This document shows, one piece after another, positions 1-64,000 of a stretch of 64,000 bases of DNA. The notes under the pieces were generated by a model. That model made no database searches and was not told where the DNA came from. It saw only the letters and a list, made by a program, of their open reading frames with translations. Source of the DNA: Candidatus Hermodarchaeota archaeon (GTDB lineage: Archaea > Asgardarchaeota > Hermodarchaeia > Hermodarchaeales > Hermodarchaeaceae); assembly GCA_016839805.1 (NCBI GenBank), contig JAEOTO010000015.1, positions 50,373 through 114,372 on the forward strand, read 5' to 3'. A program made the position numbers and the translations under genes. Positions within the stretch are counted from its first letter, which is position 1, and each line of letters begins with the position of its first letter.

Positions 1-662
1 AATGTGAGCCCTTGGGTTTGATTGAGGTTACGAAGCAGCTGAATGATTTCAGCTCCTGTCTTGGTATCCAGATTGCCAGTGGGCTCATCTGCTAGAATAA
101 TTCGTGGATTGTTTGCCAGCGCTCGAGCAATAGCAACCCGTTGTTGTTCGCCACCACTTAGTTCGGAGGGTACATGGGTACGACGTTCACCGAGACCTAC
201 TCGCGTTAGTAATTCGCGTGCACGACCATGGGCGTTTTCTGCTGGGACATCTGCAAACTTCAATGGTAATTCGACGTTTCCTTGGGCTGTGAGTTGAGGC
301 ATTAGGTTGAAGAACTGGAAGACAAAACCTACGCGTCGTAATCGGACATCAGCTAACTGATTATGGTCTAAGGTGGATAGGTCTAATCCCTCGACATATG
401 CCTTGCCTTCGGTTGGTTGGTCTAATGCACCTAATAGGTGAAGCAGGGTTGATTTTCCACTGCCTGAAACACCTAATATTACTAGAAATTCACCGCGGCG
501 AACTTGAAGGTCTACACCGCGAACTGCATGAACCTCCACGCTACCCATTTGGTAAGTTTTTGATAGCTTTGAGGCTTCGATAATGAATTCTGATGTGCGG
601 GATTGATAATCAAATAGTGAAGTTAATGTATCTTCGCTTTGGATGGGTTGTTCTCCGGTCAT
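1..662 (-). CDS. ABC transporter ATP-binding protein (LolD/MacB-like), 3' end runs off the window
   Basis: Manual minus-strand translation gives Walker [10 protein letters not shown], signature [15 protein letters not shown] and Walker [16 protein letters not shown] at 662 (alternative 674). Not in the ORF track. Confidence 0.9.
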
Positions 663-767
663 AGAATCCACCATATTTATTTTTTGGGAGTTACTTCGCT
701 TTTTTTATGACTCTAAAAGACATGAAATTAACAAACATATATAAGCTTTAGGAATTCCTTATTTGTT

Positions 768-1253
768 ATGGCATTTCCCCCGTTCTACCAACGACCTAAA
801 GGCGTACTCCTGCGCATATCAATTCTTTGGATGCTCTATGAGGAACCCATGCATGGCTACCAACTCATGAAACGCATTGAGGAACAGACAGGCGGAGCCT
901 GGGTACCATCTCACTCACTTCTCTATAATACGCTTGGGGATCTTGAAAAGCAAGGTCTCATCACCAGTCAAAAGGATTACAAAGGCGAAGTGGAACGAAC
1001 TATCTACACTGTCACAGATAATGGAAAAGCCCATTTTGATGAAGAAGTAAGACAGATTGTTCGAATGTTTTCCCAAATGATGGGTGCCGCTGCTAAACAA
1101 CCCTTTCCGCGCATGCCACGAATTTTTCTAGAACATTTGGATAATGAAGAACGTAAGACTCTTCTCATCCAAGTTCGGGATCGCTTGAAAGAGGCCCTTA
1201 GTGAAGTGGAAAAGGATCTTGCGGAACTAAGAGAAACGAATGAAATTACTTAG
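768..1253 (+). CDS. PadR-family transcriptional regulator
   Basis: PMHGYQLMKRIEE...LYNTL..LE..G and R..Y.VT..G winged-helix pattern; divergent from the ABC gene. Confidence 0.9.
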   Translation: MAFPPFYQRPKGVLLRISILWMLYEEPMHGYQLMKRIEEQTGGAWVPSHSLLYNTLGDLEKQGLITSQKDYKGEVERTIYTVTDNGKAHFDEEVRQIVRMFSQMMGAAAKQPFPRMPRIFLEHLDNEERKTLLIQVRDRLKEALSEVEKDLAELRETNEIT

Positions 1254-1296
1254 GATTTTAATAGCCCCACTTCCCCTTACAATTTGAGTGGTTTAA

Positions 1297-1956
1297 TTGA
1301 CTGTTAAAATCAAATGGTTAGATCATGCCAGTTTCCAGATTCGATCCGAATCGAGCGTTATCTATGTTGATCTCGCAGAGGAAGCTGAACCCGCTGAAAA
1401 TGCAGACATTATCCTCGTTAGCCACATTCATGGAGATCATTGCGATCCTAAAATCATTAAGAAGGCTCGAAAAGAGGACACAGTTGTTATTGCTCCTGCT
1501 AATTGTTCATCGAAAATTGGTGGCGCGGTGACTTCATTGAAACCTGGAGAAAAAACAACTGTTAGTGACGTAACTGTCAAGGCCGTGGAAGCCTATAATT
1601 TCAAACGGTTTCGTTCCCCAGGTAATCCGTTCCATCCCAAAGGATTAGGAGTAGGTTACATCATTACACTGGAGGGCAAAACTATCTACCATGCAGGAGA
1701 CACGGATTTCATCGAAGAAATGAAACAACTCGGTCCCATTGATGTTGCATTGTTACCTATAGGTGGTAAATACACAATGGAGGTTGAGGACGGTGCAGAA
1801 GCAGCGATTGCGATTAATCCGAAAGTGGTGATTCCTCATCATCACTGGGAGGGAAAATTCGGACAGACGCCTGACGCATTCAAAAAGAGGGTCGAAGCTA
1901 CTTCTGATGTCAGTGTAGTCGTGCTTGCGCAGAATGGCGAATTTCAACTCTCCTAA
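1297..1956 (+). CDS. MBL-fold metallo-hydrolase (UPF0173-like)
   Basis: SHIHGDH, YHAGDT, LLPIGG.YTM and IPHH motifs. Confidence 0.9.
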   Translation: MTVKIKWLDHASFQIRSESSVIYVDLAEEAEPAENADIILVSHIHGDHCDPKIIKKARKEDTVVIAPANCSSKIGGAVTSLKPGEKTTVSDVTVKAVEAYNFKRFRSPGNPFHPKGLGVGYIITLEGKTIYHAGDTDFIEEMKQLGPIDVALLPIGGKYTMEVEDGAEAAIAINPKVVIPHHHWEGKFGQTPDAFKKRVEATSDVSVVVLAQNGEFQLS

Positions 1957-2020
1957 ATGTCAAGAATAATAATTCATCCATAAGAGATACTAGCTCAGTT
2001 ATTGTGCGATGAGATAGATT

Positions 2021-2800
2021 ATGCCATTGAAAGTTCAACCACTATCGAAATCTACAAAAGAAGTTGAAGATTTCCTTCGCAAAGACCTTCCATTTAATGG
2101 TCTACCTCTTTATGATTTGACAATAGCAAGGAATCAGTGCGAGTGGTTCACTGCGCATGACAAGAATCGCCTGGTTGGTTGTCTAATCGTTTTCAAAGGA
2201 GGACGGGGTATGTATAGTTTCTTCACCCGAGGAGACCTCAAAGCTGTTAAACTGCTAGTCTCCCTCCTCCCATATTCCTCGATTTTTGCCATCGTTCCAC
2301 AAGATCACCGGGTACTAGTCGAAGAACATTACCAATTCCTAACGATTGGAAAATTTCTCCTAATGGACCTTACTGAAAACCAGTATCGGAAGCCTGAAAC
2401 CCATCCAACCGAACGGCTAACACTAAGAAATCTTGAGGAAGTCAATGATTTCTACCTTACAACGAATGCCGGTGCCTGGAATCCCACACAACTGGAAATA
2501 GGGTCATTTCATGGCATTCGAGTGAGTGAAAAATTAGTGTCCATCTGTGGCACAATTGGTGTCTATCAAAAAAAGCCAGGGGTTTCTGTAATCGGTAATC
2601 TAGTTACTAAGCCAAAATTCGAGGGACATGGCTTCGGTACAAGTGTCTTATGTGGTGTAATTGATGATCTCTTCAAGAACTATCAACACGTTACCCTCAT
2701 GGTTGAATCCGATAATCATACCGCCCTTCGCATCTACGACCGTTTAGGATTTACACTTCATGCAACTCAAACTATTGGTGTATGCCAGCGACGAGTCTAG
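2021..2800 (+). CDS. GNAT-family acetyltransferase (FR47-like C-terminal domain)
   Basis: IGNLVT.P.F.G.GFG, N..A.RIY.RLGF. Confidence 0.8.
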   Translation: MPLKVQPLSKSTKEVEDFLRKDLPFNGLPLYDLTIARNQCEWFTAHDKNRLVGCLIVFKGGRGMYSFFTRGDLKAVKLLVSLLPYSSIFAIVPQDHRVLVEEHYQFLTIGKFLLMDLTENQYRKPETHPTERLTLRNLEEVNDFYLTTNAGAWNPTQLEIGSFHGIRVSEKLVSICGTIGVYQKKPGVSVIGNLVTKPKFEGHGFGTSVLCGVIDDLFKNYQHVTLMVESDNHTALRIYDRLGFTLHATQTIGVCQRRV

Positions 2801-2847
2801 TCTTTGAGAGGAAACATTTTTAATTTAGAAAGTTGAACTCGGTCTTG

Positions 2848-3004
2848 AGGCGTATCCGGTGAGGATGAATCTTCAGGATAAATAGGCCTTTTCGCCATGT
2901 GGACAGTGAGATTGGCGAATCTTTTTCAAAATCATCTTTTGGATGGAAAATGAGATGGAAAGACTGGACAGATAATCGTGTCTGAATGCGATTGGGTTAG
3001 TCCA
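2848..3004 (+). ncRNA. Candidate structured RNA or leader with four consecutive hairpins
   Basis: Hand-paired stems lie about 25 nt after a TTTTTAA box at 2817-2823; see findings. Confidence 0.3.
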
Positions 3005-3090
3005 ATTTATATTAATTAAATACTAATTCTTTTAGAAAACCTTTTATACTAAAGGTGCCTACCTCGAACCAAAACATAGGAGGCGTAACC

Positions 3091-4140
3091 ATGCCCCTTA
3101 CCCAAGAGCCTATAGCAGAACTCACCAACGTTGTCAGAATCTATACAAAACCCCTCCGACGCCCGAGAAAAGGCACTCTTCGCCGCTTTGTCGGATTCCT
3201 TAAGCGCGAGAAGCAAAAGATCCGAGCCTTAGACGGTGTGAGCTTCAAAATTCATCCAGGTGAATGTGTAGCCCTGCTAGGGCCAAATGGGGCTGGGAAA
3301 TCCACCACCGTCAAACTACTCAGTGGCATCTTACACCCCACTTCGGGTCAAGTACGTCTCTTCAATTCAGACCCCTATCACAACAGAATCGACTGTGCCA
3401 TGCAATATGGAGTCGTATTCGGGCAACGTAGCCTCTTATGGACACATGTTCCGGTTCATGAAAGCCTGAAGTTATATCAGAAAATGTATAACATCCCGAA
3501 ATCCATCTTCGAAGAACGACTCAAAGAATTCACTGAAATCCTTGAAATCAAAGAACATCTTCCGACAGCTCCACGACGTCTTTCCTTAGGCGAACGAATG
3601 CGATGTGAAGTCATTGCAGCATTATTACATCAGCCCAAAGTGATCTTTCTTGATGAACCAACGGTTGGTCTAGATGTTGTAGCGAAAAAACGAATTCGGG
3701 ATTTCATTCGCCGCATGAACCGAGAAGAAAAAGTTACTGTTCTCCTTTGTAGTCACAGCATGCGCGACGTTGAAGAACTTAGTGATCGCATCATTCTAAT
3801 CTCTAAAGGTCACATCAAATTTGACGGACCTAAACGCCGACTCAAACACCAATGGAGCAACGAACGCAAAATTCGAATCATCTATAAAAAACCAAACGTT
3901 GCTAACTGGCAAAACCAACTCGAGGGGACTCCCGGGGTAATAAATATCCAAGCAGAAAATGGTCAAGTTAATCTTCGAATCAATCAAGATCAAGTCCATG
4001 TCAGTGATATCATGAAGAAGCTGATGGACATGCTGATAGTTGATGATATCGAAGTTACTGAACCAAATCTCGAAGACATAATTCGCGAAATATTTGGCGA
4101 CGAAGAACGCACCCTCAATCAACTGGCGGAGGTAACTTGA
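3091..4140 (+). CDS. ABC transporter ATP-binding protein (drug-exporter type)
   Basis: GPNGAGKST, LSLGERMR, FLDEPT; GGAGG before ATG 3091. Confidence 0.92.
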   Translation: MPLTQEPIAELTNVVRIYTKPLRRPRKGTLRRFVGFLKREKQKIRALDGVSFKIHPGECVALLGPNGAGKSTTVKLLSGILHPTSGQVRLFNSDPYHNRIDCAMQYGVVFGQRSLLWTHVPVHESLKLYQKMYNIPKSIFEERLKEFTEILEIKEHLPTAPRRLSLGERMRCEVIAALLHQPKVIFLDEPTVGLDVVAKKRIRDFIRRMNREEKVTVLLCSHSMRDVEELSDRIILISKGHIKFDGPKRRLKHQWSNERKIRIIYKKPNVANWQNQLEGTPGVINIQAENGQVNLRINQDQVHVSDIMKKLMDMLIVDDIEVTEPNLEDIIREIFGDEERTLNQLAEVT

Positions 4141-4971
4141 ATGCGAACCCAAGATATACTTCGTCAACTAAAACTACTCCCTAGCTATCTACGGCTTTCC
4201 CTTCTTCGTACTGCAGAAGACAAAATCCAGCTTTGGGGAGCTTTCGCCACCTCGATAATAAGCATCGTATTGTATGTGTTCTTCTGGAATGTTATCACAT
4301 ACCAAATCCCAGTACTCACAGGTGTTGGATGGGTAGTATGGGGTCGAGCGGAACTAACCTTCCTGATTGGTGTAACAGAAATTGCATGGGGGTTTGGTTC
4401 ATTTGCATATATGGGGCTCTGGGAAGTACACTGGTATATCACAGAGATTGGATTAGAAGAATTCCGGATTCGACCTGTAAGCTCTATCTACCAAATATTC
4501 GCTCAGAATTTTTGGGCAGGTGGACTGCTCCAAGTGGCTATAGGGGGAGCTATGCTTTTCCTCTCTACGATTACCTTCGGATTAGTAATAATTCCAATCA
4601 ATTTGGTATTAGGGATTTTCGCCCTCCTTATTGGACAAGCAGCCTTGTACATCCTTTGGGGCTGTCTATGCTGTTTGGCCTTTTGGATAGGACGAAATCA
4701 GGGTTTACTCGAGGTCTCTGATGCCGTGGAAATGAATTTTGCCCGAATGCCAATAGACATCATGCCACTTGGTGTTCAGTATTTCCTCACTTTCATCTTA
4801 CCAGTGATTTTCATCTCCACTATCCCAACTATGATTATGTTAGGTCAATTACCTCTAGGGTTAATATTGGTCTATTTTGTGATTGCAGGTGTTCTCGTTT
4901 TAGTATGGAGCGTCGTATTCAGATCTCTCTGGGCAAAGGGGGTAAAACGGTACCAACCTGTTGGAGGCTGA
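4141..4971 (+). CDS. ABC-2 family permease (DUF990-like)
   Basis: About six TM segments, RP and P.DI.P motifs; abuts the ATPase. Confidence 0.85.
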   Translation: MRTQDILRQLKLLPSYLRLSLLRTAEDKIQLWGAFATSIISIVLYVFFWNVITYQIPVLTGVGWVVWGRAELTFLIGVTEIAWGFGSFAYMGLWEVHWYITEIGLEEFRIRPVSSIYQIFAQNFWAGGLLQVAIGGAMLFLSTITFGLVIIPINLVLGIFALLIGQAALYILWGCLCCLAFWIGRNQGLLEVSDAVEMNFARMPIDIMPLGVQYFLTFILPVIFISTIPTMIMLGQLPLGLILVYFVIAGVLVLVWSVVFRSLWAKGVKRYQPVGG

Positions 4972-4975
4972 GAAA

Positions 4976-5800
4976 ATGGCACAACGATCTCGACTTCGTA
5001 GTTATTTGGCAGTATCTGAAATCTCATTTCGAAATATGCGCCAGTATACCATAGAATTTCTAACTACCTTTGCGTACTTCCCCGCCCAATTAATCGCCCT
5101 ATTCTTTGTCTATTCTATCGTTTACTTTCAAGCCCTGATTCTCAATGGTGTCACTGTAATTGGTGGGTTTACATTCCCCCAACTGATTAGTTATCTCTTC
5201 ATTGCTATTATCATGTATCACGTTATCCCAGTTTATCGATTGAGTGGTGAAGTGGAAAAGGACATCGTCCGAGGTCCACTCATCTCTTATCTGGCAAAAC
5301 CCATTGACTATGCAGGATTCAAATTCTTCGGAGAACTCCCCCGCACTCTTCTCTACCTCTTCTTCGGCGCTATTACCTATAGTATCACATTGATCTTCAT
5401 ACCACTCCCAATGCCATCCCTACTCAACATCCTCTTATTCATCCCCTTCTTCTATCTCGGTTATCTAATGGCCTTTCTACTCATATTTACGATGGCCTTG
5501 GCCGCCTTCTGGGTGAGTCACCAATGGTGGTTACGGCATCTGTTCAGCCTGTTAATGGCCATCATAGGCGGTGGACTAATTCCACTCAGCTTCTATCCAC
5601 ACACTATTCAACTCGTTCTGAGTATCCTTCCCTTCCAATACCTCTACTTTGTTCCCGCAATAATCTTTCAAGGCTACTACCTCCCTGAACTTCTAATACC
5701 ACTCGCTGTACTTGGGGTATTTTGGCTTGTCATCGTTTATGGCCTATCGCGTCTAGTCTGGTATCGAGGACGCCACCAATATGAGGGTGCAGGGGGTTAA
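4976..5800 (+). CDS. ABC-2 family permease (DUF990-like)
   Basis: G....YL.KP, GG.LIPL.FYP, LPF.Y motifs; hydrophobic. Confidence 0.88.
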   Translation: MAQRSRLRSYLAVSEISFRNMRQYTIEFLTTFAYFPAQLIALFFVYSIVYFQALILNGVTVIGGFTFPQLISYLFIAIIMYHVIPVYRLSGEVEKDIVRGPLISYLAKPIDYAGFKFFGELPRTLLYLFFGAITYSITLIFIPLPMPSLLNILLFIPFFYLGYLMAFLLIFTMALAAFWVSHQWWLRHLFSLLMAIIGGGLIPLSFYPHTIQLVLSILPFQYLYFVPAIIFQGYYLPELLIPLAVLGVFWLVIVYGLSRLVWYRGRHQYEGAGG

Positions 5801-5932
5801 AGACAAATTCAAAACCATATTGCAAATAATGATGAATTGATAATTTAGATATCTAAAGGCAAATGAATATGATTGAACTCATAGCGAAAGATGGGATTAA
5901 ATATAACATCATACGACCACCATCGACTACAG

Positions 5933-6691
5933 ATGCCATTTCACCTTATTGACGGAAAACAACTGTTTTATCAGATTCAGGGTCAAGGATTACCCTTAGT
6001 CCTAATCCATAGTTCGATGCAAAGCCACCGACAGTGGCAATACCAACAGAGCATAGCGAAGCAGGAACGACTCATTTTATTAGATTTGCCTGGGCATGGT
6101 CAATCCGAGCAATTGGATGGTGACGTTTCAGTAAAGCGTTTAACAAGCATTGTTGCCCAACTCATTCAAAAATTAGATTTCGATAAAATCATTTTTCTGG
6201 GACACTCCATCGGTGGAGCAATCGGACTTCAGTTTGCCCTTGATTATGCTGAACTTTTAGAGGGACTCATATTAGTTGGAACAGGAGCAAAAATGGGTGT
6301 GTTTCCAGCGATTTTGGAAGATATCCGAACGCATTATCATGAGGGCATTGAACTTACCATTGGTCAGCTCGGATTTGGATCAACTGCGGACCCCAAGCTC
6401 GTCGAATTTGCAAAGCAAGAATGTTTTCACTGTAATCCTAAGGTGGCCTACGATGATTTTAATGCCTGTAACAACTTTGACGTTCGACAGCGACTCAACC
6501 AAATACACATACCAACCCTAGTCATTGTAGGGGATGAAGACCAACTCACACCCTTGAAGTGGTCTCAATTCCTCGCGAACCAGATACCCAATGCTGACTT
6601 GGTGGTCATCGAAAGTGCAGGTCATATGGTGATGATGGAACAACCCGAGCAATTCAACAATGCTATCAAGTCATTTCTTCAGAAATTTTGA
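5933..6691 (+). CDS. Alpha/beta hydrolase
   Basis: DLPGHG, nucleophile GHSIG, GDEDQLTP, AGHM. Confidence 0.92.
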   Translation: MPFHLIDGKQLFYQIQGQGLPLVLIHSSMQSHRQWQYQQSIAKQERLILLDLPGHGQSEQLDGDVSVKRLTSIVAQLIQKLDFDKIIFLGHSIGGAIGLQFALDYAELLEGLILVGTGAKMGVFPAILEDIRTHYHEGIELTIGQLGFGSTADPKLVEFAKQECFHCNPKVAYDDFNACNNFDVRQRLNQIHIPTLVIVGDEDQLTPLKWSQFLANQIPNADLVVIESAGHMVMMEQPEQFNNAIKSFLQKF

Positions 6692-6715
6692 GTATTTCAT
6701 CGAATATTTCTGGAT

Positions 6716-6877
6716 GCCGGTATAGGAGTCCTTATAGAGTTTCACTCCATATTGGGGCTGCTTCTCTTAGATGGGCGGAGATAACGAGAAGCTATTGGAA
6801 GTATGGTCGCATTGGCGGGATTGTCACATGCCACCCAGCTGTTGACGATTCTTCTAGTCTCCGCCCCCCGCCATTTT
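6716..6877 (+). ncRNA. Candidate double-pseudoknot structured RNA, class unknown
   Basis: Six helices paired by hand; G-U pairs favour the + strand; ends in TTTT; see findings. Confidence 0.6.
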
Positions 6878-6944
6878 CTATAATCTGTAAATTTTTCTAA
6901 ATCTTATTGTAAATGGTTAACAAAATTCCATTGAAGGGATTAAT

Positions 6945-7769
6945 GTGCCTGAACTTCCTGATATCCTTCTGCTAGCAGAAAGCATGAACAAAGCATTAGT
7001 TGAAAAGATAATTTTCGATTCCAAGGTGAACCAGCCCAAAGTCTTGAACTATTCTAAATCCACATTTCAAAAGCGTGTTAAAGGACGTTGTTTTCAGGGG
7101 TTTCGTCAACGAGGGAAATGGGTGATTAGTTATTTAGATAATAAATGGATGATTGCATTCAATTTGGGGATGGGGGGTGAACTTCGACTTCATTGGTCCG
7201 TTGAGACACCAGATCCAAAACGAGAAAGAATCATCTTCTTCTTCGAAAACGGTGATCAACTCTGGGTGCATTTTTGGTGGTTTGGACATGTTCACCTCAT
7301 TAAACCCGGAAATGAAGCAAAACACGCACAATTAGGTACACTTGGTATTGAACCACTTAGTGATGCATTTACATCAGAGGTTCTCGCTTCGATACTTCAA
7401 AACAAAAAGGGGCGCATCAAAAGTTACTTGCTGGACCAAAAGTTCATTGCAGGTATAGGTAATGTTTACGTCCAAGATATTCTCTGGTATGCTCGCCTTC
7501 ACCCTAATCGTAAAGCCAATACACTCAATCTAGTTGATATTGAACGCCTCCATGAAGCTATCCAGCACGTTCTTCAGGAGGGCATTCGTTGGGGTCCTGG
7601 TCCCGGAGAGCAAGATGTATGGGGGCAACGAGGTCAGTGGGGAAAAAAACCAGGATGGCCACAAATAGCCTACAGGACAGGAAAATCCTGCCCTACATGT
7701 CAAACAGTCGTGGAAGAGGTACGGATCGGGAGTACCACGAGTTATATCTGTCCGCATTGTCAAAGCTAG
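6945..7769 (+). CDS. mutM: Fpg/Nei-family DNA glycosylase
   Basis: N-terminal PELPD, RGK, LGM.G, H2TH LLDQ..IAGIGNVY and a C-terminal CxxC...CxxCQ zinc finger. Confidence 0.85.
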   Translation: MPELPDILLLAESMNKALVEKIIFDSKVNQPKVLNYSKSTFQKRVKGRCFQGFRQRGKWVISYLDNKWMIAFNLGMGGELRLHWSVETPDPKRERIIFFFENGDQLWVHFWWFGHVHLIKPGNEAKHAQLGTLGIEPLSDAFTSEVLASILQNKKGRIKSYLLDQKFIAGIGNVYVQDILWYARLHPNRKANTLNLVDIERLHEAIQHVLQEGIRWGPGPGEQDVWGQRGQWGKKPGWPQIAYRTGKSCPTCQTVVEEVRIGSTTSYICPHCQS

Positions 7770-7792
7770 ACTCACATGCAGGTTTGATTTAT

Positions 7793-8245
7793 ATGACGAA
7801 AAAAGCAATTCAAGACCAGTGGTCTGAACTTGACTCGATGTGTTGGGGTTGTGGAAGAAACAATAAAAATGGGTTGCAATTAAAGAGCTACTGGGAGGGG
7901 GATGAAACTGTTGCCACGTGGCATCCCCAACCATATCATTTAGCCTTTCCAGGAACCCTCTGTGGGGGAATTATCGCCAGCTTAATTGATTGCCACAGTA
8001 CAAACACCGCTAACGCTGCAGCAAATAAAGAGGCAGAGAAAGAGTCTGGGTCAGATCCACCAAAGGGTTATGTTACAGGTTCATTGTTTGTGAAATACCT
8101 CAAACCAACTTCTGTGGACAAACCAGTCATATTACGTGCCAAAGTCAAGGAACGTAAAGGACGAAAGATTACAGTGACATGTTCGCTTTACTCAGAAGGT
8201 ATTGAAACGGCACAGGGTGAAGTAGTTGCCATACAATTTTTTTAG
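7793..8245 (+). CDS. PaaI/hotdog-fold thioesterase
   Basis: CWGCG..N..GL, GGIIASLIDCH, V.YLKP; the real start is likely ATG 7793, not 7589. Confidence 0.85.
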   Translation: MTKKAIQDQWSELDSMCWGCGRNNKNGLQLKSYWEGDETVATWHPQPYHLAFPGTLCGGIIASLIDCHSTNTANAAANKEAEKESGSDPPKGYVTGSLFVKYLKPTSVDKPVILRAKVKERKGRKITVTCSLYSEGIETAQGEVVAIQFF

Positions 8246-8313
8246 CTAGAATTTATGAATGAGCAAGGAATAATGAGGAACACAATTGGCAGAATCAGGC
8301 TGGTGATGAGCTT

Positions 8314-9081
8314 TTGAAGAAACGCATTCAACCACATATACGACTCGGTGAAGGTGACGTCGCGAAAATCGTGTTTATTGCAGGAAATCCCGACCGCGTC
8401 CCTAAAATTGCAAATAAGATGAAAGATCCTGCTGAAATTGGAAACTATCGCGGTCTCGTATCGTATCGCGCTTTTACTCCCGAAGGTGTTGAGGTTACAG
8501 TAGCTACCTCGGGGATGGGTACGCCCTCTACCCACATTGTCATCGAAGAACTCCATAAACTAGGTGCTGAAGTATTTATTCGGATTGGAACCTGTGGCGG
8601 TGTCAATCCCAAACTAAAAACTGGAGATGTCGTTGTGGCGACAGGTGCAGTTCGTGATGAACTCACTAGCTCCAATTATGCCCCTATGGAATACCCGGCA
8701 GTCGCAACTCCAGAATTATATTTAGCCCTCCTCAAAGCGATTCAAGAGCTTCTTCCTACAACTCGCATTCATGCAGGCCTTGTTTGGTCAACTGATATCT
8801 ACTATGATCATCGTGAGGGAGATATCTTAGGGCGGTGGACACGGGCACGCGTCCAATGTGTGGAAATGGAATCCTCATTACTTTTTGTCTTTGCACAAAC
8901 CCGTGGAATCCATGCTGGTTCAATCTTAGCATGTGATGGCAACCTCCATTCCCACCAGAAAGGTGAACAGACCGATGAGACAGAACAAACCGGAGAACAG
9001 AACCCCCTCTTAGTGGAAGCCGTGTCTAAAGAAACTGAAGCCGCAATCAAAGCCGTTGATGAATTATACGCATCAAAATAG
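8314..9081 (+). CDS. Nucleoside (uridine/purine) phosphorylase
   Basis: GNPDRV, GMGTPS, RIGTCGG, VEMES. Confidence 0.9.
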   Translation: MKKRIQPHIRLGEGDVAKIVFIAGNPDRVPKIANKMKDPAEIGNYRGLVSYRAFTPEGVEVTVATSGMGTPSTHIVIEELHKLGAEVFIRIGTCGGVNPKLKTGDVVVATGAVRDELTSSNYAPMEYPAVATPELYLALLKAIQELLPTTRIHAGLVWSTDIYYDHREGDILGRWTRARVQCVEMESSLLFVFAQTRGIHAGSILACDGNLHSHQKGEQTDETEQTGEQNPLLVEAVSKETEAAIKAVDELYASK

Positions 9082-9209
9082 CTACTTTTCACGCCTCAAA
9101 GGATAGTGATAAGAAGGCAAAAGTCAAGATATAGATTGTTAAGGAGCAACAACCCTTAACCCCTAAGCAAGTAGCTCTTCACTCGAAGCGGTCTTCATAT
9201 CAGTAACTG

Positions 9210-9461
9210 ATGACTGATGAGGCTCATCCTAGGAGTGAAAAAACGTTGAGGCTAATCAAATGTACAATAAGAGGTCACGATTATGTACCTCTATACGCTA
9301 GACTCAACAATGACCCGGAAGGGCCCATTGAAGGAATCATGCACGTTTGCCGGCGCTGCGGCAATCAGAAACCATTCCAAGGTTTACTCCGTAAGGGAGC
9401 TAAGCTCTTCAACGATAAGGGTCAGTGGCTGACCACCGTTGAAAAAGAAGCTGTTATCTAA
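9210..9461 (+). CDS. Small zinc-finger protein (DUF1660-like)
   Basis: C-x3-GH...CRRCG. Confidence 0.55.
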   Translation: MTDEAHPRSEKTLRLIKCTIRGHDYVPLYARLNNDPEGPIEGIMHVCRRCGNQKPFQGLLRKGAKLFNDKGQWLTTVEKEAVI

Positions 9462-9536
9462 CTTTTTTGTCGAAAACTATTACAATTACTTCAGCTAACT
9501 GGCTATGATTTATCCCTCATTAGGAGCTGTTATGTT

Positions 9537-9629
9537 TTGCGAAATCAGCTGAAGGGTTGGAACCTGTTCCGTATAGTATACCTCATCGTGTTACTCATTG
9601 CCATGTTGGTGTACTTCGACTTTCATTAA
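9537..9629 (+). CDS. Putative 30-aa single-TM microprotein
   Basis: TTG start about 10 nt after AGGAG; MRNQLKGWNLFRIVYLIVLLIAMLVYFDFH. Confidence 0.35.
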   Translation: MRNQLKGWNLFRIVYLIVLLIAMLVYFDFH

Positions 9630-12220
9630 CCCGTACTATTTTTGTTAGATATTAATAATCGCCAACCTAAAATGGCCATGATAGTAATGGGGAGAAAAAT
9701 CGCAGTGAATGCTAGCACTAAGAGGAATGAGACATTAAAATTTAATCCTTGAGGAAATGGATCTTGGCTTGCTGCGCTTCCCGGAATAATAAACGGTATA
9801 TCCCCATATCCATCTCCATTCAAATCCCATCCAACATAATCCGACCAATAATTTCTTTGAAATACATTTGCCTCCCCTTCATCCCAACAATTTGTTATTC
9901 GGTTTTCTATGAAGATATTATTTACAATTTGGTTGTTAGTACTACTATTGTATAGAAATAGTCCATACTCGTTATCAGCCAAGATATTGAAAAAAATCCT
10001 GGCAGAATTTTCGTTTTGAACTTGTATTCCCCGTCCAAAATTATTGACACAGAAGTTATCTGAAATGAAGTTTAAGCTTCCTTCTTGGAGATTGATACCG
10101 GAACTTAAATTTTGACTACAATTATTGTAATTGATATCTATATAATGGACCTGAACAAGGGAAATCCCGTGTCCATTATCAATGAGTAGATTATGTGACA
10201 CTGCACATTCATTATTATCTTCCATATATTCCAAGTAAATACCTACAGAATTATTCGAACACACATTAGAAGAGATATTCAACCACGATAGTTCAGCTCC
10301 CCAAATTCCAGAGTCAGAATTTCCTATGCAAACATTATCAGTAATAATACAGCTTCGTTCCCATAAAAGAGAAATCCCTACTTCATTAAATTCGCATGTA
10401 TTGTTATACATGAAACCATCTTCGTTGCCATACATTTCTATTCCATTGTTTTCATTATTTGAACAGATGTTGTTGAGAATGGAGTATGCTCGTCCATTGT
10501 TACAATATATCCCCACCCGATTAAACTCGCAAAGATTATCGCTTATTGTGATGGTCTCAAAACTCGTTGCCCGTATTCCTATCCAATTATGAGTAAATCG
10601 ATTTTCTGAAATCTCAATATATGCGCACTGAGTGATACTAATACCATAATCGCAATTATCAAATTGATTCTGAATGATTTGACAGTGCCTAGAGCTTATC
10701 AGAGTTAAGCCTTCGCCATCCCGAGGGTCATGTTGCCTATATCTATTACAAGTTATTGTACAGGAATCAGAAAATTCCAATCGAGTACCACAAGAGTACC
10801 GATGATGTAGGTAAAAGAGGCTTTGCTGTACCCTGATGTTCGTTGAAAAACAAATCAGAACACTTGTTGTAAAGGCACTCATATATCGATTCTCTATTTG
10901 TATATTACTACAATTGAACAGAAAAATCTGTGCAGCATTTGCTGGAATAGCAGCGTTAGTTTGATTGACGCAAAAAATGATCGGTTGCCCATTAATTGTG
11001 TTCCCTTGAAAATTTGACTGATTAATGTTTGGAAGGAGATAGGAGAACTCAATTCCACAGTCAATCAATGAATTATTTACTAAAACAACATGTTCAATGG
11101 GGGCTGTTATGAATCTGAAATCAGCCTTTCCTGTGTTATTAATTATCTTGTTATGGAGTGAACTGGAATAGAGATCGATACAACGCCAGTTTGAAAAAAG
11201 GGTATTGTGTTGAATGAGATTCGAAGCTGCATGTTCTAATTCGATTGCTTCACGGCTTTGGCAGTTGTTATAGGTAATAGTATTGTTGTTTGAGTGCCAA
11301 AGCGATATTCCACAATGACCCTCATTGATTGTGTTATTACTCAATTTGTTGTAGTGTGATAATGAAAGGCTGATTGGATAATTAGTGGAGAGAAAAGTAT
11401 TGTTGGCGATTGTGTTGTTATGGGATGAATAAATGTAGACTCCATGATAATACCCTTGAAACGTGTTGAATCGCATCAAGTTATTTTGACAGCTATCGTA
11501 AAATTGAATATCGTAATTGTTGTCTATGAATGTGTTGTTTTGTATGGTCGTCCAAGAGCAGCCACACATTAGAATTCCTGTATTATCGGACCAACAGGTA
11601 TTATTTCTCAGAGTGGCATTGACGGTGTTGAAGAGATGAATTCCAAACATATAGGGGGCTTCAAAGAGATTACAATTCGCGATAATAAAGTGTGCCTGAG
11701 TATTGCGGATCTCGATACAATCGCTAAGGGTGCCCGAAGCATTAATGTTAAGATTTTCAATGCGATAAGGATCTTGAAAGGTGCCGGATCCGGGCCACCC
11801 TTGTGTGATAAAATCATCATCACCAAGGATCCGAAACGGTTGATGATCGATGTTTGGACCAGGTAGAATAGGAATTGTTGTGTTTTTTTCTTGGAATTCT
11901 AATGAGTGTCCTGTTATGTAGCTAGTATTTTGGTTTTTAATAGGGATTCGTGAAAGTTGGGTAGGTTGGTAAGAATAGTTCGTTTGATTTGGCAATTGTT
12001 TGGTAACAGATTCAATTTTTGTAGGGGTATCATGAGAGAATGGATAGGTTAAAACTGAATTGAAGTGAAATACTTGTATGAATGGGATAACCAGGGGCCC
12101 CGTTAGTATTAATACAAGGAGGTAATTCCTCTGTTGAATGGTTCTTCTGGTTCTAAACAGTTGCTGATTCACTTTTTGCCCCTCAAAAGATGCATTCAAT
12201 TTACATCTGGTGCCATCCAA
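9626..12220 (-). CDS. Membrane-anchored right-handed parallel beta-helix (NosD/PbH1 repeat) surface protein
   Basis: Many N.I.NN / GI.L repeats, GWPGSGT..DPY.IE, NYWSDY.G.D.NGDG.GD.P, C-terminal TM; start uncertain. Confidence 0.85.
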   Translation of the reverse strand: MDGTRCKLNASFEGQKVNQQLFRTRRTIQQRNYLLVLILTGPLVIPFIQVFHFNSVLTYPFSHDTPTKIESVTKQLPNQTNYSYQPTQLSRIPIKNQNTSYITGHSLEFQEKNTTIPILPGPNIDHQPFRILGDDDFITQGWPGSGTFQDPYRIENLNINASGTLSDCIEIRNTQAHFIIANCNLFEAPYMFGIHLFNTVNATLRNNTCWSDNTGILMCGCSWTTIQNNTFIDNNYDIQFYDSCQNNLMRFNTFQGYYHGVYIYSSHNNTIANNTFLSTNYPISLSLSHYNKLSNNTINEGHCGISLWHSNNNTITYNNCQSREAIELEHAASNLIQHNTLFSNWRCIDLYSSSLHNKIINNTGKADFRFITAPIEHVVLVNNSLIDCGIEFSYLLPNINQSNFQGNTINGQPIIFCVNQTNAAIPANAAQIFLFNCSNIQIENRYMSAFTTSVLICFSTNIRVQQSLFYLHHRYSCGTRLEFSDSCTITCNRYRQHDPRDGEGLTLISSRHCQIIQNQFDNCDYGISITQCAYIEISENRFTHNWIGIRATSFETITISDNLCEFNRVGIYCNNGRAYSILNNICSNNENNGIEMYGNEDGFMYNNTCEFNEVGISLLWERSCIITDNVCIGNSDSGIWGAELSWLNISSNVCSNNSVGIYLEYMEDNNECAVSHNLLIDNGHGISLVQVHYIDINYNNCSQNLSSGINLQEGSLNFISDNFCVNNFGRGIQVQNENSARIFFNILADNEYGLFLYNSSTNNQIVNNIFIENRITNCWDEGEANVFQRNYWSDYVGWDLNGDGYGDIPFIIPGSAASQDPFPQGLNFNVSFLLVLAFTAIFLPITIMAILGWRLLISNKNSTG

Positions 12221-12360
12221 TCAGTCGTAAATCGTCTTTATGAGATAAAAATTAGCAGGGTACACGTAAACACGGAGAAGATTGCTTCTAGTAATGTATA
12301 AAGATTTATTTAGGCAAGTCAAGTGACTTCTATCTATCATCATCTTTGGTGACAGATATT

Positions 12361-12537
12361 ATGAGTATTCATTGTCATGAAATGAAAAAGGGACAAATCT
12401 TCACTTGTGAAGACTGTGGGCTTGAACTGCAAGTAGTGACTGAATGTACCGAATGTGAGACGCCGGAAGGCACCTGTGGCTGCGAGGCCCCTTGCACCTT
12501 CGAATGCTGTGGAAAAGATCTCACTCTCAAGAAGTAA
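12361..12537 (+). CDS. Small Cys-rich desulforedoxin-like metal-binding protein
   Basis: GQIFTCEDCG...CCGKDL with an extra Cys-rich insert. Confidence 0.7.
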   Translation: MSIHCHEMKKGQIFTCEDCGLELQVVTECTECETPEGTCGCEAPCTFECCGKDLTLKK

Positions 12538-12571
12538 TCGATGTTTCTTCTAAAATGGTTCAATAAGGGAC

Positions 12572-12922
12572 TTAGGGTTTTATGTAAACCCATCCCTCTG
12601 CCTGTTTTTTTACCAGTTCACCGACACCTGAGGTCACGAACTCAACTGTATCCAACAAGAAATCTCGTCCTAGATTATTAGCGGCTAGCGAATTCTCACA
12701 AATCGCAAACACAACTCCACAGTTCACCAGCTTCTTGATTCTATTAGGGACTGGGCAGGTCTCAGTCACAAAGAGTTTCACACCTGCACCATTCACAACA
12801 AGTTCTACAGAGACCTCTCCCTCTCCAAGATCTGTGAGTAGATTCTCAATGTTGCTTAGCGCTAGTTTTAGGCGAAAGTTACTGCCTTCATCCAAATGAA
12901 ACAGAACTCGATATTTTGTCAT
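12572..12922 (-). CDS. DsrE-family protein
   Basis: VELVVNGAGV, FAICENSL, VTSGVGELVKKQ.EGW.YIKP. Confidence 0.88.
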   Translation of the reverse strand: MTKYRVLFHLDEGSNFRLKLALSNIENLLTDLGEGEVSVELVVNGAGVKLFVTETCPVPNRIKKLVNCGVVFAICENSLAANNLGRDFLLDTVEFVTSGVGELVKKQAEGWVYIKP

Positions 12923-13052
12923 TAGAATCCATCTCAGACGTTTTTTATTGCCTTGTGTTGTTAATTGGGTTATTTGTCTTTCTAAAACAAAAATACTTGA
13001 GAACAGTAAAGCTAAGGGCATCTTCCTGCACTAATACTGGAATGGTGATTTA

Positions 13053-13535
13053 GTGGCTGTCGGTCGATTTCAAGTCATGGCGGTTCTCCAAGCTGCACGG
13101 GCACATATCCTCGGCTTAGAAATGTCCACTGCAAAAAGTTGGGGGCTAAATCGGGCGATTTTCTATGCAGCGGCAAAACGTGGCTTCAAAGGAGCCAAAC
13201 CGTACAAACGCTCACGAAGTGAGGTGAAAGAAACACCTGTCGCTGATACGCCAGAAGCCTTTCATTTAGGGAGTGAAATGGCCTTCAAAGCATCCACTGA
13301 TGAAGGTCCCATGTTTTTTATGATGGGTGGAAAAGTCCAAACCGAAGAAGAATTCGAAAGACAAATCGCAACCCGATTTGCTGGAACATTTGATCAAGCA
13401 TGGAGTGATGCCATTGAATATGTACAAGGCTTTGACAAGTCAACATTATTGTCGCAAAGTGGCTTTTTCAATCAAGTCTACAAACCTCGTCGAGATGAGC
13501 TAGCTACAAAATGGTCTCAACTTGTGAAAGAATGA
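13053..13535 (+). CDS. Hypothetical protein
   Basis: Protein-like ORF with GGTGA RBS; N-terminal GRFQVMA.LQAARA...SWGLNRAIFYAAAKRGF looks conserved. Confidence 0.7.
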   Translation: MAVGRFQVMAVLQAARAHILGLEMSTAKSWGLNRAIFYAAAKRGFKGAKPYKRSRSEVKETPVADTPEAFHLGSEMAFKASTDEGPMFFMMGGKVQTEEEFERQIATRFAGTFDQAWSDAIEYVQGFDKSTLLSQSGFFNQVYKPRRDELATKWSQLVKE

Positions 13536-13578
13536 AAAAAGAAGGATGGAGTGACGTTTTCTACAAGAACGTCACTAT

Positions 13579-14085
13579 TTAATGACCTACAATGCCTTTG
13601 AACAACAACGTTAAACCACTGAGAATCGTTGCACCTGCAATGAACCACATCGTGTAAACGGGAAGAGCGAAGACAAGGGCTGCGATAATGAGTTGAACTA
13701 ACCCAAGGAGAACCCCCAACCATTTGAAGGCGCCTCGAGGGCCACCGGCAAGCATCCAGAGAATCCAACTGAATCCTTCTAAGATGAGGGCACCGGCAAG
13801 CAGCCAGCCATTATAGGTGAGATAGAAGAATGGTGTCATGGCGGCTAATGCTATCAAGGTAATGCTGAAGATTACAGCAAGTCCTCGTAGCCAGCCGGGT
13901 GCGTCTTTGTGACCAATGGCACGGATAAGCCAGAGAAATCCGAAGAGTGCAATGGCTCCGGTAAAGAGAAGGTATTGTAGGTATTGATCAGCTAGGATGA
14001 ATGTGGCTCCTGCGAGAATTATCCCGATGAGGGCAAAGAGTATCTCGAGACCACGCATCCATCCGGGAGTTTTTTCTTCGGCCAT
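13579..14085 (-). CDS. Six-TM membrane protein (HdeD/DUF308-like)
   Basis: Repeated PGW.RGL hydrophobic hairpins. Confidence 0.65.
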   Translation of the reverse strand: MAEEKTPGWMRGLEILFALIGIILAGATFILADQYLQYLLFTGAIALFGFLWLIRAIGHKDAPGWLRGLAVIFSITLIALAAMTPFFYLTYNGWLLAGALILEGFSWILWMLAGGPRGAFKWLGVLLGLVQLIIAALVFALPVYTMWFIAGATILSGLTLLFKGIVGH

Positions 14086-14325
14086 TATTGTTGACCTCGA
14101 CGCGAAGTCACAATCTTTTCCTTAAAAAATTATCTATTGGTATCAACGTTTAATTTAGTCAATTTTCGAAGTATAGCACTCTCCTTCGAAAAACCCAGAT
14201 ACTTAAACTTTCAAACTAAAATTATAAATAAAAAATTAATAATACTTGACAAATAAATGGCGAAATTACAACAAAAAGACATTAAGTATCCGATAGTACT
14301 CGTCAATAATTGGAGGTAATAACAA

Positions 14326-15519
14326 TTGCGCCGACGCTGGCTTGCTCTCATCCTAATTAGCATCATAATTATCTCTGGGATAGGTGTTATTATTTTTTGG
14401 AATTGGTTCAAACGCTCTACGCCACTTCAACATGAAATGGTTTGTCAACTCACCGGTGAAGGGGCTCTTAATGACACAACTGTTGTGAATGTCTATGGTG
14501 CTGATTTAGGTCTAATGATTGAGTATCAAACCCGACTTCACTTCATTTTTGGCGATACTTTTGGTCCTGACAAATGGGACTGGCGATCAAATACTATGGC
14601 TTACACGGATGACTCAGATCCCTCTGATGGAATTCTGTTAACAGGATGGATTACAGATACGGCCACACATCTGGCGAAAGAATTAATTCATAGCCAGAAA
14701 ATTGACGAGGTGGAAAAGACGGTGATCCCCACTGCAGCTTACAGCCATGATAGTTGTCTGTATATCTTTTACATGTCTGTTATTCAGTGGGGTGATGCAG
14801 GCGATTGGACTTGTAATAATGCCAGCATTGCTTACTCCTTTGATGGCCACACCTTCATTGAAGCAACAAATATGTCCTGGCCTGGCTCTTCCCACTTCAT
14901 TGAATGGGGCTATATCAAAGGGGATGCCACAGCACCTTCCACAGGAGGATACCTCTACTTTCTCACAACCGGCAGTGGTCGATATCACGACTGTTACCTA
15001 GCGCGGGTCTTAGAAAACCAGATTTTGAATCAAAGTGGCTACCAATACTGTGCAGGGTTGGACTCCAGCGATTTACCTATCTGGTCTTCAAATCATGCTG
15101 ATGCACAACCTGTTATCGAAGCACCAACCGGTGAAGTATCGGTGATGTGGAATTCATATCTTGAGAGGTACATGATGATGAATCTCGACGAGGTTGCAAA
15201 GAAGATCGTTATTCGGATGGCCCAAATGCCCTGGGGACCTTGGAGTCAACCCCATACGGTGATTACCCGCCCCGAATATATCGGGTTTTATGCACCAAAT
15301 ATTGATCCACTAATGGTTGAGGATAATGGGCGAATTGTGTATTTTTCCATGAGTCTCTGGGCTGAGTATAATGTGTATCTCATGAGGGTTGACTTGACAA
15401 GTCTATGGGGAATATATCATCCGAGTTGCACCATGTTTCTCAATTCCTCTGTGTATTGGGTTAGAGAAATTCACATAAACCTGATGGGCAACCTAAAGGT
15501 TGTGATGCGAGATGAATAA
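14326..15519 (+). CDS. DUF4185-family beta-propeller (glycoside hydrolase-like), N-terminal anchor
   Basis: GADLG, FGDTFG, WRSN, IPT, GEVSV.WN, PWGPWS, FYAP motifs. Confidence 0.8.
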   Translation: MRRRWLALILISIIIISGIGVIIFWNWFKRSTPLQHEMVCQLTGEGALNDTTVVNVYGADLGLMIEYQTRLHFIFGDTFGPDKWDWRSNTMAYTDDSDPSDGILLTGWITDTATHLAKELIHSQKIDEVEKTVIPTAAYSHDSCLYIFYMSVIQWGDAGDWTCNNASIAYSFDGHTFIEATNMSWPGSSHFIEWGYIKGDATAPSTGGYLYFLTTGSGRYHDCYLARVLENQILNQSGYQYCAGLDSSDLPIWSSNHADAQPVIEAPTGEVSVMWNSYLERYMMMNLDEVAKKIVIRMAQMPWGPWSQPHTVITRPEYIGFYAPNIDPLMVEDNGRIVYFSMSLWAEYNVYLMRVDLTSLWGIYHPSCTMFLNSSVYWVREIHINLMGNLKVVMRDE

Positions 15520-15721
15520 CGTGTATGATATTATTATCATTGGGGGGTGAACCTGCAGGGCTTTCTATGGCTATTTATTCAGCGCTTATGGCAATGAAGA
15601 CTCTCATTTTAGAAGGGCAATGGTTCGGCGGGCGGGCTGCTACCGTTCCTGATGTATGAAACTATTAGGGGGTAATGGCGGGAACCAATGCATACTGATA
15701 TGTGAAGAAACGGAAATCTAA
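15512..15721 (+). pseudogene. trxB: Decayed thioredoxin reductase fragment
   Basis: YDIIIIGG[frameshift]EPAGLSMAIYSA...FGGRA...V*NY*G joined directly to a C-terminal-like GVMAGTNAY*YV. Confidence 0.7.
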
Positions 15722-15812
15722 CTAGTTAATATTAAGAATTTAGTAGATTCTGAAATCTAATCTCCATGTGATACGCTTAGGAGACACACAATTTCAGTAA
15801 CTTTGAGTTGGT

Positions 15813-17165
15813 CTAATTTGTGGGAATGGATAATTTAGTCCAGTCAACGAAATCTTCGCGTTTACGGTCAATGCGCGTACTTAACCAGGTAATAAGGTCA
15901 TGAACAGTTTTGATAGCAGCAGGGTGCATCATCATGAAAACATCCACACCTGCTAAGAGGAACATCAGTGCTGTTGTACTCTCCCAAATAGGTCCTCGAA
16001 GCTCTCGGGGTCCCAATTCAGGTCGTTTCATCCAGGCTTCCCGGGCTGCCCAGGCATTTGTTGTGCCACTACTTAACGGAAATTGAAGTTCTGAATCCCC
16101 TAATAATCCCGCTAATCGCATGCGTTCCATGATGGTGAAACTATACTCCGCACCATAGCCCAGAGCTGCCGTTGTCGGATCGATGATAATTTGATCCGGG
16201 GTGATGTAATCGAGGAGTCGACGATTGAGTTCCTTTTGCTGGTTGATATCAATGCTAGTCCAAGAGAGTACAAGTTGATTATGGGCCTTAGCTGCTTTGG
16301 CCACAGGTTCCCACATATCGACGGTAGCTGACGCAAGCAGGACACGTTCGCCTTCAGCGACTTCAGCAGCCTTAGCGAGTATTTCGGCATCCTTCGTTGG
16401 ATCGCCGGAACCCCCGACGATGATTGGTACCTTTACTGCCTGTAATACCTTTTCAAAACCTTTCATTGCCTCTTTTACGCTTGTATCCTCGAGGAGGGGA
16501 TCGGTGCTAATCATGTGATAAGTGATGAAGTCTGCATCGAATTTGTCGATGACGAGTCGTGCCCAGTCGACAGGATCATCCATGACATCATCGTAATGGA
16601 CACGAACAGCTTTGGCGAGTTTAATCCGCATGTCAAAGACGTCAGCAGCGACAACAGGTAGATGCTTTGGTGAAGACTGAAAGAGATTCCAGGCAGGAGT
16701 CTTATGGCCACCCACTGTGATCGTTTTACTTCGCGATCCGCCTTCGGCTTTTGTAGCACCAAGAGTGATTTCACGGATTTGACCGGAATACTCTGTTAGT
16801 GGTGCCTTGAAACGGGCTTTAAGTAACTTATCAGGGCGAACAGCTGTCGGAATCCCTGGGATGGACACAGATGATTGCCCAGTGGACATTTGTACATTGT
16901 ATCCCAAGGCTGCGAGCATTTGCTGGGCAAATTGTTGCATGGCAAAAGCGTTTTGCGCGAGGAATTGGTGAGCTGGTCCAGCTATACCCCCAACACCTCC
17001 TGGGGGAACAGTAACTTCGAGTTCATCGACATCAATGGTTATCTCTTCCAGTTCCAATTCTTGGAACTTGCCAAATATGGCTTCCAGGGGACCTAGAATA
17101 CCTAGTGCGGGATCATCTCCGGACAGCACGAGCTCGTTTTTCTCTTTCTTCTTTTTTGGCGACAT
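15813..17165 (-). CDS. cdhD: CODH/ACS delta subunit (corrinoid Fe-S protein small subunit)
   Basis: GGSG.P.KD.E, IDPTT.ALGYG.EY, ERMRLAGL.GD, WE..TA, MMMHP. Confidence 0.95.
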   Translation of the reverse strand: MSPKKKKEKNELVLSGDDPALGILGPLEAIFGKFQELELEEITIDVDELEVTVPPGGVGGIAGPAHQFLAQNAFAMQQFAQQMLAALGYNVQMSTGQSSVSIPGIPTAVRPDKLLKARFKAPLTEYSGQIREITLGATKAEGGSRSKTITVGGHKTPAWNLFQSSPKHLPVVAADVFDMRIKLAKAVRVHYDDVMDDPVDWARLVIDKFDADFITYHMISTDPLLEDTSVKEAMKGFEKVLQAVKVPIIVGGSGDPTKDAEILAKAAEVAEGERVLLASATVDMWEPVAKAAKAHNQLVLSWTSIDINQQKELNRRLLDYITPDQIIIDPTTAALGYGAEYSFTIMERMRLAGLLGDSELQFPLSSGTTNAWAAREAWMKRPELGPRELRGPIWESTTALMFLLAGVDVFMMMHPAAIKTVHDLITWLSTRIDRKREDFVDWTKLSIPTN

Positions 17166-17180
17166 GATTCATCGCCTCGC

Positions 17181-18611
17181 CTACTTCTTCGCCTTTTCAT
17201 CCAGGCGTTTTATTATGACCTTTTCAGCGTAGATTTTTGCATTCTTGAAGATAATCTGGAATCCTGGACTACCACCAGCCGCAGGCACAGTGGTCATCAT
17301 TTGACCTGGCATCATGAAAGGTTGACTAGCTTGTGTCGTTGGAGCTGCTTCTTCAACGCGTTCTTCTTCCTCAAGGCGAGCCGCTGCACCAGTTTCAGTC
17401 CAGCGCTCAACGACTGGGTGATTATGGTCTTGTAGGTATCGTTTTAATTCATCGATATCAGAAACATCGTTTTCTGTAGGAATGATATCTCTCAGATTAT
17501 CAGGCATGAAGTCATAGATTCTGTCTTTGATAGCTTTGGGCAACCAGACAACTCTTTCCCACCCTCCATCAACTTGAAGGAATTTGGGTGATCGCATATA
17601 TTCTATCGAAACCCCATGAAAACCAGGAATCTGGCGACCACCAGCTGTCGAATCAGCCATCGTTGAAAATGGCAAGCCATTTACAGAAGGACCCTTGTAA
17701 TCACGGTGAACTAAACCAAGACCATCAACTTCTGGGATGATAAAAGCAATTGCTTCGAAACAACCACAACTAGTATGTGGTTTATCAAAAGCACTATACA
17801 AACATACCTCAGTAACCGCACCCAAGGTTTTTTCCTTGTAGGCTTGATTAACCCCCTTGTATTCGCCTTTGAACTCATCAATGACATCACCTTTCTCTAT
17901 GGAAAATAAAGGTCCCTTCGGATCAACACGTGCAGCCGCACGACCATCGAACCACGAAATCGCACCACAATTTGCATAGCGCTGTGCAGTAATGGTACAA
18001 CAATGGGTTGGGGCAAAACTTTGGCAGAGTGTGCAACCATAAAAGACATCAACCTCTTCGTCTTTTAGACCACGAGCGCGAGCGTCACGTTCATCATACC
18101 GTTTTATTGCAGCATCGAATTGTTCAGCGATTTTATCAGGATCAGTAAAGAAGGTGATTTGGATTTTCTCGATAATAGGTAGTTCACTCTTGTAAAGGCG
18201 TTCGTAAACTTGACCAAATACCTTAAAGGAATTGAGTCCTTTTTGGAATGATTTCTTGCTAATGCGAATCCAAATGTCGTATCTTTGGTTTAGGTGCATA
18301 ACCCCTTCCATGAAGTTGGTATATTCGTGGACGTGGCGTTCGAGGACGCCCTCCAGGTCTTCTTCGACTTCTTTACCTGCAACTTCTATCAAGATTCCAA
18401 GCGGATGGTAACCTCCTTCGTCCAAATCTTTGAGATCAGGACCAACGACAGTAATTTTACCATCTTCGACTTCTGCAGCTTTCTTGGCGAGAACGAGTTC
18501 GAATTTCTTTTCGATTTTTGGTCCGCCGAGTTCGACTTGCATATCGCCCTTGCGAATGCGTTCACCCTCATAGATTACACCTACTTCCATTGGGAGATCT
18601 TCGAATGACAT
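17181..18611 (-). CDS. cdhC: Acetyl-CoA synthase beta subunit
   Basis: YEGERIR, FYGCTLCQSFAP, NCGA, PHTSCGCFE (A-cluster ligands intact). Confidence 0.97.
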   Translation of the reverse strand: MSFEDLPMEVGVIYEGERIRKGDMQVELGGPKIEKKFELVLAKKAAEVEDGKITVVGPDLKDLDEGGYHPLGILIEVAGKEVEEDLEGVLERHVHEYTNFMEGVMHLNQRYDIWIRISKKSFQKGLNSFKVFGQVYERLYKSELPIIEKIQITFFTDPDKIAEQFDAAIKRYDERDARARGLKDEEVDVFYGCTLCQSFAPTHCCTITAQRYANCGAISWFDGRAAARVDPKGPLFSIEKGDVIDEFKGEYKGVNQAYKEKTLGAVTEVCLYSAFDKPHTSCGCFEAIAFIIPEVDGLGLVHRDYKGPSVNGLPFSTMADSTAGGRQIPGFHGVSIEYMRSPKFLQVDGGWERVVWLPKAIKDRIYDFMPDNLRDIIPTENDVSDIDELKRYLQDHNHPVVERWTETGAAARLEEEERVEEAAPTTQASQPFMMPGQMMTTVPAAGGSPGFQIIFKNAKIYAEKVIIKRLDEKAKK

Positions 18612-18612
18612 T

Positions 18613-19158
18613 CTATTTCTTACCTCCATTTTTAGTGAGGATTTCTTTTAGTGCATCATTCCATTTTTGTTTCTTTAAATTCGGGAAGGACCACGACGCA
18701 TGGGGTTGGAAATACCGACCTAAACTGACAGTTTTCATTTCAGTGGAGAAGTTGACTAGGGCGGAGAGCATTAGCCACTCCATATAATAGGGGAAACCAA
18801 AGGTCATGACAAGGTCATGCGGGCCCTTCTTCGGTGCCACCATCCATTCAGGGTCAGTCAGTAGATATGTGATTTCCATAGCGTTGTGGGAGTATACGTT
18901 TTTGAATCCTTTTTCCTTGAAGGCTTTAATGGTTTGAGCGGTTGCGACAATGGGGATGTTCCAATTCTCGGAAAATTCGATGAAGTAGTCAATCATCGAC
19001 TTTTTCCGAGTTTGCTCTGTTAGGCTGTTGGCACCCACAACAAGAAGAGGATGTTTTGCTTTCTTGAGAAGTGCCTTGACCACGACGGGTTTTTCGAGTG
19101 ATTGGGCTTTCTTTGGACCACAGACTTCAGCAGTCTGCCAGGGTTCAGCACGCATCAT
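18613..19158 (-). CDS. cdhB: CODH/ACS epsilon subunit
   Basis: AKHPLLVVG, DPEW...HDLV, QPHASWSFPN; lies between cdhA and cdhC. Confidence 0.93.
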   Translation of the reverse strand: MMRAEPWQTAEVCGPKKAQSLEKPVVVKALLKKAKHPLLVVGANSLTEQTRKKSMIDYFIEFSENWNIPIVATAQTIKAFKEKGFKNVYSHNAMEITYLLTDPEWMVAPKKGPHDLVMTFGFPYYMEWLMLSALVNFSTEMKTVSLGRYFQPHASWSFPNLKKQKWNDALKEILTKNGGKK

Positions 19159-21510
19159 TTACCCATCACCTCCACCATAGACCATACGCTGTAGAATTGT
19201 TGGATCTGGAATGGGCTTCTCTTGCCATTTGTGTTCTTTCATGTGAACGTGGATTTTATCTTTAAGGGTGATGGGGATATCCGATTCTCGGCGAATGAAG
19301 CTATGTACGTCGTCAGGGAAGTAACCATAGTACCGTTCATGAAGATCGATGTAGTGGCTGAGCTTTATGGACCGACCTCTGCTAGTGTCGTTGGGTCGGA
19401 AGCAAAGCTTTGCGGTCATTACCATGCACTCTTCCATAGTTTCTACTGCATAGAAGAGGTGTTCAGGAGCTGGCGCAATTTGGACTTGGTTGCCAGTTCG
19501 TGCATCGTACACCTTCCAGTCCTCTGCTTTGTCTGCACGTCCAAGTAACATTCGGCGATATTTCGTTCCATGTGGACCAACGATTACTGGAACTCCAAGG
19601 CGCCAAAAGCCAGAAGCAATTGAAGCTGCTTTTTGTGACATAGCGCCCCAAGATATACCAACTGCACCAACTCGGTTGAGGATGTAGTCAGCGATTTCTT
19701 CATAGTTTCCACGAAGGTTACGTTTCGCGAAGATGCTTGCAATTTTGATGGCAGCACCCGCAATGTGGGGATTCGAAACACAGGAGCCCACGTTAACGAC
19801 ACCACCTGCATCAAAAGCGCCCGTACGTCGTTCGTAGATACTTTTTCCTTCTTCGTCTTTAACAGTACCAACAGTCATAGCTGCGCAACCAGAGAGTACA
19901 ATGATGAAGCGGCGTTTTGCGAATTCTTCAGCCATGTCATGAATTGCTCGTCCTCCGTCAGGATAATTAGCACATCCAACATGTGCAATTACGCCTGGGA
20001 TTTCTCCGAAAACAACAGGTTGCCCCACGGCCCGTATCTCTGTATCTTTGATGGCACCACGCCCTGTCCGAACCTTAAAGGACTCGTTCATCCAACGATC
20101 TTTTGCTGCAGTAACCATCCAGCTATGAAGCTCATATTCGTTGGGACAAGCTGATTCACATCGCGCACATCCAATGCATTCATCATAAACATCTACAAGT
20201 GGACCAAAGTTTCCTTCAGATGCTGCTAGTACTGCTTCCATGACTGGTTGATCATTGGGACAAGCCCTTCGGCATTCTGAACATTGTCGGCAGGTTTGGG
20301 CGAGTTCTTTAATTTTGTTCTTGCTTGGCAATGAGGATTTCTTCTTACGTTTTGGTTTCACAGCCAGAGCAGTCTTTACGACTACTTCACCCACTTTACT
20401 ATGGTCGCCAATGAAGACTCCAGGCACTTTAAAGGAGACTAAATCAGCAACAATCGCATCCACATCATCATTTGTACGATCTGGTAAGCCCATACAAGAT
20501 TTATCACAAGTAGCAATAACTGGTGTTTTGACTTTTGCTGCATGCAATGGAATATCTGTCCGAATACATTGTTCATCAACAACCAAAACGTCAGCTAAGC
20601 CACTTCGCACAAAACGTAGTTGCCAAGAGATAGGACCGACAATCTTGGCTTTGGAGTCATGTCTGGTTATATCCCAGGCTGTGCAGCAAATTCCACTGAC
20701 ATCGACCTTATCTTGGAGTCCGTGCTCCATTGAATAATCAGTTATCGCTGCAGCGGGAACAACATTGTGTCCGATACATAGGATCGTAGCTTTTGACTGA
20801 TCCATGGAGGCGATGCCAGCTTCAACTAATGGTGCCTCTGGATCTGATTGGGGAAAGCCCATTGTGGAGATTTGAACCAGATCCGCGATTTCCATCCCCA
20901 CTTGGTCAATCATTCCAGCATGAAGTACCTTTGATTCAAAGTCTAACCAACTGCCCTCTTGACCCGTATGGACTGCTGACAAAGTATGTGTAAGTTGAGT
21001 TTCACAATAATCGATAATCGATGACGCATCTTCTAAAGAACGAGGGCGAATTCCAGTTACTAACCGTGAAACAGGAGCTTCAATATCTACACCCTCGCCT
21101 TGCGTTAAAGGTGTTCGTGGACCAAATTCATGAATCAAATGATCAACAAGATGTCGAGCATGCGCCAAGTGTGCCGCACACCCGATGTTCGCGGCAGCCA
21201 ACACAATTCGTGCGGACTGTCCCTTAATGTCCAGACCACAAGCTCCGCGTTTTCCACCCGTCAGGTCACATTTACCGAAGGTACAAAGACAGCACAGCTG
21301 ACAAGCTGGCATGTATGAGGGTTGGTAACGCTTCAGGAGTTTGTGGTCCCAATCGCGAAGCGTGGTGACTTCTGGCATGGGAGTTGGTCCCATGGGTTCG
21401 TCCCAGTCTTCATCGATAACTCTGCCAATACTGACTTCGACGTTGCGGAAACTTCCGAAACCGGTGTCAAGTCGATCGGCTCGTATTCGGGCCCGTTTTT
21501 GTTCTGTCAA
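19159..21510 (-). CDS. cdhA: CO dehydrogenase alpha subunit
   Basis: MGPTP.P, CQLCCLCTFGKC, GHNV, GICCTA, DEQC, two ferredoxin motifs, GSCVSN; start probably TTG 21510 rather than 21612. Confidence 0.97.
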   Translation of the reverse strand: MTEQKRARIRADRLDTGFGSFRNVEVSIGRVIDEDWDEPMGPTPMPEVTTLRDWDHKLLKRYQPSYMPACQLCCLCTFGKCDLTGGKRGACGLDIKGQSARIVLAAANIGCAAHLAHARHLVDHLIHEFGPRTPLTQGEGVDIEAPVSRLVTGIRPRSLEDASSIIDYCETQLTHTLSAVHTGQEGSWLDFESKVLHAGMIDQVGMEIADLVQISTMGFPQSDPEAPLVEAGIASMDQSKATILCIGHNVVPAAAITDYSMEHGLQDKVDVSGICCTAWDITRHDSKAKIVGPISWQLRFVRSGLADVLVVDEQCIRTDIPLHAAKVKTPVIATCDKSCMGLPDRTNDDVDAIVADLVSFKVPGVFIGDHSKVGEVVVKTALAVKPKRKKKSSLPSKNKIKELAQTCRQCSECRRACPNDQPVMEAVLAASEGNFGPLVDVYDECIGCARCESACPNEYELHSWMVTAAKDRWMNESFKVRTGRGAIKDTEIRAVGQPVVFGEIPGVIAHVGCANYPDGGRAIHDMAEEFAKRRFIIVLSGCAAMTVGTVKDEEGKSIYERRTGAFDAGGVVNVGSCVSNPHIAGAAIKIASIFAKRNLRGNYEEIADYILNRVGAVGISWGAMSQKAASIASGFWRLGVPVIVGPHGTKYRRMLLGRADKAEDWKVYDARTGNQVQIAPAPEHLFYAVETMEECMVMTAKLCFRPNDTSRGRSIKLSHYIDLHERYYGYFPDDVHSFIRRESDIPITLKDKIHVHMKEHKWQEKPIPDPTILQRMVYGGGDG

Positions 21511-21721
21511 TGTGGTTCGTTCCTTCCATTTGCGCGCATAGTAGGAGGGAAATATTGGTGAAATAGTAGCAGTTTCGCCTTTAAGTTTTGATGCTTCTGC
21601 AAGGTTTTGCATTAACGGTGTATATGTTCAGGGCTTACTGACCGTCAACTTAACATCCACAATCCACTTAGCACTCACAGTAATTCGATGGTGAAAATGA
21701 ATAGAGAATTATATTCATGTC

Positions 21722-22792
21722 TCACCACTGTCTGCGTTTTACGAGGTAAATTATTACACCAATTAAAAGAATGCAACCACACAAGCTCACAACGATTATG
21801 AGTTGTAATTCGATTGGAATGGGGCTAATCGCTGAAGATCTATTTATAGCGAAGAAATCGATTGCTGTATTATCAGGTTGCATTACTGTAACGGTAACTT
21901 GGGTTGGGTTGACGTCGATTTTACAGTAGTGATAGGTGCGATTCGCGACGTCGCCTTCTTGCCAATGTGGGGCGGTTGGATCTGGAGTATAGAGTGAGGC
22001 TCCACCACCCCCGCTGACAACATAATAGATGTCATCTCGGACACACCGATAATAATAGTGGTCATGTCCATGAAAAACGAGGTCTATGTCATATTGAACG
22101 AAGAGCTGGTGAAATTCATGGCAAATGGTTTCTGCCTGGGACCATCGATCTACTCGATTTTGGTTAACTGACCATGCCGGTCGATGATATGAGGCTACGA
22201 TAAAGTCTGAAGGCTGGGTATGTGCTAAATCATTGATGAGCCAATCCATTTGGGGTTGTGAGCAGTTGTAGGTTTCGGTACCATAATCAAAGTAGTCTTC
22301 AGTATTTAGGATGATAAAATGGACGCCTCCAAAGTCAAAGGAGTAATGGAGCTCTGTTTCTCCTGGGGTGTCGATAACATTGGAGAAGTTGAAGAACCGT
22401 TGGTATTGGGTAAAATTCTCATCGAACACATCCCATTGGTCTGTGTATTTTTCGTGGTTGCCTACAACACCGAAAAGGGATATTCCAGCATCCCAGAGAG
22501 GTTGAATCGAGGCATTGAAACTGAGCCACTGGTTCCAGATACCACCTCGGTTCACCATGTCTCCCGTATGAATAATGAGATCAGGATTTTGCTGCATATA
22601 CGCTGTTACAATTTCCGAATGTATCGGTGCGACTGCAGAATCACCCCCTCCACGAGTATCTCCATAGGCGATGAATGTGAAACCTAAGGGTGATTGAGCG
22701 TCTATTCGAGTTTGCATTATTCCTAGGGGCGTAGATGTTGTCAATATTAGCAACATGATAGATATGAACGTGGTTTTGATTGTTTGAGGCAT
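21722..22792 (-). CDS. Membrane-anchored calcineurin-like metallophosphoesterase
   Basis: YGDTR, HTGDMV, GNHE, GHDH; signal peptide and C-terminal TM. Confidence 0.9.
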   Translation of the reverse strand: MPQTIKTTFISIMLLILTTSTPLGIMQTRIDAQSPLGFTFIAYGDTRGGGDSAVAPIHSEIVTAYMQQNPDLIIHTGDMVNRGGIWNQWLSFNASIQPLWDAGISLFGVVGNHEKYTDQWDVFDENFTQYQRFFNFSNVIDTPGETELHYSFDFGGVHFIILNTEDYFDYGTETYNCSQPQMDWLINDLAHTQPSDFIVASYHRPAWSVNQNRVDRWSQAETICHEFHQLFVQYDIDLVFHGHDHYYYRCVRDDIYYVVSGGGGASLYTPDPTAPHWQEGDVANRTYHYCKIDVNPTQVTVTVMQPDNTAIDFFAINRSSAISPIPIELQLIIVVSLCGCILLIGVIIYLVKRRQW

Positions 22793-22988
22793 AATTGTTA
22801 ACCTTGCATAAAGCGTTTAAAATGGACAATTTCATTTTGTCATTAATCATACAAAAACAAAGTGTCACCAGCAATCATCGAGAAAAAATGTTATACATTC
22901 GTGAGGATAGCAGTTGTTTTACAATGTACAAGAAAAATAAAGGTTTAAGTAAAACCTTCAAGTGATTTTGGAAGTGAGGTGATGGTAT

Positions 22989-23282
22989 ATGCCAATCTAT
23001 ATTACCCTCATGAAATTAACCGCTCAAGGTGTAAAAAATATCAAGGATGCGCCAAAGCGCATTGAATCAGGAATCAAATATCTTGAACGGCTAGGTGGCA
23101 AACTCTTAGCCTTCTATGTGACTTTCGGAGAATACGACTACATCGGGATTGCTGAAGCTCCCAATGATGAAGTAGCAATGCGATTCCTCGTAGGTTTAGG
23201 TTCAGCTGGTAACGTGAAAACAACCACGTTGAAAGCCTATTCGAAAGAAGAATTTGCGAAGGTCATTGAAAAGGTTCCCTAA
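22989..23282 (+). CDS. GYD-domain protein
   Basis: GEYD, GNVKTTTL.A. Confidence 0.88.
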   Translation: MPIYITLMKLTAQGVKNIKDAPKRIESGIKYLERLGGKLLAFYVTFGEYDYIGIAEAPNDEVAMRFLVGLGSAGNVKTTTLKAYSKEEFAKVIEKVP

Positions 23283-23378
23283 CTCACAAAATAACAAATC
23301 ATCATAAACCACGTAAATCGGATTAGTGGAAACTGTAACAGTAATTTTCCATTTGCGGTCATCGACTAGTCTGTATCA

Positions 23379-23843
23379 TTAACGACCTAACCCTCGATGT
23401 TGGAAGCAGAACCATCGACCATTCCTATAATAGTTGCCCGAATCCCCGCAGACACAACAAGTGTTGATCTCATTCGATGCTATAAATCGCTGTTTACCGC
23501 GAAGAAGGTTGCTCTCTAGGGGCAAACTAAGATCACGGTAACAGAACCAACAACGTAAGGCATCAGGGTGACAAAAGCTCTGGCACCGTGGACAGAGGTA
23601 CCCACCACTTTCATCGCGCTTCAATGTCTTCTGATAAAAAACGTAACACCATGCGAGTCCTAACAAAACGCTTTCAACAACAAGAATCCCACCCGTTAAC
23701 TGCACATAGAATAAGGAAAGTCTTGCTGCAGTTTCCACAGGTCCCCAAAAATTCAATCCACTGGTAAGGAGCCACGAACCTACCAATAATACCCCAGTAT
23801 TCAGGATAAAGGGGATAATATCTTCAAATTGCGAAGTTTCCAT
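23379..23843 (-). CDS. Two-TM protein with C-terminal zinc ribbons
   Basis: Two TM helices, then CPRC..C..C and CVC...CFQH. Confidence 0.55.
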   Translation of the reverse strand: METSQFEDIIPFILNTGVLLVGSWLLTSGLNFWGPVETAARLSLFYVQLTGGILVVESVLLGLAWCYVFYQKTLKRDESGGYLCPRCQSFCHPDALRCWFCYRDLSLPLESNLLRGKQRFIASNEINTCCVCGDSGNYYRNGRWFCFQHRGLGR

Positions 23844-23966
23844 TAAATCAACGCACTAACTATGTGTCTCATTTCTTAACTAAAAACCATTTCATTTCGG
23901 ATGAAAAGCCATTCAATTTCCATTGGCACAGTCCCGTGATGGACTAATCGTAGTGGGATTAATCTT

Positions 23967-25169
23967 CTATTCAATTGGGATTTTTCGTCCATTTATGTAG
24001 ACTTCGGAGACTTCACTATAGAATTCAAATGGATGACTGGTCCACACAACGATATCAGCATCTTTTCCGGGTTCAAAGGAACCAATACGATCCTGTAGAT
24101 TTAGAATCTGAGCAGGATTAATTGTGACACATTTTAGGGCGTCTTCTCGACTCATACCGTGTTTGATGGCATACATGGGCAAGAGCGGAAAATAATGCAT
24201 GGGTGTCAACGAATCCGTTTGCAGCGCAACTTTGACTCCAGCCTTATTGAGGATCACTGCGGTCTTGAACCCACGTTCGCGGGTTTCCGGTTTAGAGACC
24301 CAAAAAATCGTCGGACCGATTACAGCAGGAATGTCACTCTTTGCGATGACTTTCGCAATTTTGTGGCCTTCTGTGCAGTGGATCAAAACGAGGTGGAGAT
24401 TGAATTCCTTAGCGATTCGAATAATCGTAGCAATATCATCAGCTCGGTGGGCATGGGCATGCAGAGGTATTTCACGTTTCAGTATCTTAGCGATGGTTTC
24501 AAGGCCGAGATCACGTTTAGGAGGTTTGGGTGCTACTTCTTTTTTCTTCTTGGACTCTTTTACTTTAGCTCCAAAGGCTTTCCATTCATCAAGATAATTT
24601 TGACCATCGGTGAGTGTTTTTCGGATTAATGCTGCAACGCCCATTCGGGTCATCGGCATACGTTTATTTTCATGTCCATGGACACGCTTTGGATTTTCCC
24701 CCAGAGCAATTTTGAGACCAGAAGGTGACAAGACAATCATCTCGTCGACGACACCCTCAGGTAGTGGTTTAATAACAAAACATTCGCCCGATATCACGTT
24801 ACCTGACCCAGGACCGGTATTCACGGTGGTAACACCACCTTTGAGAATTTCTTTGATAGATGGTTCAAAAGGATAGAAGCCATCCATCCCTCGCATTTCA
24901 GGTGTGACTGGTGTTGTCATCTCATTGCCATCCATGCCCATGGGACCAATACTTCCATCAAAGAGTCCATGATGGGCATGTGCCTCAATAAATCCAGGCA
25001 CAACATACTGTCCCTCAACATCAATGGTTTTCGTCTTACTTGGGATTGGTATTGATTTCCCTACATCAACAATTTTACCACGATCGAAAAGCAAAGTGCC
25101 TTTCTCAATATGTCCCTTCACAGGACAAAGAATCGTTGCATTGGTAATTGCTTTCAATAAATTCACCAA
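23967..25169 (-). CDS. Amidohydrolase (imidazolonepropionase-like)
   Basis: PGFIEAHAH, KIALGENPK, HAHRADDI, HCTE, GKDAD. Confidence 0.9.
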   Translation of the reverse strand: MVNLLKAITNATILCPVKGHIEKGTLLFDRGKIVDVGKSIPIPSKTKTIDVEGQYVVPGFIEAHAHHGLFDGSIGPMGMDGNEMTTPVTPEMRGMDGFYPFEPSIKEILKGGVTTVNTGPGSGNVISGECFVIKPLPEGVVDEMIVLSPSGLKIALGENPKRVHGHENKRMPMTRMGVAALIRKTLTDGQNYLDEWKAFGAKVKESKKKKEVAPKPPKRDLGLETIAKILKREIPLHAHAHRADDIATIIRIAKEFNLHLVLIHCTEGHKIAKVIAKSDIPAVIGPTIFWVSKPETRERGFKTAVILNKAGVKVALQTDSLTPMHYFPLLPMYAIKHGMSREDALKCVTINPAQILNLQDRIGSFEPGKDADIVVWTSHPFEFYSEVSEVYINGRKIPIE

Positions 25170-25222
25170 CGCATCAATTAGCCCTGTTAGTTGAGAAAAG
25201 CTTTGCGTGATATAGGTTTTCG

Positions 25223-25828
25223 TTAGTCTTTTGGTTTACGAAGTTTTGGAAAGATAGCTCCGGTCCGTTTTTGGTACTCGCGATACTCATCCCCAAAGCG
25301 TTTGATGAGATCCTCTTCCTCATAATGGATGATAATAGGACTAACGATGATAATCATGATGATGGCCCAAATAACTAGGAAAAGGGAGTTAATGAAGAGA
25401 GGAATGATAACAAACCAGGGCATCTCGCCTACGGCTTGGGGGTGTCGAATGTAGTTGTAGATACCGCCATACATTTGTGTAGTTTCGGAGGGTATCATGG
25501 TTTCCGGACCAGCATCTTTGATACCTTTGATCCAAATAGGTGTGAATATGATAGCAAGAATTACGCCAATGAGGATGCTTACGAGATGACAAGGGTTAAC
25601 GAACCAGGCTAGTTCTTGAATCGGGAACCATATCCACAGGATAAAATTTATCGTCATAACTCCCATGAGGATTCCCGATGTGGCTCGGAACCGTTTAGAA
25701 TCTTGCCAGGCTTTCTCACCATATTTTTCAGAACGAGAAGCTGGTTGAACGCTAAGGATGTAAAAGTACCAACAAAATATCGCTGCAATATTTAGGATAA
25801 TGAAATTTGCCCAAGGAATTAATGTCAT
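25223..25828 (-). CDS. ICMT/PEMT-family membrane methyltransferase (paralog 3)
   Basis: GIYNYIRHPQ, EE.DL..RFG.EY..YQ. Confidence 0.85.
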   Translation of the reverse strand: MTLIPWANFIILNIAAIFCWYFYILSVQPASRSEKYGEKAWQDSKRFRATSGILMGVMTINFILWIWFPIQELAWFVNPCHLVSILIGVILAIIFTPIWIKGIKDAGPETMIPSETTQMYGGIYNYIRHPQAVGEMPWFVIIPLFINSLFLVIWAIIMIIIVSPIIIHYEEEDLIKRFGDEYREYQKRTGAIFPKLRKPKD

Positions 25829-26451
25829 CACGAGTCAGCTTTTGTAATTTTAGTCCGATTCCTTCTAAGTTTGGGGATTAGTGCAGGTATAAGTTTTCGA
25901 TAGTCAATGTAGTCTTGACCAAATCTTTTCACCAAATCTTTCTCTTCAAAATAAATCGCGAGAGGCGTATAGATCAGGACGAATAATGTCATCCATAATA
26001 CTAGAAACCAGGAATTCAAGAAAAATCCTAGAGCAATATACAAGGGCATTTCCCCCAAAGCTCCTGGATGTCGAATGTGGTTATAGATTCCTTCATGCAT
26101 TGTCGTTTCTTCATGTGCTGCACCATGTTCCTTTCCACCATCTTTCATTGCCTTGAACATGATAATAGAAAAGGGGGTAGCGATTCCAATCCCCAAAGCC
26201 ATTGGAATAAATGGATTTAAACTAATAGGCCAGATGAATGAGGGAATCGGGAACCAAAGCCAAAGAATAGCATTGATGATTACAATGAAGATGGCAATGA
26301 AGCAGATTTGTCGGAGCCAAAAGCATCTTCGCCAAGCCTTTTCTCCCCATCTCTCTGACAACGTTATGGGTAATGTGCTTAATATACTTGTAACTGAAAA
26401 AATCACGACGAACACATACATGCTAACAAAATTCAACCAATTACCAATCAC
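25828..26451 (-). CDS. ICMT/PEMT-family membrane methyltransferase (paralog 2)
   Basis: GIYNHIRHPG, EEKDL..RFG..Y. Confidence 0.85.
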   Translation of the reverse strand: MIGNWLNFVSMYVFVVIFSVTSILSTLPITLSERWGEKAWRRCFWLRQICFIAIFIVIINAILWLWFPIPSFIWPISLNPFIPMALGIGIATPFSIIMFKAMKDGGKEHGAAHEETTMHEGIYNHIRHPGALGEMPLYIALGFFLNSWFLVLWMTLFVLIYTPLAIYFEEKDLVKRFGQDYIDYRKLIPALIPKLRRNRTKITKADS

Positions 26452-26626
26452 ATTATCGACTCTTTTCTTAGTTGAATTTTTGATCGATGATTATTCTTTA
26501 GGGAACTATATATAAAAAGTTAAATTTAAATGTTAATTAATTGCTATAATTATTAGTATTTATTCTAATATAATACTGAGTGCCTATAATAAATACCCCA
26601 ACAAACGCAACATAAATTTTGACTGT

Positions 26627-27235
26627 TCAATTGGAATCGTTCCTTTTCTTTAATTTAGGGAAAAGGGCTCCAGTCCGTTGTTGATATTCACAGTATTCAT
26701 CACCAAATCGTCGAATCAAATCCTTTTCCTCGACATAAATCATGATTGGAAGATAAATAAGAATGAAGATAAATGTGTAGACTAACAGGAAGAGAGAATT
26801 AACTACGAAGACTAAGACAAAGTACCAGCTCATTTCACCAAGTGTTTGGGGATGTCGGATGTAGTTGTAGATACCGCCAAACATTTTTGTTTTTGTTGAT
26901 GGTGTCTTCGCTTCATCCCCAGATTCTTTTAGACCCTTGTACACAATAGGCAGGGTGCTGAAAAAGATGATGAAGGCAATGGCGTATCCAATCCATGGAT
27001 TGAAGAATATTAGCCAGGCGAGTTGGGGAACTGGAAACCATAGCCAAAGAAACATGGTGAAAAGTTGAATGACCATGAAAATTGTGCCAATTGTTCTGAA
27101 CCGTTCACAGAGTTTCCAGGCGTTTGGTCCACGTTTTTCTGCTAATTTTGCAGGCATAAGACTGGGGATGTAGAATCCTGCAAAGAGTGCACCACTGATG
27201 AACAGCATAGCAAGGTTGAACCATGGGATTAGCAC
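26627..27235 (-). CDS. ICMT/PEMT-family membrane methyltransferase (paralog 1)
   Basis: GIYNYIRHPQ, EEKDL.RRFG.EY. Confidence 0.85.
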   Translation of the reverse strand: MLIPWFNLAMLFISGALFAGFYIPSLMPAKLAEKRGPNAWKLCERFRTIGTIFMVIQLFTMFLWLWFPVPQLAWLIFFNPWIGYAIAFIIFFSTLPIVYKGLKESGDEAKTPSTKTKMFGGIYNYIRHPQTLGEMSWYFVLVFVVNSLFLLVYTFIFILIYLPIMIYVEEKDLIRRFGDEYCEYQQRTGALFPKLKKRNDSN

Positions 27236-27301
27236 TAACTGTTCCCCGATTTTCTTGTAGTCGATCTTCTGGTATTTTAGTCTAAATGAATAAATAGTGA
27301 A

Positions 27302-28096
27302 TTATAAACTTAAGTGCCTACGCAGTTCTGGAATAAGACCCTGGATGGCGTTGATAGCTGGGGAATCAGCCGCAAAATCTAATGGGGCAATACCTTCGAT
27401 ATTGGCTTGGCGGATGGCCTTATCAAAGGGTATTACAGTGAGTAGAGGGATATTCAACTCATTTAGAGTTGTTTCGATAACTTCTTTGTCGGTTTCGTCC
27501 ATTACCTTATTCGCTATTGCAAAGACTGTATCGACACCGATATCATGGGCGAGTTTCATGATTCGTCCCACGGTATTGATGGATGTCTGACTTGGCTCAA
27601 CTACAACAAGTAATGCATCCATTCCCTTTGATGTGCCTCGACCAAGGTTTTCAATTCCTGCTTCAAGATCCATCACAAAGGCTTCATCCATTCCAACAAT
27701 TAAGTACCGAATTAGCGCCTTCAGAAGAGCACCTGCAGGACACATACATCCGGATCCTCCAATGGTAACGGTTCCAGCGACAAGGAGGGTAACATTATCT
27801 GGTCCAGCTATTCCAAATTTATCTGCTAAATCGGCTACGTGCGGATTGAGTTTGAACATCTGACCATAAACTTTGGGATCCATACCTGTTCGTTCTTTCA
27901 CTAATTCATCGTTTTCAGTTAGTGGGATAATCTTGTCAGCAACATCAGAAGGAATACCTAACGTTGCAGCCAATGTTGGTGTGGGATCAGCATCTACAGC
28001 AAGTACTCGGATACCCTCTCGGCCTAATAGACGAGCTAGGGTTCCTGAAACAAGAGTCTTGCCGACACCACCTTTTCCAGCTACTGCGATTTTCAT
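27302..28096 (-). CDS. cooC: CODH nickel-insertion ATPase
   Basis: GKGGVGKT, DADP, GSGCMCP, DLEAGIE.LGRG. Confidence 0.93.
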   Translation of the reverse strand: MKIAVAGKGGVGKTLVSGTLARLLGREGIRVLAVDADPTPTLAATLGIPSDVADKIIPLTENDELVKERTGMDPKVYGQMFKLNPHVADLADKFGIAGPDNVTLLVAGTVTIGGSGCMCPAGALLKALIRYLIVGMDEAFVMDLEAGIENLGRGTSKGMDALLVVVEPSQTSINTVGRIMKLAHDIGVDTVFAIANKVMDETDKEVIETTLNELNIPLLTVIPFDKAIRQANIEGIAPLDFAADSPAINAIQGLIPELRRHLSL

Positions 28097-28160
28097 TCAA
28101 TCACCAACTGCGCGTAGGTACATTTAGCTATTGCTTAAAACCTTCGCCTTTCCCACCATC

Positions 28161-29450
28161 CTACAAAACGGCTAACCATGATGCCAGCTGTTCTAACACT
28201 TGTACTTCAGTAGGAATGTTAGCTGGTGGCTTAGTTATAGGTTGAACGGGAACAGCGGATCCATCCATTCGGTAAACTACACCAGTCGTTTCTACGCCTG
28301 TTACAGCTGTAGGAATCACAACTGTAGATTCACGTGTTGTAAGACTGGGATGGGTTGAAAGGGTGATGAGTGGAATTTTCTCAAGCGCCCTTGCGATTGG
28401 CGCAGGTAACATACTGAGTGGGTCCCAACCCACGATTAGTGCAGCATCGAACTCGTTAGCGATGAGTCCTTTAAAGACTGATTTGTAGGGTCTAGGGGGT
28501 TGACGGTTGAAATCCACTGAATAGGGTATTTTTGTATCAGTTTGGCTTGCTGTCACAACGCCTATACTATTACAATATGCGACCATAGGAAGAGTAACGC
28601 ATGGTCGGCTCTTCTTGTTTAATACTCGAGCGACCTTCGAAAGTAATGGTAATGTTTTCGAAGCATGAGGTGAATGGAGTAACCCATTTCCATAAAAGAT
28701 TGCGATGTAGTTCGCTTCTTGAATTTGTTTAGCAAAACTGAGAAACTCGATGGCGGGTATTCCTCCAACTTTGACAGGTGGGGTTCCAGTTGTGCCCTTG
28801 ATTTCAGTTAGGAGCGTAGTTAAAAACTGTTCATCACCATTCTTGAATTCGAGAATGAGTTGGTGGTTGGCCAGTCGCATGGATTCAGTCTGTCGAATAT
28901 CTAATACGGCAACGGTTCGACTTTCCCGACCCTCTGGTATTTTTTCTCCTGTTGGGAAGACAGTATAACGGCTGGCATGGCGGTGGTGGCTCTCGGCTGG
29001 GTTGACGCCCCAATAGACGATGAAATCTGCAAGGTTCCGGATATCCTCGAGGTTAACTGTTCCTGTTTCACCACCCACTAACTTATGTTGACGAAGTTGA
29101 CCATACTCAAAGCTTGCGGTGCTATCATAGACTCCCTTCAAAGACTTGGCAAGTTTCAAACCTAAATGTGAAACTTCGATTGGACTATTGGACCAACCAA
29201 TTAGCAAGGGACGTTGACTCGAGGAGAGAATGGAACTTGCTTCTTCATAGGCTTTTTTGAATGGAATAGTTTTAGCACTTGTTGATTTGGCTTTCATCTG
29301 AGCTTTCTTTAGCCGCGTTTGACTTCGTATTGACGAATAATAAGCATGACCAAGAGCACATAATCCGAGTGACTGAATGCCAGTTTTTGTTACTTTTGCA
29401 GCTACATCATCACAGACAACAGAGCATCCGCAACAAACCGTATCTTGCAT
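28161..29450 (-). CDS. fwdB: Formylmethanofuran dehydrogenase subunit B-like protein, catalytic residues substituted
   Basis: CCGC..VCDD and C.LG Fe-S ligands, WG.NP.ESH.RH.SRY, G..YRMDG; DSTASFEYG replaces the usual TASVCHG. Confidence 0.85.
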   Translation of the reverse strand: MQDTVCCGCSVVCDDVAAKVTKTGIQSLGLCALGHAYYSSIRSQTRLKKAQMKAKSTSAKTIPFKKAYEEASSILSSSQRPLLIGWSNSPIEVSHLGLKLAKSLKGVYDSTASFEYGQLRQHKLVGGETGTVNLEDIRNLADFIVYWGVNPAESHHRHASRYTVFPTGEKIPEGRESRTVAVLDIRQTESMRLANHQLILEFKNGDEQFLTTLLTEIKGTTGTPPVKVGGIPAIEFLSFAKQIQEANYIAIFYGNGLLHSPHASKTLPLLSKVARVLNKKSRPCVTLPMVAYCNSIGVVTASQTDTKIPYSVDFNRQPPRPYKSVFKGLIANEFDAALIVGWDPLSMLPAPIARALEKIPLITLSTHPSLTTRESTVVIPTAVTGVETTGVVYRMDGSAVPVQPITKPPANIPTEVQVLEQLASWLAVL

Positions 29451-29481
29451 AAATTCCCCGACCTACAGGAATGTGCATCCA

Positions 29482-29949
29482 TTACCAGATTTCAATCGCT
29501 TTCACATAACAACCTTGTTCACAGACTCGACAATTCATCCGATCTGGAGGAAACCGTCGGCATTTTTCGAGATTAATAATTTTTGCAGTGCCATTTTCAA
29601 CACGAAAAACCGTGTCTGTCGACCGAGCAGCTTTACCACTAGCTGTGTCAGGTTCCGCAGAGGCATCTACAGGACATACGACGACACAGTTCCCACAACC
29701 GGTACACATGGTATCATCAAGTTTAACTCCCGTTTCTTCAGCAGCCAGTAAGGGTGTTATTAATTCATTGATGGTGGCAAGCTGGGTAGCATATTGTGGG
29801 TTCTCATGAAGAGGTGGACAATCCTTGAGTTCGACCTCGCGAAGAGCTAGACGTGTCGCAAAAGCCATACAGGTCATTCCACATTGTTTGCAATTGGTTT
29901 GGGGAAGGAGTTTATACAATTGCATTGGATTGAGCTTTTTGTCAACCAT
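29482..29949 (-). CDS. fwdG: FwdG-like ferredoxin fused to an N-terminal CdhE/RnfB-type Fe-S domain
   Basis: LPQTNCKQCG.TCMAFA...CP, then CTGCGNCVVVCP...C....C..C...C; directly upstream of fwdB. Confidence 0.75.
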   Translation of the reverse strand: MVDKKLNPMQLYKLLPQTNCKQCGMTCMAFATRLALREVELKDCPPLHENPQYATQLATINELITPLLAAEETGVKLDDTMCTGCGNCVVVCPVDASAEPDTASGKAARSTDTVFRVENGTAKIINLEKCRRFPPDRMNCRVCEQGCYVKAIEIW

Positions 29950-30116
29950 TCGATCACGACACAGTTCTTAAGTAATCTTGAACCTGTGTGTACCTTTATC
30001 TGTTCGGTAACGACTATATGATTTGTTGTAGTGTTTGCCTCAATAATTAAATCAGAAGATGGTAAGGTAAGAAGTGTTATAGCGTCTCATGTTGCATCGA
30101 AACATGGCATAGTCAT

Positions 30117-32579
30117 ATGGTGACATCCGTGTCAAAGTCCACAAAGCGAAAAAAGGCCAAACAAAAAACTTCGCGTAGGAAACCCCGGAAGCAATCTACA
30201 CCTCAAGGGGCCCTATTCATTTGTCATTGTGGAAGCAATATTGAAAGTGTTATTGATATTGATCAACTGAAACAGTATTACAAGACGCGACCTAATCTCA
30301 TTGTGGTGGATGATGCACACTTTTGTGTTGAACAGGGACTCAATTCGATTCGTGATACAATTCGAGACAATAAAGTTGACCATGTGGTTGTAGCGGCCTG
30401 TTCTCCTCATCTTCATGGAGAATTAATGAGTCAAACCGTAGAAGAGGCTGGATTGAATCGAGGGCACCTTGCTATTGCTAACATTCGTGAACAGTGTAGT
30501 TGGGTCCATTATGGTGACCCGGAAGCAGCGACCACGAAGGCTCGTTTGATGATTGATGCCGCTATGAAAATGGCTGAGCATAGTCTACCTCTCCATTCAA
30601 TTGATATTCCTATAACAAAACGAGTCCTAGTGATTGGTGGAGGAGTTGCTGGTATTATCACCTCATTACAACTTGCCAATGCCGGCTATGAAGTAATTCT
30701 TGTTGAAAAAACGGGTTTCTTGGGAGGTCACATGGCTAAATGGGACAAGTTGTTCCCAAGTTTGGATTGCAGTTTATGCATTCTAGGACCCATAATGACT
30801 CAGGTTAACACCCATCCCAAAATCAAAACATTAACCCTTAGTGAAATCACAGATGTCCAGGGAACTCCTGGTGCGTATGATGTCCAGATCCACCAAGAAC
30901 CTCGTTATGTCGATTTAGAAACCTGTAACGGCTGTAATAAATGTCTTGAAATTTGTCCGATAGAAGAACCCAACGAGTATAATTATGGCTTGGGATCTCG
31001 CCGAGCGATTATCCGACCCTTTCCAAATTCAGTTCCGCTTGCTCCATACATCGATATGGACGCATGTGTCGGCTGTCAATCGTGTGTCGGTGTGTGCGAA
31101 AAGGAATCTATTCGATTCGAAGATATAGATCGTGATTATACATTCAAAGTGGGTGCCATCGTAGTTGCAACAGGATTCCAACCATTTAACCCACAATCAT
31201 TAGCTGAGTATGGGTATGAGAGATATACTGATGTTATTACCGCACCAGAATTGGAACGATTAATGAATCCCACAGGGCCTACAAATGGGATTGTTGTTAA
31301 TCCATCCACTGGTAAGCAACCGAATAAGGTCGCCTTCGTGCAATGTGTCGGGAGTCGCGATATTCGAATTGGTCGACCTTATTGTAGCCGAATCTGTTGT
31401 ACTTACGCTGTCAAGGAAGCAGTGCAACTGCGTTTAGCTCAACCAGAAACGGATGTATACATTTTCTATACCGATATGCGAACCTTTGGCAAAGGTTTCG
31501 AAGAACTATATGAACGAGCGGCACGAGAACATGGTATCACATTCATTCGCGGTCGTGTAGCAGAAGTCGAAGAGGATCCTCAAACAAAGAAGCTCATTAT
31601 ACGTGCAGAGGATACCGAACTTTGTGAACCTATTGAGCTACCAGTTGACATGGTAGTATTAAGCGTGGGAGTTGATCCTTCACCCACCAACGCGAAGCTC
31701 GCAACCATACTTAATATTCCCCTAGATGAAAATAACTTCTTTCTTGAGAAACATCCCAAACTCGACCCAACAGGAACCTATTCCACTGGCATTTTTCTTG
31801 CTGGAAATTCACAGGGTCCAAAGGATATTGCAGATACAGTGGCTCATGCCGGATTAGCTGCAGCTCAGGTTTCCGCCTTACTTCATCGGCGTAAGCTTTC
31901 ACTTGAAGTGATCGCCCCACTTTTGGTGGATGCAAATCTGTGTGAGGGATGTAGGCTGTGTGAAAAAACCTGTGATGCCAATGCCATCTCCTTTGAAAAT
32001 TCTTCTCTTCCAGAAATTGATGAACTAGCATGTACTGGGTGTGGAGCATGTGTTGCAGCCTGTCCTACTGGTGCTCTAGACCTCCCAGGATATACGCGTC
32101 AACAATTGATGGCAGCGGTAAATGCGGCCTGTACTGACAACCCATTCCAACCCGTTATTATTGGCTTCCTCTGTAACTGGTGTGCTTATACAGCTGCAGA
32201 TAGCGCGGGAGTGAATCGTTTGCGATATCCTCCCCAACTCATTCCTATTCGAGTACCGTGCAGTAGTCGTTTAGATCCACTGCTGATTCTTGAGGCTTTT
32301 AGTCAAGGAGCTGATGGTGTAGCGATTTTGGGGTGTCATGACACTGATTGTCATTACAGGACTGGTGTTGCAAAAGCGAAAACGCGTATTGATAACCTGC
32401 TTCCTCTCCTTGGTGAGATGGGGATTAGTGTTGATCGGATTTTCTTTGGAAGCACCGCAGCGTCAGAAGCTGGACATCTTCAAGAACTCATCTCTGACTT
32501 TGTGAAATTTATTGCTGAGTTGGGTCCACTAGGTGCCGAATTAACAGTGACGACAAAAACTCGTAAGCATAGAAGATGA
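30117..32579 (+). CDS. hdrA: Heterodisulfide reductase subunit A fused to MvhD
   Basis: CHCG.NI, ACSP, NIREQCSWVH, GGGVAG, QCVGSRD, YCSRICC, GPKDI; C-terminal GFLCNWCAY, RVPC, DGV...GC...DCHY. Confidence 0.93.
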   Translation: MVTSVSKSTKRKKAKQKTSRRKPRKQSTPQGALFICHCGSNIESVIDIDQLKQYYKTRPNLIVVDDAHFCVEQGLNSIRDTIRDNKVDHVVVAACSPHLHGELMSQTVEEAGLNRGHLAIANIREQCSWVHYGDPEAATTKARLMIDAAMKMAEHSLPLHSIDIPITKRVLVIGGGVAGIITSLQLANAGYEVILVEKTGFLGGHMAKWDKLFPSLDCSLCILGPIMTQVNTHPKIKTLTLSEITDVQGTPGAYDVQIHQEPRYVDLETCNGCNKCLEICPIEEPNEYNYGLGSRRAIIRPFPNSVPLAPYIDMDACVGCQSCVGVCEKESIRFEDIDRDYTFKVGAIVVATGFQPFNPQSLAEYGYERYTDVITAPELERLMNPTGPTNGIVVNPSTGKQPNKVAFVQCVGSRDIRIGRPYCSRICCTYAVKEAVQLRLAQPETDVYIFYTDMRTFGKGFEELYERAAREHGITFIRGRVAEVEEDPQTKKLIIRAEDTELCEPIELPVDMVVLSVGVDPSPTNAKLATILNIPLDENNFFLEKHPKLDPTGTYSTGIFLAGNSQGPKDIADTVAHAGLAAAQVSALLHRRKLSLEVIAPLLVDANLCEGCRLCEKTCDANAISFENSSLPEIDELACTGCGACVAACPTGALDLPGYTRQQLMAAVNAACTDNPFQPVIIGFLCNWCAYTAADSAGVNRLRYPPQLIPIRVPCSSRLDPLLILEAFSQGADGVAILGCHDTDCHYRTGVAKAKTRIDNLLPLLGEMGISVDRIFFGSTAASEAGHLQELISDFVKFIAELGPLGAELTVTTKTRKHRR

Positions 32580-32693
32580 AGGCTTATAGTTGGTTTCGCT
32601 CTCCTATTAGACCAAGTCTAGGATGGCAACAACCATTAAAGGTGTTAATTTGTAAGGCTAGAATAAGAACCTCTATTTGAAGAGATGCTCTAG

Positions 32694-34178
32694 ATGACCA
32701 AAGCGCAAAGGGACCGCATCATTGTTGGTGAACGCCCCAAAGTAACCAGTGAGGTTCTTGACGATACTAATATCCGCTATAATTGGAAAACCTCAATTCT
32801 TTATAAAAATCTGAAATATGACTTATCCCGTTGTGTTGGGTGCAGTCTCTGTCTTCCTTGTCCCTGGGATGCTATTACTTTAGGACCCGTTCAGGAAATT
32901 GCAGCAGGACGCCTTGAGGGCGCTCCCTTGATTTTGATTGATGAGGATAAATGTACTTTCTGTGGGTTATGTGATTCAGCCTGTCTTTTCAATGCCATAG
33001 AAGCTCGATTTGATGATATACCCGCAGATGCCCAATATTCTCGTTTAAAGGGAAAACATGAACTTGACGAGGACAAATGTGCCCCCTGTCTGCTTTGCGC
33101 GAAAATCTGTCCAAGGGATGCAATATCCGTTGATCTGAAGGTTACACCTAAAACCGAACTCGTTCAATACAAGAATCCCAAAGCGGCCCAACGTGTAGCC
33201 GATGGTGTCCCTGATGCAAAAGGCTCAATAAAAATTGACGAGGACAAATGTACCTGGTGTGGACTATGCGAACTACTTTGCCCGGAATGTATCACTATCT
33301 ACTGGCTTGAAGAGAAGCCCAAACCTCCTGATTTTACTGCAGCTGTTGGCATCAGGGTAGACACCAAATATTGTGACTATTGTGGTCTATGCGAAAAGAT
33401 CTGTCCCTCTGATGCTGTTCATGTTGAATGTGAGAGTTCACCACACCGTACCATTAAAGATCCAGAAGTCGATGGCACCATGACCATTGATGACGGATTG
33501 TGCGTGGATTGTACGCTTTGCGCTGATAAATGCCCTTATGAAGCCCTTGATGTCACTCTCCCCTTAACTGGAGCTATTGAGATTCAAAACCTCGAAAAAT
33601 GTGATCCCACAGGCTGTGTTAATTGCTTCAATATCTGTCCAACAAAAGCTATCTATGCCACAGGAGATAAGGACAAAATCGCAATAAATGAAGAGATCTG
33701 TGTTTTTTGTGGGGCATGCGAAAATGCATGTCCCGAACAGGTTCTGAAGGTGACACGTGACAGTTATCAATTGTCTCAACTTGAGAAAGCTCGGGACTGG
33801 GAACGCGCTCGCGCACACAGATTCTATGACCACTTAATCGGACGTGATATTCCACCCAACGATATCTACGAGCGAATCATTAAGGTCCCCCCAGTAAAAC
33901 ATCCACCTGGGGTACAGACCAAAACGGAAAAGTGGTCTACAGATACAGCAAGCCGCCATTTAGCCCAAGACCGAATTCAAAAACTACAACAAATCATCCG
34001 AAAGAATTGGCGGCTTCGACTACTCTTTGAAAGAGGTCGCATTGATCCGCTCTGTACTGCGGTCCAAAAAGAGGTTAATAACAAAAAAATATCTAAAAGT
34101 AAAAGCAACACAGCGCCTGTAAAACACAAGGACCCAGCAAAAAAATATAGTAAAAAAACTAGACCCAAAACCCGATGA
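32694..34178 (+). CDS. fwdF: Polyferredoxin, FwdF-like
   Basis: About eight CxxCxxCxxxCP-type motifs; lies among fwd-like genes. Confidence 0.75.
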   Translation: MTKAQRDRIIVGERPKVTSEVLDDTNIRYNWKTSILYKNLKYDLSRCVGCSLCLPCPWDAITLGPVQEIAAGRLEGAPLILIDEDKCTFCGLCDSACLFNAIEARFDDIPADAQYSRLKGKHELDEDKCAPCLLCAKICPRDAISVDLKVTPKTELVQYKNPKAAQRVADGVPDAKGSIKIDEDKCTWCGLCELLCPECITIYWLEEKPKPPDFTAAVGIRVDTKYCDYCGLCEKICPSDAVHVECESSPHRTIKDPEVDGTMTIDDGLCVDCTLCADKCPYEALDVTLPLTGAIEIQNLEKCDPTGCVNCFNICPTKAIYATGDKDKIAINEEICVFCGACENACPEQVLKVTRDSYQLSQLEKARDWERARAHRFYDHLIGRDIPPNDIYERIIKVPPVKHPPGVQTKTEKWSTDTASRHLAQDRIQKLQQIIRKNWRLRLLFERGRIDPLCTAVQKEVNNKKISKSKSNTAPVKHKDPAKKYSKKTRPKTR

Positions 34179-34180
34179 TC

Positions 34181-34558
34181 TTAGGGTAATTCCTTGATTT
34201 TGGTAAGGGGTCCCTTACTGGGTTTAATAATGACCGTTGTGCCCTGGCTAGGGATCATGGATTCAATGACCGCGTATGCCCAAGGACTGGGTTGCATAAC
34301 CACAATGCTTTCCGGTTGTTCTTCTTTCAATTTCGCTGCCACAACCACAGAACCAATTTTCGAACCCACCTCGACAAAATCGCCTTCTTTTATATCCAAT
34401 CGCTGTGCATCACGAGTCGAGAGAGTAATTTGGGCTGCGACCTTCTCGTATTCTTTGGATATTGTTCCTTGACTTATCTGAACCACATCGACATCCAGTG
34501 CCCGGGCTAGAACTAATTGCGCTTCTATCTGTGGGTAAAGGAAATCACGCAGTGCCAA
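34181..34558 (-). CDS. fwdD: Molybdopterin dinucleotide-binding domain protein, FwdD-like (divergent)
   Basis: DA.RL.I.EGD.VEV.S..GSVVV, M..SPWA. Confidence 0.75.
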   Translation of the reverse strand: MALRDFLYPQIEAQLVLARALDVDVVQISQGTISKEYEKVAAQITLSTRDAQRLDIKEGDFVEVGSKIGSVVVAAKLKEEQPESIVVMQPSPWAYAVIESMIPSQGTTVIIKPSKGPLTKIKELP

Positions 34559-34692
34559 GATTATTCACCAATACTACCTTATACAAACAAGACCCCTTTT
34601 TTCCTCTTTTCATAATTCAACAGAAAGCATAATAGGCTCAAACCATCAGCGGAAGCACGGGAAATTCACGCAGTTAACTCTGGAGAAGAATA

Positions 34693-35373
34693 ATGGTGGC
34701 CTATTCTAGTGTAACTCGTCCATTACAACCCTTTATGACATACACGCTGATTCTGTTAAACACCACCATTTTCATTCTGCAAACCATGTATTTCCCACTC
34801 ACTTACCTCTTTGCCATGTACCCCATCCAAATAGTAACAGGGCAGAACCTCCATACCCTCATTACAAGCACCTTCTTGCACGCCGACTTCTTCCACCTGC
34901 TCATTAACATGTATTTTCTCTACATCTTTGGAAGCGTTGTCGAACGCGAAATGCACCCCTTAACCTACCTCCTCCTCTACACCCTCGCTGGAATAATCGG
35001 TGGACTTGGTCATATTCTCATCGTTTTTACTATTAGTCTGCCCCTCGACCCATTAGGACCCCTTATCCCCACCATTGGCGCATCAGGTGCCATCTTTGGA
35101 ATAATGGCTGCATACGCCTATCTCCTTCCTCGACGGCCTGTCGGAGTATATGGTGCCACACGCACAATGGGCGCATGGAATCTCATCATCTTCTATTTCA
35201 TCATCGAAGTTATGTCAATTTTCATCTCAATTGGCAGTGGTGTTGCCCATGGTGCTCATGTTTTTGGCTTTGTCGGGGGTTACCTTTTTGCCCTCTTGTA
35301 TCGAAACATTCGTTTACAAATGAATCGACGAAAACCCGGTGCAGAATACGATCCCTATGAGTACTATGTATGA
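34693..35373 (+). CDS. Rhomboid intramembrane serine protease
   Basis: FLHA...HL..NM, GASGA, AH..G. Confidence 0.93.
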   Translation: MVAYSSVTRPLQPFMTYTLILLNTTIFILQTMYFPLTYLFAMYPIQIVTGQNLHTLITSTFLHADFFHLLINMYFLYIFGSVVEREMHPLTYLLLYTLAGIIGGLGHILIVFTISLPLDPLGPLIPTIGASGAIFGIMAAYAYLLPRRPVGVYGATRTMGAWNLIIFYFIIEVMSIFISIGSGVAHGAHVFGFVGGYLFALLYRNIRLQMNRRKPGAEYDPYEYYV

Positions 35374-35381
35374 GGTCGTAG

Positions 35382-36071
35382 GTGGACGTAATGGCAAAGC
35401 ATGATACGGTTGCAGTTATTCCGATACGGTTTGTACCATCACCAAAGCACCGGCTTGCTGAAATTTTTGATGAGCGTTCTCGTCAGCAATTAACTGAAGC
35501 AATGCTTGAAGATGTATTGACTGCAATTAAGACCTCTACGGGAATAACGAAGGTCGTTATTGTTACAAATAATGAGAACATACAATTGATTTCAAATCTT
35601 GAAGGCTTTGATGTTATTAAGACCCGAATTTCGGATCTAAATACTGAATTATTAGACGCAGCTAGTTCATTATCAAAAGCGGGTTGGAAATGGGTAATCA
35701 TCGTTTTAGCTGATCTTCCACTTGTTAAGGGTGAAATCCTTGATCAAATCATTCTTCATGGTCAAAAGAAAGAAAAATCGATTATCGCTCAGGATTGGCG
35801 AGGGACTGGAACGAATATTCTTTTTACAAAACTCCCCTTTCAGTTTCACATCCATTTTGGTCACCAAAGCTTTAAGGCTCATATAGCAGAGTTCGAAAAG
35901 AACAATCACCAGTGGCTGAGTTTTCATTCCCTAGAATCCGCATTGGATATTGATGACCTTGAGGCTATCCAAAAATTCATGTTTCTAGCACAAAAAAAAC
36001 CTGCAATCCAAGCTACTAATACGTATCAAATACTTCTCACTCTTCACTCAAAGGTTAACAAGAAAGAGTAG
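35382..36071 (+). CDS. cofC: 2-phospho-L-lactate/PEP guanylyltransferase (F420 biosynthesis)
   Basis: K.RLA, AMLEDVL, ADLPL, GTGTN, FG..SF..H, LDIDD. Confidence 0.85.
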   Translation: MDVMAKHDTVAVIPIRFVPSPKHRLAEIFDERSRQQLTEAMLEDVLTAIKTSTGITKVVIVTNNENIQLISNLEGFDVIKTRISDLNTELLDAASSLSKAGWKWVIIVLADLPLVKGEILDQIILHGQKKEKSIIAQDWRGTGTNILFTKLPFQFHIHFGHQSFKAHIAEFEKNNHQWLSFHSLESALDIDDLEAIQKFMFLAQKKPAIQATNTYQILLTLHSKVNKKE

Positions 36072-36086
36072 AAAAGGTGAAGGGTC

Positions 36087-37442
36087 CTAGTCTTTCTTTG
36101 TTTTTTCCTCTTCTTCATTGGTAGCCTCAAGGGTTGGGTCAAGGTCAATGAAGAACAGAATAATCACTGCGATGATTACTGTTGGAGTATAGATGGGGCC
36201 AAACCAGAAATATGAAAGGATTTCTGAGCCAACTAGCATGAATGAGAGCCAAGCAATGTAGCCAAGAAGGAACGCAGAAAACGCTTGAAAGACATTTAGT
36301 GGAACGCCCATGAATCCGTCGTAAATCCCAGCGCGGGCTTCGCCGGTTTCGATTTCATCTTTATGTGCGATGTCAGCTGGTACCACGTATTTCATGATAT
36401 AATAGCAAGCCATGCAGGAAAACAATGGTACACCGTAAATCATTATTTTCACAATGCTTGGTATTGGAAAATAGGGGATGATGAGTGTGAAAGGAAGTAG
36501 GATTGCGAGGAGGATCATGGCGACAATGAGAGTATTGCGTTTCCCTATGCGTTTCATAAGTAAAGGCCAGATAAAGAGAAATATAAGAATGGTAAGAATC
36601 GCAGCTACTCCCATGATAATCAGTTCTTCAATACTACTATATCCAATGACATTTTCAAGAAATCCGACGATCTGATTCGTCATAGCCGCAAACGTAAAGG
36701 AGAGAAATCCGACAGCCAGAATCCAACCGACGTAGGTTCGGTTCCTCAAAATCACAGACATTTCTCGTTTGAGATTGCGTTCAGGCGGTTTAAGACCTGG
36801 TCGTTCTTTGACGAAGACTATAGTAGGGATATAGAAGATGACTTCAATAAGGGCAATTGAAAAAACAATGGTAAGCATTAGAGATGTGGGTGCTCCTGCA
36901 ATGAAGAGGAGGGGAGTCGATGCTAGTAGGCCAATGAAGGCTCCAGAGCCATCTGCAATCCAATTGGATACATTCTGAATACTTGAGACGTTAGCTCGTT
37001 CTGGTCCCTCTGTAATTTCAGGCATCATGGCTTGATATGGGGTTAAAAGAATGCCATAGGCGAATCGGAATAAACACAAAAATAGTAGATAGTATCCGAA
37101 AAGGGCGTATTGAATCATTGGGTCAGGTGATCCAATTGGGAAAAAGAAATGGGGAATAAAAAGGAATATTGCACCAATTGCCAGTAATGGCGCTCCTATC
37201 ATTATGAAAGGTTTTCGTCGACCAAATCGAGTATGGATTGAGTCGCTATAGAATCCAACTAGCCAGTGCGATAAACCAATTACAATATATGAAATTCCTA
37301 GACTAATACCGTTAAGTCGCCAATCCAGTGCAAAAACAGTTCCGTATACATAGAACGCTGTTAATGAGATCAATGTTAGAAGAAAGGAAGACCCGAACCG
37401 GGCCATACCATATGCGACCCGTTTTGAATATGGAAGCACCAC
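36087..37442 (-). CDS. MFS transporter (MelB/GPH-like)
   Basis: SD...TRFGRRKPF, PY.A..PE...ER; about 12 TM segments. Confidence 0.88.
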   Translation of the reverse strand: MVLPYSKRVAYGMARFGSSFLLTLISLTAFYVYGTVFALDWRLNGISLGISYIVIGLSHWLVGFYSDSIHTRFGRRKPFIMIGAPLLAIGAIFLFIPHFFFPIGSPDPMIQYALFGYYLLFLCLFRFAYGILLTPYQAMMPEITEGPERANVSSIQNVSNWIADGSGAFIGLLASTPLLFIAGAPTSLMLTIVFSIALIEVIFYIPTIVFVKERPGLKPPERNLKREMSVILRNRTYVGWILAVGFLSFTFAAMTNQIVGFLENVIGYSSIEELIIMGVAAILTILIFLFIWPLLMKRIGKRNTLIVAMILLAILLPFTLIIPYFPIPSIVKIMIYGVPLFSCMACYYIMKYVVPADIAHKDEIETGEARAGIYDGFMGVPLNVFQAFSAFLLGYIAWLSFMLVGSEILSYFWFGPIYTPTVIIAVIILFFIDLDPTLEATNEEEEKTKKD

Positions 37443-37689
37443 AGAGGCTCACCAACCGATGGGGAATCAACACTACTTTCAGAGGTGGGCTTTAAGTTGG
37501 TATGCTTGTCTAAAATCTACTAGAAAAAACACCATTATTCTTGTTATTGAATTTTGAGTAGTTTGAATAAAAAAATTGGCTGAAAAATCAATACGTTTAT
37601 TAGGTGCCTAACTGGTCGTGGAAGCAGTTAGAGCTGATGAGCTATAGCTACAAATAGAAATACTCCTACTTAGATTGAGGCTAATTTCA

Positions 37690-40600
37690 ATGTCAAATAA
37701 ATGGGTGTACTTGTTTAGCGAAGGTAACAAGGACATGCGTGACCTACTCGGTGGCAAAGGAGCGAACCTAGCAGAAATGACGAACGCTGGGTTACCTGTT
37801 CCACCAGGATTTACAATCACCACCGAGGCGTGTAATGCGTATTTTGCTAATGATAAACAGTTTCCTGAAGGTATGTGGGACCAAGTCCTTACAGCCATAA
37901 AAACTCTTGAAAAACAAACAGGAAAACGCCTTGGAGATCCAGCAAATCCGCTTCTCGTCTCAGCCCGCTCTGGAGCTCGAGTATCCATGCCGGGCATGAT
38001 GGATACAGTGCTTAACATTGGGTTTAATCAAAAGGTATTAGACGGCTTTGCTAAACTCACAGGGAATATTCGAGTCGCCTGGGATGCGTACAGGCGTCTA
38101 ATTCAGATGTTTGGTAATATTGTAAAAGAAATTTCTCGTCATAAGTTCGAAGCCATTCTCGATGAATACAAGGCAAAAACTGAAGGTGGTCGGGACACCG
38201 ATTTATCCGTTGCAATGCTCAAAGAACTTGTGCGTGATTTCAAGGCGCTTTATCATACTGAACTGGGTGAAAAATTCCCTGATGAACCCCTAGAACAAAT
38301 CCGGCAAGCTATCGCTGCCGTATTCAATTCCTGGTTTGGGGCACCAGCAACCTCTTATCGGAATGCTGAAGGAATCCCCCATGATTGGGGAACTGCAGTC
38401 AACATTCAAACCATGGTCTTTGGCAACATGGGAGAACGAAGTGGAACTGGCGTCACTTTCACCCGCAATCCGGCAAGTGGTGAAAAGGAAGTATGGGGTG
38501 AATATCTCCTAAATGCTCAAGGCGAAGATGTCGTTGCAGGGATTCGCACACCTCAACCCATCTCCCACCTCAAAGAGGATCTACCCAAAATATGGGACGA
38601 ATTCATAAAAATCTCCGACCGCCTTGAACAGCATTACCGTGATATGCAGGATCTAGAGTTCACTATTGAACGCGATAAGTTGTATATGCTCCAAACGCGC
38701 ACTGGCAAGCGAACAGCTATAGCAGCGGTAAAAATTGCGGTCGATATGGTTCAAGAGGGACTTATCGAAAAGAATGAGGCGATTCTTCGAGTTAATCCCA
38801 GTCAAATTGATCAATTTCTCCACCCACGCTTCGATCCCGAAGCCGTTGAAGAAGCGAAAAATTCTGGACACTTAATTGCCCAAGGACTCAATGCTTCACC
38901 TGGTGCTGCGACGGGCATCGCAATTTTTGATGCAGATACAGCTGCTGAACGTGGACAAACCGGAGAAAAACTCATTCTTGTCCGACCAGAAACCAACCCT
39001 GATGATGTCCATGGAATGATCGAAGCCCAAGGAATACTCACTCAACGAGGAGGAATGACTTGTGTTGCGGGTGAAAGTAAAGTCTTAACAGATCAAGGTT
39101 TCATGACAGCAGAGGAGGCATTTCTTTGGTTGGCCGCTGGTAATCAATTACAAATTCTTGCATTCGATCACCAATCTCGCCGAACGATCTGGCGTAAGGT
39201 GATTGCGGCTGGTCAACGAATAGCCGATGTTTGTACTATCTCAGTTTCACAAACTGGACGTGCTAAAAAGAACATCCTCCGTTTAACCCCTAATCATAAA
39301 ATGTTCACGATTCAAAATCGTCAATTTCAGAAGAAAACACTAGAGGCTTGTCTTGAGGATAAAAATTTCTTATGTGTTATTGAAAATATACCTGCACTAA
39401 CTGAATCTTTAGTGAATGAATCAACATTAGCTTATACGGCAGGTGCAATTTTTACAGATGGTTATGTCAATCTTAAACCTACGAAGGGCAGTGTCACTTT
39501 TACTCAAAAAAGAACACCTGAAAAACAACCATTCATAGAAGCGGTTCGTTCGAAATTTAATGAAACCTTTGGATATTCTTTCACTTATCACCGAAATCGC
39601 CAGAGCGATGCAATTCTCGAAGGACGTAAAATTGAGGGAGAAGTGCAAGACCTAATATGCTTCCATCAAGAACCAGCTCAAATTCTATCGAATACTTGGA
39701 ATAATTTAGTGCCTTGGATGTTAACATTAGATAAGGAGTCATTATACTCTTTCCTAGCAGGAGTAATTGATGGAGATGGAACATTTAATGAAAAATCCAG
39801 CCGTGTCAACATCTTCATAGGCAAGGAAGAACTTCTACAAGGAGTTATTATTGCTTGCCTTCGTATTGGAATTCTACCTCAAATAACAAATAACCGCAGC
39901 ATTTTCAACATACAACTCCCAGTTGAATATTCTCCCATCTTTGAATATACCAAGCGAGTATTTGGAGCAGAAGAGAATCGCTTATACTCACATCGGCTTT
40001 TTTCTACACGATCACTTTTCACAGACATAATTGACAAAGTCAATTACAAAGGACGGGTTAAGGAGGCAATTAAACGGAATCTTATGTTTGGAGCAGATAA
40101 AATTGAACGTGATCTTCTCAGCCTTTGTGAACCACAAATTCAACAGGAACTTCAAGTAATCTTGGATTCTGATGTTCGGATGTACAGGATAAGCAAAGTG
40201 GATGAAACTGAAAAAACGGAAGTCTATAATTTTGAGGTCAATGCCACGAATGATTTAGATAAAAATTTCGTTGTGTTTTCGAGTCAATATACTCCTATAC
40301 TTGTAAGTAACTCTCACGCTGCCGTTGTTGCACGTGGTTGGGGCAAGGCTTGTGTTGCTGGATGTGAAACCATTTCCATTGACATGGATGCCCGAGCATT
40401 TCGCGTTGGGGACATTGTGATTCGTGAAGGTGATCCTATCTCCATTGATGGAACAACGGGCTCGGTCTTCAAGGGGGAAATTGGAACCATTGATGCCAGT
40501 TTTGATGAAGAAAGCGAGTTGGTTACACTTCTTTCTTGGGCTGATGATATTCGAAAATTAGGGGTATGGACGAATGCGGATAATCCCAAAGATGCAAGTC

Positions 40601-41658
40601 GAGCTCGTAGCTTCGGCGCTGAAGGCATTGGATTATGTCGAACAGAGCATATGTTCTTCGAAGAGGAACGCCGACCAATCGTTGTCAAGATGATTATGTC
40701 TGATAATGAAGGTGAACGCCAGAAGCTCCTCGACCAATTATTACCTTTCCAACGCGAGGATTTTGAGGGGATTTTTAAAGCGATGGATGGATTCCCCGTT
40801 ATTGTTCGTTTAATCGACCCACCGATGCACGAATTCCTACCAACCAAGGATGAACTCAATGATGAAATCTGTCAATTACAACTCAAACTGCAAAGTAATC
40901 CATCAGAGACTACACTAAAACGGATAAAGAAGAAGCTCGCGGAAAAAGAACATCTCTTAGATGTGGTTGAAACTATGTGGGAAGTGAATCCCATGATGGG
41001 TCTCCGAGGCTGCCGCGCAGGAATATCCTATCCTGGTCTGACCGAAATGCAAGTGCGAGCCATCTTCGAAGCTGCCTGTAACGTCGCCAAAGAAGGAGTG
41101 AAAGTCTACCCAGAAGTGATGATACCCTTAGTAAGTCATGTCAATGAACTCATGCTTGAACGAGAAAAACTAGAAAAAGTCGTTAAAGACGTATTAGCGG
41201 AAAAAAATTGTAAACTCAGGTACAAGTTTGGGTTGATGATTGAAACGCCCCGTGCCGCCTTAACCGCAGATGTTGTTGCACAATTTGCGGATTTCTTCTC
41301 ATTCGGAACCAACGACTTAACTCAAATGACCTACGGCGTATCACGCGATGATGCTGAAGGCAAATTCCTCCGCCAATACGTCATCTGGGGCATTCTCCCA
41401 AATAATCCATTTGAGGTTCTTGACCGCGATGGCGTTGGAACCCTAATGAAAATGACCATCGAGAAAGGCCGGGCCGCTAATCCTAAACTTGAAATCGGGG
41501 GCTGTGGTGAACACTTCGGCGAACCCAGCTCCATTGAATTCTCACACATCATCGGTCTCAACTACGTCAGTGCATCCCCCTTTCGCGTACCTATTGCCCG
41601 GCTCGCCGCCGCTCAAGCAGCGTTAAATCATAAATATGGACGAAATCAAGCGAATTGA
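37690..41658 (+). CDS. ppdK: Pyruvate, phosphate dikinase containing an intein
   Basis: LLGGKGANLAEM, SMPGMMDT, GEDVVAG, GGMT|SHAAVVARG split by an insert, GIGLCRTEHMF, FSFGTNDLTQ. Confidence 0.97.
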   Translation: MSNKWVYLFSEGNKDMRDLLGGKGANLAEMTNAGLPVPPGFTITTEACNAYFANDKQFPEGMWDQVLTAIKTLEKQTGKRLGDPANPLLVSARSGARVSMPGMMDTVLNIGFNQKVLDGFAKLTGNIRVAWDAYRRLIQMFGNIVKEISRHKFEAILDEYKAKTEGGRDTDLSVAMLKELVRDFKALYHTELGEKFPDEPLEQIRQAIAAVFNSWFGAPATSYRNAEGIPHDWGTAVNIQTMVFGNMGERSGTGVTFTRNPASGEKEVWGEYLLNAQGEDVVAGIRTPQPISHLKEDLPKIWDEFIKISDRLEQHYRDMQDLEFTIERDKLYMLQTRTGKRTAIAAVKIAVDMVQEGLIEKNEAILRVNPSQIDQFLHPRFDPEAVEEAKNSGHLIAQGLNASPGAATGIAIFDADTAAERGQTGEKLILVRPETNPDDVHGMIEAQGILTQRGGMTCVAGESKVLTDQGFMTAEEAFLWLAAGNQLQILAFDHQSRRTIWRKVIAAGQRIADVCTISVSQTGRAKKNILRLTPNHKMFTIQNRQFQKKTLEACLEDKNFLCVIENIPALTESLVNESTLAYTAGAIFTDGYVNLKPTKGSVTFTQKRTPEKQPFIEAVRSKFNETFGYSFTYHRNRQSDAILEGRKIEGEVQDLICFHQEPAQILSNTWNNLVPWMLTLDKESLYSFLAGVIDGDGTFNEKSSRVNIFIGKEELLQGVIIACLRIGILPQITNNRSIFNIQLPVEYSPIFEYTKRVFGAEENRLYSHRLFSTRSLFTDIIDKVNYKGRVKEAIKRNLMFGADKIERDLLSLCEPQIQQELQVILDSDVRMYRISKVDETEKTEVYNFEVNATNDLDKNFVVFSSQYTPILVSNSHAAVVARGWGKACVAGCETISIDMDARAFRVGDIVIREGDPISIDGTTGSVFKGEIGTIDASFDEESELVTLLSWADDIRKLGVWTNADNPKDASRARSFGAEGIGLCRTEHMFFEEERRPIVVKMIMSDNEGERQKLLDQLLPFQREDFEGIFKAMDGFPVIVRLIDPPMHEFLPTKDELNDEICQLQLKLQSNPSETTLKRIKKKLAEKEHLLDVVETMWEVNPMMGLRGCRAGISYPGLTEMQVRAIFEAACNVAKEGVKVYPEVMIPLVSHVNELMLEREKLEKVVKDVLAEKNCKLRYKFGLMIETPRAALTADVVAQFADFFSFGTNDLTQMTYGVSRDDAEGKFLRQYVIWGILPNNPFEVLDRDGVGTLMKMTIEKGRAANPKLEIGGCGEHFGEPSSIEFSHIIGLNYVSASPFRVPIARLAAAQAALNHKYGRNQAN
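39061..40311 (+). mobile_element. Intein (417 aa) with LAGLIDADG homing endonuclease
   Basis: Begins CVAGES, block B LTPNH, motifs AGAIFTDG and LAGVIDGDG, block F VYNFEV, ends VSN with +1 Ser; AT-richer than the exteins. Confidence 0.95.
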
Positions 41659-41664
41659 AGTGAA

Positions 41665-42495
41665 ATGGTGACTTCTCCTCCCTTCAACATTCGCTCAATG
41701 AAGAAACAGGATTGGACCGCCTTCAAACCACTCGATACACAACTTTTTCCTGATGATCCCATTGAAGAAGATCACTTCCAGAGGCTGTTAGAGACCAATG
41801 GTTTATTCGCCCTTACCACGAAAAACGACGAAATCATCGGCTATCTATATGTCACACGATTCGGTGAGGATCTTGGACACCTTGGTCGTATTGGTGTTGC
41901 TCAAGCTTACCAGAACCATGGGCTAGGGAGTAGGTTAATGGAATTTGCGCTTCAATGGTTCCAAGAACAAGGTGGAATAAACACCATTCGATTGTACACC
42001 CAAGATTTTAATGCCAAAGCCCAACGCCTTTATGAAAAATTTAAATTCCGAATAACTGGTACAACCTGGCATTATATCATACCCTTCAACTCAATTCACC
42101 CACAGGGAAAATATACCTGCCATATAATTCAAGACCACGAAGTAAGAATCCTACAGAAACGCTACCCAGATTCAATGCCAGCAGCCCAGATTCGGAGATG
42201 GTTAGAACGCGATTCACTGGTATTGACGCTCAAAAATTCCCAAGGTCAAATTATTGGTGTCTGCCGCTTTTCTCCCTCTTTTCCTGGGTGTTTTCCCTTT
42301 GAACTAGATGCCATCTCATGCTTTGATGATTTTATTCATGAACTCCAGAAATTCAGCCTTCCCAACTATGATTACGTTCGAGTCACATTCACGGATTTCC
42401 CAGAACTAGCCCAACTAATGGAACACCGGAATTACAAACTCCACCATCGACTCCACAAAATGGAACTCTCACTAGAAAAAAGGAAGAAGAGGTGA
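41665..42495 (+). CDS. GNAT-family acetyltransferase
   Basis: RIGV...YQ.HGLG, N..A..LYEK..F. Confidence 0.82.
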   Translation: MVTSPPFNIRSMKKQDWTAFKPLDTQLFPDDPIEEDHFQRLLETNGLFALTTKNDEIIGYLYVTRFGEDLGHLGRIGVAQAYQNHGLGSRLMEFALQWFQEQGGINTIRLYTQDFNAKAQRLYEKFKFRITGTTWHYIIPFNSIHPQGKYTCHIIQDHEVRILQKRYPDSMPAAQIRRWLERDSLVLTLKNSQGQIIGVCRFSPSFPGCFPFELDAISCFDDFIHELQKFSLPNYDYVRVTFTDFPELAQLMEHRNYKLHHRLHKMELSLEKRKKR

Positions 42496-42510
42496 ACCTA
42501 AGGGTTCACC
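42491..42510 (+). terminator. Perfect 8-bp inverted repeat at the GNAT stop codon
   Basis: GGTGAACC-TAAG-GGTTCACC. Confidence 0.4.
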
Positions 42511-42654
42511 TGGCGTTGACGACGAATAAGGAATATAGCCACAACTATTCGTGAAGTTTTTAATGAAAATGTGTACCTTGCGTTACTATGTTACTCAAAT
42601 AAGAACCAGCCATAGTGCAAAATCTGCAGAGTAAAAAGGCACACGAAGGAATAG

Positions 42655-42687
42655 TAAAAAAAGGGAAGGTGGAGGGATTCCCTCCAC
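42655..42687 (-). terminator. Hairpin plus T-tract terminator
   Basis: GTGGAGGG-att-CCCTCCAC followed on the minus strand by a pyrimidine/T run. Confidence 0.7.
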
Positions 42688-42693
42688 TCAGAA

Positions 42694-45471
42694 TTACTTA
42701 CTGCTTCCACGACGTCGCAAAACTAGTACGAGGACGATGATGACAACGATGATGATGACCACCGCTGCGATAATCAACAACCATGGGAAATCAGGGGGAA
42801 GAAAAATGAAGTTAAACACTGTAAAACTGGATGTCGAAATCGCTTCCGAGGATAGATCCCCATCACTAACAACCACGCGAATTCTGTACTGGTCACTATT
42901 CGGCAATCCGACGGTATTCCAAGTATAACTAGTATTATCTAATCCCGTGACAATTGGATGCCACGTCGAACCGTTATCAAAGCTATAGAAGAGATCAGTG
43001 GTTAGCGGTTGCCCGTCGAAATCGTCGTGGGTCCACTGAATCGTGTAAGTCCCGTTGATGTTTTCGCCACCATCCGGTTGCACCAGGGTAACAAGGGGAG
43101 CGCGGTTACTGGTTAACCAGTCCATGGTATTCAAGAGTAGGGCTCGGTTGTCATAGTAGTCAATGATCATTGTTTTATTGTCACCATGAAGTCCTGACGT
43201 TAGGATTCTTCGAGTGAATTGCCAGGAAGCTCCAATAGTGACAAGTCTTCCACGACTGGGTGTCAACGCACTCATCACTGGATAATCAGGTGCTGCAGTA
43301 AGATTAATCCAGGTCGAAGTAGCATCCCCATCAGTTTGCACAAGAGTGGTGGCGCTCCCAGGTTGGTTGTTAATTCCAGTAGCCCCAGCTATAATGATTT
43401 GATTCAATCCTGCCATTATCGGGTGAGTTGCGAAATTAGGTGTTCCGTAAATGACATCGGTGGTAATGAAAAAGCCATCTCCGAAGTAATCATCTGAATC
43501 GATAAGAAAACTTCCGTAATCGAATCGAATGCCAAAGTCCTCGGCGATTTCTGAGGTAAATCCCAGATACATAAACGCATCACCAATGAGGAAGAGGCTT
43601 CTTCCCATGACTTCTACATATTCTTGTATACTCGTGCGGTTGGATGCTGAGTATTGGGTAAATGAACCACCAATGACTAGAGCATCAGCAGTGGCCATGA
43701 AATCGGGGTTAAACTGTCGCATCATTTTGATGCCATAACCTGCACCTCGTAGTATCTGAGCAGTATCATAGAATGAACCAATGGCGAAACCTGCTTCACC
43801 TAACCATCGAACAACGTTAATGCCAAAGAGCCCATTGTGGGATAAGGCTAAGAGACCATTACTAGTGTCGTTATACCAATGTGACATATCAGCAGTAACC
43901 ACAACTCGGCCTCTTCCATACGTAAAGGCGACTGCCACTGGGAGATTTTGTGCGGACGGACTCCCTGGTGGTGTAGTGTACCATCCGGCAGTTGCATCAT
44001 TATCAGTTCGAATCAATGGAATAGCATTTGCCGGTGTCTCGTTGAATGCGGTTGCATGAAGGAAAGTAACCTCGTCAATGCCATTGAGAATTGGGTGGTT
44101 GGCTAGATTCGCATCACTAAATACAGGCCAATAATCGTAGGTATTGTAGTTGTCGCTGTCGTTGATTACGCCATCATAGAAGTCACAACCAAAGGTTCGT
44201 GCTAGTTGATAGACAGCGTTTGTAAGGAAGCTTGTCGATTCACCAATGATTAACACACTTCCTCCCTGAATCACGTATCCCTCGATAATGTTGAGTTCAT
44301 TAGCGGTATAATCCGTTGAAGGTCTCACCATGACTAAAACGTCATTTGCGTTTATCGTAGCCGAACTCCAGACAGTCATCTTATCTACATTATAGTCCGC
44401 TCCTTCGAGGATTTGAGCAAAATCGCCAAAACCGGAGAAATCATCTTCGTAACCATAGATGTTGTCATCGTCGTCATCAATCCCATTCCAGGCAGCGTGT
44501 GTTTCATCGAAGAGAACGTTAATCGGGGTAGGAGTCTCATCAATTGAATTGAAAGGCGTGTGGCTCTCATCAAAGACCACGGTCTTCGTGGGAATGTTCG
44601 GGTGGGCGAGCCAATCAATTATGTTTCGGGCAAGAATCTCATTGTCACCATCAAAGTAATTGAAAGTGCCATCACTGTCGGTATCAGCACGTGTCCATGA
44701 ATCTCCATCACCAGAAACTACGATACGTCCAAGTCCCAATTCATATTCAAACGCTACAATTCCTGCAATGCCACTAGCAACACCCCCGCCCATATCCCAT
44801 CGACTGTGATCATCTGCGTCGGTGATTAGGATAGGCACACCATGTATCGGATACAGAACCAGCCCATCACCATAATATGTTTCAACACGGTTTACTCCCG
44901 CTGTTATAGGATGGTCACCAAAATTCGCTGAGCGATTCCAGACTACCCAGTAGTCGTAGGGTGCAATGAAGTTATTTTCATCTACAAGGGGATCATTACT
45001 TAATGTGACATCGAAGTAACTAGCGATATCTGCACCGACATCAAATCGGTCACCAATGATGAATAGCCCTCCGCCATGAGCCACGAAGTCATGAAGAAGA
45101 CCTAGTTCAGTGGCCGAGTACGCTAGGCTAGGAGTGACTGTAACGAAGATGTCAGCTCCCATTATTGTGGCTGGGTCCCAGGTGGACATGGCCTCAACGG
45201 TATAACCCTGTGCTACCATATCGGTTGTGAAATTATTGTACTGAAGGGTAATGTTGTTATCCCAGTATGGTAGGTGTGATTCATCGAAGACAATGTGTTC
45301 TCCTTGGATTGGCGCTGAAGAAAAGTCTGTGGCATTAGCAGTATAAGATAGGTCAAGTACGCCATTGTTGAAAAAGAAAAATGAACACACTAAACCTACC
45401 AGAACAACGATCAAGAAGTATTTTCTCTTAATCAAAGAATTCACATTCCTGTGACTTGCAGTTAGAGACAT
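42694..45471 (-). CDS. Membrane-anchored surface protein with three GIFT/DUF4350-like domains and an Ig-like domain (paralog A)
   Basis: Signal peptide; three FDE(S/T)H...GG.L.IIG...HPI..G...GRVVV..D...N...WL units; Ig-like PxGGE..WTH; TM plus RRRGSSK. Confidence 0.8.
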   Translation of the reverse strand: MSLTASHRNVNSLIKRKYFLIVVLVGLVCSFFFFNNGVLDLSYTANATDFSSAPIQGEHIVFDESHLPYWDNNITLQYNNFTTDMVAQGYTVEAMSTWDPATIMGADIFVTVTPSLAYSATELGLLHDFVAHGGGLFIIGDRFDVGADIASYFDVTLSNDPLVDENNFIAPYDYWVVWNRSANFGDHPITAGVNRVETYYGDGLVLYPIHGVPILITDADDHSRWDMGGGVASGIAGIVAFEYELGLGRIVVSGDGDSWTRADTDSDGTFNYFDGDNEILARNIIDWLAHPNIPTKTVVFDESHTPFNSIDETPTPINVLFDETHAAWNGIDDDDDNIYGYEDDFSGFGDFAQILEGADYNVDKMTVWSSATINANDVLVMVRPSTDYTANELNIIEGYVIQGGSVLIIGESTSFLTNAVYQLARTFGCDFYDGVINDSDNYNTYDYWPVFSDANLANHPILNGIDEVTFLHATAFNETPANAIPLIRTDNDATAGWYTTPPGSPSAQNLPVAVAFTYGRGRVVVTADMSHWYNDTSNGLLALSHNGLFGINVVRWLGEAGFAIGSFYDTAQILRGAGYGIKMMRQFNPDFMATADALVIGGSFTQYSASNRTSIQEYVEVMGRSLFLIGDAFMYLGFTSEIAEDFGIRFDYGSFLIDSDDYFGDGFFITTDVIYGTPNFATHPIMAGLNQIIIAGATGINNQPGSATTLVQTDGDATSTWINLTAAPDYPVMSALTPSRGRLVTIGASWQFTRRILTSGLHGDNKTMIIDYYDNRALLLNTMDWLTSNRAPLVTLVQPDGGENINGTYTIQWTHDDFDGQPLTTDLFYSFDNGSTWHPIVTGLDNTSYTWNTVGLPNSDQYRIRVVVSDGDLSSEAISTSSFTVFNFIFLPPDFPWLLIIAAVVIIIVVIIVLVLVLRRRGSSK

Positions 45472-45509
45472 TTGGACTAGCCTATACTGAACGCCAAGCC
45501 TGCCAACTA

Positions 45510-45599
45510 GTCCCGCTGCAAATCAAACCTATCAAATAGGCTTGTAATGGAGCTATTTAAAGATTGATGCAAAATACCTAGAAGCGATTTTCATGTGAA
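45510..45599 (-). promoter_or_regulatory. Promoter block of paralog A, duplicated at 48525-48612
   Basis: TTTAAATA box on the minus strand; palindromes CCTAT-caa-ATAGG and TTCA-tg-TGAA. Confidence 0.65.
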
Positions 45600-45626
45600 G
45601 ACTTGTAGTGACAAATTTATGGAAAT

Positions 45627-45661
45627 AAAAAAGAGAAGGGTGGTGGAGGGGGTGCCTCCAC
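45627..45661 (-). terminator. Hairpin plus T-tract terminator
   Basis: GTGGAGG-n5-CCTCCAC plus T run; homologous to 42655-42687. Confidence 0.7.
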
Positions 45662-45667
45662 TCAGAA

Positions 45668-48451
45668 TTACTTGCTGCTTCCACGACGTCGCAAGACTAG
45701 CACGAGGACGATGATGACAACGATGATGATAATCGCAGCGATAATCAACAACCACGGGAAATCCGGGGGAAGAAAAATGAAGTTGAAGACGGTGAAACTG
45801 GAAGTCGAAATCGCTTCAGATGTCAGGTCTCCGTCGTTGACAACGACGCGAATACGGTACTGGTCACTATTCGGCAATCCAATGGTATTCCAGACAAAAC
45901 TTGTATTATCTAGCCCTGTAACAATGGGATGCCACGTCGAACCGTTATCAAAGCTGTAGAAGAGATCGGTGGTTAGGGGTTGTCCGTCGTAATCGTCGTG
46001 GGTCCACTGAATCGTGTAAGTCCCGTTGATGTTTTCGCCACCATCCGGTTGCACCAATGTAACGAGGGGCGCACGGTTGCTGGTTAACCAGGCCATCGTA
46101 TTCAAGAGCAGATCTCTGTTATCATAGTAGTCAAGAATCATTGTCTTATTGTTGCCATGGAGAGAGGACGTAAGGATCCATCGTGTGAATTGCCAGGACG
46201 CTCCAATCGTGACGAGTCTCCCACGATTAGGCATTAAGGCACTCATCACTGGATAATTAGGCGCCGCGGTAAGATTAGCCCACGTCGCAGTAGCATCCCC
46301 ATCGGTTTGCACAAGTGTGGTTGCGCTACTTGGTTGGTTATTAATTCCGGTAGCCCCAGTAATGATGATTTGGTTCAAACCTGCTGTTATCGGGTGAGTT
46401 GCAAAATTTGGTGTCTCGTAAATGACATCGCTTAAACTGAAAAAAGGCTCTCCAAAGTAATCATCAGAATCAATAAGAAAGCCCATCGGGGCGTATTCAA
46501 ATCGAATGCCAAAGTCCTCTGCAATTTCTGAAGTAAAGCCTAGAAATACTGGAATGTCACCAATGAGGAAGAGGCTTCCTCCATCGATTTCAACGTAACT
46601 TTGTATAGTCGCACGTTCTGATGCTGAATATTGGACGAAGGAACCACTAAGGATAAGAGCATCAGGACGTCCAGGTGCAACTACCCCTCCACCCAAGCTA
46701 GAGGGAAAATCGAACATAGAAATCACTCCGTAACCTGCACCAATAAGAGTTTCACGCAGATTATAGTATTGACCGTAGTTATAACCGACTTCACTGAGCC
46801 AACGAATGATGCTAATACTAAACGTTGATGCATTACCATAGGGTAAAGCAAAGACAACAGAGTTGTTAACGAAATAGTGTGTGTCACCTCCAACGATGAC
46901 GCGACCTTGACCGTAATCAAAGGCAGTCATGCAAGGCAGGTTTTGTCCACTTGGGCTTCCTGGTGGCGTCGTATACCAACCAGCCGAACCATCATCATCC
47001 GTAACAAGAAGTGTAGTGGCACCCGCTGGTGTATTGTTCAGAGCGTTCCCCCAAAGATGTGGAACTTCTTTTACACCGTTCAGTGCTGGATGGTCTGTTG
47101 CTAGATTATTTCCGTCAAATTTTACCCAGTAGTCAATGGTGGAATAATGATCGTCTGAATCGCTGATGGCACCGTCAAAGAACTCCACGCCAAAGGTTTT
47201 GACGACATCGCGGAATCCGGGTCGTAATTGAGTGATTTGTTCACCGAGAAAGAGCAGCCCTCCGCCGTTTATCACGAAGTTTTGAACATCATCGATTTCT
47301 GATGGGCTCCAAACGTCATCTGGAGTGAAAAAGGAGTTACCTACGACCAGAACGTCCGCTGAACTGACTAGTCCTGAATTCCAGGTGCTCATGTTCGCAA
47401 CGGTAAATCCGTTCGCTTCCAGCATTCTGGCCCAATCACCGTAACCAGAGTCATCATCAGTATGACCGTAAACGCCATCATTGTCCGCATCGATTAAGAA
47501 GCCTTGACCATGGCTTTCATCAAAGACCACAGTAAAACCGCTGGGTATTACAGCCATGCTATGGAATGGAGCATGACTTTCATCGTAGACCACCCATTTG
47601 TTAGGGATGGCAGCATGGCTAAGCCATTCAATGATGTTGCGGGCAAGTAGGGCGTTTGCCCCTTCATCATAGTTAAGAGCTGCGTTGGTATCAGCGTCAT
47701 TATCACTGAATTGATCTGAATCACCAGTTACTACAACACGACCAGCCCCATACTGGTAATCAAACGCAACCATGGCAGCCATACCTGAAGCTAAGTTAGA
47801 ACTGATGAAGTATCGGCTGTAATCGTCAACATCCATGATCATCAATGGAGTTGCTCCTAAGGGGTAATAGAGAAGCCCTGCACCAGCATAAGTTTGCAGA
47901 TAAGTGACTCCGCTTGTGATGGAGTGATGACCAAAGTTCGAAACCTTGGTCCAATTAATATTCATGGTGGAAGGTCCGTGGTCATTGTAATCAGCAAGCC
48001 AGTCAGAGGCAAAGGTGACATTGTACCATGCTGCAAGCTCATCGGCAAACCCAGAACCAGTTGATTCTCCTATGATGAATAAGCCTCCACCTTGGGCAAG
48101 GAAGGTGTGGATATCCAATCGTTCTGCCACAGAGTAGACAACTTGGGGGTTCACGGTCACCAGGACACTAGCTGTCATTAGAGTAGTTGAATTCCAGGTA
48201 CTCATTGCTTGCACAGTATAACCTTGAGCAGTCAAATCCGCTGCAAAGGTCGAATACGCACCAGCAATCGTATGAGCAGGTGTACCACCTGGCGTATGTG
48301 ATTCATCGAAAAGAATAATACCAGTCTGTAGAGGGGCCTTATTCACTTGAACATCAGTAGCATAAGTTAGAGATGCCCCAAAACTCAAGGGAATCAATGA
48401 ACACAGAAGAAGCGCCAGAATCGTTAAATTTAAAATTAGTGTTTTTTTCAT
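45668..48451 (-). CDS. Membrane-anchored surface protein with three GIFT/DUF4350-like domains and an Ig-like domain (paralog B)
   Basis: Same architecture as 42694-45471; C-terminal ~300 aa highly similar. Confidence 0.8.
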   Translation of the reverse strand: MKKTLILNLTILALLLCSLIPLSFGASLTYATDVQVNKAPLQTGIILFDESHTPGGTPAHTIAGAYSTFAADLTAQGYTVQAMSTWNSTTLMTASVLVTVNPQVVYSVAERLDIHTFLAQGGGLFIIGESTGSGFADELAAWYNVTFASDWLADYNDHGPSTMNINWTKVSNFGHHSITSGVTYLQTYAGAGLLYYPLGATPLMIMDVDDYSRYFISSNLASGMAAMVAFDYQYGAGRVVVTGDSDQFSDNDADTNAALNYDEGANALLARNIIEWLSHAAIPNKWVVYDESHAPFHSMAVIPSGFTVVFDESHGQGFLIDADNDGVYGHTDDDSGYGDWARMLEANGFTVANMSTWNSGLVSSADVLVVGNSFFTPDDVWSPSEIDDVQNFVINGGGLLFLGEQITQLRPGFRDVVKTFGVEFFDGAISDSDDHYSTIDYWVKFDGNNLATDHPALNGVKEVPHLWGNALNNTPAGATTLLVTDDDGSAGWYTTPPGSPSGQNLPCMTAFDYGQGRVIVGGDTHYFVNNSVVFALPYGNASTFSISIIRWLSEVGYNYGQYYNLRETLIGAGYGVISMFDFPSSLGGGVVAPGRPDALILSGSFVQYSASERATIQSYVEIDGGSLFLIGDIPVFLGFTSEIAEDFGIRFEYAPMGFLIDSDDYFGEPFFSLSDVIYETPNFATHPITAGLNQIIITGATGINNQPSSATTLVQTDGDATATWANLTAAPNYPVMSALMPNRGRLVTIGASWQFTRWILTSSLHGNNKTMILDYYDNRDLLLNTMAWLTSNRAPLVTLVQPDGGENINGTYTIQWTHDDYDGQPLTTDLFYSFDNGSTWHPIVTGLDNTSFVWNTIGLPNSDQYRIRVVVNDGDLTSEAISTSSFTVFNFIFLPPDFPWLLIIAAIIIIVVIIVLVLVLRRRGSSK

Positions 48452-48524
48452 TTTGAATCATTCCCGTTGATCTGTGAGCGAGACTTCTACGATGAGGTAA
48501 ACTTGATTTTAATCTGTTTGTGTT

Positions 48525-48612
48525 GTCCCGCCGCAAATCAAACCTATCAAATAGGCTCGTGAATCGGTTATTTAAAGATTGATGCTAAAACACTGAAATC
48601 TTTTTCATGTGA
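48525..48612 (-). promoter_or_regulatory. Promoter block of paralog B
   Basis: Near copy of 45510-45599 with the same palindromes. Confidence 0.65.
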
Positions 48613-48842
48613 AAACTAGTTGTGTACTTGTCTTATTGCTGCTGCAAAACAATTGTGTCTATTACATCTTGTTCCATTAGTTACAGCGTTCTTTAACTGA
48701 CATTGATCATTAGTGCTAGATTCTTTTTAAAAATATACGCTTAGCGTATTCGCTACTAATCCAGATATTCGATGTGAATAAGGCTAAAATACTGCCTACA
48801 CTCCCTTTGATACCGAAGCTCTAATCGAGGTGTTATATCCGC

Positions 48843-50168
48843 ATGTCCCCAAAAGATGACCTTCCGTTTGAAAGCCAACCAAATGCTTTACCTGATGAAA
48901 TTGACCCAGAAAAGTATGTCATTGCCACCTACTATTTTGGTGCACCCATTGGTCTACCGATTAAAGATATTTGTGAGATGGCAGCAGTGGAACAGAGTAC
49001 AGGAACCTGGGTGCTCGTACCTGGCGAAACACCGCAAATGCGGAAAAAACATGTAGCCAAGGTCATTGGAATCTATGAGGGACCTTATCCAGAGTATAGT
49101 CAACCCAAGGATGTCACCCACCGCCATTATATCGTGCAGGTCGCGTTTCCATGGGTGAACTTTGGTCAGCAAATCCCCATGCTCCTCTCAACCGTTGTGG
49201 GCAACATCAGTATGGGTGGAAGAGTAAAGGTCCTTGATCTCCGCTTTCCAAAAAGCTGGCTAAAAGGCTTTCAAGGGCCCAAGTTTGGCACAAAAGGTGT
49301 ATTCAAGACCCTGGGTGTGAAACGACGTCCGCTCCTTAATAACATGATCAAACCCTGTACGGGGTATCCCCCCAAGGTTGGGGCTAAATTACTCTATGAG
49401 GCAGCACGGGGTGGAGCTGATATCATCAAAGATGATGAACTCATCGCCGATCCGGTCTTCAACCGCATTACCAAACGCCTACCACTCTACATGGAGGCTA
49501 TTGACAAAGCTAACTCCGAGAAAGGTGAAAAAACCTTGTACACGATCAACATCACTGATCGAATTCCAAAACTCATGGAAAATGCTGAAGCGGCCCTTGA
49601 ACATGGAGCTAATGCCCTCATGATCAACTACCTTGCTGTGGGCTACAGTGCGGTTCGGCAAGTAACTGATGACCCGAGTATCAACGTTCCCGTTCTTGGT
49701 CACATGGATATCGCAGGAGCCTTGAGCTACTCCCCGATTAGTGGGCTTTCAACTCAGCTCGTCATTGGGAAATTGCCGCGACTAGCCGGGATTGATATTG
49801 AGGTGTTTCCTGCACCTTATGGAAAAGCTCCCCTTCTTAAACAACGCTATATCGAGATGGCCCGTGCCATGAACTATCCATTGCATCACATTAAACCAAC
49901 AATGCCAATGCCCAGTGGAGGCATCACTCCTGGTCATGTCCCCATGGTGGTTGAGGATTTAGGACTCGAAATTATGATTGGTACTGGTGGAGGGATTCAT
50001 GCCTTCCCGGCTGAACATGGTGGGCCTTCGGCAGGTGCTCGTGCTTTCCGTCAAGCTATTGATGCCACAGTTAAGGGAATCTCTCTAAAAGACTATGCTG
50101 AAGATCATCCGGAATTAAAAGTCGCTCTCGATAAATGGGGAACTGGAAAGACTGGCTTCGAAATGTAA
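48843..50168 (+). CDS. RubisCO-like protein (form IV)
   Basis: EQSTGTW, GGADIIKDDE, SGG, GGGIHA; IKPC replaces IKPK and HM replaces HR. Confidence 0.85.
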   Translation: MSPKDDLPFESQPNALPDEIDPEKYVIATYYFGAPIGLPIKDICEMAAVEQSTGTWVLVPGETPQMRKKHVAKVIGIYEGPYPEYSQPKDVTHRHYIVQVAFPWVNFGQQIPMLLSTVVGNISMGGRVKVLDLRFPKSWLKGFQGPKFGTKGVFKTLGVKRRPLLNNMIKPCTGYPPKVGAKLLYEAARGGADIIKDDELIADPVFNRITKRLPLYMEAIDKANSEKGEKTLYTINITDRIPKLMENAEAALEHGANALMINYLAVGYSAVRQVTDDPSINVPVLGHMDIAGALSYSPISGLSTQLVIGKLPRLAGIDIEVFPAPYGKAPLLKQRYIEMARAMNYPLHHIKPTMPMPSGGITPGHVPMVVEDLGLEIMIGTGGGIHAFPAEHGGPSAGARAFRQAIDATVKGISLKDYAEDHPELKVALDKWGTGKTGFEM

Positions 50169-50266
50169 CTACGAGAAAAACCATCTACTGCAAGACTTTA
50201 ACGCCGTGGCATTTTATATCACCAAAACCTGAATATTCCTAAAAGTAAGACAACTGGGTTTCATCA

Positions 50267-50944
50267 ATGACTAGACGACAGGATCAAATAAGTCGGGTGC
50301 GACGGTCCAGACAGGCTGCAAAACGCATGTATGATCGATATAGTCGAGTCTATGATTGGATCGGGGGACAGTTTGAACGGAAATATGCTTTGGCAGGTGT
50401 TCAATCATTAGGATTGAGGCCAGGAGAACAAGTGTTAGAAATTGGATATGGTACAGGTCACATGCTTGGTGCCCTAGCCAATTTAGTAAGTTCCTCGGGT
50501 AAAATCTGGGGTATTGATATTTCGGAAGGAATGTACAACATCGCTCTTAGAAGAATTCAGCGGATGGGCCTTGGGCCACGAGTGCGTCTTTTATGCGGTG
50601 ATGCGATAAACCTTCCTTTTGATTCTGATTCCTTTGATGTCGTGTTCATGAGTTTTACCTTGGAGCTCTTTGATACTCCTGAGATTCCTCAGCTCCTCAA
50701 GCAATGTCGGCGTGTCTTACGCAAGGGTGGACGAATCGGAGTGGTTGCCCTATCAAAGAAGCCCTCACCAGGACGTATTAGTCGTCTCTACGAATGGTTA
50801 CACCATTATTTCCCGAAATGGATTGACTGTAGACCAATCTTCCTTTCTCAGATTCTAAGTAATACTGGTTTTCAGGTTAGACGACAATTCCTCTTCCCGA
50901 TGTTTGGGCTACACGTTGAACTCGTAATCGCATTGAATCCTTGA
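50267..50944 (+). CDS. Class I SAM-dependent methyltransferase (UbiE-like)
   Basis: LEIGYGTG, GIDIS.GM, GDA..LPF, RVLR.GG. Confidence 0.9.
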   Translation: MTRRQDQISRVRRSRQAAKRMYDRYSRVYDWIGGQFERKYALAGVQSLGLRPGEQVLEIGYGTGHMLGALANLVSSSGKIWGIDISEGMYNIALRRIQRMGLGPRVRLLCGDAINLPFDSDSFDVVFMSFTLELFDTPEIPQLLKQCRRVLRKGGRIGVVALSKKPSPGRISRLYEWLHHYFPKWIDCRPIFLSQILSNTGFQVRRQFLFPMFGLHVELVIALNP

Positions 50945-51020
50945 AAGACCCTTTAGATGACCTTAATTATTCAAATACAATCGAGTCGCATTGTTAGTTA
51001 GTGAATTTAGGAGATCTCAA

Positions 51021-51467
51021 ATGATGAGGCAAACAAAGGAACAGATTCTAACCGTAGCAAAGGAATTCGATGATGCCATTGAAACTCGTAATCACGAGCA
51101 GATCCTTCCCTTCTTTGCAAAAGACTGTGTTATTGAATTACTTGATGTAACTCTTCAAGGATGGGATGGAGCTAAGCGATGGTTGGAGTGGATGTTTTCA
51201 CATCTTACAGCTATTCGGTTCGACCCTGTTGTGATTATGGTAGACGGTGACACTTTCTTTGAAGAATTCATCGTGACAGGGACACTCAAGGATGGGCGCC
51301 AGGTGATCTCTAAACAGGCGGAGGTTCTCATCTACGAAGATTTGAAGGTTAAGCACCTTCGGATTTATTTTGACCGATTAGACTTTGCTGGTGCTGTGGC
51401 CACTGGATGGTTCAATCGAACCGTTATCAATCGATTGAAAAAAGCCAGCACGAAGGGTCTTATCTAA
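51021..51467 (+). CDS. SnoaL/NTF2-like protein
   Basis: FA.DCV, R.YFDR pattern; about 150 aa. Confidence 0.75.
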   Translation: MMRQTKEQILTVAKEFDDAIETRNHEQILPFFAKDCVIELLDVTLQGWDGAKRWLEWMFSHLTAIRFDPVVIMVDGDTFFEEFIVTGTLKDGRQVISKQAEVLIYEDLKVKHLRIYFDRLDFAGAVATGWFNRTVINRLKKASTKGLI

Positions 51468-51536
51468 ACCGAAGGGAACTAATACTCCGCGCTCCATACC
51501 ATAGCGGTTCTTCAGTCAATCTGAACAAGCTATGAA

Positions 51537-52217
51537 GTGGCTAGAATGCTAACCTTTACCTATCATGGGCTAGCCTGTGTGGAACTTGAGCTCGCGATCT
51601 GTCTGCTTCTTAATCCGGGCAGGAGTCCGTATGAAGAATTGGAACTCCTTACAACCAAGAATCCTGATTATGTACTGGTCAGTAGCTCGGCAGATGTGTT
51701 CATGGGTTATGTGTCCCAGTTCCCACCTAACCCTGACCGCATGATTTTCGGTAATGAGCAGGTGATTGCTAGTCTTCAAGAGCAAGGGATTGATATCACA
51801 CAGCTTCGAGCAATCAAGCATGCGGAATCCTTTGATGCTGGTCAAGGTGTGGTGGTTACCGCCTATGAGCAAAGCTATGAGACAGACCAACTCATCACCA
51901 ATACCATGTATTATGTGACAAGTAAACAGGCAAACGTGTTACATCTGGGACAAGCACAGAATCTTCGTGGCTTAGGTGACTGCCGTCCGCATCTGCTCTG
52001 CATTCCTATTGCAGGACCGAAGTCTGGTGTGTTTACTCCCCAGGCTGCCGCCGAAACGGCAGCTCTCATTGAACCCAATTATGTGTTACCCCTATTAGGT
52101 GATGTTGCTCAATCGACCCAATTCGATATTGCCGTTGCAGCTCAAAAGAAAAAAATTACACGGTTATTTCCTGCTGAAGGTGAAGCCTATTCGGTTCCCA
52201 TCTATGAAAGGAAGTAA
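51537..52217 (+). CDS. Degenerate MBL-fold protein
   Basis: TYHG.AC, NP, DYVLVS, HLG, IPI.G, AA....P..V.P; no HxHxDH. Confidence 0.6.
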   Translation: MARMLTFTYHGLACVELELAICLLLNPGRSPYEELELLTTKNPDYVLVSSSADVFMGYVSQFPPNPDRMIFGNEQVIASLQEQGIDITQLRAIKHAESFDAGQGVVVTAYEQSYETDQLITNTMYYVTSKQANVLHLGQAQNLRGLGDCRPHLLCIPIAGPKSGVFTPQAAAETAALIEPNYVLPLLGDVAQSTQFDIAVAAQKKKITRLFPAEGEAYSVPIYERK

Positions 52218-52231
52218 AACCAAAATACCGA

Positions 52232-52585
52232 CTAAGAGATCATGGATTCGATACCCCGCAGGCGAAGGTAACTAGCCTGAAACCGCAACTCAGCTGCAAG
52301 CTGGGTGTCACCTGAATCCTCATAAATTTTCGCAAGTTTTTCCAAGGCTTGTGCAGCTTGTGAGAGATCTTCTGTACCCAGACTGTGTTGGACCTGCATC
52401 TCAAAACAGGCCAGTGCTTTCGATTCATAATCTCGTGGCGATTTGTGAGCCTTCCGGGCAAGTCGGGCGGCTCGTTGATAGAGTATTCCAGCTGTGTAAT
52501 AATCCTGTAAATTCCTACGTTTCCGTGCCTCACGTACATATCCGCGAATCTTCGCGACATACAATTCGCTGCTCAAGCTCTCCAC
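52232..52585 (-). CDS. Small helical-repeat (TPR/SNAP-like) protein
   Basis: AG.LY.RAA and AA...EKLAKIYE..G...A pattern. Confidence 0.55.
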   Translation of the reverse strand: MESLSSELYVAKIRGYVREARKRRNLQDYYTAGILYQRAARLARKAHKSPRDYESKALACFEMQVQHSLGTEDLSQAAQALEKLAKIYEDSGDTQLAAELRFQASYLRLRGIESMIS

Positions 52586-52715
52586 AACCCGACTAGCTCA
52601 CTCAGGTATATACCATATGAAACTCCGCATAAGTGTTTCCTTGTCTTCCCAGGTTCAAAATATGTACGTCATCAATTAAGATGAATCGTTGGGAGACAAG
52701 ACATCTTACTATATG

Positions 52716-54170
52716 TTAGATAAAGCTAAGTTGAGTAATCTGTTTAAGGAAAGGTTCTGGGTCCAGGGGAAACTTTGAGATAGGAAAATCAGCTCGGGTC
52801 GCTGCAAGTTCTGCAATATATTTTCCGGCACGAGGCTCCTCCCACCATGCTTCTCCAAACTCCTCAATTAGATTATGTTGAATCTGTGTCGTTCTCATTG
52901 AAGCCATTAAATAGCTGGGATTGTAGAGAATATGTTCGACGTTTATAGGATAGAGAAGCCAATAATTACCGGGGATTTCAATGTAAAAGCGACGAGTGAG
53001 ATTTTCCCATCGAGACGATGCTTGTTCAAAGGATAAGCTGTCTTTCCAGAAGGATAGCTTCATTAAGCTATTGGCAGCAAGAAAAACAGTGAAGAATAGT
53101 CCTGAGGCCTTACTACGGTCAAGACAATCATTGATGACTTTGGAGGGTAATCCAAGTTCTTTAGTGAGAAATAATCGGTTTTCAAGTAATCCATCAATGA
53201 GGAACGAGAAAGTTTCACTCACACTAAGGGGAACCGCGTGACGCTTCCAAAAAGGATCCTTCGGGTTAGCACAAAGTGCATGAATGCCATGTCCAAATTC
53301 ATGAAATATACTAATGAAGGCTCCTAATGGATTATATGGATTGTTAATAACTCGGATATCCTCTGGAATGCGAACCTCAACAATCACAGCATGAGGGCGT
53401 TTCAGAGGTCTGTCTTCAGAATCTATTTTTATCCCTTCAACGTTAAAACCAAGAGTCTTCAAAGTTTTTTTCACATGAACCAATGGATCAAGGCCCCTTA
53501 GGTGGTTGCTTAAAGGCTGATTAACATTATAGTGAAAAAATGCGTGATCATCTTGGGGACTAAATGGTTCACCTTTTATTTTCTGACAGTAATATTCGGC
53601 TGCTTGAAGAAAGGGTTTTCGTGCCCTCTCAGCCAGCTGAGTAATTAATCTTGTAAGTGTGGAATACTGGATTTGCTCTTTTTCTAAATAGATATCCAGT
53701 GGGTTTTCGTTGTAGCGGTCACAGATCTCTTGATGTGCCGTGAATCTTTGTTTTACATATGGAATGAGTTTTGGGGCTTGTTCAACGAAGGAGTCAAAAG
53801 CTACCTTGAGTGCTGACCAGTCTGTTGTTTGAATTCTAAATTTACCCCAAGTCAACAAGTTAACTGGCTTCCCATCAATTTGAACTTCCGGTGTTGAGAT
53901 TTTTTCATATTCTTTTGAAAGTTGAAGGATAAAGGGGAGTCCCATTGCATTCGCTAGATTTTCGAGCATTAATAAATAAAATGGACGTGGCTTAATTGAT
54001 TGTTCTAATGCGGTTTCAGCTAATTCTTTCCCTTTGATGGCTGTTTGAAATAATAAGGTTTCATCAAAGGGTAACCCAGCATATTGTTTGTACAACTGGT
54101 CCATTACCGTTGCATACAAATCCTCTGCTTGTTTTTCTATTTCGTCAACAGATAGCAAAAATGAAACCAC
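52716..54170 (-). CDS. Zinc metallopeptidase (M3/M32-like gluzincin)
   Basis: FHEFGHGIH plus downstream SETFS. Confidence 0.75.
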   Translation of the reverse strand: MVSFLLSVDEIEKQAEDLYATVMDQLYKQYAGLPFDETLLFQTAIKGKELAETALEQSIKPRPFYLLMLENLANAMGLPFILQLSKEYEKISTPEVQIDGKPVNLLTWGKFRIQTTDWSALKVAFDSFVEQAPKLIPYVKQRFTAHQEICDRYNENPLDIYLEKEQIQYSTLTRLITQLAERARKPFLQAAEYYCQKIKGEPFSPQDDHAFFHYNVNQPLSNHLRGLDPLVHVKKTLKTLGFNVEGIKIDSEDRPLKRPHAVIVEVRIPEDIRVINNPYNPLGAFISIFHEFGHGIHALCANPKDPFWKRHAVPLSVSETFSFLIDGLLENRLFLTKELGLPSKVINDCLDRSKASGLFFTVFLAANSLMKLSFWKDSLSFEQASSRWENLTRRFYIEIPGNYWLLYPINVEHILYNPSYLMASMRTTQIQHNLIEEFGEAWWEEPRAGKYIAELAATRADFPISKFPLDPEPFLKQITQLSFI

Positions 54171-54407
54171 TCCTATTTTACAATCAGCTCGTTGGCTTAA
54201 TTGAATATCGTATAGACTAAGACTTTGTCGATGTATTTAATTTTTCACTACTAGGCCTTGAAGAAAGGTATACTTGTCCATTGTCGAAGAATATTTTGAA
54301 TTATGTGCCTTCCTGCTTGCTTTCTTTGATGAGATATGGGCAGTTTTTGAAAACTACGGGTGACATGCTTACATTGCCCAATGTTAGGGCGTTTTAGACC
54401 GTTTTTA

Positions 54408-54440
54408 CCTATACTCGGTATTGTTGTGATTTATGTTTCT
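54408..54440. repeat. Dispersed repeat, copy 1
   Basis: CCTATACTCGGTATTGTTGTGATTTATGTTTCT; 29/33 identical to 54997-55029. Confidence 0.85.
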
Positions 54441-54474
54441 TGGTGTATTCCGTTTATCCTTCCTAGATAGATGG

Positions 54475-54936
54475 TCAAGTCTTAAGTTGAGATGCGATTT
54501 TCTTTCCGAAATCTTTGCATTTAGGAAACTCTCCCTCTGTGACTGGTCCCTTCATTCCATCAACCCTTATTGACAGACCAGAAGTTACTAGCTTCAATTT
54601 GGGAACCTTTTCGCTTATTCTCTTCTCCATTTTCTTCACAGACTTTTCGAAGTCTTCTCCCAGATAGGTGTCGAAAACAGCAACCCATTTCGCCTTTAAG
54701 TCAAGTTTGCCAAGTTTATCAATAAACTTATTAATACCTCTAACAGGTCCCCCAAAATGCGTTGGTGACCCTATCAATATTGCATCATAATCGGCTGCTT
54801 TTTTCGGATCAGCATCCTTGACATCACTGATGGCAATTTCTATTCCCTCGACTTCACCTATTCCCTCCATGATCTTTTCGGCTACAAGCTTTGTGTTGCC
54901 ATACTTTGTGTCATAAATGACAATAACCCTTACCAT
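54475..54936 (-). CDS. Flavodoxin
   Basis: YDTKYGNT, IGSPT, AVFDT. Confidence 0.9.
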   Translation of the reverse strand: MVRVIVIYDTKYGNTKLVAEKIMEGIGEVEGIEIAISDVKDADPKKAADYDAILIGSPTHFGGPVRGINKFIDKLGKLDLKAKWVAVFDTYLGEDFEKSVKKMEKRISEKVPKLKLVTSGLSIRVDGMKGPVTEGEFPKCKDFGKKIASQLKT

Positions 54937-54996
54937 TTCGTTCACCATTCATTATACCTATTCTCTAAGTTTTTTATGACTTGTTGTTTGTTCTTG

Positions 54997-55041
54997 CTTA
55001 TACTCGGCATTGTCGTGATTTGTGTTTCTAGCACGTGTTAG
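54997..55041. repeat. Dispersed repeat, copy 2
   Basis: CTTATACTCGG-N14-GTGTTTCTAGCACGTGTTAG. Confidence 0.85.
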
Positions 55042-55172
55042 CTTTTCCGTCAAGGTGTTAGTATGAGTGTTTCTTATCAATGGAAAACCGAAAAAATGTA
55101 AATTCGATTGTTAGGACTGAAAACTTTAAACATTCTGTGAATATGTTTGTGTGCTACGAATGGCTAGTTTAG

Positions 55173-55643
55173 GTGAAAATGGTGAACAAGACTCTGGTGG
55201 CTTTTGTTAGTAAAGGTGGAGCAACAAAAGAAGCATCTGAAATCATCGCTGATATTCTAAAAGAGAAGTACAAGTTTACAGTTGACCTAGTCGACTTAAA
55301 AAAACATTCACCAAACCTCGAAGAATACGACAATATTGTCATAGGAGCTGGGGTTCGAGTTGGAAAAGTCTATGGTAAAGCTTTGAAGTTTCTCAAGCAA
55401 GACTTCGGAGATAGAAAAGTAGCATTCTTTGTATGTTCTGGAGATGCTGGAGACCCCGAAAAGTATGAAGAGGCATGCACGAAATACATTATTGGTGTGT
55501 TGGCGAATTATCCACATGTCAAGACCGTTGCCACGGAAGCGTTTGGTGGTCGCATGAAAATGCTGGGGAAAACAATGTTTGACAAATTTGACCCAGCAAA
55601 GATTCGTACTTGGGCTGAAAACCTTGGAAGCAAGCTAACATAG
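55173..55643 (+). CDS. Flavodoxin domain protein (HemG/Flavodoxin_5-like)
   Basis: SKGGATKE, YDNIVIGAG, VAFFVCS, FGGR. Confidence 0.85.
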   Translation: MKMVNKTLVAFVSKGGATKEASEIIADILKEKYKFTVDLVDLKKHSPNLEEYDNIVIGAGVRVGKVYGKALKFLKQDFGDRKVAFFVCSGDAGDPEKYEEACTKYIIGVLANYPHVKTVATEAFGGRMKMLGKTMFDKFDPAKIRTWAENLGSKLT

Positions 55644-55714
55644 AAAAGAGAGAGCACTAACCTGAAATCATTGCGAATCCACACGGTGAGTGAAGCGTTA
55701 GGGAAAAAACATAA

Positions 55715-56728
55715 CTATTTTCGGGCAATGTCGAGTTCCATTGGTCCCATGAAGGTATCCATGGTTTGTGAACGGACGGATTTGAACCCAACTTTGCGCA
55801 TGGAATCTGCAATATGTCCCTGATCAATTCCAGCCTCCTGTCCCATTAAGGCCATAGATAGTAAGCTCAACACAATGGATTCTGGCTTTGTTCGTTCATG
55901 AGTCTGCCCAAAAGGGAAAATAGAAACAAAAACGCCACTTGGATTTAAGCTGTCAAATACTTTTTTCACAACAGAGTCGATGTCAGTGGCAAATTGGAGT
56001 ACACCAGACGCCAAGACTAGATCGTATCCCTCGCCGATAGAATCTTGGTTGAAGTCTCCGCCACGGACCTCCATTTTGTCCTCCATCCCATACTCCTTAA
56101 TGTACGCCTTGGCTTCCCGAACGACTGGTGGCAGGTCGAAGTTTACGCCGTTCATGCTAGGGTGTGCATCAACAATGGCCATCCCGATGAGGCCTGGCCC
56201 GCCACCCAGATCCAGCATCTTCCGAAATGACGGAAACTCTGGTAGTCCCAAAACAATCTCCACTGCTTCCTGAGCGTAACCAGCCTTCTCAGCGTCAGCC
56301 ATTAAGACAACTCCCTTAGTCACCATGTCCTCAGAGAACGAAGGCGTTTCCGGCTGAGGGGGAGGGCCTTCTCTTACCAGCTTAGTGAGGTTCTCAAAAA
56401 CTTCAGCGTCAGGCTGCATAAAGGGAAGTAGCCGTCCTAAGAATGTTGGGCCACCTTCAACCAGAAAAGCCTGTGCTTCGGGTGAGTTTTTATAAAGTTC
56501 ATTCTTTTTCTCTAAAAGGTTAATCGCCGCTAAAGCATCGAGGAATAGTCTCGTGTTATTTGGATGGGTGTCTATAGCCTTAGTCACGGCATCAGCTGAC
56601 TTTGGCTCGGAAAGCTCGTTAAACACCTTGAGCTCAATGCCCGCCATAAGCAGCTTCGACCGGATAGGTGCTATGAGCATCCCGTAAAGGTTCCCATAAC
56701 CAACCTTCACTTCAGGCAGCTTTTTCAT
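55715..56728 (-). CDS. O-methyltransferase with dimerisation domain
   Basis: LDLGGGPG, FDLP.V, GDF; N-terminal wHTH. Confidence 0.9.
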   Translation of the reverse strand: MKKLPEVKVGYGNLYGMLIAPIRSKLLMAGIELKVFNELSEPKSADAVTKAIDTHPNNTRLFLDALAAINLLEKKNELYKNSPEAQAFLVEGGPTFLGRLLPFMQPDAEVFENLTKLVREGPPPQPETPSFSEDMVTKGVVLMADAEKAGYAQEAVEIVLGLPEFPSFRKMLDLGGGPGLIGMAIVDAHPSMNGVNFDLPPVVREAKAYIKEYGMEDKMEVRGGDFNQDSIGEGYDLVLASGVLQFATDIDSVVKKVFDSLNPSGVFVSIFPFGQTHERTKPESIVLSLLSMALMGQEAGIDQGHIADSMRKVGFKSVRSQTMDTFMGPMELDIARK

Positions 56729-56873
56729 CGTATCTACCCCTTTCTTTCAAACACTTGTTCGGTGATAATTAATAAAACCTTATTTTTTATTTAATCGATC
56801 GATACTCATAATATCCATACAATATATGGTGAAAATCTAAATGTCAAAAGATTATCGTGTTAGCCCTGAGACT

Positions 56874-56918
56874 CTTATACACGGAAAGGTGCAGGAAGGT
56901 GTTTCTAACACGTGTTAG
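56874..56918. repeat. Dispersed repeat, copy 3
   Basis: CTTATACACGG-N14-GTGTTTCTAACACGTGTTAG; same spacing as copy 2 but a different core. Confidence 0.8.
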
Positions 56919-56973
56919 GTTTATTTCTTTGCTAAAATGACGGGCTTTTTAGGTAGAAGGAGAATCTTATACT

Positions 56974-57174
56974 ATGGGTTCAATAGTTTCTAAATTGTAT
57001 CAACGAATGCCACCTAGCAGGCTTCGTGATTTAACACGAACGGCGCTTTTACTTCGTCAGTTATCAGAAGCTGAAATGCTCCTTCGTGGTGTTGCTTGGA
57101 TTGAAATAGCCATGCGATTGGCTTCACACAACTCACTTGAGGTTGTATTATCGCAGAGGGAAAGAAATGAGTGA
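56974..57174 (+). CDS. Small protein, putative antitoxin-like partner
   Basis: 66 aa; stop overlaps the start of the downstream nucleotidyltransferase. Confidence 0.5.
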   Translation: MGSIVSKLYQRMPPSRLRDLTRTALLLRQLSEAEMLLRGVAWIEIAMRLASHNSLEVVLSQRERNE

Positions 57175-57772
57175 ACCACCTGCTTTTTTAGAGCTTTTAA
57201 GAATCGTTTCAGATTATTTTCATCAACGAAAGGTTCGGTATGTTATTGTTGGCGGGATTGCAGTTTCAGTCTATGGGTATCCACGGTCAACACAAGATAT
57301 TGATTTAATCATTGATCATGAAGAACTGGATGTCAATGACTTCTGCGATTTCCTTCGTACAAATCATTTTCAAGTCACCGAAATTGACCTACTTGCAGCG
57401 TTCAAGGAAAAATCACATGCAACAATTTTCCACCGAACACTTTCAACTAGACTTGATGTGAAAGGTAAATTCTCTATCGAGGACGAAGATACCTTGCATA
57501 CGGCGCTAGAATTGTCCATTGAAGATTTTAAAATAACCCTCGTGAGTCCTGAAGCTTTCATTATTCATAAGCTGAAGTTTGGCTCCTCACGTGATTTAGA
57601 AGATGCACTTGCCGTGTATATTCGGATGAAACCAAAACTTCTAACAAAAGAGTTACACAGGATTGCTCGATTAACAAAAGTAGAACCTCTGCTTTCTGAA
57701 TTGATTGAAATCGCTGATAAATCCATTAAGCAACAGAAAAAATGGGTGAATAGTCAACTAGGAAGAGACTAA
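57167..57772 (+). CDS. Nucleotidyltransferase (DUF6036/AbiEii-like)
   Basis: IVGG.A...YG.PR.TQDID, KL......D..DA. Confidence 0.82.
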   Translation: MSEPPAFLELLRIVSDYFHQRKVRYVIVGGIAVSVYGYPRSTQDIDLIIDHEELDVNDFCDFLRTNHFQVTEIDLLAAFKEKSHATIFHRTLSTRLDVKGKFSIEDEDTLHTALELSIEDFKITLVSPEAFIIHKLKFGSSRDLEDALAVYIRMKPKLLTKELHRIARLTKVEPLLSELIEIADKSIKQQKKWVNSQLGRD

Positions 57773-58076
57773 ATACAAAGAGGGTCTTTTTTCCCAGAAC
57801 TGCTACAGGTTAAGTGGTTATTACCAACATGTGTGATAGGGTATCTGTCCGACTAAGTGTTATTGTTGGCTAGCTTAGCCAAAGACCGGTGATGTTTTGT
57901 GGTTCTTGACCTCCCAAAATTCAGGATATCTAAACAGCAAATAAATTTAAACAGTCTGCGAATACGATTCAATGTGCGAGGAACGACGCATAACTTCTCG
58001 AATAGTTCCTCCTATACTCCAATTTTACCTCATCTACACGGAGAAGTTACTCCATTATCCTCCTAGAACCCGTCTG

Positions 58077-58526
58077 TTAAACTCCAAAAACGCTTGAATT
58101 ACTCAAGACTTTCAGAGCAGAGAATTCCTTGACTTTTTCCAACTCACCATCTGCGAGTGGGCCTTCCCGTCCTGTAACAAAAAAACTGACTGGTTTCATA
58201 GTAATATTAAAGCCGAGTTTCTTCAGCTTACTCTGTATCTTCTTGGCCGCGCTCCCCGCGAATCTCGAATCCATTTTGGTGTCGAAGGCGGCAGCTTTTT
58301 TCTCTCCAAATGATTGGCCTTCGATTTTTTTGAAAAACTGTTTCATCCCAGCTGACATATTCCATGCATGGGTTGGACTGCCAACAACAAACACGTTGTA
58401 TTCTTTGAGCTTTGTGACTTCGACATCAGTGACCTTGATTACGTCAGCATTGAGCACCTTCGCAATGCCCTTTGCAACCTGTTCGGTGTTTCCGAACTTG
58501 GTGTCATAGACTACAATGGCTTTCAT
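58077..58526 (-). CDS. Flavodoxin
   Basis: YDTKFGNT, VGSPTH, AAFDT. Confidence 0.9.
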   Translation of the reverse strand: MKAIVVYDTKFGNTEQVAKGIAKVLNADVIKVTDVEVTKLKEYNVFVVGSPTHAWNMSAGMKQFFKKIEGQSFGEKKAAAFDTKMDSRFAGSAAKKIQSKLKKLGFNITMKPVSFFVTGREGPLADGELEKVKEFSALKVLSNSSVFGV

Positions 58527-58608
58527 GAGGGATAGGCAAAATGGAATTAGTTATAAACGTTACGTGTGTCAAGAGCAAAAAACAGGTGTCTGTGCTTTTG
58601 TTAATTTG

Positions 58609-59646
58609 TCAGAATTGGTGGTTCTTCTTTTTTTGCAGGAATTCGCTTATCTTTTTTTTACCAGGGATTGCCCAAAGGGGGTAGTCTGGATCTAATAGGT
58701 CCGCTTCGATTAATAACTCGGCTAAGCATAGCCGGAAAGGATTGTTGCCCCAAACTACGCGGGGATAGGAGACATAATCTTCGACTGACCGGGTATAGGC
58801 TGCAGCTTTCACCTCATTAATAATAGGAACAGCAGTCCCAGGACGATCAATAATAAGTCCGATATCAACGAGCGGCTCGTTTGTAGTGATACTAGCCCAC
58901 CAAAAAGCATCAGGATACTTGTTGTATACTCCTTCTATGATCTCCTGACCTCTGGCTTTTGACTCATCATAACGAATCTTTAGCCGATATTCCATGTCTC
59001 CCAGTGCGAAGATATTATATCCTGCAAAGATGTGGACTCCTCCTCCTTCCTTAAGCTCACGCAGAATTTTTCGCACTCGTCTAGCGGTAAAACCAGTTCG
59101 TTCCACGATTTGTGAGACCGGCATTCGTCCGTCATCGAACAGACAACGAAGGACCTGTAATTGGCTCTTAGTAAAGTTGACTTTCTTCCCTCTTGAATGC
59201 ATATAAAAATCTGGGGGCATGTTGGGGAACAGAAACTCAATAGGTCTCACCTCAATCTCCGTTGCACTGCTAATATTTTGGAGAAACCGTTCAAATCCTA
59301 GAGTCTCGCTTGCCCCTGACACGACGGACCAATACTCATAGCGCATATCACCAGTACGATAAATCTCCACCACGCTGGGATGGGTCGCGATTTGTTCCAT
59401 GAACTCAATCACGTTTTCGGACCCATCGGTAAAGACGTAACCAGCCACATGTTCAGCATCCAGCATTGCTAAACTCACAATCACAGCGCATCCACCCAGA
59501 ACTTTTTGTGTGTGAAGTTTTTTAATTCGGTTTTTAATGGTATTTGGTGCCAAGTTGAATTTCTTTGCCAATGCCTGGTACGATATCCTACCATTCGCAT
59601 GTAATTCTAAAATCAGAGCGTAATCCACTGGGTCCAAGCAACTCAC
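58609..59646 (-). CDS. Double-module Lrp/AsnC-type regulator (paralog 3)
   Basis: LD..D..LI..L..N.R.SY..LA and a second L..D.R..V..I...G.....V.K.L..L HTH. Confidence 0.82.
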   Translation of the reverse strand: MSCLDPVDYALILELHANGRISYQALAKKFNLAPNTIKNRIKKLHTQKVLGGCAVIVSLAMLDAEHVAGYVFTDGSENVIEFMEQIATHPSVVEIYRTGDMRYEYWSVVSGASETLGFERFLQNISSATEIEVRPIEFLFPNMPPDFYMHSRGKKVNFTKSQLQVLRCLFDDGRMPVSQIVERTGFTARRVRKILRELKEGGGVHIFAGYNIFALGDMEYRLKIRYDESKARGQEIIEGVYNKYPDAFWWASITTNEPLVDIGLIIDRPGTAVPIINEVKAAAYTRSVEDYVSYPRVVWGNNPFRLCLAELLIEADLLDPDYPLWAIPGKKKISEFLQKKKNHQF

Positions 59647-59806
59647 CCTTAACTTTCTTCATCTAGGAATTCATTTGCTGGTTTTCATCTGACTTTGAAG
59701 GCAATAGACGACCTTCTTCCCGAACAATTAGTCCAAGTAGGATTGATATTTTATTAAAAAATTACCCATTTGATTTTTCAAGGTCACTTAATGATAGCTT
59801 AAGTTG

Positions 59807-60094
59807 CTACTCCAACTTCTCATAGAGTGTGAGCATTGTCTTAGTTTCTGTGATGTGTACGATTTCAAACGTTACTTCCGGTCGGTAGTGGAGTACCATT
59901 CTGGCCAGTTGTTCAGGCTTCTCAGCTTCAAACAACTGAAAGCCCTGGAATCCAATGCCCATTGTGTAGTTCGGACTGATGGATTTTGCATACTGGCCAG
60001 GATTCTTCTTGATTTTTTCTCTGAACTCCTTGAGTTTCTCAATGGCTTTTTCAAGGTCCTTTGGTTCGTATTCCCAAAACACGATATATTTCAT
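59807..60094 (-). CDS. Small ferredoxin-like-fold protein (DUF3303/GYD-like)
   Basis: MKYIVFWE...GFQLFEAE..E; GAGGTGG RBS. Confidence 0.6.
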   Translation of the reverse strand: MKYIVFWEYEPKDLEKAIEKLKEFREKIKKNPGQYAKSISPNYTMGIGFQGFQLFEAEKPEQLARMVLHYRPEVTFEIVHITETKTMLTLYEKLE

Positions 60095-60360
60095 TTGCAC
60101 CACCTCGCTAGTTCTTCCTTGAATATTTACACAGGAATTGATAAGAGCCTTTCGTATCTGAACGACTAGATTAGGAGGTCGATTTGAACAGTATTGATGT
60201 TAAATCATTTCTTCTTGTAAGATTTTGTTAATTTAGTATATGCAATTTTTTCCTCACTAATAGACACAAATGGCTGCTGAACACTTTTTACTTCGGTATG
60301 TGTAATTTCTTATAAACGTTATATTGCAGAAACCTAACGGACTCTAAAAAAGGAAGTCTT

Positions 60361-60774
60361 TTGGTACACTATGTCTATACTATGATTTGTGATATTATGT
60401 CTGATGAAGCAAAAGACCATGTGGTTGATAACCTAGTAGGATGTACCCTGTCTATCACGGCTTTTAACATGGTCACTGATTTAAACCGAAAACTTGCCTT
60501 CCTTCAACAAATGAACAAGGAGTATAACGCCTTAGCTCACAAGTTAGAGGATGAGAGTATCTCAATAAACGATATAGATGCCGCGGCACCTGTGGCCAAA
60601 GAAAAAATTCCCTCTGAGATGCAACGCCGGGATGACTTCGGGTTAGACAGTGAAGCCGCAGAGCGACTCAGAAAGATGAGCCCCTCCAAACTCGACCAGA
60701 TAATTGATTTCTTGAAACAAAAACGAACCCTAGAAATCCTCACAACATTCTCCTTTAAGGAACCCAAAGAGTGA
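60361..60774 (+). CDS. Hypothetical helical protein
   Basis: ORF fills the intergenic gap; start uncertain. Confidence 0.55.
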   Translation: MVHYVYTMICDIMSDEAKDHVVDNLVGCTLSITAFNMVTDLNRKLAFLQQMNKEYNALAHKLEDESISINDIDAAAPVAKEKIPSEMQRRDDFGLDSEAAERLRKMSPSKLDQIIDFLKQKRTLEILTTFSFKEPKE

Positions 60775-60824
60775 ATCAAAAAAGCACTCGATTAAATCGT
60801 CAGGGTGCAATGGGTGATATCAAG

Positions 60825-61769
60825 TCAGAGACCTGCCTTAGTGAGCATTTCTTCTAATCGAATACGGTCAAGAAAATTGATAGAAACAACTCGGGGATAA
60901 GAGATAAAATCCTCGACTTGCCGGATAGAGGCCGCCGTTTTGATTTCACGAATGATTGGCACGCTCTTGCCGGGACGATCTATGAGTAATCCCACGTCAA
61001 TAATTGGCTCATTTGTGGTCACGCTGGCCCACCAAAATTCATGGGGATACTTCTTGTAAATCCAATCGATAATCTCTTGCCCTGTCTTTTTTGATGCGTC
61101 ATAATGAATTTTTAACCGATATTCCATATCTCCTAAGGCAAAAACATCATATGCCATAGCGAAATGGACGCCTCCTCCTTCTTCTAGATCGCGAAGGATT
61201 TTTCGCACTCGTCTAGGAGTGAGCCTCGTTCGTTGGGCGATTTGCGAGACGGGCATTCGACAATCTTCAAACAAACAGCGTAATACACGTAATTGGTTCC
61301 GCGTAAAGGTAACCTTCTGCCCCCTATCACTCATGAAATAATTGGGTGGTTGGTGGGGGAAATAAAATACAATGGGCCTTATCTCCACTTCGAGTACATG
61401 ATCAAGGCCTTTAAGAAATCTTTGGAATCCTAGGGTTTCACTCGCTCCCGCTACTAGAGCCCAAAATTCATAGCGCCTATCACTGGTTCGGTAAATTTCA
61501 ATGACTATTGGCTGCGTAGCTATCTGTTCCATGAATTCGATGACTTTCTCTGAGCCATCAGTGGAAATATACCCCGCCACATCTTCAACACCAAGCATTT
61601 CCTTGCTCAATATCACTTCGAACCTACGGATCACTTTCTGTTGGCGAAGCTTGTTGATCCGGTTTTTCACAGTATTCGGTGAGACCGAAAGTTTCCGTGC
61701 GAGGGCCTGATATGACATTCTACAATTACCTGACAATTCACAGATCAAGGCATAATCCAATGAATCCAA
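60825..61769 (-). CDS. Double-module Lrp/AsnC-type regulator (paralog 2)
   Basis: Two AsnC-type HTH modules; paralog of its neighbours. Confidence 0.82.
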   Translation of the reverse strand: MDSLDYALICELSGNCRMSYQALARKLSVSPNTVKNRINKLRQQKVIRRFEVILSKEMLGVEDVAGYISTDGSEKVIEFMEQIATQPIVIEIYRTSDRRYEFWALVAGASETLGFQRFLKGLDHVLEVEIRPIVFYFPHQPPNYFMSDRGQKVTFTRNQLRVLRCLFEDCRMPVSQIAQRTRLTPRRVRKILRDLEEGGGVHFAMAYDVFALGDMEYRLKIHYDASKKTGQEIIDWIYKKYPHEFWWASVTTNEPIIDVGLLIDRPGKSVPIIREIKTAASIRQVEDFISYPRVVSINFLDRIRLEEMLTKAGL

Positions 61770-61902
61770 CTATCTAACCTCATCACTGCAAATCTTGTAA
61801 TTCTCCAAATTGCGATAAGTTGTCTGGATGTACAAATCTAATCCAACTTCCCTTCAAATAATGCAATACGACATACCAATTACTAAAGAATTCCTTTTCT
61901 TT

Positions 61903-62859
61903 CTACAGTCCCGCGTCACGTAGGATTTTTTCTAAGTGGTCTCTGAAAGGTATTCCATATTCCACCACAAGAGGATAGTTAATAAAATCCTCAATTTCCT
62001 TCACAAATGGCGCTGCTTTGATTTCACGAATTATAGGGACGCTTTTACCAGGTCGATCAATAAGAAATCCTACATCAACAATTGGCTCATTCGTAACCAC
62101 ACCAGTCCACCAGAATTCAGTCGGATACTTTTTGAATAACCATCCCACGAGATCCCAACCTGTGATTTGAGTTTCATCAAAGCGGATAATGACTCGATAT
62201 TGCAAATCCCCTAGAGCAAAGGGATCGTAATCTACCGCGAAATGTACACCTCCCCCTTCTTCTAACTCGCGAAGGATTTTTCGCACCCGTCGAGTGGTGA
62301 AACCAGTACATTTGGCGATTTGTGCAACGGGCATACGGGCATCTTTAGTCAAACACCGTAACACTTGTAATTGGGTTCGAGTAAAAGTGACCTTCTTTCC
62401 CCTTGTATTATAGTGATAATTTGGTGGAAAGTTGGGATACTGCAAAACCACGGGTTTAATATTCACATCAATTACACCCTCTCGTCCCTCTAGGAACCCT
62501 ATGAACCCAAGTGTATCATGTGCCCCACTTATAGTAGCCATAACCTCATATCGCCTATCTGAGGCGCGAACAATCGTAAGAACGATAGGTTGTTTAGCTA
62601 TTTGTTCCATGAACGCAATCAGATTCTCGGATCCATCAGTGGTAATAATTCCACGGACAATCTCAGCGTCAAGCATTTCCATGCTTACCATTACTACAAA
62701 ATCAAGGATGACTTTTTGTTGGCGAAGCTTATTGATCCGGTTCTTCACCGTATTCGGTGATAGTCCTAATTTCTGTGCAAGGGCGCTGTATGATATTCGA
62801 GCATTCCCCATTAATTTACAGAGCACGGCCCAATCCACTGGATCCAATCCACTCACCAC
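61903..62859 (-). CDS. Double-module Lrp/AsnC-type regulator (paralog 1)
   Basis: Two AsnC-type HTH modules; paralog of its neighbours. Confidence 0.82.
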   Translation of the reverse strand: MVSGLDPVDWAVLCKLMGNARISYSALAQKLGLSPNTVKNRINKLRQQKVILDFVVMVSMEMLDAEIVRGIITTDGSENLIAFMEQIAKQPIVLTIVRASDRRYEVMATISGAHDTLGFIGFLEGREGVIDVNIKPVVLQYPNFPPNYHYNTRGKKVTFTRTQLQVLRCLTKDARMPVAQIAKCTGFTTRRVRKILRELEEGGGVHFAVDYDPFALGDLQYRVIIRFDETQITGWDLVGWLFKKYPTEFWWTGVVTNEPIVDVGFLIDRPGKSVPIIREIKAAPFVKEIEDFINYPLVVEYGIPFRDHLEKILRDAGL

Positions 62860-63084
62860 GACTTCGTTGGTGTAGGAAATTTTTCGTTGCTAATCAACTG
62901 AGATGAAATCTAACTGGGTAACCTTTTTCGCAACAACTCGTGCACATAGAACCTACCTTTTATTAAAAAATTCTCGTTTGACGGTCACTTTCCGCAGATA
63001 TCAAAACCAAATTTTGCTTTTCACCCAAGTTGTATGCATATCTCTGCCTAGCCCATCTCCCATCAATAGATATGCCACCATAAT

Positions 63085-63176
63085 CTAGATGCCAACGCAA
63101 CACCCTGGTTGTGTAAAGTACTGAGAGGTGTTGCATGGCTGTGATAAAACATAGTCATTCACAAGTTGGTTTCTAG
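63085..63176 (+). promoter_or_regulatory. Candidate structured 5' leader (riboswitch-like)
   Basis: Three-way junction plus a 5-bp pseudoknot, ending just before the GGGAGG RBS. Confidence 0.45.
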
Positions 63177-63190
63177 CCATTCCATGGGAG

Positions 63191-63694
63191 GTGAACAAGC
63201 TGAAAACCATGACTGTTGTAAAACGATTGGGCGTAGCGTTACTGGCTTTGGCATTCGTATTTGCTTTCATCCCTGGAGCCCAAGCTAAACCACTCCGAAG
63301 TACTATGAGAGTCAACTTTTTCCCTTATGGTCCAGATGGTCCAATCTGGGCGGGACCCATTGTGGGAGATATTGATGGATATATGGAATTCTATGCTGTA
63401 GGACCTATTCCTGATAAGGATACAGGTCATTATCCCGAGAATATACTTGGCTTAGATTGGACAGTACATTTCTTCTGTGAAGAGTGGTATATCTATACCG
63501 AGTATGAAGGGGAGTTACTTATCGCGGGCAATGACAAAGGTTGTACAGTTGCTTCAAACTGGAAGTTCAGAATGAACGGTGAAGTAACAAATGCAAATGA
63601 AGACTATGAGTACTTAATTGGGCATCAAGTGCACATGCATGGCCAAATAACATGGGCATTAGGTCTCGCTGAGGGTCCAATCATTATAACCTAA
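63191..63694 (+). CDS. Secreted beta-rich hypothetical protein
   Basis: Signal peptide ending AQA; followed by a terminator. Confidence 0.75.
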   Translation: MNKLKTMTVVKRLGVALLALAFVFAFIPGAQAKPLRSTMRVNFFPYGPDGPIWAGPIVGDIDGYMEFYAVGPIPDKDTGHYPENILGLDWTVHFFCEEWYIYTEYEGELLIAGNDKGCTVASNWKFRMNGEVTNANEDYEYLIGHQVHMHGQITWALGLAEGPIIIT

Positions 63695-63718
63695 GATGAC
63701 AACGAAAGGCTAGACAAC

Positions 63719-63759
63719 GGAGGGGTCTTGGATGGAACCAAGACGCCTCTCCTCTTTTT
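63719..63759 (+). terminator. Hairpin plus T-tract terminator
   Basis: GTCTTGG-n6-CCAAGAC core flanked by GAGG/CCTC, then TTTTT. Confidence 0.7.
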
Positions 63760-63881
63760 ATTCATAGGGCATTCGTATTCTGTCTTGCTTCATGATGATG
63801 TTGGAGGGATGAGGACCAATTAGTATTGATGGGAGAGTAAGTTACTAAAGTTCGGGATGTGAAATGGTGAAGGACGAGACG

Positions 63882-64000
63882 ATGGCAATTGTGTCCATTA
63901 TACAACACGAAAATATTCGATTCGCGGTTCGCGAAGCGATTCAGCTTCTAGGCGGGATTGGGAGTTTTGTGCAGAAGCAGGATAAAGTAGTCATTAAACC
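63882..64000 (+). CDS. DUF362-family protein, 5' part
   Basis: MAIVSII...AVREAIQLLGGI..FV...DKVVIKP. Confidence 0.75.
   Translation, partial: MAIVSIIQHENIRFAVREAIQLLGGIGSFVQKQDKVVIK

Follow-up and report, generated by a model that had tools for sequence, protein, structure and literature searches.

Asgard archaea are the closest known prokaryotic relatives of eukaryotes. Several groups of described RNAs come close, each in a different respect, to an intergenic element that we found in one of these archaea. The stable-RNA genes of the same genomes likewise carry a BRE-like purine block and an AT-rich box roughly 25 nt upstream of the point where conservation begins, have a GC content above the genome mean, and occur once per genome, and the conservation of the element falls between the levels of RNase P RNA and SRP RNA. 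SRP RNA, RNase P RNA and tRNA are universal, whereas the element occurs in one genus and shows no sequence or model similarity to any of them. HDV-like ribozymes have a 7-bp P1 that stands at the cleavage site and opens with a G-U pair; the interval from their P2 5' strand to their P1 3' strand accommodates P3 (3 bp), L3 (about 7 nt) and P1.1. The SAM-II, preQ1-II/III, ZTP and fluoride riboswitches resemble the element in that the loop of a 5' hairpin forms a pseudoknot with a 3' strand ahead of a gene on the same strand. Exonuclease-resistant RNAs, namely flaviviral xrRNA and its relatives, bury their 5' end in a pseudoknot that contains an internal junction, an arrangement that can block 5'-to-3' decay. 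The element shares this topology only; the three-way junction and conserved nucleotides of xrRNAs were not identified in it, and a block to decay is a possibility suggested by analogy. By comparative genomics, Weinberg et al. (2017; PMC5737381) described 224 candidate structured-RNA motifs in bacteria. Such bacterial orphan motifs are, like the element, GC-rich conserved intergenic blocks of narrow range that are defined by comparison and have no assigned function; the element differs in being archaeal (Asgard), in varying little, and in lacking the covariation support that most of them have. Our search of the literature found no description of non-coding RNAs from Hermodarchaeota and no survey of new structured RNAs in Asgard archaea.

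Here we analysed a 64,000-nt stretch of a Hermodarchaeota genome (the window; source assembly of 2.3 Mb, 87% complete, labelled G000 below), in which a sequence-only reading had proposed an unannotated RNA of about 160 nt folded into a double pseudoknot. All parts of the element described below, and fpg, lie on the + strand. The best reading of our comparisons is that the element is a real feature and appears to represent a new archaeal family of structured small RNAs, in part as that reading described it. With a probability that we put at roughly 0.6, the locus would be a separate gene whose product is a structured small non-coding RNA, a member of a new family that, as sampled, is confined to one genus of Hermodarchaeia.

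Results

A core of about 110 nt occupies the same locus across one genus

The conserved core corresponds to window positions 6760-6869 and is unannotated. Searching the DNA of relatives, we found it in single copy in 10 of 14 congeneric genomes; seven metagenome contigs carried it as well. The set used for comparison held 18 copies (17 distinct), three of them added by metagenome contigs and four by a route through the Fpg protein, in which contigs were fetched by their Fpg homologs and the RNA sequence was not presupposed. These four copies retain the same invariant blocks as the others. The element had been placed between a hydrolase gene and mutM, the latter being the Fpg gene (fpg), and the same neighbours recur across copies: the order alpha/beta hydrolase, element, fpg on one strand was found by tblastn in 14 copies and from called genes in the four copies of the Fpg-protein route. 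As for the congeners without the element, the contig of G005 stops within the upstream hydrolase gene, and the other three (72-83% complete) have no orthologous hydrolase; G002, the one tested, also has no orthologous fpg.

Outside the genus, a covariance model of the core found the element in none of four genomes of the sister genus (80-83% complete), where the locus of the Fpg ortholog has a different upstream gene and no element. A class-wide search with a covariance model gave no further match, family, order and class comprising the same 19 genomes, and the core model found nothing outside the genus in a 151-genome sample of the phylum. When a relaxed 17-base pattern was run against 400 genomes of the phylum, it matched only 11 genomes of the genus, or one of 85 genera. 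An exact-pattern scan of species-representative genomes and metagenome contigs returned only the genus-level group; nine pattern matches on viral contigs were rejected as chance. Because all of these searches rely on sequence similarity, an RNA of related structure and divergent sequence would be missed. Fpg homologs 65-69% identical to the window protein are also encoded on L094, a contig of a MAG named Hodarchaeota, and on L098; they lie in quite different gene neighbourhoods, and the element is absent there, which argues that the hydrolase-RNA-fpg arrangement is specific to one lineage.

The core is about as strongly conserved as RNase P RNA

The mean pairwise identity of core columns was 90%. 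With gaps counted, the core reached 84% among five genomes, in which RNase P RNA stood at 81% and SRP RNA at 93%. The flanking genes were 60-67% identical and their proteins 50-74% identical, and identity at flanking third codon positions was 33-44%, which is saturation. Conservation sets in sharply at 6760 and fades past 6866-6869. Contigs from four independent studies carry many differences to the window in 6637-6747 and 6873-6965; within 6748-6872 they differ by one base (6794) and by two indels known from other species. This pattern of substitutions indicates that the element is under strong purifying selection. The invariance of most of the RNA shows constraint, not its nature, and conservation near the level of RNase P RNA yet absence from the sister genus would be odd for a housekeeping role. 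Elsewhere in the window, no DNA in the first 20 kb is better conserved than a stretch of about 4.2 kb at 15808-20000, with 74-77% nucleotide identity to three congeners.

Two blocks within the core stand out. The first is an 18-nt block, ATGGTCGCATTGGCGGGA (6803..6820), identical in 18 of 18 copies; the second reads CAC..ATGCCACCCA (6825..6837) and tolerates 2-nt insertions (AT or GC) after its CAC. Both are mostly unpaired in the conserved model described below, and the second is followed by a hypervariable stretch of 5-7 nt (6838-6842). A trans-acting small RNA that pairs with target mRNAs through an invariant unpaired block would have use for such segments, and the predicted promoter of the element and the terminator-like T run behind it would suit an RNA of this kind. 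Against this, nearly all 110 nt are conserved and not a seed alone, and complementarity elsewhere in the genome extends to at most 14 nt, which is the chance level. We consider base pairing in trans quite improbable. Since constraint covers almost the whole length and goes beyond a seed, a folded RNA that binds a partner is the most likely product, and antisense action is less likely.

The element is non-coding and matches no known RNA family

An ORF of 70 aa (6688-6900) spans the element and was also gene-called on at least one public contig (L097:1771-1983); it has no Pfam match. Within the conserved block, indels of 1 nt (G001, G008, M055, N095), 2 nt (G003, G004, N096) and 3 nt (G000, G013) occur, and the bases around them are fixed at all three codon positions. 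Because the 1- and 2-nt indels break reading frames while the bases stay fixed, the element does not behave as coding sequence, and the 70-aa ORF is probably a false gene call. A smaller ORF starting from the ATG in GGATGG was also rejected, as its frame is not kept.

We then compared the element with known RNAs. Rfam 15 at gathering thresholds gave no match in the whole window, and at E values up to 10 the copy of G000 and the consensus-like copy of G014 returned chance matches only. SRP RNA (RF01857) and RNase P RNA (RF00373) were found above cut-off at other loci in G000 and four congeners, so the element is not a divergent copy of either. ARAGORN reported no tRNA or tmRNA in the window. 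A tRNA-Sec or split tRNA was rejected: the element lacks a T arm and shows neither a T-loop nor a D-loop motif, and no UCA is conserved within a proper loop; its sole UCA follows an A and is CCA in four copies. Neither RUGAUGA nor CUGA is present in the core of any of the 18 copies, which speaks against a box C/D sRNA, and the basal 10-bp stem is followed by CCC, UCC or ACC and never by ACA, which speaks against a box H/ACA sRNA. No K-turn was recognised by eye. A Y RNA was rejected as well, with no TROVE domain in G000 (87% complete) and no match to RF00019; GGAUGGUC and CUAGUC bear a short likeness to the Y RNA stem, but they do not pair here. These searches support the earlier view of a non-coding + strand element that is not a known Rfam family, tRNA, SRP RNA or RNase P RNA, and the empty Rfam result speaks in favour of novelty.

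As a separate observation, ARAGORN made 34 tRNA calls in G000, 18 of them with introns and several of these at non-canonical positions; a "tRNA-SeC" with a 1193-nt intron and a "tRNA-Pyl" call look like artefacts.

The first 45 nt of the proposed RNA resemble an archaeal promoter

Given that the source is an Asgard archaeon, archaeal promoter and terminator rules apply to the window. Upstream of the core we observed a purine-rich block (GGGAAC-like) followed by an AT-rich box whose sequence varies between copies (ATATAAAC, TTATAGAG, TTAAAGAC and others). In 16 of the 18 copies an AT-rich 8-mer is centred 23-27 nt upstream of the invariant block. The predicted promoter of the window copy, a BRE-like purine block and a TATA-like box, spans 6724..6739, with TTATAGAG as the box at 6732-6739. 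The tRNA-Ile, SRP RNA and RNase P RNA genes of these genomes show the same upstream arrangement. The first conserved base of the element, at position +1, is G in all 18 copies, and position -1 is T or C in all 18. From the promoter-like pattern and the first conserved G after a pyrimidine we placed the start at G6760, where transcription is predicted to begin from the BRE/TATA promoter.

This placement bears on the size and the first helix of the RNA as originally drawn. The first approximately 45 nt of the proposed 160-nt element behave as a promoter and not as RNA structure. The first helix of that drawing (6717-6729 with 6744-6755) had 49% of its cells paired across 14 copies, against 48-53% when the partners were slid by 1-3 columns. 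Hence the helix is probably an archaeal promoter that was mistaken for paired RNA.

About 45 nt 5' of the predicted start lies a further motif, TGCCG at 6715..6719, followed by nAAT to 6723. TGCCG is invariant in 17 of 18 copies and reads TGCCA in N096. No TGCCG-like motif was found upstream of other genes in the genome. We regard TGCCG at 6715-6719 as a candidate regulator site. TGCCG can also pair with UGGCG of the core, and the single change in N096 preserves the pair; this pairing, if used, would argue for an earlier transcription start. In the G001 group, the TGCCG region forms a CCG-N4-CGG palindrome.

Four helices and one pseudoknot are compatible with all copies

All six helices of the sequence-only reading can be drawn at their positions in the window. 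Comparison between species retained some of them, shifted or shortened others, and gave a model of four helices, numbered anew here. P1 joins 6760-6766 (GCUUCUC) to 6786-6792 (GAGAAGC) over 7 bp, and its loop carries the 5' strand of P2. As GCUUCUC/GAGAAGY this helix held in full: it is 100% paired in the 17 distinct copies, with an opening pair that is G-U in 10 and G-C in 7. P2 was drawn as GGGCGGAG with CUCCGCCC (6773-6780 / 6859-6866); this pairing is likewise complete in every copy and extends to 10 bp (6773-6782 / 6857-6866), crossing P1. P2 has three variable positions, at which C becomes U opposite G, A becomes G opposite U and, once more, C becomes U opposite G; each keeps a G-U or U-G pair. 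P3 (6796-6804 / 6848-6856) has 9 bp in most species and abuts P2 on the 3' strand. The register proposed for it, AUUGGAAG with CUUCUAGU (6794-6801 / 6851-6858), is 92% paired, but the 9-bp register, itself paired in 91.5% of cells, fits the other species better. The upper five pairs of P3 are near-invariant; its base is loosened in G006 and N093, and in G007 three changes shift the base by one register and do not destroy the helix.

P4 consists of 3 bp in all copies, 6824-6826 (YCA) with 6843-6845 (UGR). One of its pairs (alignment columns 115/139) is U-G in 11, C-G in 4 and U-A in 2 copies and is never unpaired. G000 and G013 carry an inserted UUG that faces a CGA, bulged in the other species, and extends P4 to 7 bp (6820-6826 / 6843-6849). 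The proposed AUUGUCA/UGACGAU helix is this extended form; it exists in full in those two copies only, because three of its columns are the lineage-specific insertion, and elsewhere it is reduced to YCA/UGR. The last of the proposed helices, UGGCGGG with CCCGCCA, is 81% paired and is absent in G006, G007, G011, M053, N093 and N097. It is missing where the 3' tail diverges, and UGGCGGG itself never changes. Neither this helix nor the first one drawn (6717-6729 with 6744-6755) holds as a general feature. The double pseudoknot is reduced by these results: a second one is not established, and one pseudoknot fits all copies. P1 and P2 would form a single H-type pseudoknot that is compatible with every copy.

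Across the 18-copy alignment, the four-helix model has 97.4% of its cells paired; with the partners slid, the figure is 45-56%. Six kinds of one-sided change occur in P1, P2 and P4, and each leaves a G-U, G-C or A-U pair in place. Homologs exist, but no two-sided covariation was found relative to the commonest pair form, and a shuffle control of pair counts was not significant (18 copies). The helices fit the data and stay unproven. In G000, 38 bp lie in disjoint stems of at least 7 bp; 1000 dinucleotide shuffles give 21 +/- 8, and 21 of these shuffles reach 38, so that about 2% pair comparably. Nested minimum free energies gave z = -1.6 to -3.0 for the 104-109-nt core of six species; for the 171-nt span of the sequence-only reading, z was -1.46 (+ strand) and -1.35 (- strand). 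Since pairing in a single sequence is only moderately unusual, it could not carry the claim alone. The GC-rich character noted earlier was borne out, at 0.51 for the element against 0.42-0.43 for its flanks and 0.43 for the window.

The G-U pairs, including two that are invariant in P3, would turn into C-A mismatches if the minus strand were the RNA, and they favour the + strand as had been argued from the single sequence. This asymmetry bears on the suggestion that the conserved unit is a DNA-level site, such as a regulator array or an origin-like inverted repeat, or else a small protein-coding frame. A 10-bp inverted repeat does flank the core, and gene callers do predict the 70-aa ORF across it. 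The one-sided changes in P1, P2 and P4, however, keep G-U pairs on one strand only, for which DNA symmetry gives no explanation; near-invariance over 110 nt far exceeds a regulator site, and the GC-rich interior is unlike an origin unwinding element. Together with the frame-breaking indels amid nucleotides fixed at all codon positions, these features make a DNA site or a coding frame extremely improbable.

The topology of P1 and P2 also raised the question of an HDV-like catalytic RNA with a pseudoknotted core, either a ribozyme that cleaves itself or one of another kind. As in HDV-like ribozymes, a 7-bp 5' helix that often opens with G-U crosses a helix closed by the 3' end, with a variable hairpin between, and the core nucleotides are highly invariant. 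Only 4-6 nt separate the 5' strand of P2 from the 3' strand of P1 in the 18 copies, however, which leaves no room for P3, L3 or P1.1 of the HDV fold, and without space for P3 and L3 an HDV-like threading fails. Moreover, 7 of 17 copies open with G-C, and no catalytic C context can be identified. The promoter is predicted directly upstream, so the predicted start leaves no leader to cleave off, and Rfam gave no HDV-type match and no ribozyme family even at E = 10. We consider self-cleavage highly improbable.

Alternative folds are possible: CUUCUU, the pyrimidine strand of P3, has two potential partners in the purine segments GAGAAG and GGAAGGA.

One metagenome copy has a composite sequence. 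The 5' part of L056:10767-10939 (JABAOF010006527.1), including the promoter region, is identical to G007, and from the 5' strand of P3 on, through the downstream genes, the contig is identical to G014. L056 is either a natural recombinant with its junction in or near the element, or an assembly chimera.

The candidate 3' end precedes a separate promoter-like region of fpg

Past the core, the C-rich tail CCCGCCA and a first T run (6874-6877) make up a candidate 3' end at 6867..6877, and a second run of five T (6892-6896) is an alternative. The C-rich tail is kept in about two thirds of copies, and most copies have a T run of at least 4 within 40 nt after the core. Termination at oligo-T is established in archaea, and by this rule either run in the window may serve. 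In the G001 group (L003 ~1615-1650 and the matching parts of L004, L055 and L095), a small hairpin CUUC...GAAG is followed by TTTTTATTT, which resembles a bacterial-type terminator in an archaeon; the T run of this group may double as the TATA box of fpg.

The downstream neighbour, outside the RNA, is fpg (6945..7769), which encodes an Fpg/Nei DNA glycosylase with Pfam domains H2TH and Fapy_DNA_glyco. The gene carries a T-rich TATA-like box of its own some 45-55 nt upstream of the start codon and, after the box, a Shine-Dalgarno-like motif of the GGAGG type. A TATA-like box and then a Shine-Dalgarno-like motif near the start codon are the usual layout of archaeal short-leader mRNAs. Most copies have 67-83 nt between the core and fpg, against about 118 nt in G011 and 185 nt in G007; the sequence of this spacer is unconserved.

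We asked whether the element could instead be a cis-acting 5' leader of fpg, whose fold would depend, perhaps, on a ligand (a damaged base, for example) and would control read-through of the T run or access to the ribosome-binding site. In all 18 copies the element stands on the same strand directly before fpg. A T run comes after the core, and the alternative folds of GAGAAG/GGAAGGA against CUUCUU could provide a switch. In addition, GGAAGGAU resembles the Shine-Dalgarno region of fpg, and the pyrimidine strand could in principle mask that region. However, the TATA-like box of fpg and the variable, unconserved spacer, together with Fpg orthologs of the sister genus and of other Asgard contigs that have no element, favour a separate transcription unit. 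The separate box and the spacing of 67-185 nt make a cis-acting fpg riboswitch less likely. The element is also much larger than the riboswitches with an H-type pseudoknot, matches no riboswitch family, and differs from them in the variable spacing and in a downstream gene that seems to have its own promoter. To our knowledge, no riboswitch has so far been shown to control transcription termination in an archaeon. We conclude that a leader function for fpg is unlikely.

Discussion

The explanation that we prefer is an independent gene for a structured small RNA, and the order of events it proposes can be read along the locus. The BRE/TATA promoter at 6724-6739 would drive an RNA from G6760, and the transcript would end at an oligo-T run, near 6877 or 6896, giving a length of about 110-135 nt. 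Its very 5' end would form the 7-bp P1, the loop of which would supply one strand of the 10-bp P2; closure of P2 by the 3' end would produce the H-type pseudoknot. P2 would stack on the 9-bp P3, which would lead to the short P4 and the two invariant, largely unpaired blocks. The folded RNA would then bind a protein or a ligand, as an RNP scaffold or similar, and the 5' pseudoknot would shield it from 5'-to-3' exonucleases.

A more specific proposal is that the element is a lineage-specific ligand-binding or catalytic RNA, of a new riboswitch or ribozyme class, or else the RNA subunit of an Asgard RNP, with the invariant unpaired blocks as the active or binding site in a pseudoknotted core. We consider this proposal quite unlikely. 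The functional classes put forward by the sequence-only reading, namely ribozyme, riboswitch, exonuclease block and two-state switch, stay candidates.

For the annotation of these genomes, the analysis corrects one call, as the 70-aa ORF predicted over the element is probably spurious. It also provides a worked example of a probable archaeal promoter taken for an RNA helix. If the reading as an independent small RNA gene is true, the locus offers a concrete, testable candidate: a single-copy RNA gene, found in one genus, whose conservation is close to that of RNase P RNA. Such conservation in combination with so narrow a range would point to a function that evolved recently and is tightly constrained.

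Follow-up and report, generated by a model that had tools for sequence, protein, structure and literature searches.

Among the described systems closest to the locus analysed here are the Hdr-Fmd supercomplexes of methanogens, which contain HdrA, MvhD, FmdF, FmdG and FmdB/D and in which FmdF wires HdrA to the Fmd module (PDB 7BKB, 9SW6, 9SFI; PMC13580544, PMC13518236). Their FwdB/FmdB subunit (5T5I_B, 8RJA_B, 7BKB_H) has an N-terminal [4Fe-4S] motif, a Cys or Sec ligand of W/Mo (Cys118 in 5T5I) followed by His119, the catalytic Arg288, and a separate partner providing domain IV. MopB proteins without such residues have also been described. FhcB is a FwdB-derived scaffold that has lost Cys118, His119 and Arg288, has neither Fe-S domain nor domain-IV partner, carries loops clashing with the pterin site, and has its gene alongside fhcA, C and D (6S6Y; PMC6926001). 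The 'Molybdop' protein, a MopB without the ligand Cys that is encoded with HdrA and MvhD in type II HdrA-FdhB clusters of Methanosarcinales and ANME, is non-catalytic and has been suggested to contribute structurally to a bifurcating complex (PMC12054007). Cofactor-less MopB scaffolds also occur in multi-cluster electron-transfer or bifurcating complexes, such as Nqo3/NuoG of complex I and NfnABC/StnABC (9BOV_A).

The window, a stretch of 64,000 nucleotides from a Candidatus Hermodarchaeota archaeon (GCA_016839805.1, JAEOTO010000015.1:50373-114372), contains a module of six genes coding for FwdD', a FwdF-type polyferredoxin, an HdrA-MvhD fusion, a fusion of a CdhE N-domain with FwdG (FeS-FwdG'), FwdB' and CooC. 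The first five lie where a preliminary description of this DNA had placed them. It was also right that cdhA, B, C and D and a genuine cooC are found in the window and that it has no gene for FwdA, FwdC, HdrB or the [NiFe] large subunit; these four are all on other contigs of the genome.

Table 1. Features of the module and of the linked CODH/ACS genes, with positions counted from the first nucleotide of the window.
Feature	Position	Strand	Remarks
cdhA-cdhB-cdhC-cdhD (CODH/ACS)	15813..21612	(-)	Same strand as FwdB'; NCBIfam equivalog matches above cut-offs
CooC, Ni-insertion ATPase of CODH	27302..28096	(-)	Directly downstream of FwdB'
FwdB', FwdB paralogue, 429 aa	28161..29450	(-)	[4Fe-4S] motif intact; no equivalents of Cys118/His119/Arg288
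PMVAYCN in place of PMRGHYN (Arg288 to Val290)	28569..28589	(-)	Alignment
Glu115-Tyr116 codons, site of FwdB W/Mo ligand Cys118 and His119	29103..29108	(-)	Alignment
N-terminal Cys6/9/13/31 [4Fe-4S] motif	29358..29435	(-)	Invariant in homologue alignment
FeS-FwdG', CdhE/AcsC-type N-terminal [4Fe-4S] domain fused to FwdG-type 2x[4Fe-4S] ferredoxin	29482..29949	(-)	
Intergenic region separating hdrA-mvhD from the divergently oriented FeS-FwdG'/FwdB'/cooC array	29950..30116	.	Presumed shared promoter region; gene arrangement only
HdrA-MvhD fusion, 820 aa	30117..32579	(+)	NF040770, PF02662
FwdF-type polyferredoxin, eight Cys motifs, basic C-terminal tail of ~120 aa	32694..34178	(+)	
FwdD', domain-IV (Molydop_binding) protein, altered pterin-facing motifs	34181..34558	(-)	TTG start

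A phmmer search of the PDB aligned FwdB' from end to end with the FwdB of 8RJA (E 1e-54) and 5T5I (E 1e-52), nearly without gaps and with no large loop insertions. STASFEYG stands opposite NTASVCHG of the solved proteins and PMVAYCN opposite PMRGHYN, so that Cys118 is replaced by Glu115, His119 by Tyr116 and Arg288 by Val290; within the second motif Gly289 has also become Ala, His290 Tyr292 and Tyr291 Cys293. This bears out the replacement of the catalytic residues noted in the preliminary description, as well as the retention of the WG.NP..SH.RH.SR block and of the N-terminal cluster cysteines, C6, C9, C13 and C31, which all of the 149 family representatives whose N-terminus is complete possess. 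Three further residues that are near-invariant in canonical FwdB (R214, N266, T282) are replaced as well. The AF2 model (pLDDT 85.6) shows MopB domains I–III folded as in FwdB, whose length FwdB' shares, with TM scores of 0.87–0.90 to 8RJA_B, 5T5M_B and 7BKB_H in Foldseek; the structure of FhcB matches less well (TMq 0.66), and the MopB domains of complex I and NfnABC/StnABC are distant (E 1e-5 over ~90 residues) and are parts of larger subunits. Against TIGR03129 FwdB' scores 305.6 bits, under the curated cut-off of 327.8, compared with 523.6 bits for the canonical copy of the same genome, and it belongs to a separate clade with only ~28–33% identity to canonical FwdB, that copy included. Judging from these residues, FwdB' is a conserved FwdB paralogue unable to act as a canonical CO2-reducing FwdB, in line with the earlier suggestion that it does not reduce CO2. 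The canonical-invariant positions that it retains do not discriminate on whether a W/Mo-bis-pyranopterin guanine dinucleotide is bound.

That FwdB' lacks all catalytic residues and falls below the FwdB family cut-off might indicate a decaying or functionless duplicate, a reading that selection and conservation both contradict and that we regard as extremely improbable. The protein is found in 18 of the 18 genomes of the host's GTDB family, with an intact reading frame in every copy and conserved synteny, and its dN/dS of 0.14 (dS 0.52) shows that it is under purifying selection. Glu-Tyr is present in all ~57 close homologues (51–86% identity) despite synonymous codon turnover: the 18 genomic copies have GAA (ten) or GAG (eight) for Glu and TAT (12) or TAC (six) for Tyr. 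There is thus neither a set of family orthologues with the canonical residues nor relaxed selection on this copy. The Cys of AYCN, which had been considered as a possible metal ligand, does not qualify, since several members have Ser or Ala in place of Cys293.

More distant orthologues extend this picture. Arg288 is absent from every FwdB' linked to the module, its place being taken by I, A, S or V, or by F or T in some Thor-like copies. The Cys-His pair was lost twice, giving E-Y in the Hermod family and G/A-x in the Thor-like family. In a sister clade, Gly or Ala stands at the ligand position and the next residue is variable; this clade has the same module, which there directly abuts cooC-cdhABCD(E), and the shared role therefore needs no side-chain metal ligand. 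Module-linked orthologues of Thermoproteota and several Asgard families have kept Cys-His and lack Arg alone, so that a metallopterin may have been bound by this protein in the ancestral module; to judge by these residues, the module may originally have been catalytic. FwdB', called a pseudoenzyme in the preliminary description, is for its part no more than a candidate for that term.

The domain-IV partner has changed in parallel. FwdD' matches PF01568 with 44.7 bits (cut-off 26.8, E 1.5e-11), its PDB matches are FwdD chains (8rja_D, 5t5i_D), and its homologues have an ATG at the position of its TTG start. Relative to two canonical FwdD sequences, the TGRT..QG motif is replaced in the E-Y clade, which accounts for the N-terminal divergence reported before, and the C-terminal TGMPxxK loop is deleted. 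These domain-IV signature motifs were lost in the same lineages as Cys-His, and RT..QG is retained in the FwdD' of the Cys-His-type Thermoproteota copies.

It could still be argued that FwdB'D' is an enzyme, with a W/Mo-bis-pyranopterin or other metal centre either ligated by Glu115 or held without protein ligand, carrying out a redox reaction on a substrate other than CO2 or formate, powered by low-potential electrons that reach it from HdrA via the polyferredoxin. Unlike FhcB, the pair has retained the domain-IV cap and the electron-input [4Fe-4S] cluster; Glu115 and Tyr116 never vary, FwdB' aligns to FwdB with hardly a gap, conservation is extreme in the block NPAESHHRHASR..PEG.ESR, and the syntenic Cys-His orthologues without Arg suggest non-formate chemistry in the ancestor. 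Arsenite oxidase (AioA) is a MopB enzyme that is active without a protein ligand (PMC10100899). The Gly/Ala sister clade with its variable next residue, the missing TGRT..QG motif and TGMPxxK loop in FwdD' of the ligand-less lineages and the replacement of R214, N266 and T282 all speak against this. FwdB' also evolves faster than its partners, with 53–69% identity versus 78–85%. We know of no described MopB enzyme with a Glu ligand, and on balance consider the enzymatic reading rather unlikely.

The remaining components of the module are genuine homologues of FwdF, FwdG, HdrA, MvhD and CooC. HdrA-MvhD aligns to positions 4–776 of the 777 of NF040770 (HdrA2) with 921.9 bits (cut-off 1100), its residues 681–803 match PF02662, and PDB matches reach E 1e-185 for HdrA and 7e-35 for MvhD. 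The polyferredoxin reaches 219.8 bits against NF042909 (FwdF; cut-off 375) and spans the full length of FwdF/FmdF in the PDB (9sw6_H, 5t5i_F, 7bkb_K) at E 1e-44. CooC, whose best PDB match is CooC1 (3KJE, E 4.7e-40), is a P-loop ATPase that has kept the CxC motif (GSGCMCP vs GSQCYCR); every Hermod-family and every Thor-like locus has it adjoining FwdB'.

The gene originally called FwdG does encode a FwdG-type ferredoxin, fused, as had escaped the first reading, to a CdhE/AcsC-type N-terminal Fe-S domain. FeS-FwdG' contains PF04060 and Fer4 domains, and its residues 4–75 match NF003195 (CdhE). The best PDB matches of the C-terminal half are FwdG chains (9sfi_U, 5t5i_G), with the alignment running through the FwdG-specific insertion that separates the Cys motifs; the N-domain of CoFeSP's large subunit is the only PDB match of the N-terminal half, which is 42% identical to the N-terminus of the genome's own CdhE. 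In 9FZY this CoFeSP domain docks on ACS (bioRxiv 10.1101/2024.08.05.606187). One could imagine the module as a reductive activator for the ACS/corrinoid system, driven by bifurcation and independent of ATP, in which the CdhE-like domain of FwdG' would sit on ACS where CdhE docks and supply electrons of very low potential that re-reduce Co(II) or the A-cluster. In favour of such an activator are the origin of the FwdG' N-domain as a duplicate of that of CdhE, the docking of the latter towards ACS, activator and methyltransferase (bioRxiv 10.1101/2024.08.05.606187), and the linkage to cdh. The proposal is purely inferential, however, and an eight-cluster polyferredoxin plus HdrA would be heavy machinery for occasional repair; the findings fit bulk electron delivery to CODH equally well, and we rate the activator as very unlikely.

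The six-gene synteny is conserved in all sufficiently long loci, across Asgard archaea and Thermoproteota. The module and cdhABCD(E) are neighbours in three differing layouts, so that the link between HdrA-MvhD, polyferredoxin and CODH/ACS, for which synteny in relatives had been proposed as a check, has survived three independent rearrangements. Adjacent cdh genes were present in 13 of the 16 informative first-round loci and in six further loci from other families; in two loci (L021, L025) cdh was not found within ~9 kb. The divergent layout around hdrA-mvhD is common to all Hermod-family loci, and in one locus (L050) FeSG, FwdB', HdrA-MvhD and the polyferredoxin are all in one direction. FwdG' and FwdB' are co-oriented neighbours in every locus, which argues that each is the partner of the other. 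The synteny with cdh could also reflect shared regulation of Wood-Ljungdahl genes instead of physical coupling.

An intact second fwdB, for which a search had been suggested, is indeed present elsewhere in the genome, with the motifs SVCHG and LRGHFN. The canonical fwdA, fwdB, fwdC and fwdD are scattered (fwdA on contig C23, fwdC on C30), and hdrB-hdrA-mvhD and [NiFe] hydrogenase genes are also found outside the module. HdrA-MvhD, FwdF' and FwdG' might serve this canonical FwdABCD, with FwdB'D' as an inactive alternative or regulatory paralogue replacing FwdBD. Hdr-Fmd supercomplexes with an FmdF connector are established (PMC13580544; PDB 7BKB, 9SW6, 9SFI), and in the 87%-complete genome tblastn found no second copy of FwdG' and no other match above 45 bits for the polyferredoxin. 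Yet no Asgard locus examined has canonical fwd genes beside the module, while cdh and cooC recur there; the sole case is a canonical fwdD-like gene ~3 kb downstream of the module in one Thermoproteota locus (L027), and neither fwdA nor fwdC neighboured the module in any locus screened. Together with the constant pairing of FwdG' and FwdB', this makes service to the canonical enzyme improbable in our judgement.

We give about an even chance to the reading that the module is a Fwd-derived electron wire or dock coupling HdrA bifurcation to CODH/ACS. FwdB', FwdD', FeS-FwdG', the eight-cluster polyferredoxin and HdrA-MvhD would assemble into a Fwd-derived chain of iron-sulfur clusters which, by analogy with the methanogen Hdr-Fmd supercomplexes, would make up the low-potential arm in flavin-based electron bifurcation (or confurcation) by an HdrA complex. 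The end point of the chain would be CODH/ACS (Cdh), encoded alongside with its maturation factor CooC, and not a tungstopterin CO2 site. FwdB'D', having presumably lost its cofactor, would serve as a structural end-piece or relay, a scaffold or wire role that we infer for FwdB' in particular, and the CdhE-like domain of FwdG' would be the likely contact with CODH/ACS. The cluster contains neither hdrBC nor a donor module, and the medium-potential donor and high-potential acceptor might act in trans, e.g. the genome's MvhAG and HdrBC, which are encoded at other sites.

Such a complex would share its parts with the Hdr-Fmd supercomplexes, and FwdB' has FwdG- and FwdF-type ferredoxins as neighbours just as a FwdB/FmdB would. 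It differs in the absence of FmdA/C, in a terminal MopB subunit without catalytic residues, in the fusion of HdrA with MvhD and in the extra CdhE-type domain on FwdG; the host is not a methanogen, and the cluster is next to cooC and cdh and not to hdrBC or fmd. The earlier description of FwdB' as FhcB-like does not fit, as FwdB' sits in a redox module and keeps both the Fe-S domain and a dedicated FwdD' that FhcB is missing. 'Molybdop' is related to FdhA/FdhG/FhcB and paired with FdhB and HdrBC in methane-metabolising Halobacteriota (PMC12054007), whereas FwdB' derives from FwdB and has FwdD', FwdF' and FwdG' as partners and, in Asgard archaea and Thermoproteota, a link to CODH/ACS. Our literature search found no published description of a cdh-linked module with FwdB' and HdrA-MvhD, and the module suggests an undescribed route feeding low-potential electrons to carbon fixation in an Asgard archaeon.

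FwdB', the ligand-less FwdB paralogue, aligns end-to-end with the FwdB chains of 8RJA, 5T5I, 9SFI, 7BKB and 9SW6 (phmmer against the PDB, E 1e-54 to 1e-46), and all five ORFs of the preliminary description were located where it had placed them. In these alignments STASFEYG faces NTASVCHG and PMVAYCN faces PMRGHYN, so that the W/Mo ligand Cys118 (5T5I numbering) is replaced by Glu115, His119 by Tyr116 and Arg288 by Val290, as had been claimed; the N-terminal [4Fe-4S] cluster keeps all four of its cysteines. An AlphaFold2 model (mean pLDDT 85.6, input of 28 clade members) gave its best structural matches to FwdB chains (TM 0.87–0.90). FhcB is a poorer match (TMq 0.66) and has neither an Fe-S domain nor a domain IV partner, whereas FwdB' retains the former and is accompanied by the FwdD-type protein FwdD', so the FhcB family was rejected and the initial term "FhcB-like" had to be dropped. 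Nor is FwdB' a FwdB/FmdB in the functional sense: it scores 305.6 bits on the FwdB equivalog model TIGR03129, under the curated cut-off of 327.8, the ligand, His and Arg are gone and the fwdA/C context is missing.

Features of the module and its neighbourhood, in window positions.
Feature	Position	Strand	Remarks
cdhA, B, C, D	21612-15813	-	same strand as cooC
Calcineurin-like metallophosphoesterase	21722-22792	-	
Amidohydro_1 protein	23967-25169	-	
Three tandem ICMT/PEMT-like membrane methyltransferase paralogues	25223-27235	-	
CooC	27302-28096	-	best PDB match CooC1 3KJE, E 4.7e-40; CxC motif retained
FwdB'	28161-29450	-	429 aa; TIGR03129 match over whole length
FeS-FwdG'	29482-29949	-	fusion of CdhE/AcsC-type Fe-S N-domain and FwdG-type ferredoxin
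HdrA with C-terminal MvhD fusion	30117-32579	+	Lys/Arg-rich N-terminal tail (30117-30206)
FwdF-type polyferredoxin	32694-34178	+	full-length FwdF/FmdF alignment, E 1e-44; eight Cys motifs; basic, Lys/Arg-rich C-terminal tail (about 34080-34178)
FwdD'	34181-34558	-	FwdD-type domain-IV protein
Rhomboid-like membrane protein	34693-35373	+	
CofC-like guanylyltransferase	35382-36071	+	PF01983 E 5.6e-28; weak MobA-like match

The organism belongs to the Hermodarchaeum group of the Asgard archaea. Its assembly (2.3 Mb, 50 contigs, 87% complete) holds an intact second fwdB, for which the preliminary description had suggested searching, on contig C23 (523.6 bits, motifs SVCHG and LRGHFN). The same contig carries fwdA and fwdD, and fwdC lies on C30; FwdB' is therefore an additional paralogue and not the only FwdB of the organism. 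Of hdrBC, sought alongside, hdrB was recovered on C46, together with hdrA, mvhD and one [NiFe] large subunit. A second HdrA-MvhD fusion, 38% identical to that of the window, is followed by hdrA, mvhD and a [NiFe] hydrogenase large subunit at C34:5746-12790, and in total there are four HdrA paralogues to only one clear hdrB. The label "HdrA2" for the window's fusion proved unspecific, the unfused HdrA on C46 scoring higher on that model. Directly beside the canonical fwdD stand two paralogues of ~350 aa (C23:44418-46535) that weakly match a nucleotidyltransferase fold, as is also seen in a Thermoproteota MAG (L027:7627-9764).

A search of 5.8 billion proteins retrieved about 57 homologues of FwdB' at 51–86% identity, beyond which identity falls abruptly to about 35% or less. 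They appear in public records as Hermod-, Prometh-, Thor- and Hodarchaeota, although these genomes are MAGs whose NCBI taxon names are inconsistent. Among 1.84 billion cluster representatives this group, hereafter the E-Y clade, amounts to a single representative, followed by a drop from 537 to 310 bits. All of its members carry S[TS]A[SN]xEY and P[ML][VIF]xx[CAS]N, with Glu115 and Tyr116 invariant over synonymous codons (GAA 10 and GAG 8, TAT 12 and TAC 6, in 18 genomic copies). The preliminary description had considered that the Cys of AYCN might occupy the Mo/W site; this residue (Cys293) is Ser or Ala in several members, which rules it out as a stand-in ligand. For judging pterin binding, we took 48 FwdB positions invariant among canonical copies and counted those preserved; the score is 33 in the E-Y clade and 32.7 in ligand-less homologues with FhcB-like motifs, so near-equal that the measure does not separate the two groups.

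FwdB' was found in 18/18 genomes of the window's GTDB family (the Hermod family). Against the nearest locus, in a "Hermod" MAG whose CdhA is 98.6% identical, it shows a dS of 0.52 and a dN/dS of 0.14, compared with 0.07 for FeS-FwdG', 0.09 for CooC and 0.035 for CdhA. Pseudogene decay is excluded by this ratio, the universal presence in the family and the invariant Glu-Tyr pair. Across loci FwdB' evolves faster than its partners (53–69% versus 78–85% identity), and constraint on it is relaxed, yet clearly present.

The wider family was sampled with 149 sequences (about 134 nearest representatives at 50% clustering, added clade members and locus copies). The canonical Cys-His-Arg triad occurs in only 16 of them, among variants such as CHS, CHA, CQA, GL and many others, and the four Fe-S cysteines are kept in every sequence with a complete N-terminus. 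The function of much of the "FwdB" family is therefore uncharacterised, and a large share of it is likely not a CO2 reductase. In a midpoint-rooted FastTree of this set the E-Y clade is placed next to a sister clade whose ligand position is Gly, and both together as sister to Thermoproteota proteins with Cys-His and Ser/Ala for Arg288. Arg288 is absent from every module-linked FwdB' examined (I, A, S or V in most). Cys-His or Cys-Gln is still present in those of Thermoproteota and six Asgard families, and Cys-His has been lost in the Hermod family (to Glu-Tyr) and in a Thor-like family (to Gly/Ala, with L, A, T, M, P or V next).

FwdD' changes in step. Domain IV (PF01568) of MopB enzymes touches the guanine dinucleotides. 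It caps the tungstopterin site according to PMC6926001. Compared with two canonical FwdD sequences, which have a TGRT..QG motif and a TGMPxxK loop, Cys-His-type FwdD' retains RT..QG, in E-Y-type FwdD' the loop is missing along with the T..QG part, and in the single Thor-like Gly-type FwdD' examined (locus L028) the motif is gone. Such parallel change favours a lost or remodelled cofactor site in both ligand-less lineages. According to the main rival explanation, FwdB'D' has remained an enzyme, but its metal site is altered: the cap subunit and the input cluster are retained, the Glu-Tyr pair does not vary, and AioA is a precedent for ligand-free catalysis in MopB proteins (PMC10100899). Against it, a sister clade with Gly/Ala occupies the same module, and FwdD' has eroded in parallel.

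The module comprises FwdD', polyferredoxin, HdrA-MvhD, FeS-FwdG', FwdB' and CooC. The C-terminal half of FeS-FwdG' is a 2x[4Fe-4S] ferredoxin whose top PDB matches are FwdG of 9SFI and 5T5I, the alignment running through the FwdG-specific insertion. The first 75 residues form the [4Fe-4S] domain with which CdhE/AcsC begins (PF04060; NF003195 at residues 4–75), with PDB matches limited to CoFeSP large subunits and 42% identity to the N-terminus of the same genome's CdhE.

In 21 loci from species-representative genomes the gene order (FwdD' > < polyferredoxin < HdrA-MvhD / FeS-FwdG' > FwdB' > CooC >) is retained wherever the contig is long enough, and cdhA-B-C(-D) adjoins the module in 13/16 informative loci. 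Three Thermoproteota MAGs have the same gene set at 33–37% FwdB' identity, with cooC missing or only distantly similar; in the Thermoproteota loci L029 and L030 the module is flanked on its FwdD' side by cdhC-B-A in opposite orientation. Twelve additional regions from other Asgard families extended the comparison. In five Thor-like loci the complete module directly abuts cooC-cdhABCD, an arrangement shared by L028, and in L050 FeS-FwdG', FwdB', HdrA-MvhD and the polyferredoxin are co-directional with cooC-cdhA-cdhB on the FwdD' side. The synteny proposed for checking thus holds in both Asgard and Thermoproteota, and the linkage to CODH/ACS has outlived at least three distinct arrangements, and this is the strongest argument for a functional connection.

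Several neighbours vary. A methyltransferase and the amidohydrolase are kept between cooC and cdhA in 11–12 Hermod-family loci and are missing from Thor-like loci, where cooC abuts cdhA; considered as a FwdA substitute, the amidohydrolase proved to be of the generic Amidohydro_1 type, its N-terminal match to FwdA reaching just 38 bits, and given also its absence from the Thor-like loci it is not counted in the module. The cdhE gene stands alone on contig C5 (C5:10653-12065) and follows cdhD in the Thor-like L028. The rhomboid-like and CofC-like genes keep their position beside FwdD' in 8 loci, with 37–43% identity among the CofC-like proteins, for which a tie to F420 or a guanylylated cofactor is possible. 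In eight relatives the stretch separating hdrA-mvhD from the polyferredoxin gene encodes one or two proteins of ~460–570 aa whose N-termini are hydrophobic and signal-like (L011:5124-6815, L019:3731-6809, L020:3651-6809 and others), an insertion that the window lacks.

A second rival is that FwdF' (the polyferredoxin), FwdG' and HdrA-MvhD serve the canonical FwdABCD, as might be expected from a tblastn search that gave no further homologue of FwdF or FwdG in the 87% complete genome. However, no Asgard locus examined has canonical fwd genes adjoining the module, and only the Thermoproteota locus L027 shows a canonical fwdD-like gene, ~3 kb downstream.

The HdrA-based bifurcating complexes of methanogens send low-potential electrons along the FmdF polyferredoxin and FmdG until they reach FmdB with its [4Fe-4S] cluster and tungstopterin (PMC13580544; PDB 7BKB, 9SW6, 9SFI). 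Because the module has the parts of the methanogen complex minus FmdA/C, its terminal protein is devoid of catalytic residues and its genes lie together with cooC and cdh, we propose on comparative evidence throughout that it may serve a bifurcating or confurcating HdrA-MvhD unit as the low-potential arm, redirected to CODH/ACS in place of the Fwd tungstopterin site. In this scheme FwdB'D' would form a relay or a structural end-piece, with HdrBC and a donor, for instance MvhAG, contributed by genes at other sites of the genome. The sequence data establish the residue loss, the selection, the make-up of the module and its linkage to cdh; how the proteins assemble, the route and direction of the electrons and the state of the cofactor are inferences. 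Contact to CODH/ACS would likely be made through the duplicated CdhE N-domain that FwdG' carries; in the 9FZY structures this domain docks on ACS and is termed an interaction anchor (bioRxiv 10.1101/2024.08.05.606187). Alternatively, the module is possibly a reductive activator for the corrinoid/ACS system. The redirected arm in its fullest form is a tentative picture, which we hold to be rather unlikely: an Asgard/Thermoproteota Hdr-CODH/ACS supercomplex in which HdrA-MvhD bifurcates, a FwdF'/FwdG'/FwdB'D' wire feeds CODH/ACS, or drains it in acetyl-CoA oxidation, and the duplicated docking domain tethers the wire.

Conceptually, the closest counterpart in the literature is a non-catalytic protein resembling FdhA, the "Molybdop" protein encoded in the HdrA-FdhB clusters of Methanosarcinales and ANME (PMC12054007), which differs from FwdB' in MopB branch, partners and hosts. 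Our literature search found no paper on the module or its cdh link, and only general mentions of Asgard homologues: 83 of FwdB were counted, with certain family members lacking the Cys (PMC10100899), and FmdF groups in Asgard and Bathyarchaeales were noted as uncharacterised (PMC13580544). Public records annotate these genes as "formylmethanofuran dehydrogenase subunit B", so metabolic reconstructions can miscount them as CO2-reducing Fwd. If the supercomplex exists, methanogens would no longer be alone in having an "all-in-one" machine that couples CO2 fixation to bifurcation: a second kind would occur outside them, in the lineage closest to eukaryotes. The module touches on the source of very low-potential electrons for the Asgard Wood-Ljungdahl pathway and on the job of the many Asgard HdrA paralogues where there is no methanogenesis, both of which matter for models of eukaryogenesis that invoke hydrogen or syntrophy; for these questions the module offers a concrete and widely conserved candidate, with an HdrA bifurcating unit, a putative output arm of remodelled Fwd and a genetic tie to CODH/ACS.

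Follow-up and report, generated by a model that had tools for sequence, protein, structure and literature searches.

Co-oriented repeats at the joints of exchangeable gene packets in a Hermodarchaeota genome, probable attachment sites of a largely fossil array

Organization of the locus and its repeats

The window analysed here is a 64,000-nucleotide stretch of the genome of a Candidatus Hermodarchaeota archaeon, in which four packets and a mini unit lie between a conserved 117-amino-acid gene on the left and a flavodoxin and a regulator gene on the right (Table 1). The 117-amino-acid product has a weak SNAP/TPR-like Pfam match (SNAP, 3.9e-5, under the cut-off), and orthologs with 64–79% amino-acid identity are found in 13 of 14 congeneric genomes. 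The right flank from 58077 to 59646 is 75.5% identical and syntenic in G001, and flavodoxin C is 72–73% identical in G003 and G004. Flavodoxin A, whose likely start is the ATG at 54936 after GGTGA, resembles flavodoxin C at the DNA level within the gene, and both carry a TTATCCT(T)CCTAGA box past the stop codon. The two versions of this box, TTATCCTTCCTAGA (54454–54467) and TTATCCTCCTAGA (58055–58067), are one inserted base apart and, as the preliminary description had pointed out, each lies a few bases past a flavodoxin stop codon. The O-methyltransferase of packet 3 is 77% identical to its counterpart in G006, which occupies another position there.

Table 1. Features of the locus, in coordinates of the window
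Feature	Position	Strand	Content and evidence
117-aa gene	52232–52585	−	Conserved left flank, locus anchor within the genus; ORF
Primary site	52607–52640	+	Type C arm and core GTGTTTCC (52633–52640); same arm and core in 13/13 gene-bearing congeners
Packet 1	52641–54440		M3-like peptidase gene (52716–54170, −); ORF, Pfam
Repeat copy 1	54408–54440	+	Type A' arm, core ATGTTTCT (54433–54440); closes packet 1
Packet 2	54441–55029		Flavodoxin A (54475–54948, −); ORF, Pfam
Repeat copy 2	54997–55029	+	Type A arm, core 55022–55029; closes packet 2
45-nt mini unit	55030–55074	+	Begins with palindrome half AGCACGTGTTAG, ends with second core GTGTTTCT (55067–55074)
Packet 3	55075–56906		Recombinase-promoter relic, flavodoxin B, O-methyltransferase, last ~20 nt of long element, copy 3
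Recombinase-promoter relic	~55122–55170		Packet 3; AACTTTAAAC (55122–55131), then ATGTTTGTGTGC
Flavodoxin B	55173–55643	+	ORF, Pfam
O-methyltransferase	55715–56728	−	ORF, Pfam
Repeat copy 3	56874–56906	+	Type B arm, core 56899–56906; closes packet 3
Packet 4	56907–57906		Begins with AACACGTGTTAG; nucleotidyltransferase packet; Pfam, BLAST
66-aa ORF	56974–57174	+	Packet 4
DUF2204/DUF6036 nucleotidyltransferase	57137–57772	+	Packet 4; Pfam
Long conserved element	57778–57873		Packet 4; roughly 100 nt, precedes degenerate type D site
Degenerate type D site	57874–57906		Core GTGGTTCT (57899–57906)
Right-flank class y	57907–58076	+	Decayed recombinase gene start; promoter-like AAATTTAAAC (57943–57952), relic ~57970–58076
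Flavodoxin C	58077–58526	−	Right flank, core-like identity
Regulator	58609–59646	−	Two winged-helix domains; right flank, core-like identity

A pattern scan of the window for YTATACWCGG-N14-RTGTTTCT finds three matches, all on the + strand (54409–54440, 54998–55029 and 56875–56906), and these are the only matches in the entire 2.31-Mb assembly. None occurred across 100 shuffles, i.e., none is expected by chance, and a repeat search recovers the same family as a 49-nt repeat; over this length, copy 1 (type A') and copy 2 (type A) share 69% identity. The three co-oriented copies reported in the preliminary description are thus genuine, and copies 2 and 3 do have arms and spacing in common and differ in the stretch between. 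Likewise present is the palindrome at the repeat end, CTA(G/A)CACGTGTTAG, which follows copies 2 and 3 (55028–55041 and 56905–56918). The copies are intergenic without exception. Three more core copies lie at the same locus, in the primary site, the mini unit and the degenerate type D site, and neither motif nor palindrome occurs elsewhere in the genome. Every true match in congeneric relatives sits on contigs of the orthologous locus. The genome scan proposed earlier returns real copies confined to one place.

Each site consists of an 8-bp core, RTGTTTCY, and a left arm that belongs with the packet to its left; the next packet begins on the right. The arms fall into types A, A', B, C and D, most of which have TATAC 16–17 nt from the core, and each type is conserved across species whereas the adjacent flanks are not. 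In all 13 congeners that have the 117-amino-acid gene, a type C site stands just upstream of the gene start (22–55 nt in the window). The conserved flank stops exactly at the type C core, and the DNA beyond differs, with at least six unrelated continuations among the 13 genomes.

Exchange of packets across the core

Homology between genomes breaks exactly at the 8-bp core. For packet 2, the BLAST blocks end at 55029 in G011 (91% identity), at 55030 in G001 (88%), at 55022, the first base of the core, in G006 (86%), and at 54996 in G013 (94%). Blocks shared with four genomes end at 56906–56908, and the nucleotidyltransferase packet matches G010:C71 (83%) and G004:C134 (79%) core to core, from 56899 to 57906. 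To the left of this packet stands a type B arm in the window; G010 has the site of the 117-amino-acid gene in that place and G004 a type D arm. Similarly, packet 1 is 94% identical to G013:C14, where it is preceded by a type D arm and not by the site of the 117-amino-acid gene, and a contig from run X3 has the same type D arm immediately ahead of 52632. The joints or loose ends seen in metagenome contigs fall on core edges, at 56906, 55022 and 52632. Copies of the mini unit are also present in G002, G008, G010 (95%) and G006, the last of which has two (88% and 93%).

Across the core, no fewer than four types of left arm are freely combined with no fewer than five types of right flank. Right-flank class z is found after arms A, B, C and D and after the mini unit, class x after A, B and C, the recombinase-promoter class after B, C and the mini unit, and the peptidase packet after C and D. 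A 1.5-kb insert in G005, comprising a recombinase relic, one gene, a long element and a type B site, separates two flanks that have nothing between them in G006, G011 and G014, and two such segments stand in tandem in G003; the conservation of class x spans just ~45 nt, so that this comparison of empty and occupied sites rests on short flanks. Gene content between the repeats, the invariance of which among relatives was to be checked, is gained, lost and reordered exactly at the repeat core. Interspecies identity is 83–94% for the packets against 64–88% for adjacent core DNA, a difference to which stronger selection on flavodoxin could contribute in part. Among the assembled metagenome contigs, in which some joints have short sides, no circular excision product was seen.

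Recombinase gene relics beside the sites

N-terminal relics of XerA-like tyrosine recombinase genes, with a promoter of their own, start ~70–90 nt to the right of the core in at least eight genomes. Relics just right of the core align at 11 places in six genomes (G000, G002, G003, G005, G006 and G008), plus G012, the conserved box AACTTTAAAC lies ahead of them, and a Pfam match to Phage_int_SAM_4 (3e-5) is obtained. The window contains two such gene starts, at ~55122–55170 and 57943–58076, so the absence of a recombinase noted previously holds for intact genes but not for decayed ones. The second relic, interrupted by one TAG and two TAA codons, matches the G006 relic in a tblastn-type comparison (E 7e-4), aligns with ten other relics, and has a homologous stretch in G003 that is 73% identical. 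Its alignment also disposes of the supposed degenerate fourth copy at 58011, which is no copy of the motif but diverged codons of the recombinase N-terminus; the box at 58055 falls inside the same relic. The flank adjacent to the core is read through by a 127-amino-acid Logan protein, P0014.

The linked recombinase genes are truncated in all genomes sampled, and no intact recombinase gene beside a site was found in 15 genomes of the genus, JGI metagenome contigs or IMG/VR. The best NCBIfam match of the full-length relatives and of the relic is archaeal XerA, at 72–118 bits against a cut-off of 220. Since the relic N-terminus opens directly with the SAM-like core-binding domain, a separate arm-binding domain is not recognisable.

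A candidate enzyme is a 359-amino-acid tyrosine recombinase encoded on contig 24, whose gene is preceded by a core-like box. It shares 39% identity with the G004:C157 fragment of the family whose relics adjoin the sites. A second site family of the same genus, GTGAAACAAATCATCTTTCAC...GTCTTCGA, is absent from this locus but has 11 copies spread over five other contigs. In both families, which occur in the same organism, polar repeats mark the points where exchangeable packets meet. They differ in site sequence and core, in that the family described here is confined to a single locus, and in that only here are recombinase gene remnants physically linked to the sites.

Nature of the sites

The exact packet joints, the species-variable packet order and the adjoining decayed recombinase genes together make a recombination site the most likely function of the repeats, which are probably the attachment (crossover) sites of a recombinase-driven cassette array that is now largely fossil. 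The central idea of the preliminary description, gene capture by recombination at the repeats, is thereby retained, with gain, loss and reordering at the core, whereas its specific candidates (integron, dif or pdif module, REP/MITE family) are not. Against this reading, besides the lack of an intact recombinase gene and of a circular product in the material searched, no inverted core-type binding arms with a 6–8-bp spacer, as expected of a classical tyrosine-recombinase site, are visible around the core, and it is the TATAC box farther away, not the sequence next to the core, that is conserved from one arm type to another.

An alternative that we regard as unlikely makes the repeats cis-regulatory units, each a promoter with its operator, and derives the joints from ordinary homologous recombination between dispersed promoter copies; TATAC would be a TATA box, and the palindrome CTAACACGTGTTAG would be the operator bound by a local regulator, for instance the protein encoded at 58609–59646. 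The copies are all intergenic, a 14-bp perfect palindrome is typical of a dimer operator, relatives have a regulator gene, itself with two paralogs, next to the island, and in G000, G011 and G001 the distance from type A to the flavodoxin A gene downstream of it is 49–62 nt. The type C box stands 22–28 nt ahead of the 117-amino-acid gene start in every genome, a spacing typical of leaderless archaeal promoters, and judged by its position alone the TATATAC box would occupy the TATA-box position for a leaderless transcript of this gene. As the probable promoter of the gene, it would owe part of its conservation to regulation. Homologous recombination, however, predicts breakpoints spread over the shared 30–130 nt, whereas arms A, B, C and D, with unrelated cores, all meet their right flanks in one and the same 8-bp stretch; moreover, a type B copy in G003 separates the ends of two convergent genes, a place that calls for no promoter, the motif and palindrome are absent from the rest of the genome, and the recombinase genes starting next to the sites are left unexplained. 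The two readings are compatible, since a recombination site can contain a promoter. It is very improbable that the copies are functionless leftovers of a local tandem duplication of flavodoxin genes and their flanks. Three flavodoxin paralogs within 4 kb, the shared features of flavodoxins A and C and the similarity of copies 1 and 2 would fit such an origin, but arm types are conserved across species while adjacent flanks are not, one packet occurs behind different arms in different genomes, and sites also border packets without flavodoxin (peptidase, nucleotidyltransferase pair, catalase and PIN pair).

The resemblance to integron arrays (IntI/attI/attC arrays, sedentary chromosomal integrons, CALINs and archaeal integrons; Ghaly et al. 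2022, PMC9668308) extends to co-oriented sites between small accessory-gene packets, joints at a fixed point of the site, packet content and order that vary among close relatives, one primary site at a fixed chromosomal position, and toxin-antitoxin-like pairs in the cargo; in addition, integrons and CALINs have been reported from Asgard metagenome-assembled genomes (PMC9668308), and copy 3 ends in GTTAGGT, as previously noted a fit to GTTRRRY. That fit is limited to copy 3, and GTTRRRY is absent from most right flanks; the joint falls not at G|TT but where GTGTTTCT ends, 5 nt to the left of GTT in GTTAG. The site is not a folded imperfect palindrome, as type A folds as single-stranded DNA no better than shuffled sequence (z −0.2 to −0.4) and the type B copy with flanks only marginally (z −1.7 to −1.8), and no compensatory changes occur across twelve aligned long elements. 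Unlike in integrons, many packets carry the site along on their promoter-proximal side, the genes are distributed over both strands and probably have promoters of their own, and the recombinase gene is a packet within the array, several times over, rather than standing once beside attI. The recombinase relatives score 37–51 bits on the integron-integrase model (cut-off 265), and the relics, of which only N-terminal parts remain, offer no check on the IntI-specific domain. A true integron or CALIN, with attC sites recombined by an integron integrase, is accordingly extremely unlikely. Hardly any credence can be given to a dispersed repeat of REP/MITE type or to stacked transposon ends either: the elements are indeed short, non-coding and repeated in one orientation, but the three full matches and three further cores share one locus, as do the real copies in each genome, there are no terminal inverted repeats, target-site duplications, transposase or TnpB gene, and neither an RNA signal nor an Rfam match was found at the sites. 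A dif or pdif module was rejected on the lack of an 11-6-11 dyad around the core and the uniform orientation of the sites.

Attachment sites are also known from tandem accretion at one att site (genomic-island hotspots; bacterial IMEX arrays at dif, for example CTX/TLC/VGJ), which the locus resembles in a chromosomal target that every relative retains, direct repeats of a short identical core on either side of each insert, an integrase gene adjoining the site, attP-like junctions between neighbouring elements, integrases that decay after insertion, and a long element whose repeated palindromes recall a complex attP arm. The segments here are nevertheless very small (0.045–3 kb) and mostly without integrase, the target is an intergenic promoter region and not a tRNA gene or dif, the relic has no recognisable separate arm-binding domain, and single packets that have no integrase turn up again behind different arms in other species, which resembles cassette exchange more than the integration of whole elements. 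With archaeal integrases (XerA/dif; SSV-type 'suicidal', PMC7253208; SNJ2 type, PMC5861418) the system shares tyrosine recombinases with XerA as best NCBIfam match, albeit far below its cut-off and without a dif-like dyad, and, with SSV-type int(N), truncated N-terminal gene pieces beside the site. The site here is, however, upstream of the gene and not within it, and the differing cut points of the relics and the absence of int(C) pieces from any locus exclude the SSV split mechanism.

We infer that a recombinase of the relic family acts on this core, and would place strand exchange in or beside it. The system would stack small accessory-gene packets in one orientation at one chromosomal spot, just upstream of the 117-amino-acid gene. 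Some packets may be small integrative elements, with a promoter and XerA-like recombinase gene ~70–90 nt right of the core and a closing arm of ~120–135 nt (site included) in which the palindrome occurs three or four times. Any resident site could then receive a circular packet that has one site, and packets could be excised or reordered by recombination between two sites of the same orientation. Because the linked recombinase genes are truncated everywhere sampled, the array would today be either a fossil or served in trans by a paralog.

Sites, arms and genes of the locus

The repeat pattern given in the preliminary description matches the window three times on the forward strand, at 54409, 54998 and 56875, and finds no match in 100 shuffles; a repeat search recovers the identical 49-nt family. 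The window corresponds to positions 50373–114372 of contig 50 in an assembly of 2.31 Mb (50 contigs, 87% complete), whose genes and promoters have an archaeal look, and a scan of the whole assembly places the pattern at these three copies only, all within 2.5 kb. The 14-bp palindrome is likewise present at the locus only, and the half-site CGTGTTAG shows no genome-wide enrichment outside the locus. Given that matches are absent from the shuffles and that the assembly has no copies elsewhere, the repeat is real and is not a dispersed family. Among 41 related genomes, true matches are restricted to the same genus and to the orthologous locus alone. The original observation is largely confirmed, except for a proposed fourth copy at 58011, which falls in diverged codons of a recombinase gene relic (by alignment of the relics) and is not a member of the family. 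Additional real copies of the core lie at 52633–52640, 55067–55074 and 57899–57906.

Each site is composed of a left arm and the 8-bp core RTGTTTCY, and the gene segment between two cores is termed a packet. A TATAC box 16–17 nt to the left of the core is conserved, and the bases between box and core are specific to the arm. The middle segment, described earlier as a variable core, does differ between copies, but the versions found in type A (...CGGCATTGTCGTGATTTG...) and type B (...CGGAAAGTCGTAGGAAAG...) are each conserved across species, and thus represent two or more conserved arm types and not free variation. The left sides comprise arms A, A', B, C and D and a 45-nt mini unit, and the right flanks comprise S4 and y (both leading into the start of a recombinase gene), x, z, p (the peptidase packet) and others. 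All sites are co-oriented. There are no classical inverted core-binding arms around the core, and the only nearby dyad, a spacerless palindrome of 14 bp, lies to the right of it. The type C arm, which consists of TATATAC, a 17-nt stretch with GCATAA as its last bases, and the core, is located just upstream of the start of a 117-aa gene, with its box at −22 to −28 of that start, and is present in 13 of the 13 congeneric genomes that hold this gene.

Genes and long-arm elements of the locus, in window positions
Feature	Position	Strand
117-aa gene	52232–52585	-
M3-like peptidase	52716–54170	-
Flavodoxin A	54475–54948	-
Flavodoxin B	55173–55643	+
O-methyltransferase	55715–56728	-
Long element, stump	56856–56906	
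66-aa ORF overlapping DUF2204/DUF6036 nucleotidyltransferase	56974–57772	+
Long element, full but diverged	57778–57906	
Flavodoxin C	58077–58526	-
Regulator, two winged-helix domains	58609–59646	-
Regulator, two winged-helix domains	60825–61769	
Regulator, two winged-helix domains	61903–62859	

The type B and D sites form the 3' end of a conserved element of 118–151 nt (~130 nt in most copies), which starts with GAGGGTCTTTTTATCCCAGAAC and contains three boxes, each differing from CTAACACGTGTTAG at one to three positions; where flank z is present, a perfect CTAACACGTGTTAG lies beyond the core as a fourth box. The boxes decay independently, and 12 aligned long elements have a consensus energy of −2.35 kcal/mol with no compensatory pairs (RNAalifold). 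Judged by its sequence, the long element is a DNA element with putative protein-binding boxes, and not an RNA. A structured RNA or riboswitch was rejected, as Rfam returns no match at gathering scores in the window and none at E ≤ 1 in 52400–58300, and there is no covariation; a C/D-box sRNA, a TnpB omega-RNA and an IS110 bridge-RNA were rejected for want of matching boxes, a nuclease or transposase gene and conserved structure. When the type A and A' sites are folded as single-stranded DNA, neither strand does better than shuffled sequence (z −0.19 to −0.36), and the type B site with its flanks has a folding z of −1.7 to −1.8.

We note three paralogous regulators of about 315–345 aa that border the island on the right, each containing a pair of winged-helix (HTH_24/AsnC-type) domains; one of them keeps its synteny in relatives, and all three are candidate binders of the CTAACACGTGTTAG boxes. 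A box, TTATCCT(T)CCTAGA, lies past the stop codons of flavodoxins A and C (54454–54467 and 58055–58067). The copy at 58055 is part of a recombinase relic, its codons aligned with those of other relics, which suggests that flavodoxins A and C go back to a single ancestral layout, with a flavodoxin gene convergent to a recombinase gene in decay. For the two toxin–antitoxin-like pairs, a PADLOC search gave no match.

Packet joints in related genomes

The matching places in the relatives constitute one orthologous locus. Both flanks are conserved: the 117-aa gene closes the left one, and flavodoxin C and/or the winged-helix regulator opens the right one. The content between the flanks differs, with extra cargo in the relatives that includes catalase, a PIN toxin pair, a Flavodoxin_2 quinone-reductase-like protein, saccharopine dehydrogenase and membrane proteins. 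In two congeneric genomes (locus L009 of G006, 3551–5008; locus L012 of G002, 6349–7191) the variable array includes a complete catalase (Pfam E 2e-186), and the quinone-reductase-like flavoprotein is found at 6835–7410 of a further relative locus, L015.

Joints were mapped by BLAST of window positions 50–62 kb against each relative locus, and the blocks of homology terminate where the motif ends on the right. The block with flavodoxin A ends at 55029 in G011, 55030 in G001 and 55022 in G006, and the blocks holding the third repeat copy end at 56906–56908 in four genomes. The nucleotidyltransferase packet is matched core to core, from 56899 to 57906, in G010 (83%), and to 57924 in G004 (79%). 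At the type C site, conservation reaches the last base of the core, beyond which the continuations are unrelated. Direct repeats of the 8-bp core flank every packet, and the 13 congeneric genomes that hold the 117-aa gene share the conserved target next to it. The preliminary description had taken the repeats for recombination sites of a gene-capture system and had proposed comparing gene content among relatives; that comparison, in which the array varies and its joints lie at the sites, supports the general idea.

The left arms and right flanks are combined in many ways. Flank z, which starts with AACACGTGTTAG, is joined to arms A, B, C and D and to the mini unit; flank x to arms A, B and C; flank S4 to arms B and C and to the mini unit; and flank p to arm C (source genome and G009) and arm D (G013). 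The left arm of the nucleotidyltransferase packet is B in the source genome, C in G010 and D in G004. Judged from these sequence comparisons, free combination of left and right sides at one 8-bp point is what site-specific exchange would predict, whereas such a combinatorial pattern is not expected from homologous recombination among repeats whose cores are unrelated. An empty-site argument, in which class x would be the original right side of the target, was rejected: class x is conserved for ~45 nt only and then differs in every genome, and is therefore better read as the start of a packet.

The 45-nt mini unit consists of a palindrome half, CTTTTCCGTCAAGGTGTTAGTATGA and the core, and is always found between two cores, like an empty cassette (window 55030–55074; L046 1906–1950; L009 5831–5875 and 11031–11079; L012 about 4360–4408; L014 1840–1789). 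It is 88–95% identical across species whose core DNA is ~70% identical. Packets in general are more alike between species than the surrounding chromosome, which fits exchange between species after divergence, as far as sequence identity can tell, and stronger selection on the cargo could contribute.

Identity of packets and of adjacent core DNA (window 34–52.2 kb as baseline) to congeneric genomes; packet figures take in non-coding parts
Genome	Core DNA	Flavodoxin A packet	Nucleotidyltransferase packet	Mini unit
G013	85–88% (one short piece 65%)	94%		
G001	67–79%	88%		
G006	64–80%	86%		88% and 93%
G011	68–78%	91%		
G010	67–75%		83%	95%

Contigs end within or right beside the locus in at least seven relatives (G004:C137, G009:C91, G012:C41, G014:C6, G005:C340, G002:C79, and G013:C14 and C367), that of G012 one base past a core, which suggests strain heterogeneity or assembly-breaking repeats. 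Since assemblies break here, array content is probably under-reported in metagenome-assembled genomes (MAGs).

Assembled contigs of four sediment metagenomes were compared with the locus. In a contig of run X1, the probable source sample, the end of a nucleotidyltransferase gene (90% identical) and 150 nt of other sequence are joined to 55022, where core 2 begins; a contig of run X5 has 56906, where core 3 ends, joined to 54320; and in run X3 a type D arm, like that of G013, immediately precedes 52632. No circle junction was seen among these contigs. These joints and loose ends, some of the joints with short sides, offer weak support for alternative packet orders in nature with their edges at cores. 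Three marine-sediment metagenomes, each from a different study, contain contigs 90–99% alike that cover the flavodoxin A packet (54410–54982) at summed depths of about 20–550, with low or no cover of the rest of the island; the packet, or its gene, is widespread beyond the source genome. Small word shares of runs X2–X18 were rejected as evidence of habitat, as they come mainly from the flavodoxin A and peptidase packets.

Recombinase remnants beside the sites

A conserved box, AACTTTAAAC, is located 45–95 nt to the right of many cores, with the start of an ORF about 12–30 nt beyond it. The ORFs are relics of a recombinase gene, which start about 70–90 nt right of the core, behind this promoter box, and read MF.CAM...LLE(E/D)FLLNP..T...Y.... 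at their beginning. Relics occur at 11 aligned places in 6 genomes. Pieces lie beside sites in G003 (three hits), G005, G008, G006, G012 and the window (about 57970–58095, with one TAG and two TAA inside the match); a shorter remnant precedes flavodoxin B at 55122–55170. The relic of G006 retains 64 intact residues that match the phage-integrase SAM-like N-terminal domain (Pfam 3e-5), and in that genome a recombinase-bearing packet follows a long arm (L009 6966–7400), a junction that matches the layout of a complex attP, namely a repeated-box arm, core, promoter and integrase gene. The best curated match of the relic family is archaeal XerA, far below cut-off. Longer truncated copies with the AACTTTAAAC promoter box occur at two further loci (L028, G004:C157, 1474–1968; L029, G006:C34, about 1500–1750, minus strand), neither with an RTGTTTCY site upstream.

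No active enzyme was found beside a site, and none of the 19 genomes of the family holds an intact linked copy. A word-index protein search found no longer relatives of the relics, an IMG/VR search found no intact element, and in a metagenome pattern scan for one the only hits were contigs that match G006 and chance matches in bacteria of high GC content. When public proteins were scanned in full with HMMER, recombinase relatives of full length turned up at 42–46% identity. The scan also recovered two proteins of public run assemblies: P0006 is 83% identical over the overlap and has the catalytic RHR-Y half, and the gene call of P0014 reads through the core-adjacent y flank.

The source genome encodes an intact paralog on contig 24 (288–1367, minus strand), a tyrosine recombinase of 359 aa that is 39% identical and has a zinc-ribbon-like CxxC...CxxC tail at its C-terminus; the gene lies 287 nt from the contig end. 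There are no GTGTTTC, CACGTG or TATAC boxes within 4 kb of it, and the CGAAGAC box found ~60 nt before its start is a match to the core of another cassette-site family of this genome, that of GTCTTCGA. The contig-24 recombinase was therefore rejected as the local enzyme, and is a possible helper in trans only. A XerA-like gene is also present on contig 28.

Known systems and the proposed mechanism

Like an integron, the locus holds an array that varies among relatives and is joined at sites. However, attC is a folded imperfect inverted repeat (R''-L''...L'-R'), a fold that the type A and A' sites do not have, and the integron boundary falls at G|TT of the GTTRRRY (R') box, whereas here the end of RTGTTTCY marks the joint; GTTRRRY is matched solely at sites followed by flank z, where it begins 5 nt right of the joint. 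With the NCBIfam integron-integrase model, the relic family scores 36.9 bits and the contig-24 paralog 51.2 bits, far under the cut-off of 265, and we note that the relics keep N-terminal parts only, the IntI-specific domain lying outside what they preserve. Xer/dif, IMEX and pdif sites are 28 bp long, with two ~11-bp inverted arms and a 6–8-bp spacer, and no such arms surround the core; in addition, pdif sites alternate in orientation, whereas the sites here are co-oriented. REP and MITE families have many dispersed copies, in contrast to three full matches within 2.5 kb, and no terminal inverted repeats were found at the locus. The named families of the preliminary description (integron, dif module and REP/MITE) are unsupported.

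The inserts, flanked by direct core repeats at a conserved chromosomal target, resemble those of an integrative element with a tyrosine integrase, in which the recombinase gene lies beside the att site with an intact R..HxxR..Y catalytic domain; here the gene is present as relics only, and the linked relics do not have this domain. An SSV-type split ('suicidal') integrase carries att inside the int ORF and places int(N) and int(C) at the element ends, whereas the core here is upstream of the relic start codon. The aligned relics break off at different codons, and the lack of a C-terminal piece in any locus examined rules out this type. A regulatory role for the TATAC box and the palindrome is likely in part: promoter/operator spacing fits the 117-aa gene and flavodoxin A, but misfits the copy between convergent genes in G003, and such a role leaves the joints unexplained.

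The most economical reading is stepwise insertion by a XerA-like recombinase followed by reshuffling. The enzyme would have inserted small integrative elements and integrase-less packets one after another, at a site that, in its chromosomal copy, overlaps the region of the 117-aa gene's promoter, and recombination between co-oriented sites would later have reshuffled the packets and exchanged them between species. The array would then be composed of the primary site (52607–52640), the peptidase packet, the flavodoxin A packet, the mini unit, a packet that combines a recombinase stump with flavodoxin B and the methyltransferase, the nucleotidyltransferase packet and its long arm, and a last recombinase relic next to flavodoxin C.

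Integrons have been reported in Asgard MAGs (PMC9668308). The GTCTTCGA-type site family has 11 copies in the source genome (contigs 1, 19, 20, 39 and 42), none at the locus, and its sites, a dyad GTGAAACAAATCATCTTTCAC followed ~30 nt later by the GTCTTCGA core, are unrelated in sequence to the RTGTTTCY sites, which accordingly add a second site family to this kind of system in the genus. The RTGTTTCY family is confined to one locus and has recombinase remnants attached to its sites, which makes a concrete candidate enzyme–site pair. It is possible, if on balance somewhat doubtful, that the locus represents a self-contained archaeal gene-capture system independent of integrons, in which a XerA-derived recombinase, itself a packet, inserts and excises promoter-bearing packets at an unfolded double-stranded RTGTTTCY site. 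Candidatus Hermodarchaeum would then have two such site families, of which this one would physically link site and enzyme and move oxygen and redox defence genes and toxin–antitoxin-like pairs between species.

Of all known lineages, the Asgard archaea are most closely related to eukaryotes, and little is known of how they acquire and exchange genes. An array-like locus with a different site and a XerA-like recombinase would point to a second, independent route of modular gene capture in archaea. The cargo in the source genome and its relatives comprises flavodoxins, catalase, a quinone-reductase-like flavoprotein, O-methyltransferase and toxin–antitoxin-like pairs, which suggests that tolerance of oxygen and redox stress in these presumed sediment anaerobes is partly a mobile, strain-variable trait. 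If the proposed mechanism is true, flavodoxins, catalase, quinone reductase and toxin–antitoxin-like pairs would have moved between species of one anaerobic Asgard genus.
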